From Isobaculum melis (GTDB lineage Bacteria; Bacillota; Bacilli; Lactobacillales; Carnobacteriaceae), in contig NZ_FOHA01000025.1 of assembly GCF_900111355.1 (NCBI RefSeq), forward strand, positions 1 through 24,000: a DNA stretch of 24,000 bases, in the 5' to 3' direction. This document shows, piece by piece, positions 1-24,000 of the stretch. A model generated the notes under the pieces. It was not told the origin of the DNA and made no database searches. It saw only the letters and a list, made by a program, of their open reading frames with translations. Each line of letters begins with the position of its first letter. Position 1 is the first letter of the stretch. The position numbers and the translations under genes were made by a program.

Positions 1-100
1 TGGATTATCAAGCTTTTTTAGAAGAAAAACTGATATTTTAAATATTAAACATATCTCATATTTCAAGTAAAGGTAACACGCAAAGGAATGAAAATAAACA

Positions 101-517
101 ATGACCAAGAAGAAAATAATGATTGCAACAGGAGTGTTTATTTTATTATTACTAGGAGGGTACAAATATAGGGAGCATCAAGAGACTAAGAAACAAGAGC
201 AACAGAAAATTGAACAAAAATTTTGGTCTAATCAAAAAATCCGAATTGAAAAATTTATTAGATATAACTTTAATGATATTGAGTCAATTGCTTTTACTGA
301 AACTTTTAAAACGCCAATGGGTGTAGGGATACATGGTTATGTTAATGGGGATGAAAAAAAAATGTATTTTAGTGCAAGCATTTACAATGAACAACATACT
401 TTTGAAAAAAGTTTATCCATTTCCTCTAAATTAGGCAAATTTTCCAAAGAACCCTATCATGTGTTTTCAGTTACTGAGATAGAAGAAATAGAGAAAACTA
501 AGGATACGAATAATTAA
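101..517 (+). CDS. Small N-terminally membrane-anchored protein, DUF1433-like
   Basis: 138-aa ORF with a Lys-rich N-terminus, one hydrophobic helix (IMIATGVFILLLLGG), then a soluble domain of about 100 aa. Size and architecture recall the Firmicutes DUF1433 family, from memory only. The RBS is weak and ATG 119 is an alternative start. Confidence 0.5.
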   Translation: MTKKKIMIATGVFILLLLGGYKYREHQETKKQEQQKIEQKFWSNQKIRIEKFIRYNFNDIESIAFTETFKTPMGVGIHGYVNGDEKKMYFSASIYNEQHTFEKSLSISSKLGKFSKEPYHVFSVTEIEEIEKTKDTNN

Positions 518-552
518 AATTTTTTAAGTATTACCAGTGTAAAGTCCTAAAA

Positions 553-595
553 AAACTACCTTTTCTCCCAATTAAAAAAGAAGAAAAAGTAGTTT
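553..595. terminator. Bidirectional intrinsic terminator between convergent genes
   Basis: 14-bp stem AAACTACCTTTTCT (553-566) / AGAAAAAGTAGTTT (582-595) with one mismatch. An A-run lies upstream and TTTTT downstream on the + strand, so a U-tract is available in both orientations. It sits between the stop at 517 (+) and the stop at 601 (-). Confidence 0.5.
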
Positions 596-600
596 AGTTT

Positions 601-1626
601 TTATGATAAATCCTTCATCCCATTCTCAAGGATTTCAATCACTGTTAACGCATCTTCATCACTCACAAGCTTATCTGCACCCTTATAAACCACATCATAA
701 AGATTATCATAGACGCGACCATAATCTCCTTCAGGTGTTGGTAAAGCTTCGGTTGTCAGAGGGCCATCTTCGGCATCTTTAAAGTATAATGTCCCATAAT
801 CTTCCGTTCTATCTAATCCAAACCCTTCATCCTTAGGCCAGAGTCTAGCTTTTAAATCCAATTCCTGACGATCAATTTCTAGCTTTTTAAAGCTACCAGA
901 TTGTGCCAATAATTGCCATCTTGGCGCACCAGCAACAACTAAATGGTTACATTTAACAATTGCTTTAAAGGTTGGATAGAAAAGCTGAATATCAAAATAA
1001 TCATCCTGCTTATTCTCTGGATTTCGGATGGAGCGAATATCATAGCTGACACGGTCAGGTGCACCAAATAGTGCAACTACTTGATCAATTAAATGCACCC
1101 CTAAACCATAAAAGGCGCCAGATTGATAATCAGCTAATGGTAAATCATATTGTGGTCTAAAGCGGTCAAAATGGGATTCTAGCTCAACGACTTGCCCCAT
1201 TCTTTCATCAGCCATTGCTTGTAATAGCGCTAAATAGTCACTATCAAAACGACGGTTTTGATACGGCATTGCAATTAACCCTTTTTCATTTGCTAAAGAG
1301 AAAATTTCTTTCGCTTCTTGCTTTGTCCATGAAAATGGTTTTTCAACTAGGACATGCTTCCCGCTATTTAAGACTTGCATGGCATAGTCAAAATGACTAT
1401 TTGGTGGTGTACAAATCACAACTAATTGAATCGCTGGATCATCTAAAATGGCATCAATAGAACGAACAAATTCAATGCCATATTCACTAAAATCAGCTTC
1501 TTCAGGTTTTTCTGAGCGTGCATAAATTGATTTAACCTTAATTGTTGGTCTATTTAACACATAAGGAAGATGGTAACGTGTTGTACTTTTACCAAATCCA
1601 ATATAAGCAATTGTTAATTTTTCCAC
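601..1626 (-). CDS. Gfo/Idh/MocA family NAD(P)-dependent oxidoreductase
   Basis: 341-aa ORF with a GTG start after a GGGGGA RBS. It has an N-terminal Rossmann motif (IAYIGFGKS) and the family-typical EKP motif (HVLVEKPFS). Confidence 0.85.
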   Translation of the reverse strand: MEKLTIAYIGFGKSTTRYHLPYVLNRPTIKVKSIYARSEKPEEADFSEYGIEFVRSIDAILDDPAIQLVVICTPPNSHFDYAMQVLNSGKHVLVEKPFSWTKQEAKEIFSLANEKGLIAMPYQNRRFDSDYLALLQAMADERMGQVVELESHFDRFRPQYDLPLADYQSGAFYGLGVHLIDQVVALFGAPDRVSYDIRSIRNPENKQDDYFDIQLFYPTFKAIVKCNHLVVAGAPRWQLLAQSGSFKKLEIDRQELDLKARLWPKDEGFGLDRTEDYGTLYFKDAEDGPLTTEALPTPEGDYGRVYDNLYDVVYKGADKLVSDEDALTVIEILENGMKDLS

Positions 1627-1650
1627 TTAAAATCCCCCAATAATCCATCT

Positions 1651-2697
1651 TTATTTTTCTGTAGAAAAGGTCACACAAACAGCTTCTGGTGCATATACAT
1701 CTTTTTGTAATAACGTTAATTGACCTGTTTCAGCATCACGCTCAAAAAGTGTTAGGTTATCAGTTTCTTGATTTGCCACTACAACAAATTGATTTGTAGG
1801 ATCTAAATCAAAGTCGCGCGGATGTTTTCCTTCAACTGAAATATGTTGTACAAGTGACAATGTACCATCAGCAGCTACAGCAAAGACAGCAAGTGATTCA
1901 TGCCCACGGTTAGAAGCATAAACGAATTGACCGTCTTTTGAAATACGGATGGCAGCCCCAATACTTGTGCCAGTGAAATCAGCAGGTAAAGTCGGAACAG
2001 TTTGGACTTCTTTAAATTCTCCAGTTTCAGCATTGTAGCTTAAAACGACTACTTCGCTAGAAAGTTCAGTGAATAAATAAGCAAGTTGTCCATTTGGATG
2101 GAATACTAAATGACGCGGTCCTTGACCAGGTGTTGCTTGATAAACAGCCGCTTTTGTTAAATGACCCGCAGCATCAACTGCATAAGTGTAGACCTCATCT
2201 GTACCTAAATCACAGACAACCACATATTTGCCATCAGGTGTTAAATCCCCATAATGTGTATGTGGCCCATCTTGGCGTGCTTCATTTGGTCCTTTTCCTT
2301 CATGCTTCACAATATCTGTTAAAGATAAATGGCCATCTTCATGAATTTCTAAGACATCCATTGTTCCTTTATGGTAATTTGGCGAGAAAACAAAATGATC
2401 ATTTTGATCTACCCCAATATAGCAAGGTGGTGCACCTGGACTTGTAACAGCATTAATAAATTTAAATGTACCATCCGCTTGTTTAGCAAAAGCAGAAGTT
2501 CCACCTTCTTCATTAACGCGAGAGACTGAAAATAAAAAGCGATTATCTTTTGATAAAGCTAAATAAGTTGGGTTTTCAATTTCAGCAACCACACGTAAAT
2601 CCTCTAATTTTTTTGTTGCTGTATCTAAGGTAATTTCATAGATTCCTTTACTATCTTTTTTTGTATAGGTGCCAATTAAAATCTTTTCTTTCATCAT
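1651..2697 (-). CDS. Beta-propeller lactonase family protein (6-phosphogluconolactonase / YkgB-type)
   Basis: 348-aa ORF with repeated beta-strand-rich blades and an N-terminus (ILIGTYTKKDSKGIY) typical of the 7-bladed lactonase family. It lies 24 nt upstream of the oxidoreductase on the same strand, so the two are probably an operon. Confidence 0.8.
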   Translation of the reverse strand: MMKEKILIGTYTKKDSKGIYEITLDTATKKLEDLRVVAEIENPTYLALSKDNRFLFSVSRVNEEGGTSAFAKQADGTFKFINAVTSPGAPPCYIGVDQNDHFVFSPNYHKGTMDVLEIHEDGHLSLTDIVKHEGKGPNEARQDGPHTHYGDLTPDGKYVVVCDLGTDEVYTYAVDAAGHLTKAAVYQATPGQGPRHLVFHPNGQLAYLFTELSSEVVVLSYNAETGEFKEVQTVPTLPADFTGTSIGAAIRISKDGQFVYASNRGHESLAVFAVAADGTLSLVQHISVEGKHPRDFDLDPTNQFVVVANQETDNLTLFERDAETGQLTLLQKDVYAPEAVCVTFSTEK

Positions 2698-2731
2698 TTG
2701 CTCATCCTTTCAAAATAAAAATCACATGATA

Positions 2732-2740
2732 ATTATATCA
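2732..2740 (-). promoter_or_regulatory. Candidate extended -10 promoter element (TGATATAAT) for the lactonase operon
   Basis: The minus strand reads TGATATAAT (TGnTATAAT consensus) about 35 nt upstream of the lactonase start. The -35 element is weak (TCGAAC). Confidence 0.35.
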
Positions 2741-2803
2741 TATAAAGTGAATATAGTTCGACTTTGCTTCTTAATTAGCTCCCTTCATTTTTAAAATAAT
2801 TAA

Positions 2804-2836
2804 AGGCAGAGATAAAATGAAAATTTATCTCTGCCT
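2804..2836 (-). terminator. Intrinsic terminator downstream of the TagF-like gene
   Basis: Perfect 13-bp stem AGGCAGAGATAAA (2804-2816) / TTTATCTCTGCCT (2824-2836) with a 7-nt loop. On the minus strand it is followed by T-rich TTAATTATTTTAAAAA. It lies 10 nt after the stop at 2846. Confidence 0.6.
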
Positions 2837-2845
2837 CATTCAAAC

Positions 2846-5047
2846 CTAACGCTCCATTTTTTTCTTAAATTTCTCCCAAATGACTGACCATTCGATCATA
2901 AAAGGATGCTGTTTTAGCTTCCCAAATCTAAAGAATTTACGATGGAATTTGTTGGCTGCTTCATAAATACGTTCTCTAGCATGGGTATCACGGTATTCAA
3001 TTAAATGATCTGCCTTATGACGATTTCCGCTACTCATTTGGAAATCAGTCACTGCCAAACGATTCAGAAAATGAAGTAGGCCTTCTTGATTATCAGCAAT
3101 CTCACCAGGTAATTCTAAGCCATAAGTCATATTGGTTTCTTGCTGTGCTACTTGATAATCATGTTCAAATTGATAGAACAAGACAGGTTTGGTTAAGAAG
3201 CTGAAATCTAAAGCTTCTGGGGCATAATCTGTGATCATCATTAAGCTTTCCTTCATTAAAGGAATCGTTTGAATATCAGATTGTAATGTCACGGTACATC
3301 CCGCCTCTTGGAAAGCTGCGGTCCAATGCGCCATACTTTGTGGTAAGCAAACCATAATCGTTAAATCATTGCGTTCAAAGAATTTTTTAAAGCTATCTTT
3401 AGCCACAACAGCTAAGAATTCTTCTGCAATCGCATCAATCATTTCATTTTGATAATGCAAACCCGTTTCATGATCACTTGGGAAAATTAATACTTGGCGC
3501 TTAATCGGTAAGTCTGTACTTGCATCAAATAGGTCATCAAAGCGCGATAAACCGGTAATAGCAATTTGATTATCAAGATAATGTAAATCCTTTAGCACAA
3601 TTGTACGCTCTCTTTTAGAATTGACTAAAAATAAATCAGCTTCAAATTGGGAACTAAAGCGATCCAATACATGACTAACATTTTGTGTCCCAAGCACACC
3701 GCTTTGTAAATAAATTTTATGCCCACGAATAAATGGTTTTAACAATCTTGTGTGAGAAGGATAGATTTCCTCAGGTGCATAGGTTGTAAAAATAGATTGG
3801 CTCATTAATAAATAGAAAATATGTTTTTTCGATTTATAAGGAAGCAAATGCTCTTCACCATATTGGGCAACATGCTGGTATTCATTTGAATCAGGGTCAA
3901 TCACATAATACACTTCTTTTTCCGGATGCTGTTCGCGCATATATTTAAAGAAATAATAGCCTGTATTGTGTGCTTCTCCTGGCTTTTCTCCAATGACCCA
4001 AATTTTGCGGCGCAAATGGAATAAGCGCAGTAACCAAACAATGGGCAATAATTCCTTGAAATATTGATAGACGTGTTTATTAAAACGTGTCACACGAATC
4101 GATAAGCCAGCATATTCTTCTGTAAAAAGTGGTGAAAAAGTATAGGTCAATTGACCATAATGAACAAATGAGTCACGATGAACCAACTGAGAAGCAAGCA
4201 ATGATGGATTTGCTACTTTCACTGTTGTTGGTTGAAAGAAACCATTTAAGTAAATATCAAAATATAAATCAAAATCATCATCATTAAAATCATTTAATAA
4301 CAATAACTCAGCTAATTCATCAATTTCCACACGAATATGATAGTCATAATGGTGCAAATGAGTTCCTTTTTCGACAAAATCAAGGACATGGTTTGAATGA
4401 ATCACTTGACGCAGTCCTGTATTTCGACTGACCATTATTGTGTCCATTCTGTTAATCGGAATGGCAGCAGAAAGCGCCTTACCTTTGACATCAATATATT
4501 TTTTCTTTACTTTGATTTGATCGACTGTGATCTCTTCAATATAACGATTACTTCTAATTTGAATATTCATACTGAAGGTGAAGCCGGTTGTTCTTAAACT
4601 AAAGTAAGGAAAGAATTGCTGATCTGCTACTTCAATTTGTGACAAACCAATTGCATCAAAGTGATCAAATAAATCTAAGGAAATGGCTTCGTCTTTAATG
4701 AGCCATTCTCCCTCGATAAAATATTCTGCTGAAAAGTAAAATTCAAAATGATGTGAACCACCATCAGGAACGATTTCATTCGCAAATTGAATTAAATCAA
4801 ATGTAAAAGAAAAACGGTCACTACCTAAATCTTTACTTTCAAAATCATATTTTTCCTTTGTTTCTCGATGCTCAATAAAGAATCCCTTAAATACATAGGG
4901 ATTTTTTTCAGAAAGTTCAATGATTGTTGTAATCATATGTTGCTGCTGTTTAATTGAAAATGATGGATGTGTCATCATCTCTTGATTGTCTGAAACTAGT
5001 TCCTCTAGATGTTGCTTTTTGGCTAAGCGATTAAAAGTCCTGGCCAT
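2846..5047 (-). CDS. CDP-glycerol glycerophosphotransferase family protein (TagB/TagF/TarF-like) with a long uncharacterised N-terminal domain
   Basis: 733-aa ORF with a strong RBS (AGGAGG). The C-terminal ~390 aa shows the TagF-family pattern (IWVIGEKPGEAHNTGYYFFKYMREQHPEKEVYYVID ...). I cannot assign a family to the N-terminal ~340 aa. Confidence 0.8.
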   Translation of the reverse strand: MARTFNRLAKKQHLEELVSDNQEMMTHPSFSIKQQQHMITTIIELSEKNPYVFKGFFIEHRETKEKYDFESKDLGSDRFSFTFDLIQFANEIVPDGGSHHFEFYFSAEYFIEGEWLIKDEAISLDLFDHFDAIGLSQIEVADQQFFPYFSLRTTGFTFSMNIQIRSNRYIEEITVDQIKVKKKYIDVKGKALSAAIPINRMDTIMVSRNTGLRQVIHSNHVLDFVEKGTHLHHYDYHIRVEIDELAELLLLNDFNDDDFDLYFDIYLNGFFQPTTVKVANPSLLASQLVHRDSFVHYGQLTYTFSPLFTEEYAGLSIRVTRFNKHVYQYFKELLPIVWLLRLFHLRRKIWVIGEKPGEAHNTGYYFFKYMREQHPEKEVYYVIDPDSNEYQHVAQYGEEHLLPYKSKKHIFYLLMSQSIFTTYAPEEIYPSHTRLLKPFIRGHKIYLQSGVLGTQNVSHVLDRFSSQFEADLFLVNSKRERTIVLKDLHYLDNQIAITGLSRFDDLFDASTDLPIKRQVLIFPSDHETGLHYQNEMIDAIAEEFLAVVAKDSFKKFFERNDLTIMVCLPQSMAHWTAAFQEAGCTVTLQSDIQTIPLMKESLMMITDYAPEALDFSFLTKPVLFYQFEHDYQVAQQETNMTYGLELPGEIADNQEGLLHFLNRLAVTDFQMSSGNRHKADHLIEYRDTHARERIYEAANKFHRKFFRFGKLKQHPFMIEWSVIWEKFKKKMER

Positions 5048-5316
5048 TTAGAAGCCTCCTATATAGTCTCTATTTCGTTAATTGGGTAAATTAAACCACA
5101 CCTATCATAACAAGTAGGATGCTTTCAAGCAATCGAATTTGCAATTTGTAAGCTAATTGCAATGTATGTAACGTAATAGAGTATCTTTTTTATGAATAAT
5201 TTTTGTAGAATCAAAGAGTCATTTATTTATCTCAATCATGTGCTTTGCTACTGTGACAAATCATAATTTATGATAAAATGATAGATATCATGTGAAATAG
5301 AAAGAGGCGTTTGAAT

Positions 5317-5673
5317 ATGATTCATGCAAAAGTAGTTGAAATTGGAAAACAAGCTATTAGTCAAAAAGATCCAATGATTATTTTATTTGGCGAAACAGCA
5401 ACAGCTGAAATTAAAAAAGTTGCGGTGATACAAGAATTTAAGGAAGGAATTCCTAATGAAGCTTTACGTGTTGGAGGAGAAGTGGCCTTTGGAGAGCAAG
5501 TCTATCACATTCAACGTGTGGGTTCTCTTGCCAATGAAAATCTGCAATCCATTGGACATGTGACACTGATTTTTTCAGATATCCCTGAAGAAGATGTCCT
5601 TGAAAATGCACTTTATTTATCACCAAAAGAATTGCCTAAAATTGATTTGGATACAGAAATTAAGTATAGTTAA
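5317..5673 (+). CDS. PTS glucitol/sorbitol-type EIIA-like protein (orphan)
   Basis: Colinear with E. coli SrlB as recalled, for example VAFGEQVYHIQRVGSLANENLQSIGHVTLIF versus FSLGQHRYPVTAVGSVAEDNLRELGHVTLRF. The putative phospho-His lies in GHVTL. The ORF track starts at TTG 5311, but the RBS AAAGAGG (5301-5307) is better spaced for ATG 5317. Confidence 0.65.
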   Translation: MIHAKVVEIGKQAISQKDPMIILFGETATAEIKKVAVIQEFKEGIPNEALRVGGEVAFGEQVYHIQRVGSLANENLQSIGHVTLIFSDIPEEDVLENALYLSPKELPKIDLDTEIKYS

Positions 5674-5695
5674 TAATATATGAGGTGATAGAGGA

Positions 5696-6880
5696 ATGGA
5701 AAAAGGGAAGTTAAAACAGCCATTATCATGGTTTTGGAAATGGTTTTTAAACAATAAGGTCGTTACAGGTTTGCTCGTACTATTATTAGTTTTGCTCAAC
5801 ATTATGATGTTTTCAAAAATTTCCTATATCTTTGAACCAATTGGTCAATTTTTTAGCATTATTGGCTTACCTTTGATTATGTCAGGAATTTTATATTATT
5901 TATTTAATCCAGTGATTGACTATTTTGAAGCAAAGAAAGTTCCAAGGTCTGTTAGTATTGTAATTGTTTTTCTACTCATAATTGGGATTATCATTTGGGG
6001 AGTGGCTACATTAGTTCCCTTAATTCGAGAACAGACCATGAGCTTTGTGAGTAACTTACCCTCTTATTGGGAGCAAATTTCTCATAGTGCAGATCAACTC
6101 ATGAAGAGTGATACGTTTGAACAATTCCAAGATGAGTTTTCTAAATTAAATACGGATATTTTTAAAACAATCACTGATAAAGTGACAAGTACGTTGAATT
6201 CGACGGTCAATGGTATTGGCAATCTATTAGGTGCTGTGACAAATGTGCTGATTGCATTGATTACAACACCCTTTATCTTATTCTATCTGCTTAAAGATGG
6301 ACATCAGCTACCCAATTATCTGAAAAAATTTATTCCAGTGAAAATGCAACACTCATCATTTAAGGTTTTACATGAAATGAATAAGCAAGTGAGTCAGTAT
6401 ATTCGTGGACAATTAATTGTGGCTTTTAGTGTAGCGATAATGTTTATTATTGGTTATGCAGTTATTGGTATGGATTATGGGATTACACTAGGGATTCTCG
6501 CAGGTGTCTTAAACTTGATTCCTTATTTAGGGTCATTTTTAGCGATGGTTCCAGCGATTATTTTAGGTTTAGTGATTTCCCCTATTATGTTAGTCAAGGT
6601 ATTAATCTTATTTATGATAGAACAAACAATTGAAGGTCGTTTTATTTCACCACTTATTTTAGGTAGTAATTTAGAAATTCATCCAGTGACCATTATTATT
6701 GTTTTACTCACTTCTGGAAAACTATTTGGCATCACAGGTGTGATTTTAGGGATTCCTGGTTATGCGGTCTTGAAAGTATTAGCCACACATATTTTTGAAT
6801 GGCATAAGGAAACTTCTGGCTTATACGATGAGCAGGAGGATAAGCAATTGTTACTGGAAACTGAGAAGAAAATAGAATGA
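5696..6880 (+). CDS. AI-2E family transporter (PerM/YdiK/UPF0118-type)
   Basis: 394-aa polytopic membrane ORF of about 8 hydrophobic segments, with the central soluble insertion and C-terminal pattern (NLIPYLGSF...IEGRFISPLILG) typical of AI-2E/PerM proteins. Confidence 0.85.
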   Translation: MEKGKLKQPLSWFWKWFLNNKVVTGLLVLLLVLLNIMMFSKISYIFEPIGQFFSIIGLPLIMSGILYYLFNPVIDYFEAKKVPRSVSIVIVFLLIIGIIIWGVATLVPLIREQTMSFVSNLPSYWEQISHSADQLMKSDTFEQFQDEFSKLNTDIFKTITDKVTSTLNSTVNGIGNLLGAVTNVLIALITTPFILFYLLKDGHQLPNYLKKFIPVKMQHSSFKVLHEMNKQVSQYIRGQLIVAFSVAIMFIIGYAVIGMDYGITLGILAGVLNLIPYLGSFLAMVPAIILGLVISPIMLVKVLILFMIEQTIEGRFISPLILGSNLEIHPVTIIIVLLTSGKLFGITGVILGIPGYAVLKVLATHIFEWHKETSGLYDEQEDKQLLLETEKKIE

Positions 6881-6894
6881 TAAATGAACCGAGG

Positions 6895-6927
6895 TAAGTA
6901 AAATAATTTATTTTACTTATCTTTTTT
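6895..6927 (+). terminator. AU-rich intrinsic terminator after the AI-2E transporter gene
   Basis: Stem TAAGTAAAA (6895-6903) / TTTTACTTA (6911-6919) followed by TCTTTTTT. The stem is weak because it is almost all A/U. Confidence 0.45.
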
Positions 6928-7043
6928 AATAGGAAATTTCCCGGGAAATACATAAATGAAATCAAAAAGGGATATGTCAAAGACTTTTGATAGCGGATGT
7001 TATTAGAACTGTTTAATATGATAGGTAAGAAAGGAGCAGTAAA

Positions 7044-7439
7044 ATGGATATTGGTACACAATTAAAAAAAAGACGTTTAGCTTTAAAATGGACACAAGAG
7101 CAAGTTGCTGAAAAAATTCATGTTTCTAGACAGACGATTTCCAATTGGGAAAACGGCCATAGCTACCCAGATATTGTTAGTGTGATTTTATTAAGTGATT
7201 TTTATGAAGTTTCCTTAGATGCTTTATTGAAAGGAGATCAAAAAATGGTTTATCATTTGCAAACATCAACCAATGTAGTCAAAAGTAACCGTCTGATTTT
7301 TTTGGGTTTACTTCTAAATGTTTTACTGATTGTGATGTTGATGTTTTCACAAGGAAATCAGCTACTCATCATCATCCTATTTACCATGGTGATTCTTAAT
7401 AGTGCCAACTTTATGTATCAGATTATTAAAAAAATATAG
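7044..7439 (+). CDS. XRE-family HTH regulator with C-terminal transmembrane segments
   Basis: The N-terminus has an HTH_3 pattern (LKWTQEQVAEKIHVSRQTISNWENGHSYP). The C-terminal ~50 aa form two hydrophobic helices. Good RBS (AAAGGAG). Confidence 0.8.
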   Translation: MDIGTQLKKRRLALKWTQEQVAEKIHVSRQTISNWENGHSYPDIVSVILLSDFYEVSLDALLKGDQKMVYHLQTSTNVVKSNRLIFLGLLLNVLLIVMLMFSQGNQLLIIILFTMVILNSANFMYQIIKKI

Positions 7440-7455
7440 TTAGGAGGAGAACCGA

Positions 7456-7776
7456 ATGGGGGCAAATATTCTAATGATACTATCAGGAGTATCTCTCGTA
7501 GCCTGTGCAATACCTCTGACTTATCAAATGTACCAATTGTTACTGCTTGATGCGAAGAGTAAAGGTCTTGAAAAACCTAAGCTTTGGGCTGTCATTGGTG
7601 CTTCTGGTGGTAGAGGAGAAGGATTGCTCTTATACCTTCTTAAAAGAAAAAACTATTCAGGCGAGGTGTTAGAAGTTGAACAGCAAAAAAAGTATCAATT
7701 GAAGAAAAGGTTGACTATTTTATTGCTGATTCAACTCATTAGTGCGTTATTCTTTTTACTTGGATTGTTTCTTTAA
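7456..7776 (+). CDS. Small two-TM membrane protein, possibly PLDc_N-like
   Basis: 106-aa ORF, 16 nt after the XRE gene, with RBS AGGAGG. Hydrophobic N- and C-termini flank a basic segment. The motif LLDAKSKGLEKPKLWAVIG...LLLYLL resembles the small PLD-N-terminal-domain membrane proteins, but this is a low-confidence recollection. Confidence 0.5.
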   Translation: MGANILMILSGVSLVACAIPLTYQMYQLLLLDAKSKGLEKPKLWAVIGASGGRGEGLLLYLLKRKNYSGEVLEVEQQKKYQLKKRLTILLLIQLISALFFLLGLFL

Positions 7777-7781
7777 AAGTT

Positions 7782-7825
7782 CTATCAGAAACCACTTTTT
7801 AGTGATAAAGAGAGGCTTCTGATAG
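7782..7825 (+). terminator. Hairpin downstream of the small membrane protein gene (weak terminator candidate)
   Basis: 12-bp stem CTATCAGAAACC / GGCTTCTGATAG with one mismatch and a 20-nt loop. The U-tract that follows is poor (TCGTTTAGC). Confidence 0.3.
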
Positions 7826-7834
7826 TCGTTTAGC

Positions 7835-7866
7835 TAAAAAAATAAGCCGCTTTCATAAAAGGGCTT
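7835..7866 (-). terminator. Minus-strand-oriented intrinsic-terminator-like hairpin with no minus-strand gene to terminate
   Basis: Stem AAGCCGCTTT (7844-7853) / AAAGGGCTT (7858-7866) with one bulge and loop CATA. On the minus strand it is followed by ATTTTTTT (7836-7843). On the plus strand it is followed by GCAAAAAAAG, so it has no U-tract there. Confidence 0.4.
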
Positions 7867-7893
7867 GCAAAAAAAGATAGGGCAGGTTATACT
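7865..7893 (+). promoter_or_regulatory. Candidate sigma-A promoter of the yhf-like cluster (TTGCAA-17-TATACT)
   Basis: -35 TTGCAA (7865-7870), an exact 17-nt spacer, and -10 TATACT (7888-7893). It would produce a leader of about 245 nt containing both palindromes. Confidence 0.45.
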
Positions 7894-7928
7894 TTAGATG
7901 CTATCTAGAAAGCGTTTTATTTTTAAAT

Positions 7929-7952
7929 CAATATACATTTAAATGTATATTG
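7929..7952. promoter_or_regulatory. Operator-like perfect 24-bp palindrome, copy 1 (CAATATACA-N6-TGTATATTG)
   Basis: CAATATACATTTAAATGTATATTG equals its own reverse complement, verified base by base. Confidence 0.55.
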
Positions 7953-7994
7953 GAAGCAAAGAGTATAAACAAGGATTAATCGTAACGTGCTCAT

Positions 7995-8020
7995 TCAATA
8001 TACAAAATATTGTATATTGA
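7995..8020. promoter_or_regulatory. Operator-like palindrome, copy 2 (same CAATATACA-N6-TGTATATTG half-sites)
   Basis: TCAATATACAAAATATTGTATATTGA has 11-bp arms and a 4-nt centre. Its half-sites are identical to copy 1, and the two centres are 67 bp apart. Confidence 0.55.
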
Positions 8021-8053
8021 GAAGGCGCAAGATTTTAATTGATCGATGCAGTA

Positions 8054-8082
8054 TTGATTGAGTCATTTTTTCTATCTAAGAT
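8054..8082 (+). promoter_or_regulatory. Alternative proximal promoter candidate (TTGATT-17-TAAGAT)
   Basis: -35 TTGATT (8054-8059), a 17-nt spacer, and -10 TAAGAT (8077-8082). A small palindrome CTATCT-A-AGATAG (8072-8084) overlaps the -10 element. Confidence 0.3.
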
Positions 8083-8143
8083 AGCGAGAATCAACAAATT
8101 TAGTCAGTCATAATCAACAGAATAGATTAAAGGAGGAAAAAGT

Positions 8144-8506
8144 ATGAAAACAATTGTAGTCGGAGGACAAATTGATAAACCAGAAGTAAAAACACTAGTT
8201 GAGACATTAGCAGCTGGACAATTTAATGTAGAAGTGAAAAGTGATTTAGAAGCAGCTATGGCTGTGAAATCAGGGGATGCTGACTATTATGTAGGCGCTT
8301 GCAACACTGGTGGTGGCGGAGCTTTAGCAATGGCATTAGCATTATTAGGACATGATCAATGTGTCACCGTTTCAATGCCAGGTAAAATGATGGAAGAAAC
8401 GAAAATCCGTGAGGAAGTACGTAGTGGTAAAAAAGCTTTTGGTTTTACAGCACAAGATAAAGAAAAAGTGATTCCTATTTTAATGGATGAATTAAAGCAA
8501 TTATAA
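8144..8506 (+). CDS. yhfU: DUF2620 family protein (YhfU-like)
   Basis: 120-aa soluble ORF with a strong RBS (AAAGGAGG). It has a beta-strand start (MKTIVVGG) and a Cys/Gly-rich loop (YYVGACNTGGGGALAMALA) characteristic of YhfU/DUF2620, as recalled. Confidence 0.75.
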   Translation: MKTIVVGGQIDKPEVKTLVETLAAGQFNVEVKSDLEAAMAVKSGDADYYVGACNTGGGGALAMALALLGHDQCVTVSMPGKMMEETKIREEVRSGKKAFGFTAQDKEKVIPILMDELKQL

Positions 8507-8532
8507 AAAGTATGTTGGAGGTATAAGAAATC

Positions 8533-9846
8533 ATGGATACATCAAAAATTATTGAGTTATTAGTCGTGGGAGCATTAGGTGCCCTGTGTTCAATCTTAGC
8601 AAATAGAGGGATTGCCGTTTTTAATGATGGCTTACGTCCAGTTGTTCCTGAATTTTTAGAAGGAAAAATTGGTAAAAAAGAAATTGCAGCAACAAGCTTT
8701 GCTTTAAGCTTTGGTTTAGTCATTGGTTTTGGGATTCCGGTTTCAATTGGTGCTTCTATTATTCTGGTTCATAGTATTTTACTAGCAACAGATATTATTG
8801 GTAGCTGGTCACCAGTTGGCAAAAAAGGCATCATTATTGCTGGTGTTGTTGGGGCAGCTTACGGTGTCGGAATTACACTAGGTTTACAAGCAGTTGTTGA
8901 TTTATTTGCGAAAATGCCAGTGGACTTCTTACCTTCATTAGCAATGGTAGGGACACCAGTCGTTGTGGCCTTCTCAATTTTCCCAGCAGTAGCAATTGCC
9001 TATCAACATGGCTTTAAAAAAGGTGCGATTTCATTTGCGCTTGTTGGTTTAACATTATTTGCAGTGAAAAAATTTGGTACATTCACTTTAAGTGGTGGCA
9101 CAACATTCACTTTAAGTGCAGAAGGTATGTCTTTACTTGTTGGAATGATCCTCATGATTATCTTCGCAGTTGGTGTGAAAGGTGATGGAGATGCTAACCA
9201 AAACTTAATGAGTATCTTTATGGAACGTGTAAACCGTATTAAAAAGAACTGGATTCTTTTATCAGCTGTCGGTGGTTTAGTCAGTGCAGCAACAAGTCTT
9301 TTAATGATTGCAGGCGACCCAATTTCGCTAAATCTTTTAAGTGATGGAAAATATAGTGAAGCAGCGTTAGCAGCATTTGCTCGTGGGATTGGTTTTATCC
9401 CATTAGTATTCTCAACAGCAATTGTAACAGGTGTTTACAGTCCAGCTGGAACAACCTTTGTTTTTGTAGTGGGTATTTTACTAAGAGGCAACCCAATCTT
9501 AGCATTTGTGGTTGGTGCGCTTGTGATGTTTATTGAAATCATGTTATTAAACGGTATGGCGAAAGGGTTAGATAAATTCCCTGGCGTTCGTGAAATGGGC
9601 GAACATATCCGTACTTCTATGAATAAAGTCTTAGAAGTTGCCTTACTTATTGGTGGTGCTATGGCTTCTGAAGCAATGGCACCAGGTATTGGTTACTTCT
9701 GGGTCATTGGTTTGTATCTATTAAATAGAACAGCGAAGAAACCACTTGTTGATTTAGCAGTTGGACCAGTGGCAGCAATTGCCTTAGGTATTATTGTGAA
9801 CATTCTTTATCTAGTCGGTTTATTCACTCCTGTTGTAGCAGGTTAA
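8533..9846 (+). CDS. yhfT: YhfT-like polytopic membrane protein (putative permease)
   Basis: 437-aa ORF with about 10-12 hydrophobic segments, 26 nt after the yhfU-like gene. Its size and position match E. coli YhfT. Confidence 0.75.
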   Translation: MDTSKIIELLVVGALGALCSILANRGIAVFNDGLRPVVPEFLEGKIGKKEIAATSFALSFGLVIGFGIPVSIGASIILVHSILLATDIIGSWSPVGKKGIIIAGVVGAAYGVGITLGLQAVVDLFAKMPVDFLPSLAMVGTPVVVAFSIFPAVAIAYQHGFKKGAISFALVGLTLFAVKKFGTFTLSGGTTFTLSAEGMSLLVGMILMIIFAVGVKGDGDANQNLMSIFMERVNRIKKNWILLSAVGGLVSAATSLLMIAGDPISLNLLSDGKYSEAALAAFARGIGFIPLVFSTAIVTGVYSPAGTTFVFVVGILLRGNPILAFVVGALVMFIEIMLLNGMAKGLDKFPGVREMGEHIRTSMNKVLEVALLIGGAMASEAMAPGIGYFWVIGLYLLNRTAKKPLVDLAVGPVAAIALGIIVNILYLVGLFTPVVAG

Positions 9847-9864
9847 AGAAAGGCGTTATCGTAA

Positions 9865-10863
9865 ATGAAAAAAACAGTCAAAGAATTTGCCAAAGCAACG
9901 ATGTTGGCGTATCAAAACCCGTATCACAGCGTAGCATACATTGCTCCCCCAGCATTTGATGAAGCCTGTCAGCAATTAGAAGCTGATTTAACACCGTTTT
10001 ATTTTGGTGTGAAAGAGACCCCTGTTTTAAATCCATGTCAAATGGCTTTGTCTGAAGCAGGTATGATTTTTCATACAATTGATAAAATGTCGGATCATGG
10101 TCGGGCGATTGATACAACTTTGGTAAATCCTTTAACTGGAAGAAGTATGACAGGTTCTTCAAGTGGAACAGCTATCAATGTTTTGCTTGGCATGAATGAT
10201 ATTGGGATTGGCAGTGATGGGGGTGGGTCTGTACTTGCTCCTGCCATGGCACTGCAATTATATGGCTTGATTCATCCAGCATTACCCGTGGTAAAAGTTA
10301 AAAAGCAATCAACTGATAACTTAACCTTTACCCCATCAGCAGGTTTCATTACTAGAAATTTTGCTTGTTTAGCAAAAGGTCTGGCTGTTTTTGATTTAAA
10401 GCCTGAAATGACAGCGATTAAAGTAGCCATTCCCAAAGGCTTAAGCCAGGAATTCTTAGCAGATTTGGCCCCTCAACTTTCAGCGTTGATCTCACTCGTG
10501 GAAGTTGACTATCCAGATTGTACGGCTGAGCGTTCCAAATTAATCCCTTGGCTTGAGCAAATGATGCAGCAATATGATGTAGTGATTTCACTGGAAGGGC
10601 CTATTGATACTTCTTCATATGGAGACTCTCTATTAGGAAGTTTTAGCGAACTTAGAAGTGCGGCACAGCAAGAAAGTGGTAAAGGCTTATTAAGAATTGT
10701 GAATATGCTTGATTTAGTAGGCCTAACCATTCCCTATGATGATTTGGCAAAAGGGCTATTATTGATTGCAAACCCAGCCAAAACAAGTGCGATTTTAGCC
10801 ATTGCACAAGCAGTTCAACCACTGATTCCAGAATTGGTTCAGCGTTATTTTCATAAGAAATAG
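9865..10863 (+). CDS. Compact amidase-signature (AS) family-like protein
   Basis: 332-aa ORF. The segment TGSSSGTAINVLLGMNDIGIGSDGGGSVLAPA parallels the AS consensus GGSSGGSAAAVA...GTDTGGSIRIPA. S98 to S122 is 24 residues apart, the usual cis-Ser to nucleophile-Ser spacing. A candidate catalytic Lys lies in FGVKE (K50). Confidence 0.6.
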   Translation: MKKTVKEFAKATMLAYQNPYHSVAYIAPPAFDEACQQLEADLTPFYFGVKETPVLNPCQMALSEAGMIFHTIDKMSDHGRAIDTTLVNPLTGRSMTGSSSGTAINVLLGMNDIGIGSDGGGSVLAPAMALQLYGLIHPALPVVKVKKQSTDNLTFTPSAGFITRNFACLAKGLAVFDLKPEMTAIKVAIPKGLSQEFLADLAPQLSALISLVEVDYPDCTAERSKLIPWLEQMMQQYDVVISLEGPIDTSSYGDSLLGSFSELRSAAQQESGKGLLRIVNMLDLVGLTIPYDDLAKGLLLIANPAKTSAILAIAQAVQPLIPELVQRYFHKK

Positions 10864-10875
10864 GAGATGATTAAG

Positions 10876-11754
10876 ATGCCATTAGTAGATGGAATGACAT
10901 TGATGCACGAACACACAACAATTGATTTATCAGGTGTGAAACAAAATGATGATTGTAATTTAAACTGCTTTGAAGAAACCATTAAAGAGTACCAAGTTCT
11001 TTATGAACAAGGGATTCGTAATATTGTAGATGTCACTGTTATGGGGATGAAAAGAAACCCAGAATATGTTAGAAAAGTGGCGGAAGCTTCTGGTATTCAT
11101 ATCATCCAAGCGACAGGTTGCTATACGGAGCGTTTCCTACCAGATTTTGTTGAAACAGATACCATTGAAGCTTTAGCAGAACGAATGATTCAAGAAATTG
11201 AAGTAGGTATTGATGGTACGGATATTAAAGCTGAAATTATTGGTGAAATTGGTTCAAGTAAAAATCAAATGACACCAAAAGAAACAAAAGTTTTTGAAGC
11301 TGCAGTATTAGCACATAAAAAAACAGGTAAGCCGATTACTACACATACAACCTTAGGGACTTATGGACATGAACAAATTGAATTCTTTAAAGAACGTGGC
11401 GTGGATTTATCACGTGTAGTCATTGGTCATGTAGACTTAAGCGGCAATGCTGATTATGTTTTGCATATGCTAAAAGAAGGCGTCTATGTAGAATTTGATA
11501 CCGTTGGCAAAGAGAACTATATGCCAGATCAAACACGTTTAGAAATGTTATTAAAAATTCAAGAAGCAGGCTTTACAGATAAAGTTTTTCTTTCATTAGA
11601 TATCACACGTAAAACAAATATGGCTTATAAAGGTGGTATTGGCTATCATTATTTAATGGATACATTTGTCCCTATGTTACGTGCTGGCGGCATTGAAGAA
11701 AGCTTTATCGAAAAAATGTTGGTGCATAATCCTCATACTTTTATGAACCAATAA
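10876..11754 (+). CDS. php: Phosphotriesterase-homology protein (Php/YhfV; amidohydrolase superfamily, COG1735)
   Basis: It carries the HxH motif (LMHEH), then E in IIGEIG, H in ITTHTT, H in VIGHVD and D in LSLDITR, which is a full Php-type binuclear metal site. The ORF track starts at ATG 10867, but that codon abuts the RBS AGGAG (10862-10866). ATG 10876 gives 9-nt spacing and a 292-aa product. Confidence 0.85.
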   Translation: MPLVDGMTLMHEHTTIDLSGVKQNDDCNLNCFEETIKEYQVLYEQGIRNIVDVTVMGMKRNPEYVRKVAEASGIHIIQATGCYTERFLPDFVETDTIEALAERMIQEIEVGIDGTDIKAEIIGEIGSSKNQMTPKETKVFEAAVLAHKKTGKPITTHTTLGTYGHEQIEFFKERGVDLSRVVIGHVDLSGNADYVLHMLKEGVYVEFDTVGKENYMPDQTRLEMLLKIQEAGFTDKVFLSLDITRKTNMAYKGGIGYHYLMDTFVPMLRAGGIEESFIEKMLVHNPHTFMNQ

Positions 11755-11773
11755 AAAAAGGAAGATATAAACT

Positions 11774-12871
11774 ATGGAAACTTATCCTTTAACAAGTTTA
11801 ACAATTGAAGAAGCAACACAAAAACAGTTTGCATTAGTTGATGCAATTACCAAAGAATTTAAAGGCTCAGAAATTTTAACACGTGGTGACTTAGGCGTAG
11901 TTCCTGGACTAAATCAGCCTAAAACGACACATCAAGTAGAAAAAGTACTCGCCAATTTCTTTGATGCTGAAGCAGCAATGTTAGTGCGTGGTGCGGGTAC
12001 AATGGCCATTCGTTTGGCGATGCATGCAGTACTGAAAGCAGGAGATACGCTACTTGTTCATGATGCACCAGTTTATCCAACAACACAAACATCTATTGAA
12101 ATGATGAATCTCAAGGTGATTAAAGCCGATTTTAATGATCTCGAAGCAGTTAAAGCAGTAGCTGCAGCTTCAGACATTCAAGGAGCATTGGTTCAATTTA
12201 CCCGACAAAAACCAGATGACTCTTATGATATTGGAGAAGTGATTGCAGCAATTCAAGCTGTGTTGCCTGACTGTCCCATTATTACTGATGACAATTATGC
12301 GGTCTTAAAAGTACCACAAATTGGTTCAGAGCTAGGTGCGACAATGGCTTGCTTCTCAACCTTTAAATTATTAGGTCCAGAAGGTGTTGGGTGTATTATT
12401 GGCTCAAAAGTAGCGATTGCTAAGCTAAGAAAAGAAAATTATTCAGGTGGGCTACAAGTACAAGGCTTTGAAGCGATTGCAGTTCTTCAAGGATTGATTT
12501 ATGCCCCAGTTGCGTTAGCGATTTCTGCTCAAGTGAGTGGAAAAGTTTGTACGCGACTAAACAATGGTGAAATACCTGGTGTCAAAAAAGCCTTTATTGC
12601 CAATGCACAGTCAAAAGTGTTGCTGATTGAATTAGAGGAAGCCAATGCCAATGAGGTATTAATTGAAGCCGAAAAATTAGGCGCGGCACCAAATCCAATT
12701 GGCGCTGAATCAAAATATGAATTTGTCCCAATGTTTTACCGCCTATCAGGTACATTTAGAGCAGCCAATCCCAAAGCATCTGAATCAATGATTCGTGTCA
12801 ATCCAATGCGTTCAGGTGAAGAAACAGTCTTACGTATCTTAAAAGAAGCGATCCTAAAAGCTGCGAAATAG
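11774..12871 (+). CDS. yhfS: Fold-type-I PLP-dependent enzyme, YhfS-like (SelA/DgaE-related aminotransferase class-V fold)
   Basis: 365-aa ORF. The putative Schiff-base lysine sits in FSTFKLLGPEG (K198, AAA at 12365-12367), similar to the S-x-x-K-x-L-x-GP motif of class V/SelA-like enzymes. A DDNYA motif lies upstream. Confidence 0.75.
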   Translation: METYPLTSLTIEEATQKQFALVDAITKEFKGSEILTRGDLGVVPGLNQPKTTHQVEKVLANFFDAEAAMLVRGAGTMAIRLAMHAVLKAGDTLLVHDAPVYPTTQTSIEMMNLKVIKADFNDLEAVKAVAAASDIQGALVQFTRQKPDDSYDIGEVIAAIQAVLPDCPIITDDNYAVLKVPQIGSELGATMACFSTFKLLGPEGVGCIIGSKVAIAKLRKENYSGGLQVQGFEAIAVLQGLIYAPVALAISAQVSGKVCTRLNNGEIPGVKKAFIANAQSKVLLIELEEANANEVLIEAEKLGAAPNPIGAESKYEFVPMFYRLSGTFRAANPKASESMIRVNPMRSGEETVLRILKEAILKAAK

Positions 12872-12880
12872 CTTTTGCTA

Positions 12881-12910
12881 TTGACTAACGGGAGAGACTA
12901 TCCTTACAAT
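12881..12910 (+). promoter_or_regulatory. Candidate internal promoter ahead of the regulator block (TTGACT-18-TACAAT)
   Basis: -35 TTGACT (12881-12886), an 18-nt spacer, and -10 TACAAT (12905-12910), located in the only long gap (122 nt) inside the cluster. Confidence 0.4.
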
Positions 12911-12918
12911 AAAATTAG

Positions 12919-12964
12919 GACGTGTCTGAAAAATTCAAATGCTACTGTAGTTTTCTGACACGTC
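12919..12964. promoter_or_regulatory. Strong inverted repeat/hairpin upstream of the yhfZ-like gene
   Basis: GACGTGTCTGAAAA (12919-12932) pairs with TTTTCTGACACGTC (12951-12964). That is 14 bp with one mismatch and an 18-nt loop, extendable by 4 weaker pairs. The upstream flank is A-rich, so it looks like a terminator only when read on the minus strand. Confidence 0.5.
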
Positions 12965-12993
12965 TTAACAAAAAAAGAGTCGAGGGATGCAAC

Positions 12994-13917
12994 ATGAATG
13001 AACATTTTTATCAAAAAACCGGAATTGTCATTACTTGGTTGGCAAGAGATTTAATGCAATTAAAAAAAGGGGATAGAATGCCCATTATTAGCGACTATCA
13101 ACAACAGTTTGACATTTCGAGAGGCACCGTGCAGAATGCGTTGCAATTCCTGAAAGATAAAGAAGCTATTGAGACAATTAGTAAAGGTCATTTAGGGACA
13201 TTCTTAAGTGAAGTAAACTATGAAGTTCTACAGCAATATGCGATTTCTGACTATGTTGTAGGGACCATGCCATTACCTTATTCTCGCTTATATGAAGGCT
13301 TTGCTACAGGATTATATCAAAACTTTAGTGACCATCAAATGCGTTTGAATATGGCTTATGTACGAGGTTCAAAAGACCGGATTCAATCAGTGGTTAATGG
13401 TGTGTATCATTTTGCAGTCGTCTCAAAATTTGCAGCAATGGAAGCCATCCGTCGTGAGGCTCCAGTTGAACAGATTATTGACTTTGGACCTTATACCTAT
13501 TTGTCTAGGCATATCTTATTATTTGCGGAAGCACAGCAAAATCAGATTGAGGATCAAATGCGTGTAGGCATTGACAATAGTTCCTATGACCAACAAACCT
13601 TAACACATGAAATTACCAAAAATAAGCAAGTTGAATTTGTAGAAATGCCAGGCCATCAATTAATTTATGCCTTAAAAGAAGGCGTCATAGATGCAGGTGT
13701 TTGGAACTATGATGAAATTGTGGATAAAAATTACCAAGATTTAAATTATCGCTTTATAGAAGAAAGTCAGCTGCAATTAGATATGAGTACCGCAGTGATT
13801 ATTTGCCATAAAGAGGATGCTATTTTTAAAACCGTCTTAAAGAAAAATATTGATCAACAAGCGTTATTAGCAACGCAAAAACAAGTATTAGAGGGGAATT
13901 TGATTCCTCGCTATTAA
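12994..13917 (+). CDS. yhfZ: YhfZ-like transcriptional regulator (GntR-type winged HTH plus YhfZ C-terminal ligand-binding-like domain)
   Basis: It has a GntR-like HTH (ISDYQQQFDISRGTVQNALQFLKDKEAIE). The ORF track begins at GTG 12922, inside the hairpin and without an RBS. ATG 12994 is preceded by GAGGGA at 6-nt spacing and gives 307 aa. Confidence 0.75.
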   Translation: MNEHFYQKTGIVITWLARDLMQLKKGDRMPIISDYQQQFDISRGTVQNALQFLKDKEAIETISKGHLGTFLSEVNYEVLQQYAISDYVVGTMPLPYSRLYEGFATGLYQNFSDHQMRLNMAYVRGSKDRIQSVVNGVYHFAVVSKFAAMEAIRREAPVEQIIDFGPYTYLSRHILLFAEAQQNQIEDQMRVGIDNSSYDQQTLTHEITKNKQVEFVEMPGHQLIYALKEGVIDAGVWNYDEIVDKNYQDLNYRFIEESQLQLDMSTAVIICHKEDAIFKTVLKKNIDQQALLATQKQVLEGNLIPRY

Positions 13918-13936
13918 AAAGATGGAGCGATGAAGA

Positions 13937-14278
13937 ATGATTCAAGAAAAATTAACAGTCTTAAAGACAGCAAACGTGATTGATGAAGCTGTTTACCAAT
14001 ATATGCAAGAAGTATTAAGTGTTTTAGAAACCAAAGAGTTAGTAGAAAAGTCGGAGGTTTTTATGACGCATTTAGCCATGGCGACTGCTCGTCAGCAAAA
14101 AGGTGAGAGCGTTGGCGCATTAGATGCATTGATTGTTGAACAAATGAAAGCAGAAACGCAATACGAAGAAGCAGTTGCGATTTGGCATGAATTAGCGGCT
14201 CTTGCTCCTGTTACATTTCATGAAGATGAGCTAGCATACCTTTATTTACACCTTTGTACCATGCTAGCAGAAGATTAG
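13937..14278 (+). CDS. yhfY: Stand-alone PRD-domain protein (YhfY-like)
   Basis: 113-aa all-helical ORF carrying both canonical PRD histidine contexts: FMTHLAMATAR (H45) and DELAYLYLHL (H105). It has no RNA-binding or DNA-binding domain. Confidence 0.7.
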   Translation: MIQEKLTVLKTANVIDEAVYQYMQEVLSVLETKELVEKSEVFMTHLAMATARQQKGESVGALDALIVEQMKAETQYEEAVAIWHELAALAPVTFHEDELAYLYLHLCTMLAED

Positions 14279-14290
14279 GGGGCGTGATTC

Positions 14291-15448
14291 ATGTTTTTGG
14301 AAGCAACGAAAAGAAGAAATCCTAAAATGATTGAAACGGCTATTCAGCTACATCAACAAGGAACGGTTTTACCAGATACCTACATTTTAGATTTAGATAT
14401 GATTGAAGCGAATGCAAAGCAAATGCTTGAAGTTGCTAAGCAGCATCAAGTGGAATTATTTTATATGACCAAACAAATTGGGCGCAATCCTCTTGTAGCT
14501 AAAAAATTAGCTGAATTAGGGATGAGTCATGCAGTTGTTGTGGATTTTAAAGAAGCGCTTGTCATGATGGAGAATGGTTTACCAATTGGAAATGTTGGGC
14601 ATTTAGTACAAGTACCACAGCATTTACTTGAAAAAATCATGATTTATGGTGCAAAATATATTACTGTTTACTCAATGGAAATGCTTGTAAGTATTCAAAA
14701 AATAGCGAAAAAGCTTGGCAAAAAGCAAGCTGTTCTGCTGAAAATGGTTGGTGAGGATGATCAATTATATCCAGGTCAATATGGTGGGTTTTTACTAGAA
14801 GAAGTGGCACAGCACTTTCCTGCGATGAAAGCTTGTGATTTTGTTGAGATTAAAGGTATTACCTCATTTCCTTGTTTCTTATACCAAGCGGATACCCATG
14901 AATTAGAAGCAACCCATAATGTCAAAACCATTCAACAAGCGAAAGCCTTATTTAGTGAAGCTGGCTTTAACTTAGCTGAATTAAATGTGCCATCTGCGAC
15001 TTGTTCAAGAACGATTCCATTTATTCAATCATTTGGTGGGACACAGGGAGAGCCAGGACATGCATTGACTGGGACAACACCTATGCATGCATTAACTGAT
15101 TTACCAGAAAAACCAGCGATGGCTTATATCAGCGAGATTTCTCATACATTTAAAGGTCAAAGTTATCTTTACGGAGGCGGTTATTACCGTAGAGGGCATT
15201 TAGAAAATGTACTAATTGATAACCAAGGAACCAGAACCCTAGGAAAGGTTGCCCCTTTTGCTGATGAAAACATTGACTATTATTTAGAAGTTGATGGTGA
15301 ACAGCCTGTTGGCGCAACTGCTATTATGGCTTTTAGAACACAAATTTTTGTGACACGAAGCGAGGTTGCAGTTGTTTCAGGCATTCAATCGGGTAAACCA
15401 AAAGTAGAAGGTATTTATGACAGCCAAGGGAAATTTTTGAGAAGGTGA
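14291..15448 (+). CDS. yhfX: Fold-type-III PLP enzyme, alanine-racemase-N-terminal-domain family (YhfX-like)
   Basis: 385-aa ORF. The likely PLP lysine lies in FYMTKQIGRNP (K61), in the position of the alanine racemase VVKANAYG lysine. A C-terminal beta domain is present. Confidence 0.75.
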   Translation: MFLEATKRRNPKMIETAIQLHQQGTVLPDTYILDLDMIEANAKQMLEVAKQHQVELFYMTKQIGRNPLVAKKLAELGMSHAVVVDFKEALVMMENGLPIGNVGHLVQVPQHLLEKIMIYGAKYITVYSMEMLVSIQKIAKKLGKKQAVLLKMVGEDDQLYPGQYGGFLLEEVAQHFPAMKACDFVEIKGITSFPCFLYQADTHELEATHNVKTIQQAKALFSEAGFNLAELNVPSATCSRTIPFIQSFGGTQGEPGHALTGTTPMHALTDLPEKPAMAYISEISHTFKGQSYLYGGGYYRRGHLENVLIDNQGTRTLGKVAPFADENIDYYLEVDGEQPVGATAIMAFRTQIFVTRSEVAVVSGIQSGKPKVEGIYDSQGKFLRR

Positions 15449-15452
15449 AAAT

Positions 15453-16673
15453 ATGGGAAGATTTATTGTCATTGTATTAGATAGTTTTGGTGTCGGCTAT
15501 ATGGCGGACGCAGCAGAGGTGAGACCACGTGATGTGGGTGCGAATACGGCATTACACATTATTGAAAAAAAGCCTGAAATTCAGATTCCGACTATGGAAA
15601 AATTAGGATTAATGAATGCGATTGGACAGGAAACAGAAGCGTTACATTTTTCTAAAGAGGCAATTATTGGAACTGCTAATTTAGCCCATCATGGCGCGGA
15701 TTCATTTTTAGGCCATCAGGAGATTATGGGGACTACGCCTAAAATCCCTTTAATTGAACCCTTTCAAGCAGTGATTGATACAGTCGAACAACATTTGATT
15801 GAAGCAGATTATCAAGTGCGTCGTGTAGGTGAAGCAGGCGAGCCACAAATTCTAGTTGTCAATGAGTGTGCAACTGTCGGAGATAATTTAGAAACCGATT
15901 TAGGGCAAGTTTATAATGTTTCTGCTTGCTTGGATTTAATGCCTTTTGATGAAGTGAAGCAATTAGGTAGAACCGTTCGTGAAGTGGTCAAAGTTTCTCG
16001 AGTGATTACGTTTGGTGGGAGACAGATTACTTTAGATAATCTACTTGGTGCAAGAAAAATTAAACCAGGTGGCTTTGCAGGTGTTGATGCACCAGAGTCA
16101 GGTGTTTACTTGCATGACTACCATGTGATTCATTTAGGCTATGGCATTGATCCTGAAGTTCAAGTGCCGACAATCTTGGATCATGCGGGCATTACTGTTT
16201 CTTTACTTGGAAAAGCTGCAGATATTATTCAAACGTCTAGCAAACATTTATTTCCAGGCGTGGATTCAACTGAGTTATTTGATGACTTGGTAAGTGAAGT
16301 GAAGAAAATTAATGAAGGCTTTATTTGTTTGAATATTCAGGAAACTGATTTAGCGGGACATGCTGAGGATGTAGCGCGTTATGCAGATAGATTGGAACTG
16401 AGCGATAAACGGATTGCAGAAGTTATTTCTTTACTGAATACGGGGGATATTTTAATTGTGATGGCAGACCATGGGAATGACCCAACCATTGGACATAGTA
16501 ACCATACGCGTGAACGTGTACCTTTAATGATTTATAGCAAAGGTTTAGCAGGAATTGAAGTAGGAGAAAGAGAAACAATGGCAGATGTAGCCGCAACTGC
16601 AGCGGATTATTTTGGTGTGAAGATGCCACAACATGGTCATTCTTTCTTGGATAAAATAATCAATCGTTCATAA
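15453..16673 (+). CDS. yhfW: Phosphopentomutase-like metalloenzyme (YhfW-like; alkaline-phosphatase superfamily mutase)
   Basis: 406-aa ORF with DeoB-like motifs: VLDSFGVG (metal Asp), GHQEIMG, ETDLAGHAED, ADHGNDPT and HTRERVPL. Confidence 0.8.
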   Translation: MGRFIVIVLDSFGVGYMADAAEVRPRDVGANTALHIIEKKPEIQIPTMEKLGLMNAIGQETEALHFSKEAIIGTANLAHHGADSFLGHQEIMGTTPKIPLIEPFQAVIDTVEQHLIEADYQVRRVGEAGEPQILVVNECATVGDNLETDLGQVYNVSACLDLMPFDEVKQLGRTVREVVKVSRVITFGGRQITLDNLLGARKIKPGGFAGVDAPESGVYLHDYHVIHLGYGIDPEVQVPTILDHAGITVSLLGKAADIIQTSSKHLFPGVDSTELFDDLVSEVKKINEGFICLNIQETDLAGHAEDVARYADRLELSDKRIAEVISLLNTGDILIVMADHGNDPTIGHSNHTRERVPLMIYSKGLAGIEVGERETMADVAATAADYFGVKMPQHGHSFLDKIINRS

Positions 16674-16680
16674 TAAGAAT

Positions 16681-16721
16681 AGCCTAACGACCTGTTTTAA
16701 CGAGGCGTTAGGCTATTTTTT
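16681..16721. terminator. Bidirectional intrinsic terminator (ends the yhf-like cluster and the convergent Lrp/sORF unit)
   Basis: Perfect 9-bp GC-containing stem AGCCTAACG (16681-16689) / CGTTAGGCT (16706-16714), followed by ATTTTTT on the + strand. The minus-strand flank ATTCTTATTA is moderately T-rich. Confidence 0.75.
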
Positions 16722-16858
16722 CATTTCCTATTGACTTTGTTGCTGTCCGTCTTTCTTTGTAGCTGTTCTTTTTCTTTGGTTAAACGGCTGCCACCAATCA
16801 CAATTACAACAGCTAGCAATCCAATGGTAAATAAAATACCTAAAATCATAAAGCTCAT
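16721..16858 (-). CDS. Unlisted 45-aa single-TM peptide ORF
   Basis: Manual minus-strand translation gives MSFMILGILFTIGLLAVVIVIGGSRLTKEKEQLQRKTDSNKVNRK*. An RBS (AAAGGAA) lies 7 nt upstream of the ATG (16858). The ORF starts 16 nt after the Lrp gene stop, and its stop codon abuts the terminator. It falls below the ORF-track length cut-off. Confidence 0.4.
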   Translation of the reverse strand: MSFMILGILFTIGLLAVVIVIGGSRLTKEKEQLQRKTDSNKVNRK

Positions 16859-16874
16859 CAAGCGGTTCCTTTCT

Positions 16875-17294
16875 TTAAGCAATTGAGTAAGTTGAATTCA
16901 GAATTAAGGATGTGTTTACTTTGGCATATTTAATGAGTTCTGATAAAAGAACATTCATCTCATTAGTACTTTTTGAAGCACCTTTGACAATATAATTGGC
17001 TGTTCCAGTAATTGTATGAATTTCAATAATATCTGGAAAAGTAGTTAAAATGGTTTCAAATTTTTTGGTTGGAATCATTAATTGGCTAACTTCGATAAAA
17101 TAAGAAATAGGTTTTCCCATTTTTTCTTGATCCACCATAATGGTAAATTCCTGAATAATTTTCTGTTCAACTAGCTTATTGATTCTTTCCTTCACACTAG
17201 GTCTGCTAAGGCAAACTTCTTTTGAGATGTCCACAATAGACAGACGTGCATTTTTTTGTAATAAAGTAATAATTTTGCTATCAATGGCATCCAT
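16875..17294 (-). CDS. Lrp/AsnC family transcriptional regulator
   Basis: 139-aa ORF with an N-terminal HTH (DSKIITLLQKNARLSIVDISKEVCLSRPSVKERINKLVEQKII) and a C-terminal RAM-type effector domain. Strong RBS (GGGAGG). Confidence 0.85.
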   Translation of the reverse strand: MDAIDSKIITLLQKNARLSIVDISKEVCLSRPSVKERINKLVEQKIIQEFTIMVDQEKMGKPISYFIEVSQLMIPTKKFETILTTFPDIIEIHTITGTANYIVKGASKSTNEMNVLLSELIKYAKVNTSLILNSTYSIA

Positions 17295-17495
17295 TTAAGC
17301 GCCTCCCTCTATTAGATAGATTTATTATATAGTAAAAAGGGTTAAAATGATATGCGCCTACGAAATGTTCTTAAAAAGTTCATTTTTGCTTCATTTTGTA
17401 GGTTGAGCTAGTGAATTGTATTCATTTATTTATGGCAGATAGCTGTGACCGTATGTTAGATTTTAGGTAGTGAAATAAACTGAAGGAGTGAGATT

Positions 17496-18776
17496 ATGCG
17501 TACATTTGAAACAACACAAGCATTTGCTAAAAAGAAGGATGAACAGGATCCTTTAGCAGCAATTAGAAACCGTTTTTGTATTCAAGAAGGTGTCATTTAT
17601 ATGGATGGGAACTCTTTAGGGATGTGTTCCGTAGATGCAAAAGAGGCATTATATGATGTGATTGATAAGTGGGAGAAGCATGGCATTGGTATTTGGGATA
17701 TTGAAAATAGTAAATATTTTATGTACCAAAATGTCTTAGGGGAAAAATTAGCGCAGTTAATTCAAGCGAAGCCGGATGAAGTAACCGTGATGACCAATAC
17801 AACGATTAATATTCATCAAGGAATTAGTACTTTTTATCATCCAACCAAAGAGCGGTATAAAATTTTAGTGGATGATATTAATTTTCCAACAGATCGATAT
17901 GCGGTTGATAGCCAAATTCGATTAAAAGGTTTAGACCCAGACGAAGCGGTAAAAATTATTCATAGTCAAGATGAACGAACTTTAGATGAGGCAGCCATCA
18001 TTGAAGGAATGACTGAAGATGTTGCGTTAATTTTATTGCCAGCTGTTTTATATCGTAGTGCGCAATTGTTGGATATGGAGCGTGTGACCAAAGCAGCACA
18101 TGAGCGTGGCATTATTATTGGCTGGGATTTATGTCATTCAATTGGTGCAGTTCCTCATGATTTTAGTAAAATCCAACCAGATTTTGCTGTTTGGTGTAAT
18201 TATAAATATTTATCTGCTGGTCCAGGTGCGATTGCAGGTTTTTATATTAATGAGCGTCATTTTGAAAAAGAACCAGGTTTAGCAGGCTGGCAAGGGAATA
18301 AAAATGCGACCCAATTTAAGCTGTTACAAGCCTTTGATCATGAGCTAAATGCCCATGGCTGGCAAACAGGAACCCAGCCACTATTTTCAATGGCACCATT
18401 AGAGGGCGTCTTGAATATTTTCTTAGAGGTAGGAATGGAAGCTATTCGTACGAAATCATTGGATATTACTGCTTATCTGATGTTTTTAGCAGATGAGCAT
18501 TTAACGAAGCTGGGATATGAAATTGGGAATCCTCGTGAAGACAGTCGCAGAGGCGGTCATGTATCATTAGAGCATCCGGAAGCTTATCGTATTTGTAAAG
18601 CTTTAAAAAATCATCAAGTCGTGCCAGATTTTAGAGAACCAAATGTGATTCGCTTAGCACCAATCGCTCTTTATACTTCTTATGAGGAAGTTTATCAGCT
18701 TGTAGAAATTTTAGCGGATATTGTAAGAAATAAAGAATATTTGGATTATAGTGAAGAACGAACCTTGGTGGTTTGA
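17496..18776 (+). CDS. kynU: Kynureninase (PLP-dependent hydrolase)
   Basis: 426-aa ORF with kynureninase-typical blocks: YMDGNSLG, GWDLCHSIGAVP, and CNYKYLSAGPGAIAGFYIN (PLP lysine in KYL). RBS GAAGGAG. Confidence 0.8.
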   Translation: MRTFETTQAFAKKKDEQDPLAAIRNRFCIQEGVIYMDGNSLGMCSVDAKEALYDVIDKWEKHGIGIWDIENSKYFMYQNVLGEKLAQLIQAKPDEVTVMTNTTINIHQGISTFYHPTKERYKILVDDINFPTDRYAVDSQIRLKGLDPDEAVKIIHSQDERTLDEAAIIEGMTEDVALILLPAVLYRSAQLLDMERVTKAAHERGIIIGWDLCHSIGAVPHDFSKIQPDFAVWCNYKYLSAGPGAIAGFYINERHFEKEPGLAGWQGNKNATQFKLLQAFDHELNAHGWQTGTQPLFSMAPLEGVLNIFLEVGMEAIRTKSLDITAYLMFLADEHLTKLGYEIGNPREDSRRGGHVSLEHPEAYRICKALKNHQVVPDFREPNVIRLAPIALYTSYEEVYQLVEILADIVRNKEYLDYSEERTLVV

Positions 18777-18788
18777 TAACTAAATGAG

Positions 18789-18830
18789 GAAAGATACAAT
18801 AGATAGATACTATTGTATCTTTCTTTTTTT
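18789..18830 (+). terminator. Intrinsic terminator after kynU
   Basis: Perfect 13-bp stem GAAAGATACAATA (18789-18801) / TATTGTATCTTTC (18811-18823) with a 9-nt loop, followed by TTTTTTT. Confidence 0.8.
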
Positions 18831-18927
18831 ATTTTTTTACAAGCAAATTATCGATGCTATATAAAGAGGATTTATCATAAATGGAAGACTAAAATTGATG
18901 CACATGATATGATTGGCAGAGAGAGGA

Positions 18928-18957
18928 TTGACACATTTTGACACAAATTGTCATTAT
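18928..18957 (+). promoter_or_regulatory. Candidate adhesin promoter with tandem TTGACACA boxes
   Basis: TTGACACA occurs at 18928-18935 and 18938-18945, and TTGTCA at 18948-18953, giving a 10-bp phasing. The first TTGACA plus an 18-nt spacer reaches CATTAT (18952-18957). Confidence 0.35.
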
Positions 18958-19065
18958 CTTGCCTTTGAATAGTCGAAGGATGGATAGTAAGATTTCTATG
19001 TAAGGATAATAAAGTTGGGCGTTTTTAGATCGTGTCAAAATGTTGATAAATCAAGGAGGATAAAA

Positions 19066-22000
19066 ATGAATAAGAATAAAATTGGAAAAATAGGTCTGAT
19101 TGGAATGGTCTGTATCCTTATTTTTTCTCAAACCAATTTATCAGTTTTAGCCATGTTTAATACAACTGAAAGTGAAACAGAGAAACCACTTACGGTTGAG
19201 GAACAAACAGAGACTTTTATAGATGATGAAAAAGTAGAAAATCAGGAAAGTGTAACAGGGGAAGAAGCTGAAGCTGAATTACCTTCAGATGCAGAAACAG
19301 AAGTAGTTGAAGAAGCTTCAGATTTAGTCAAAGATCTAAAAACAGTAGGCTTTTCTTTAGAAAGCAGCCTAGATAAAAATACGCTTGATTTAGATGCGAC
19401 AAGTGTGAATGATCAACAAGTAAAAGTAACATTTAATATCACACATCTAGATACAACAAGTAAGCTAAATAATGGTGTCTTAGTGATTGATTTTTCAGAT
19501 ACGAATTTAGTCTTAGTTGAAAATTCTTATCCGACTTCAAGCACATCAATCAAATCAGCAACCTACTCTAAAAGTGAAAAGAAATTAACCGTTACATTTA
19601 AAGATAACATTAATGGCAGCTTTGATTTTCCTTTCTTAGTAGAAGCAAGTATCGTGGCTAAAACGGGTGACCAGTATCAAATAAAAGCGACGATGAATGG
19701 TACTAATGCAGCAGGAGAAGCCTATACAGAAGTGAAAAATGAGACTGAAAAAATTGCCATCACTGGTACAAGCAAAGACTACATAGAAGCTGATAGTGAA
19801 TCTATCAAAAAATGGAAGTTAAATAGTAGTTTTGCTAATCCTAGTGGTTATCCAGGTCAATATTTAGACCAATATGCAGCGATTGCTTCGGGCTCTATGC
19901 TTCATTTTACAAATCTAAAGGTTGAAAAAGATTATAATGGCTTGAAATCTTGGCAAACGCCGAGAGAAATGTCTGTTATTGCGACAGGTAATAAAGGTGA
20001 AGTGATTCAAGATGATGACGAAAAGAAAATTGCTTTATTTGGTGAGCAAAACTTGGAAAAAATCAGTCTATTCGATTCCTCTAATATACCATTAGATGTG
20101 GCAGCAGGTACCTATTCAGTTACCTATCATATTTATAATGACGATATTTATTTATTTTCAATTACCAAAAAAACAGTGGTTAAAGAAGCAGGAACAGTTT
20201 TAACTTATCTATCAAATGCTCTTGGAAATCAAAAAATAGGAACGCAAGATAAATTTAATTGGAAGTATCGACTTCATGCTTCCGGTGGACCAGAGCTACC
20301 TAAAAATATCACAATGACTTTTAAAATTCCAGAGGGCGTTCAGCTGTTAACTTATGGTATTGAATCAACGATGACTGTTGGTAAATTAGAATATGAACAA
20401 AATAATACAGGAAATTGGCAAGTTGTACCTAATAATACCGTTGACTTTTCAACCATTGAAAACCTTACAAGGTTACGTGTAACGGCAAAAGATGGGACAC
20501 TAGCCCCTCCTTCTTTTGGAAATATTAGATTACAAAATGTCAGTGTTCCAGCTGGTTCTGATATTCATTTAATCACGGAATCTATTCAATATACAGATAC
20601 ATTTGGTGAGACGCATGATCTTGTTCAAGAAACAGAGAATGCTGCATTTGATGTGACTGTTCAAGTAACAGATACCTCGCTGAATGAGGGAGCATCAAGA
20701 ATCAGTACAGCTGTGACACCTTTATCTGATCGCGCCAAGTTTCCTGAGAATCCAATCTATAATGGTTTTTCCTATTCAGAAGCCCTTAAAATTGGCGCAA
20801 GACAAGGAGAACCCTTTAGTCAACCATATGCCTTTATGATTTTACCAAAAGGTTTTGTTGTGTCTCAAATTCCTTTTAATTATATTGGAACGAATATGTT
20901 GACAGGTCTTAATATTTTAGATGTACGATTGCCTTACTATAGTAATCCTTCTTCTCCTGGTCAAGGAAAGATGGAAAGGAAAACTTTATCAGATGGTCGC
21001 ACGATTCAATATGTTGTTGCACCAGACACTGAGCTACAAGGAACCGCAGCACATCTTGAATACTTATTAGGTGGCTTTACAATCAGAGCCGAAAATGCAA
21101 AAGCAGGAGATTATCAAATTGAATATGGGATGGGATCTCTGACTCAAGATGACTATGAGGTAGTTGAAGCCAATGGTTTAACAGAAGAAACCTTACCCGC
21201 TGAAATTAAAGAGGTTTTAGGGGCTAAAGCGAATAGCTATTTAACCATGTCTAAACCGATTACAGTTGGTGCTTTAAATGGTGTTTCAACTGAAGCGGCG
21301 ATTAAAGGAAGTGAAAATCCAGATTTCCTTGATGGCACAGCCAAAACGGCTTCCTCTATGCCAGGTAGAACAGTTGATTATCGTTATACCATTACAAATA
21401 ATGGTACACAAGGAATTCATAATTTTGAAATGATTGATATTTTACCACATTTAAACGATACCTTTATTACAAATAACAATGCTAGAGGCTCTGAATATGC
21501 AGTGAATGCAACAGACTCTATTCAGGTAGCTGTTAATGGTAAAAATGCAGGAGCTACTTTAGAATATGCTACGACTTATACACCAGCAAGATTTGATGGT
21601 GCAGGTGCAGATGTCCCAGGAGATAAGTGGTCAACCACTAAACCTGCAGATATTACAAAAGTAAAGGCCATTCGTGTTGTGTTAACACAGCCATTAGAAC
21701 CAGGTGATAAGGTTACCCTTTCTTATACAGGAATTTTACCAGTTGATGCGCCAAGAAATGGTGAAATTGCAAGTAATACGATTGCTTATCGAGGAAATAT
21801 TCAGAATAACGAGGGGCAAAGTATTAGTACAACTGCCTTAGAATTGTCTAAAACCAATGTGGCAGCAGTCGCGCCTGTTAATGATGGTGCTTTATCTGGA
21901 AATATTTTTATGGATTTAAACAAAAATGGGAATAAAGATACCAATGAGCCTGGCTATAATGGGGTTAAAGTGGAATTGTTTAAAGCAAGTGATTTAACAA

Positions 22001-24000: not shown

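Follow-up and report, generated by a model that had tools for sequence, protein, structure and literature searches.

The yhf/php operon is present in about 94% of complete Escherichia coli genomes and is also carried by hundreds of other bacterial species. In strain K-12 its genes are arranged in the order yhfZ-Y-X-W-php-U-T-S, as stated in the initial annotation of the locus described here. The same annotation held that no substrate has been assigned to the cluster. This agrees with our searches: full-text searches for the cluster, for its genes by name and for their families yielded none, the nearest structures to YhfX and YhfS (PDB entries 4kbx and 4j8l) still carry the name 'Uncharacterized protein', and the 2026 RefSeq names of the cluster proteins are generic and give no substrate.

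The window analysed in this study is a stretch of 24,000 nucleotides from Isobaculum melis. Between positions 7865 and 16721 it carries nine co-directional genes, yhfU (DUF2620)-yhfT-amidase-like-php-yhfS followed by yhfZ-yhfY-yhfX-yhfW (Table 1), and this region is the I. melis orthologue of E. coli yhfZYXW-php-yhfUTS with one amidase-signature gene added. Eight of the proteins align with their K-12 counterparts over the full length at 31-58% identity, and profile searches of each protein recovered the families expected from size and motifs in Pfam and, for YhfZ (398.8 bits against YhfZ_full, cutoff 260) and YhfW (576.6 bits against the YhfW-type phosphopentomutase model PRK12383, cutoff 254), in NCBIfam. 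In every enzyme family of the cluster, conservation reaches at least 95% at the catalytic and cofactor positions. As first described, the genes are tightly packed within two blocks (gaps of 26, 18, 3 and 19 nt from yhfU to yhfS, and of 19, 12 and 4 nt from yhfZ to yhfW). The 122-nt gap reported between the blocks holds with a YhfZ start at ATG 12994, whereas the mechanical ORF start, GTG 12922, leaves 50 nt; the ATG is supported by the alignment with E. coli YhfZ, which begins at residue 25, and by the NCBIfam match, which spans residues 27-331, together with a GAGGG ribosome-binding site. This junction measures only 9-41 nt in most relatives. The wider gap in the window contains the promoter-like hexamers noted earlier and a strong stem-loop, which is rejected as a terminator because no U run follows the stem. 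The strong terminator proposed downstream of yhfW was borne out by folding energy and a U run; the consensus scan did not detect it because its loop is long.

Table 1. Features of the yhf/php locus of I. melis (window coordinates).
Feature	Position	Strand	Description and support
Promoter-like TTGCAA-17-TATACT	7865..7893	+	5' of operon; consensus scan 9/12 matches; predicted
Operator-like palindrome O1, ATCAATATACATTTAAATGTATATTGGA	7927..7954	.	Perfect palindrome; PWM score 30.5
Operator-like palindrome O2, TTCAATATACAAAATATTGTATATTGAG	7994..8021	.	Perfect palindrome; PWM score 36.0
yhfU	8144..8506	+	DUF2620 protein, RpiB/LacAB-like fold, motif GAC53-N-T55-GGGG; Pfam DUF2620 153.7 bits, 2.6e-45
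yhfT	8533..9846	+	Polytopic membrane protein, presumed permease; Pfam YhfT 563.7 bits, 3.8e-169
Amidase-like gene	9865..10863	+	Amidase-signature-like hydrolase, short (332 aa); Pfam Amidase 30.5 bits, 2.6e-07
php	10867..11754	+	Phosphotriesterase-family binuclear metal hydrolase; Pfam PTE 291.7 bits, 8.9e-87
yhfS	11774..12871	+	Fold-type I PLP enzyme; Pfam YhfS-like_C with Aminotran_5
Internal promoter-like TTGACT-18-TACAAT	12881..12910	+	yhfS-yhfZ gap; consensus scan 10/12 matches
Strong stem-loop/inverted repeat	12915..12968	+	Internal promoter to yhfZ; -21.4 kcal/mol, z = -5.7
yhfZ	12994..13917	+	Winged-helix regulator with binding-protein-like sensor domain; HTH_41 with YhfZ_C 1.3e-69
yhfY	13937..14278	+	Single-PRD protein; Pfam PRD 28.8 bits, 1.6e-06
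yhfX	14291..15448	+	Fold-type III (alanine-racemase fold) PLP enzyme; Pfam Ala_racemase_N with YhfX-like_C
yhfW	15453..16673	+	Phosphopentomutase-like metalloenzyme; Pfam Metalloenzyme 2.1e-38
Intrinsic terminator	16675..16721	+	3' of yhfW; ~15 bp stem then U run; 16674-16725 folds at -23.9 kcal/mol, z = -8.2

The locus was compared with those of 80 related species-genomes (80 loci) from Bacillota, Mycoplasmatales, Spirochaetes, Thermotogae and Fusobacteria, in which the cluster genes co-occur in at least six gene orders. The genes travel together and behave as the coupled module that had been suggested, and the permutation of blocks between E. coli and the window is real; of the sub-blocks thought to be conserved, U-T is kept, whereas Z-Y-X-W as a whole is not, and only the adjacent pairs U-T, php-S, X-W and Z-Y persist across lineages. 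General caution about mechanical ORF lists would allow that the genes are chance neighbours and their operon-like appearance an artefact of ORF calling. We give this virtually no weight: family E-values reach 1e-169, the proteins match those of E. coli, dozens of genomes far apart in phylogeny have all nine families together although the order is rearranged, and the loci share an operator motif. The amidase-like gene, initially taken for an extra, is indeed similar to amidases and yet no oddity of this genome, being a regular member of the cluster outside Enterobacteria, where it occurs in 64 of 80 loci and takes one of three positions. The cluster can do without it: the gene is missing from E. 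coli and from no fewer than nine complete loci. A plasmid variant in Bacillus thuringiensis consists of Y-U-T-php-S-X only, without the mutase, YhfZ or the amidase, and phosphate migration is therefore not universal. The cluster is also carried by wall-less Izimaplasma and Acholeplasma and by Mycoplasmatales MAGs, which could at most scavenge, and not recycle their own wall.

A conserved palindrome, CAATATACA-N6-TGTATATTG, occurs in two copies upstream of yhfU in the window, O1 overlapping a further promoter-like site at 7922-7951, and precedes the first gene of the operon in most related loci. With one mismatch allowed, its degenerate form was found 112 times in 63 of the 80 loci, compared with about 25 times in shuffled sequence. 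A matrix derived from 65 sites of related loci scores O2 above all of its training sites and places high-scoring sites upstream of Z (26), U (22) and Y (21), and also of PBP4B-like genes (4) and nagB (2); four further sites lie between the divergently oriented PBP4B-like and surface-protein genes of loci L022 and L023. In 78 of 93 sites the two arms are not identical while each still fits the same consensus, a pattern that indicates a dimeric DNA-binding protein and on which an RNA stem was rejected. Just upstream of yhfZ, E. coli and Cetobacterium also have palindromes, with a TTCA/TGAA core and N6 spacing as here. The window has no operator upstream of yhfZ; those that it has are found 125-215 nt ahead of yhfU, in contrast to most relatives, where they stand directly at the start codon. 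YhfZ would probably bind these sites as a dimer, at the promoter region 5' of yhfU. YhfY, a PRD protein without an RNA- or DNA-binding domain, conserves L9, H45, R52 and E98 among 78 homologues, and through its one conserved PRD histidine, His45, probably conveys to YhfZ how far the sugar phosphotransferase system is phosphorylated.

YhfT would be the importer of the system. Its predicted structure (AF2, pLDDT 77) is all-helical, neither structure nor sequence searches gave a meaningful relative in the PDB, and among 1.84 billion clusters just 348 represent the family. YhfU, always encoded beside it, may be its cytoplasmic partner or the first isomerase of the pathway. The modelled YhfU (pLDDT 96) has the RpiB/LacAB isomerase fold with the Cys-x-Thr motif retained: its best Foldseek matches are type B ribose-5-phosphate isomerases (TMq 0.60-0.70), its only PDB profile matches are the RpiB-superfamily entries 2ppw and 3c5y, and C53/T55 align with C66/T68 of RpiB (hhalign). 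The pair could instead form a new phosphotransferase-type group translocator, in which an EIIB-like YhfU phosphorylated at Cys53 and an EIIC-like YhfT channel deliver the substrate already phosphorylated, and P~YhfU controls YhfY through its PRD histidine. The proposal bears on uptake alone and would fit any substrate. It would suit a cluster that includes a phosphomutase with no kinase in any locus examined and whose core contains a PRD protein with a conserved His45, the constant adjacency of yhfU and yhfT (ORFs overlapping by 1-4 nt in nine loci), and the invariant YhfU cysteine, which sits in a glycine-rich loop at a helix N-terminus, the geometry of an anion-binding site. YhfU also has a full-length, sub-threshold match (E 0.07) to the Gly_rich_SFCGS family, which belongs to a different PRD-linked cluster that encodes uncharacterized membrane proteins. 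However, the 50 best structural matches of the RpiB-like YhfU include no EIIB; its cysteine follows strand 3 as in RpiB and not strand 1 as in EIIB, and its threonine two residues on fits the RpiB catalytic pair. Neither protein has a PTS Pfam domain, YhfT lacks similarity to EIIC, and there is no conserved EIIA nearby, the orphan EIIA-Gut gene of the window not recurring in the 80 loci. We therefore regard group translocation as unlikely.

Judging from their families, the amidase-like enzyme and Php would cleave an amide, ester or lactone, in effect a deacylation or ring-opening. The former matches 'amidase family protein [Isobaculum melis]' at 100% identity; its Pfam match spans residues 87-135 only, and the Lys-Ser-Ser triad is kept (K50, S98-S100 and S122, at least 95% conserved in 65 homologues). 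Php is 46% identical to E. coli Php, is structurally nearest to 4lef and 1bf6, and conserves the metal ligands H14, H16, E127, H160, H188 and D245. YhfW, with D10, D83, D299, H303, D339 and H340 conserved (H340 is followed by Ser in I. melis and by Thr in E. coli, as read from the sequences), may shift a phosphate group. YhfX (K61 conserved) and YhfS (58% identical to the E. coli protein; K198 and D172 conserved) would then invert an amine-bearing carbon and carry out removal or elimination there. The likeness of YhfS to SelA/DgaE proposed earlier proved weak (E 0.005).

Enzymes of both PLP families are met more often in the metabolism of amino acids than in that of sugars, a point against an amino-sugar substrate. 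The substrate might instead be an amino-acid derivative (a lactone, a lactam, an N-acyl amino acid, a D-amino acid or a stem-peptide fragment of the cell wall), deacylated or ring-opened by the amidase and Php, racemized by YhfX and transaminated or gamma/beta-eliminated by YhfS. The best-scoring characterized relatives of YhfS are Cys/Met gamma-family enzymes (methionine gamma-lyase and members of the cystathionine gamma-synthase family), and the only non-YhfX PDB matches of YhfX are alanine racemases. The family of Php takes in homoserine-lactone lactonases as well as PTER. This mammalian member is an N-acetyl-amine hydrolase (PMC11374699, PMC13311154), and Php could therefore be a deacetylase instead of a lactonase. 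An M29 aminopeptidase lies downstream of the cluster in one locus (L018), and the mutase is missing from the B. thuringiensis variant. Such a substrate nevertheless seems rather improbable, as it leaves unexplained the phosphopentomutase-like YhfW (67 of 80 loci), the RpiB-fold YhfU and the repeated recruitment of nagB under the same operator.

This recurrent nagB link favours an amino sugar. A true nagB (290-314 bits, cutoff 236.9) adjoins the cluster in 10 loci, drawn from six or more lineages, although these are only about 10 of roughly 87 loci overall. Secreted or lipoprotein PF00144 hydrolases, 33-42% identical to E. coli PBP4B/YfeW over most of their length, are found in 17 of the 80 loci; they score below the NCBIfam cutoff (230-294 against 385 bits), and PF00144 is a broad family. 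The same Pfam family includes B. subtilis AmiE (PMC10653849), the exo-MurNAc-L-Ala amidase encoded in the MurNAc operon (PMC8054146); like AmiE, the PBP4B-like hydrolase could free peptides as well as sugars (PMC8054146), which would also suit an amino-acid derivative. In E. coli yfeW sits in the MurNAc operon murQ-murP-yfeW, and the yhf substrate must therefore be other than plain MurNAc. Lactate-related genes were seen in two lineages only: a lactate permease downstream of nagB in Izimaplasma ZiA1, and FAD-linked, D-lactate-dehydrogenase-like oxidases downstream of the cluster on two Entomospira plasmids.

Recruitment of nagB could also be accounted for if the cluster degraded glycated amino acids, be they Amadori products, Heyns products or other glycosyl-amino-acid conjugates, in parallel to E. 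coli frl, Heyns products being N-substituted glucosamines. K-12 yhfS lies 151 bp from frlR, straight after the fructoselysine operon frlABCDR, and the amidase could act like the asparaginase that takes the first step in fructose-asparagine use by Salmonella. But the frl adjacency is seen in E. coli only, the flanking-gene clusters of the 80 loci contain no recurrent kinase, deglycase or SIS-domain gene of the frl kind, the PLP enzymes need a primary amine, and the PBP4B-like hydrolase is left unexplained; we consider this very unlikely.

A stepwise pathway cannot be written, because none of the loci examined showed a kinase, etherase, dehydrogenase or aldolase gene. Each of the substrate classes suggested at first (a phosphorylated amino-sugar acid, a sugar lactone or an N-acylated amino compound) may still apply. 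On balance, the cluster is best explained as a self-contained, substrate-inducible catabolic operon, controlled by YhfZ and YhfY, for an amine-bearing, probably phosphorylated, sugar-like compound. More tentatively, peptidoglycan or another cell-wall material may supply this compound, as an amino sugar whose degradation ends in glucosamine-6-phosphate; in other species, the operator-controlled yhf unit has recruited a secreted PBP4B-like hydrolase of the AmiE Pfam family and NagB.

In the window, the cluster is a run of nine consecutive open reading frames, and every family that the initial annotation had assigned to them is recovered in Pfam/NCBIfam profile searches, the extra amidase-signature-like gene by a short Pfam Amidase match. 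Its measurements hold as well: the intergenic gaps are 26, 18, 3 and 19 nt before, and 19, 12 and 4 nt after, a single gap of 122 nt between yhfS and yhfZ, which carries promoter-like hexamers (TTGACT-18-TACAAT), and one strong terminator (-23.9 kcal/mol, z = -8.2, with a U run) follows yhfW. The 122-nt value applies if YhfZ starts at ATG 12994, a start chosen because of the alignment with the E. coli protein, the NCBIfam match and a ribosome-binding site. The observation is confirmed in every detail. This contiguity, with one strand, short gaps and a single terminator, suggests an operon as far as sequence can tell. The Z-Y-X-W block of the window has its own promoter-like element, and the S-Z junction of most relatives measures only 9-41 nt. 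A stem-loop in the S-Z gap (GACGTGTC...GACACGTC) is unrelated to the main operator described below and could be an mRNA 5' stabiliser or the site of a second regulator. No riboswitch or leader was detected by an Rfam scan of the whole window.

Coordinates of the cluster, its signals and neighbours in the window, and of features in related loci
Sequence	Feature	Position	Strand	Remarks
Window	Nine consecutive ORFs, yhfU to yhfW	8144-16673	+	
Window	Operator-like palindrome O1	7927-7954		28-nt site; 24-nt core 7929-7952
Window	Operator-like palindrome O2	7994-8021		28-nt site; 24-nt core 7996-8019
Window	Promoter-like hexamers	12881-12910		S-Z gap
Window	Stem-loop	12915-12968		Between internal promoter-like site and yhfZ; -21.4 kcal/mol, z = -5.7
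Window	Upstream genes	601-5047	-	GFO/IDH/MocA oxidoreductase; 7-bladed beta-propeller lactonase; TarS-like CDP-glycerol glycerophosphotransferase (teichoic-acid type)
Window	Orphan PTS EIIA, glucitol/sorbitol type	5311-5673	+	PF03829, 3e-31
Window	AI-2E family transporter	5696-6880		After the orphan EIIA
Window	AsnC/Lrp-type regulator	16875-17294	-	Directly after the terminator; divergent from the next gene
Window	Kynureninase-like class V PLP enzyme	17496-18776	+	
Window	Secreted surface protein	19066-24000	+	Runs off the window end; at least 1645 aa; InlK_D3, SdrD_B and Ig-like domains
L022, L023 (Clostridium)	Two operator copies	~3950-4920		Between divergent PBP4B-like and LPXTG-type surface-protein genes
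L083 (B. thuringiensis megaplasmid, NZ_CP126475.1)	Reduced cluster Y-U-T-php-S-X	9184-14502		
L085 (Izimaplasma HR1)	Both flanks of cluster and nagB	3856-7908 and 18435-21035		

The window and the E. coli K-12 cluster (b3383-b3376, directly adjoining frlABCDR) have eight families in common, with 31-58% identity by BLASTP; the alignment is full length for seven proteins and extends over 85 residues for YhfY. Both clusters lie on one strand, are tightly packed and keep U-T, X-W and Z-Y adjacent. The gene order of the K-12 region is yhfZ-Y-X-W-php-U-T-S, as the initial annotation had stated, whereas the window has U-T-A-php-S followed by Z-Y-X-W (A, amidase-like gene). The php-S adjacency is kept in the window but broken in E. 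coli and, unlike E. coli, the window carries an amidase-signature gene, flanked by yhfT and php. Of 5,426 complete E. coli genomes, 5,084 contain the cluster.

A DUF2620 alignment, searched against a single genome for each GTDB species, found relatives encoded in 329 of these representative genomes; the 80 best loci were taken further, and all their ORFs were compared by BLASTP with the window and E. coli proteins. The hosts of the 80 loci comprise Lactobacillales, Clostridia, Erysipelotrichia, Negativicutes, Mycoplasmatales, Thermotogae and Fusobacteriaceae, together with Spirochaetes (Entomospira plasmids, Treponema and Brachyspira). YhfU is present in all 80, YhfT in 79, YhfY in 77, Php in 76, YhfS in 73, YhfX in 71, YhfW in 67 and the amidase-like protein in 64, and absences fall mostly at contig ends. 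The genes stay together despite rearrangement into at least six orders: U-T-A-P-S-Z-Y-X-W (the window's own; P, php), U-T-P-S-Z-Y-X-W-A, A divergent from U-T-P-S-Z-Y-X-W, Z-Y-U-T-A-P-S-X-W, Z-Y-U-T-P-S-X-W-A and Y-U-T-A-P-S-X-W-Z. The adjacencies that last across loci are U-T, P-S, X-W and Z-Y. Of the two sub-blocks previously proposed to be conserved, U-T stands, and Z-Y-X-W is kept only as the pairs Z-Y and X-W. Although common, the amidase-like gene is accessory, because it is missing from at least nine complete loci and from E. coli. These comparisons define a core of U, T, php, S, X and Y, usually with W and Z, and an accessory set of the amidase, a PBP4B-like hydrolase and NagB. A reduced variant on a Bacillus thuringiensis megaplasmid (L083) is without the mutase, YhfZ and the amidase, and is followed by two ATP-grasp genes and an MFS transporter gene. 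On the Entomospira plasmids p118 and p53 (loci L004 and L007) the cluster is plasmid-borne and has neither yhfZ nor the amidase gene. In two further loci, from Negativicutes and Bacillota MAGs (L056, L063), the cluster is rearranged and contains two yhfT copies, with a 183-aa ORF of no assigned family between the second yhfT and yhfU and membrane-protein genes downstream.

The Pfam E-values are 2.6e-45 for DUF2620, 3.8e-169 for YhfT and 8.9e-87 for PTE, and the remaining Pfam domains are YhfS-like_C with Aminotran_5, HTH_41 with YhfZ_C, Ala_racemase_N with YhfX-like_C, Metalloenzyme and PRD. YhfU reaches 153.7 bits against DUF2620 (gathering threshold 25), and YhfT matches PF10797 over its full length (2-430 of 430) at 563.7 bits, over the gathering threshold. 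YhfZ scores 398.8 bits against NCBIfam YhfZ_full (NF041241; curated cutoff 260) and 20.9 against the Pfam GntR model, below its cutoff of 27. YhfW is of the YhfW-type phosphopentomutase family (PRK12383; 576.6 bits, cutoff 254) and falls below the cutoffs of both true DeoB models (190.7 versus 256 and 153 versus 341). YhfY has a PRD match of 28.8 bits and conserves only L9, H45, R52 and E98 (n = 78 homologues for H45); H45 would be the phosphorylatable histidine of a PRD regulator. No PTS EIIA, EIIB or EIIC domain was found by Pfam in any of the nine proteins.

Alignment of homologues shows that all the enzyme families retain their catalytic and cofactor residues, with conservation of at least 95%. 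In Php (291.7 bits against PF02126), the binuclear metal ligands H14, H16, E127, H160, H188 and D245 (HxH, bridging Glu, His, His, Asp) are conserved; YhfS keeps K198 and D172, YhfX keeps K61, and YhfW keeps its metal and nucleophile residues D10, D83, D299, H303, D339 and H340, the residue after D83 reading Ser in the window and Thr in E. coli. The SelA-family match of YhfS is faint (E 0.005), and Cys/Met gamma-family enzymes score better than SelA. The amidase-like protein (332 aa) scores 30.5 bits against PF01425 (cutoff 27) by a partial match, in which residues 87-135 correspond to profile positions 118-167 of a domain of approximately 445 residues; the PF01425 test gave no full-length match. 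A putative Ser-cisSer-Lys triad is nevertheless at least 95% conserved in 65 homologues (K50, S98 in GSSS and S122 in GGGS), S98-S100 being conserved and S98 and S122 lying 24 residues apart, the same Ser-Ser spacing as in malonamidase E2. The protein is 100% identical to an 'amidase family protein' of Isobaculum melis, which assigns the window to this Carnobacteriaceae species or to a strain almost identical to it. Solved structures of relatives exist for Php (1bf6, 4lef), YhfX (4kbx) and YhfS (4j8l), and the entries for YhfX and YhfS still bear the name 'Uncharacterized protein'. The genes of the region form a compact set of orthologues that keep their active sites intact, share a cis element and are conserved as a unit.

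The conserved cysteine of YhfU had raised the idea of a PTS EIIB. The predicted model (pLDDT 96) resembles most closely type B ribose-5-phosphate isomerases in Foldseek searches (TMq 0.60-0.70, probability 1.0), with generic flavodoxin and CheY folds ranking behind RpiB and no EIIB among the top 50 matches. In hhalign alignments C53 and T55 fall on C66 and T68 of E. coli RpiB, and a DUF2620 profile run against PDB sequences returned, below threshold, only the RpiB-superfamily entries 2ppw and 3c5y, aligned through the Cys/Thr motif. Structure and motif register favour RpiB over EIIB, and the modelled fold and the alignments together show YhfU as a predicted RpiB-fold protein with a catalytic-type Cys/Thr pair in the same loop. 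The Pfam LacAB_rpiB model gave no match to YhfU even at E <= 10. YhfU shares with RpiB/LacAB the fold and a Cys-x-Thr-Gly motif in the same loop, but is some 30 residues shorter, is without the C-terminal helix and is always encoded beside a membrane-protein gene. In RpiB, this helix is the source of the phosphate-binding Arg/His. YhfU also matches Pfam Gly_rich_SFCGS over nearly its full length, below threshold (E 0.07).

YhfT is predicted to be all-helical (pLDDT 77). Foldseek against the PDB returned only noise (TM 0.1-0.2), the best match being a TRAP transporter (E 1.9e-3, probability 0.41), a profile search of PDB sequences gave no relative, and neither of these searches revealed similarity to EIIC. 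Among 1.84 billion clusters, an exhaustive profile search retrieved no more than 348 representatives; the 150 matches listed are all YhfT-family proteins, with no link among them to other membrane families, including DUF4310/4311.

Two perfect palindromes (CAATATACA-N6-TGTATATTG) lie upstream of yhfU, and in many distant loci the motif immediately precedes whichever gene comes first in the cluster. With one mismatch permitted, a degenerate form is found at 112 sites spread over 63 of the 80 loci, compared with approximately 25 in shuffled sequence, and a matrix built from 65 sites has the consensus ATCAATATACAAAA-TTTTGTATATTGAT. High-scoring sites precede Z (26), U (22) and Y (21), as well as PBP4B-like genes placed first in the operons of Granulicatella, Streptococcus and Carnobacteriaceae loci, divergent PBP4B-like genes in two Clostridium loci and nagB in two Clostridium species. 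The window has no operator before yhfZ. In E. coli and Cetobacterium, palindromes with the same N6 spacing stand just upstream of yhfZ; the core is TTCA-N6-TGAA in E. coli (TTCA/TGAA also in Cetobacterium) and TACA-N6-TGTA in the window. The arms differ from one another in 78 of 93 sites, each approximating the same half-site, which is the signature of a dimeric DNA-binding protein. A role of the palindromes as an RNA hairpin or antiterminator target was rejected, given the mostly unequal arms, each of which fits the consensus, and the lack of any Pfam RNA-binding domain in YhfY. We infer that the palindrome is a candidate YhfZ operator. A proposed extended -10 element inside the operator could not be read there and was dropped.

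Several neighbours of the clusters deserve mention in their own right. The orphan EIIA gene of the window has no adjacent EIIB or EIIC; as a missing PTS partner it was rejected, since none of the 80 related loci has it near the cluster. The AsnC/Lrp-type regulator and kynureninase-like pair is not conserved with the cluster elsewhere. The window ends within a secreted surface-protein gene, and in Culicoidibacter larvae (L089) giant surface-protein genes lie on both sides of the yhf cluster. At the two Clostridium loci L022 and L023, the surface protein opposite the PBP4B-like gene contains SGGNDGTE repeats, and a cell-wall-anchored protein may belong to the regulon there.

Clues to the substrate come from the genes that accompany the cluster in a minority of related loci. 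A true nagB (290-314 bits, cutoff 236.9) adjoins the cluster in eight of the 80 and also in two genomes of Izimaplasma, usually 10-75 nt after yhfW or with its own operator copy. Seventeen of the 80 loci encode a PF00144 serine hydrolase, secreted or a lipoprotein, that has an SVTK motif and a signal peptide. PBP4B is its best NCBIfam match, and most of its length aligns at 33-42% identity with E. coli YfeW, the product of the third gene of murQ-murP-yfeW. AmiE of B. subtilis, from the same Pfam family (PMC10653849, Table 1), is a secreted exo-MurNAc-L-Ala amidase encoded in the MurNAc operon (PMC8054146). A minority of the related loci place the genes for the PBP4B-like exo-hydrolase and NagB under the operator described above; both are absent from the window. 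Weaker clues are a lactate permease gene after nagB in Izimaplasma ZiA1, FAD-linked, D-lactate-dehydrogenase-like oxidases after the cluster on the two Entomospira plasmids (with a short-chain dehydrogenase also in L007) and CutC near the cluster twice. In Izimaplasma HR1 (L085), cluster and nagB are flanked on one side by an AraC regulator and a GH38 alpha-mannosidase and on the other by CutC, a GFO-type oxidoreductase and an Amidohydro_1 (NagA-like) gene, surroundings that hint at a glycan or amino-sugar neighbourhood. Nucleoside hydrolase and ABC/branched-chain transporter genes upstream of some Lactobacillales clusters were treated as lineage synteny because they lie outside the operator-controlled unit, and a convergent glmS in Lacrimispora as coincidence.

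Php resembles PTER and phospho-sugar lactonases in fold and binuclear metal centre. When distinct proteins are counted, the PTER structure 9efa ranks third in its PDB sequence matches (129.6 bits), and Php scores 75 bits against the NCBIfam phospho-furanose lactonase model and 340 bits against the equivalog PRK09875 (cutoff 486); unlike members of the PTER and lactonase families, it lies far under their equivalog cutoffs. Mammalian PTER hydrolyses N-acetyltaurine and N-acetyl-beta-alanine (PMC11374699, PMC13311154), and by analogy Php could as plausibly be a deacetylase as a lactonase. Taken together, nagB, the PBP4B-like hydrolase, the weaker clues and the chemistry of Php point to an amino sugar ending as glucosamine-6-phosphate, possibly with peptidoglycan as the source. 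We regard an amino-sugar or cell-wall substrate as a tentative reading, with the balance somewhat against it, and a specifically muramic-acid-type substrate as unlikely.

The nearest precedents differ from the cluster in their enzymes. Like the MurNAc operons of E. coli (murR/murQ-murP-yfeW) and B. subtilis (murQ-murR-murP-amiE-nagZ-namZ), a minority of related yhf loci encode a secreted PF00144 hydrolase, whose products would also feed NagB (PMC8054146, PMC10653849). Unlike those operons, yhf loci are without the MurQ etherase, the MurP PTS permease and NagZ, and the window has neither a PBP4B-like gene nor nagB. MurQ and MurP appear neither among the gene clusters that recur beside the 80 loci nor among the annotated ORFs of the window, no etherase is present at the loci examined, and E. 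coli already has MurQ/MurP; the yhf enzyme set (two PLP enzymes, a mutase and a PTE-type hydrolase) is wholly different. The dga pathway of Salmonella breaks down D-glucosaminate by means of the PLP ammonia-lyase DgaE. By analogy, the yhf system might share with it an amino-sugar-type substrate and the use of a fold-type I PLP enzyme on a phosphorylated carbon chain that bears an amine; unlike dga, it has no mannose-family PTS and no KDPG aldolase, and it adds a fold-type III PLP enzyme, the mutase and Php. The Enterococcus faecalis EF_0829-0839-type cluster, which we take to encode Gly_rich_SFCGS, DUF4310 and DUF4311 proteins, presumably combines a small glycine-rich Cys protein, membrane proteins, a PRD-only protein, an amidohydrolase and a SelA-like PLP enzyme. 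This gene set would be comparable to that of yhf, and the match between YhfU and SFCGS is below threshold; the open-access literature searched gave nothing on the function of the SFCGS/DUF4310-4312 cluster.

A working scheme can be proposed from these assignments. YhfZ would act as a repressor at the palindromes, relieved when an effector occupies its binding-protein-like domain, and YhfY, through His45, may add PTS-dependent control. YhfT would import the compound, with YhfU as its partner or as an isomerase; the amidase, where present, and Php would hydrolyse acyl or ring bonds, YhfW would relocate a phosphate, and YhfX and YhfS would handle the amine-bearing carbon. The pathway has a phosphomutase and no kinase, and no kinase gene was seen in any of the loci examined. 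The substrate might be imported in phosphorylated form, YhfT/YhfU might phosphorylate it or a kinase might be encoded elsewhere. The initial annotation was right in identifying the cluster, and its step-by-step chemistry is conjecture.

A bolder scheme, which we consider improbable, is a new MurQ-independent route for a cell-wall amino sugar in which YhfT and the RpiB-fold YhfU form a two-part uptake system. Candidate substrates would be muramic acid or its de-N-acetylated, lactam or peptide-bearing forms. Php would deacylate the compound or open its ring, and a PLP enzyme would work directly on the sugar phosphate at its free C2 amine, with epimerisation and with elimination or replacement of the 3-O-lactyl group, yielding glucosamine-6-phosphate and lactate.

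Known beforehand were an orphan cluster with named genes, four Pfam families and three structures (1bf6, 4kbx, 4j8l). In keeping with the initial annotation, no assigned substrate was found in the open-access literature searched, in PDB names or in the 2026 RefSeq annotation; that literature contains nothing on the function of the yhf/php genes or families, and the yhf names of B. subtilis denote unrelated genes. Three of the enzymes have had crystal structures for years, yet have no recorded substrate, and yhf/php is among the better-defined orphan pathways of a model organism. The present analysis adds a Gram-positive member, a permuted gene order and a widely shared extra amidase gene. The candidate operator, the division into core and accessory genes, the predicted RpiB fold of YhfU and the links to nagB and PBP4B make an old question more testable, and narrow the candidate substrates towards amino sugars yielding glucosamine-6-phosphate, possibly from peptidoglycan. 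The present reading, if confirmed, would add a way of scavenging nutrients that bears on gut ecology, as well as a new family of transporters. If the MurQ-independent route is true, an unrecognised pathway and transporter class would be common to approximately 94% of complete E. coli genomes and to hundreds of species that live in the gut or in association with hosts.

Follow-up and report, generated by a model that had tools for sequence, protein, structure and literature searches.

YhfU and YhfT of Isobaculum melis as possible parts of an unconventional phosphotransferase-linked module at the head of the yhf operon

The locus described here raises the question of what the two proteins encoded at the head of the yhf operon of Isobaculum melis do for the catabolic genes that follow them. 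The window, that is, the whole stretch of DNA that was analysed, comprises 24,000 nucleotides of contig NZ_FOHA01000025.1, and within it yhfU and yhfT head a nine-gene, co-directional operon that extends from 8144 to 16673. In an initial annotation, the two proteins had been proposed to form an EIIB/EIIC-like pair of the phosphotransferase system (PTS) that phosphorylates its cargo on entry. The PTS has been under study for 60 years, and to our knowledge the list of its Enzyme II families is considered closed. Parts of the proposal are supported by context, namely the link to the PTS, the conservation of the loop cysteine C53 and the coupling of YhfU with YhfT and the PRD-only protein YhfY, whereas the likeness to EIIB and EIIC and the suggested EIIA partner found no support. 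The features at the centre of the question are the following:

8144-8506, forward strand: yhfU, encoding a 120-aa DUF2620 protein with a predicted RpiB/LacAB-like alpha/beta fold
8294-8326, forward strand: Cys/Gly loop of YhfU, residues G51-L61 (GACNTGGGGAL), placed where strand 3 ends, ahead of a helix N-terminus
8533-9846, forward strand: yhfT, encoding a polytopic membrane protein of 437 aa for which no fold relative was detected

The yhfU reading frame is as originally described. It follows a ribosome-binding site (AGGAGG, 8131-8136), begins with MKTIVVGG and ends with a stop codon at 8504-8506, and C53 is encoded by the TGC codon at 8300-8302, within YYVGACNTGGGGALAMA. The protein matches the Pfam family DUF2620 (PF10941) over profile positions 2-114 of 115 (2.6e-45, 153.7 bits, cut-off 25), and its loop has the pattern G-x-C-x-[TS]-G-x-G-G-A-L. 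Conservation of C53 was borne out: when the family is clustered at 50% identity, 64 of 67 representatives have it, as do all 31 close homologues. Position 55 is T or S in 65 of the 67 representatives, and G51, C53, T/S55, G56, G58 and L61 are all near-invariant. C53 had also been taken as the only obvious reactive residue of the protein, but there is a second cysteine, C73, which 43 of the 67 retain. In the AF2 model (pLDDT 96), C53 lies at a strand end and the following G-G-G-G-A begins a helix, while strand 1 (residues 2-6) leads into G7-G8-Q9, without a cysteine. When YhfU and YhfT were searched by sequence against PDB chains, no match fell below E 0.1.

The best fold matches to the YhfU model were RpiB/LacAB structures, with Z 12-13 and 108-112 of the 120 residues aligned; the best of them reached Z 12.8 with an rmsd of 2.3 A over 111 residues, and Foldseek gave E 9e-4 and a TM-score of 0.72 for this family. 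PTS IIB proteins, to which YhfU had been likened, and low-molecular-weight (LMW) phosphatases scored lower, at Z 6-8: 8.0 over 86 residues for the PTS IIB structure 3czc, 6.4 for 1iib, and 7.3 for LMW phosphatases, genuine matches but clearly under the RpiB/LacAB range. The EIIB-like domain of MgaSpn was also among the weaker matches (Z 6.7). YhfU does resemble the Lac/Chb and Gat/Asc EIIB proteins (PF02302; 3czc and 1iib) and LMW phosphotyrosine phosphatases in being a small Rossmann-like alpha/beta protein in which a cysteine closes a strand ahead of a Gly-rich, helix-capped loop, and it has a PTS genomic context in common with EIIB. In EIIB proteins of the Lac, Gat and Asc types, however, the phosphorylated cysteine follows strand 1, whereas C53 follows strand 3, and the membrane partner of YhfU is no EIIC. 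HMM searches up to E = 10 returned only PF10941 and a weak PF14272, and none of the PTS families, including PF02302. YhfU falls outside all known EIIB families.

The model places YhfU, in fold, as a shortened relative of the RpiB/LacAB isomerases (PF02502; PDB 3k7p, 3s5p, 2vvr, 4lfk). Both have the Cys-x-Thr/Ser-Gly-x-Gly loop after strand 3, and hhalign places C53 and T55 opposite the catalytic Cys and Thr in the RpiB C-G-T-G-x-G loop. The sequence likeness is marginal (E 1.5e-4 with a profile and 0.009 with the single sequence, the alignment stopping at position 126 of 147), and the PF02502 HMM gave no match to YhfU up to E = 10. In RpiB, an Asp-His pair follows strand 1 and the C-terminal helix carries an Arg/His phosphate site. 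YhfU, which is about 30 residues shorter, has GG(Q) at the place of the former and ends before the latter, and yhfU is also set apart from genes of this family by its neighbours, which encode a membrane protein and a PRD protein.

These results raise the alternative that YhfU is a soluble, minimal RpiB/LacAB-type isomerase or epimerase acting on a yhf intermediate, with C53 as catalytic base, T55 as proton shuttle and the Gly loop as oxyanion hole; YhfT would then be a secondary carrier, and YhfY would serve only PTS-dependent catabolite control. We consider this reading somewhat unlikely. It draws on the fold matches and the aligned catalytic loop, as well as on a weak match of the SFCGS HMM to a LacB gene and on additional transporters at two of the loci described below (L133 and L134), but the absence of the Asp-His pair and of the phosphate-site helix and the marginal sequence likeness argue against it. 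It also gives no reason for the fusions of DUF2620 to PRD domains in both orders, and YhfU stays with YhfT and the PRD protein when the enzymes change. A fusion of Php to YhfU (P0135) would favour an enzymatic role, but it comes from two read assemblies, in one of which yhfZ is split, so that it may reflect a lost stop codon, and we down-weighted it as Rosetta-stone evidence. Two further candidate fusions, P0196 and P0250, resemble frameshift chimeras and were set aside.

The family Gly_rich_SFCGS (PF14272) forms the cluster nearest to YhfU by language-model features. In hhalign, DUF2620 aligns with it over the full length with a profile homology of 90-92% (E 1.6e-6 to 9e-8), and the Cys loops of the two families align with each other. 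As the PF14272 HMM scores YhfU below its gathering threshold (13.6 bits, cut-off 27.3, E 0.07), we treat YhfU as belonging to a sister family of SFCGS rather than to SFCGS itself. In SFCGS clusters of the EF_0829-0839 type, the homologous Cys-loop protein is likewise encoded beside PRD proteins and polytopic membrane proteins (DUF4311 and DUF4310), with a SelA-like PLP enzyme and an amidohydrolase alongside, which speaks for a PTS module. Relative to the yhf cluster, these clusters add DUF4312, a KDGP aldolase and a PfkB kinase, and the presence of this kinase in the cluster examined counts against a PTS module. Likeness to YhfT was not detected in the SFCGS membrane partners. The idea that YhfT corresponds to a split set of these proteins gained nothing from hhalign comparisons with DUF4311, DUF4310 and DUF4312, which gave E 0.5-0.6 and shallow alignments.

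The yhfT gene begins with an ATG at 8533, 26 nt past the yhfU stop codon and preceded by GGAGG at 8517-8521. Its product is polytopic, as annotated, and matches PF10797 over its full length (3.8e-169, 563.7 bits, cut-off 26.1), while HMM searches up to E = 10 returned no other family, including the EIIC families PF02378, PF03611, PF03609 and PF03608. With the AF2 model (pLDDT 85), Foldseek against the PDB gave TM-scores that were all below 0.3 and VIA-align against 48,161 chains gave a best Z of 6.4, with nothing above noise and no EIIC listed in either search, although these comparisons used the whole 437-residue model and a match at the level of a domain could escape them. The ESM Atlas, queried by shape and by features, returned only YhfT itself, and a comparison of the N-terminal with the C-terminal half did not detect an internal repeat. 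The proposed EIIC-like character thus finds no support in any EIIC family or solved fold. Because YhfT resembles no solved transporter, we infer its transport role from its polytopic nature and its context. Co-folding of YhfU with YhfT, run without controls, gave a score of 0.00, to which we attach no weight in either direction.

The genes downstream of yhfT, together with a PTS gene that lies near the operon, are as follows:

5311-5673, forward strand: orphan gutA-type PTS EIIA (PF03829 at 3e-31), near the yhf operon
9865-10863, forward strand: amidase-like gene (Pfam/NCBIfam)
10867-11754, forward strand: php, amidohydrolase (Pfam/NCBIfam)
11774-12871, forward strand: yhfS, fold-type-I PLP enzyme with weak SelA-type matches
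12922-13917, forward strand: yhfZ, HTH regulator (NCBIfam YhfZ_full)
13937-14278, forward strand: yhfY, 113-aa PRD-only protein (PF00874)
14291-15448, forward strand: yhfX, PLP enzyme (Pfam/NCBIfam)
15453-16673, forward strand: yhfW, phosphopentomutase family (Pfam/NCBIfam)

NCBIfam gave equivalog-type matches (PRK09875/PRK12383) in addition to YhfZ_full, and the identities first given to Php, YhfW and YhfS agree with ours. So does that of YhfY as a PRD-only protein with both histidines: it scores 28.8 bits against PF00874 (cut-off 23), and among its homologues H45 is found in 77 of 77 and H105 in 74 of 77, with R52 and E98 invariant. The adjoining regulator YhfZ has no PRD of its own. The gutA-type EIIA, which had been suggested as a phosphotransfer partner, is a single-copy gene in a genome that lacks EII-GUT. 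We rejected it as a general partner, since it is absent from all 80 yhf loci of other species and occurs in 3 of 50 yhfU genomes; no EIIA is conserved in the yhf cluster.

These 80 loci, which were collected by a search started from alignment A1, carry the same gene set, and the operon is conserved in Firmicutes, spirochaetes, and Thermotogae-like and Fusobacteria-like genomes. Both yhfU and yhfT are present at every one of the 80 loci, and yhfT directly follows yhfU in 76, which upholds the tight coupling of the two. The pair persists where the enzymes differ, as in two loci (L121 and L122) with MttB and a corrinoid protein. Among the conserved cluster and flank genes we found no kinase, despite the presence of the phosphopentomutase-family YhfW. 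The yhfZ-yhfY-yhfX-yhfW-php-yhfU-yhfT-yhfS cluster of Escherichia coli K-12 contains the same eight families, with yhfU again directly before yhfT, whereas the order in I. melis is rearranged (yhfU and yhfT come first) and the amidase-like gene is added. In a control search, DUF2620 matched in E. coli only. Our literature search found no functional paper on DUF2620, on E. coli yhfU/yhfT or on SFCGS; publications under the names yhfU and yhfT mostly concern unrelated Bacillus and Staphylococcus genes, most of them related to biotin or CoA.

Several observations connect the pair to the general PTS proteins. DUF2620 and PRD domains have been fused independently and in opposite orders in metagenomes, as DUF2620-PRD (P0185, three JGI contigs) and as PRD-DUF2620 (P0376, at least five contigs from three ENA samples, in an otherwise standard yhf operon). 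At one locus (L002), HPr and Enzyme I genes lie inside the yhf operon, with starts and stops that overlap or nearly abut yhfX and an aldolase gene. In a Treponema MAG (L073), HPr and Enzyme I directly follow yhfW; this is the only Enzyme I of the assembly, in which we found no EIIC of families PF02378, PF03611 or PF03609. HPr and Enzyme I also adjoin the yhf cluster in a Thermotogae MAG (L082). Enzyme I was detected in 48 of 50 yhfU genomes from outside the Lactobacillales and in 57 of 150 genomes sampled evenly from the class of one of them, an enrichment that is overstated because related genomes are not independent. Taken against a PTS module are a canonical EIIC at a distance of 4 kb beyond the adjoining Enzyme I in the Thermotogae MAG, and four PtsN-like EIIA proteins in the Treponema MAG that could be the clients of Enzyme I and HPr instead. 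PRD-DUF2620 genes also adjoin an ABC system at two loci (L120 and L133) and two APC permeases at a third (L134), transporters that would not obviously be needed if YhfT were a permease. We consider a connection of YhfU and YhfT to the sugar-phosphotransferase relay of bacteria probable.

Such wiring might also be purely regulatory. YhfY and YhfU could form a split phospho-sensor through which the state of the PTS controls YhfZ or gates YhfT or other transporters, with no phosphate passed to the substrate; they would then be the counterpart of the PRD and EIIB(Gat)-like domains of MtlR/LicR/Mga-type regulators. Regulators that combine PRD and EIIB-like domains are an established class, in which a PRD is physically joined to a small, cysteine-bearing alpha/beta domain, as it is in the yhf fusions of some lineages, and YhfZ offers a further likeness as an HTH regulator encoded beside the PRD gene. 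This reading would accommodate the fusions in both orders, the overlap of PRD and DUF2620 genes beside the ABC importers of L120 and L133, the lack of a PRD in YhfZ and the MgaSpn match. In contrast to these regulators, however, the yhf parts are separate genes, an EIIA-like domain is absent, and YhfU matches the RpiB fold much better than EIIB(Gat)-like domains. The tight, nearly universal adjacency of yhfU and yhfT and the lack of a kinase alongside a phosphomutase-family enzyme would go unexplained, and placing HPr and Enzyme I inside the operon would be an unusual investment for regulation alone. We therefore regard a regulatory sensor as distinctly unlikely. By analogy with DhaKLM, the three proteins might instead act as a PTS-dependent cytoplasmic kinase, in which phosphorylated YhfU modifies a substrate brought in by ABC, APC or YhfT transport, but this is very improbable. 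In its favour are the conventional importers encoded alongside in some lineages, the lack of a conserved kinase and the linkage of Enzyme I and HPr to the cluster; against it, the ever-present YhfT is left without a role at the many loci where it is the sole transporter candidate, and no likeness to the DhaK, DhaL or DhaM families was found.

The reading that we tentatively prefer, at a likelihood a little short of even, is that YhfU, YhfT and YhfY form an unconventional PTS-linked module that heads the catabolic yhf operon. In this module, phosphoenolpyruvate would phosphorylate Enzyme I, which would pass the phosphoryl group to HPr and from there to a histidine of YhfY (H45 or H105). YhfY would exchange it with C53 of YhfU, where the Gly-rich loop and the helix N-terminus may cradle it, and phosphorylated YhfU would then dock on YhfT and phosphorylate the substrate during its entry. 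The phosphorylated product would be handed to YhfW, Php, the PLP enzymes YhfS and YhfX and the amidase-like protein. We infer each of these phosphotransfer steps, as well as the phosphorylation of the cargo; what the analysis shows are the family memberships, the conserved C53 and PRD histidines, the RpiB-like fold, the gene adjacency, the PRD-DUF2620 fusions, HPr and Enzyme I within some of the operons and the Enzyme I enrichment among yhfU genomes. It is intriguing to consider, as a possible but doubtful extension, that YhfY-YhfU-YhfT is an unrecognised Enzyme II family, in which a PRD-only histidine carrier replaces EIIA, a shortened RpiB-fold cysteine carrier replaces EIIB and YhfT is a permease whose fold has no counterpart so far among solved structures, and that SFCGS with DUF4311 and DUF4310 is a sister family that works in the same way.

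If this were true, an Enzyme II family served by Enzyme I and HPr, in which a PRD-only protein works with a cysteine protein of isomerase fold and a membrane protein without known fold, would be added to those recognised, and PRD domains would gain a new role. It would also provide a handle on the long-orphan yhf/php operon of E. coli and explain the source of phosphorylated intermediates in pathways without a kinase. Should YhfU instead be a minimal RpiB-type enzyme or a sensor, DUF2620 and SFCGS would still gain a fold and an active site.

With regard to the expression of the operon, we found no convincing internal terminators, and searches for cre-like sites and Rfam families upstream of yhfU gave nothing above chance. 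A repeat search of this region revealed a palindrome in two copies, a candidate operator:

7929-7952, no strand assigned: first copy of CAATATACA-N6-TGTATATTG
7996-8019, no strand assigned: second copy of the same palindrome

The two copies lie about 125-215 bp upstream of yhfU.

The co-directional genes that span 8144-16673 of the window are the counterpart of the orphan yhf operon of E. coli, and both YhfU and YhfT belong to catalogued families; we found no functional study of these two families or of the E. coli operon in the literature that we searched. The main features, in forward-strand positions of the window, are as follows.

8144-8506, yhfU, encoding a 120-aa protein that starts MKTIVVGG (Pfam DUF2620, PF10941, 2.6e-45)
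8300-8302, the TGC codon of C53, inside YYVGACNTGGGGALAMA of YhfU
starting 26 nt past the yhfU stop, yhfT, with its own GGAGG site, encoding a 437-aa protein (Pfam PF10797, 3.8e-169)
elsewhere in the row, genes for an amidase-like protein, Php, YhfS, the HTH regulator YhfZ, the PRD-only protein YhfY, YhfX, and the phosphopentomutase-family YhfW

The sequence bears out the start of YhfU, the position of the C53 codon, and the 26-nt gap as the initial annotation gave them. C53 had also been described as the only obvious reactive residue, which is incorrect, as YhfU has a second cysteine, C73, which 43 of 67 representatives retain. The NCBIfam YhfZ_full model match begins at residue 27 of the listed yhfZ ORF, so the true start of this gene is probably ATG 12994 rather than GTG 12922. 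The palindrome CAATATACA-N6-TGTATATTG occurs twice upstream of yhfU (7929-7952 and 7996-8019; 67 bp centre to centre), a pair that may serve the cluster's regulator as an operator.

Our scan of species genomes found 272 yhfU loci, and 80 of these were fetched and counted. Both yhfU and yhfT were present in all 80, with yhfT immediately after yhfU in 76, and this adjacency is kept despite different accompanying enzymes, such as the MttB and corrinoid proteins of two metagenomic loci. The other components are also recurrent, namely Php and YhfS (77 loci each), YhfX (73), YhfZ (72), YhfW (71), and the amidase-like gene (66). YhfY was identified in 58 loci by tblastn, flank clustering added divergent PRD proteins in 21 more, and jackhmmer recovered YhfY homologues in 76/80. 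No recurrent kinase family was found in the flanks, where the additional genes seen repeatedly encode a beta-lactamase-family lipoprotein (in 18 loci) and a nucleoside-hydrolase-like protein (in 10).

The YhfU family is small, as only 134 DUF2620 proteins turned up when 1.84 billion cluster representatives were searched exhaustively. The segment G51-A52-C53-N54-T55-G56-G57-G58-G59-A60 is invariant among 31 close homologues. In a wider set of 67 near-full-length sequences, the cysteine initially proposed as a phosphoryl acceptor is retained in 64, T or S stands at position 55 in 65, and G51, G56, G58, L61, and G69 are nearly invariant. Lack of conservation of this cysteine, which would have counted against the initial proposal, is thus not what we observe. 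The AlphaFold2 model of YhfU is confident (pLDDT 96.4, pTM 0.90) and has five strands with alternating helices, C53 lying at the end of strand 3 and the glycine run leading into a helix. RpiB enzymes were the top Foldseek matches in the PDB (E 9e-4, TM about 0.7), and VIA-align gave approximately twenty RpiB/LacAB entries at Z 12-13 (rmsd 2.2-2.5 A, 108-112 residues aligned), followed by a marked drop to PTS IIB 3czc (Z 8.0, 86 residues), low-molecular-weight phosphatases (Z 7.1-7.3), receiver domains, and IIB-cellobiose 1iib (Z 6.4). The suggested resemblance to EIIB therefore extends no further than a common alpha/beta arrangement shared with the EIIB/LMW-PTP fold; RpiB is clearly closer, and the EIIB cysteine is located at a different strand end. 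In profile comparison, C53 and T55 fell on the RpiB C-G-T-G-x-G loop, with marginal scores (E 1.5e-4 against a 19-sequence profile and 0.009 against a single sequence). According to the RpiB literature, the C-terminal helix of that enzyme binds the substrate phosphate, and YhfU stops short of it; together with the fold matches and the loop alignment, this leads us to predict that YhfU is a shortened RpiB-fold protein. The same likeness would suit an RpiB-type enzyme, but where RpiB has an Asp-His pair after strand 1, YhfU has G-G, and we consider this reading credible but doubtful.

By sequence comparison, Gly_rich_SFCGS is a sister family of YhfU. The Pfam match is weak (E 0.07), while full-length profile comparison brought the cysteines into register at 90-92% probability (E 9e-8 and 1.6e-6), and the nearest clusters by language-model features were also SFCGS; a LacB gene is in turn a weak match of the SFCGS HMM. 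The architecture of an SFCGS cluster (L114) parallels that of the yhf cluster. Upstream of the SFCGS gene lie genes for a PRD-containing regulator and for a 115-aa protein that matches no Pfam family; the genes downstream encode DUF4312, two membrane proteins (DUF4311 and DUF4310), an EIIC, a MupG-like enzyme, an amidohydrolase, a SelA-like PLP enzyme, a KDGP aldolase, and a PfkB kinase. We detected no relatedness between YhfT and the membrane partners of this cluster.

Several observations connect the yhf cluster to the PTS. YhfY does carry both phosphorylatable histidines, as initially noted, and they are conserved in 77/77 and 74/77 homologues. PRD and DUF2620 domains are also fused in either order, as DUF2620-PRD in three JGI contigs and as PRD-DUF2620 in at least five contigs from three ENA samples, the latter within a standard operon. 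In one locus (L002) yhfW, yhfX, HPr, Enzyme I, and an aldolase come after the fusion gene, and the gene boundaries overlap or nearly abut. In a Treponema MAG, HPr and the assembly's only Enzyme I lie directly after yhfW; a search of this MAG for Glc/Lac, Gat/Asc, and Man-type EIIC and for EIIA-Man found none, and four PtsN-like EIIA proteins were present. HPr and Enzyme I likewise follow the cluster in a Thermotogae MAG, but there a canonical EIIC lies 4 kb beyond. Among 50 non-Lactobacillales genomes with yhfU, 48 have Enzyme I, and one of the remaining two has an Enzyme-I-like tblastn match on the yhf contig. The baseline was 57/150 in an even sample of the class of one yhfU member, an enrichment that is supportive rather than statistical proof because related genomes are not independent.

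The window also contains an orphan PTS gene.

5311-5673, a gutA-type EIIA gene, flanked by genes for a TarS/Glyphos_transf-like protein and an AI-2E family transporter

This 100% complete genome has no other PF03829 gene and lacks the glucitol EIIC (PF03608)/EII-GUT. As the gutA-type EIIA occurs in 0/80 yhf loci and in only 3/50 yhfU genomes, it is ruled out as a general donor.

The YhfT model is good (pLDDT 85, pTM 0.85) and agrees with an ESM Atlas model of its family (TM 0.95). All Foldseek TM-scores were below 0.3, the best Z against 48,161 representative chains was 6.4, within the noise range for helical proteins, and we found no named ESM Atlas neighbour and no internal repeat. PF10797 is the sole Pfam family, in agreement with the initial view that YhfT bears no recognised MFS, ABC, or APC signature; EIIC is absent from every fold and family match list, which leaves the proposal that YhfT is EIIC-like unsupported. 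YhfT is thus a putative transporter on the basis of its polytopic nature and genomic context.

Our best-supported model, which we hold tentatively, is that Enzyme I and HPr would feed YhfY, which would exchange phosphate with C53 of YhfU, and that YhfU would act with YhfT so that the cargo is phosphorylated on entry. The phosphotransfer steps are all inferred; what the analysis shows is the families to which the proteins belong, the fold, the conservation, the fusions, and the gene neighbourhoods. If the model holds, these proteins would represent a new Enzyme II family made of unexpected folds. Other evidence points the opposite way, as some distant members of the family have conventional importers nearby, including an SBP_bac_5 ABC system downstream of PRD-DUF2620 (L120), a full ABC importer of the sugar type with translational coupling to PRD-DUF2620-YhfT (L133), and two APC permeases immediately upstream of yhfU-yhfT (L134). 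Such contexts are no less compatible with a role in regulation or as a cytoplasmic kinase than with one as a permease. A split PRD/EIIB-like regulatory sensor would also accommodate the PRD fusions but would leave the near-constant pairing with YhfT unexplained; we judge the sensor unlikely. A Dha-like cytoplasmic PTS kinase would fit the same ABC and APC contexts, and we view it as decidedly improbable.

Some loci offer hints about the substrate. One metagenomic lineage (L121:4175-6257 and L122:877-2959) has an MttB-family methyltransferase along with a corrinoid protein in its yhfS/PRD/DUF2620/YhfT set, a hint that the compound handled by some family members is a methylated or quaternary amine. 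The beta-lactamase-family lipoprotein gene often follows yhfW (L057:11227-12615, among the 18/80 loci), and a Peptidase_S58 (DmpA-type) gene takes this place in L130 (17558-18535); together with the amidase-like and alanine-racemase-like genes, these are hints of an amide linkage or a D-amino acid in the substrate. Gene arrangement also varies. Two Negativicutes-type loci (L069 and L076) encode a pair of paralogous YhfT proteins (identity to the query about 59% and 41%) but a single YhfU, whose gene follows the second yhfT rather than lying upstream, and in the Clostridium paraputrificum group (L081 and L083) about 1.8 kb separates yhfU from yhfT.
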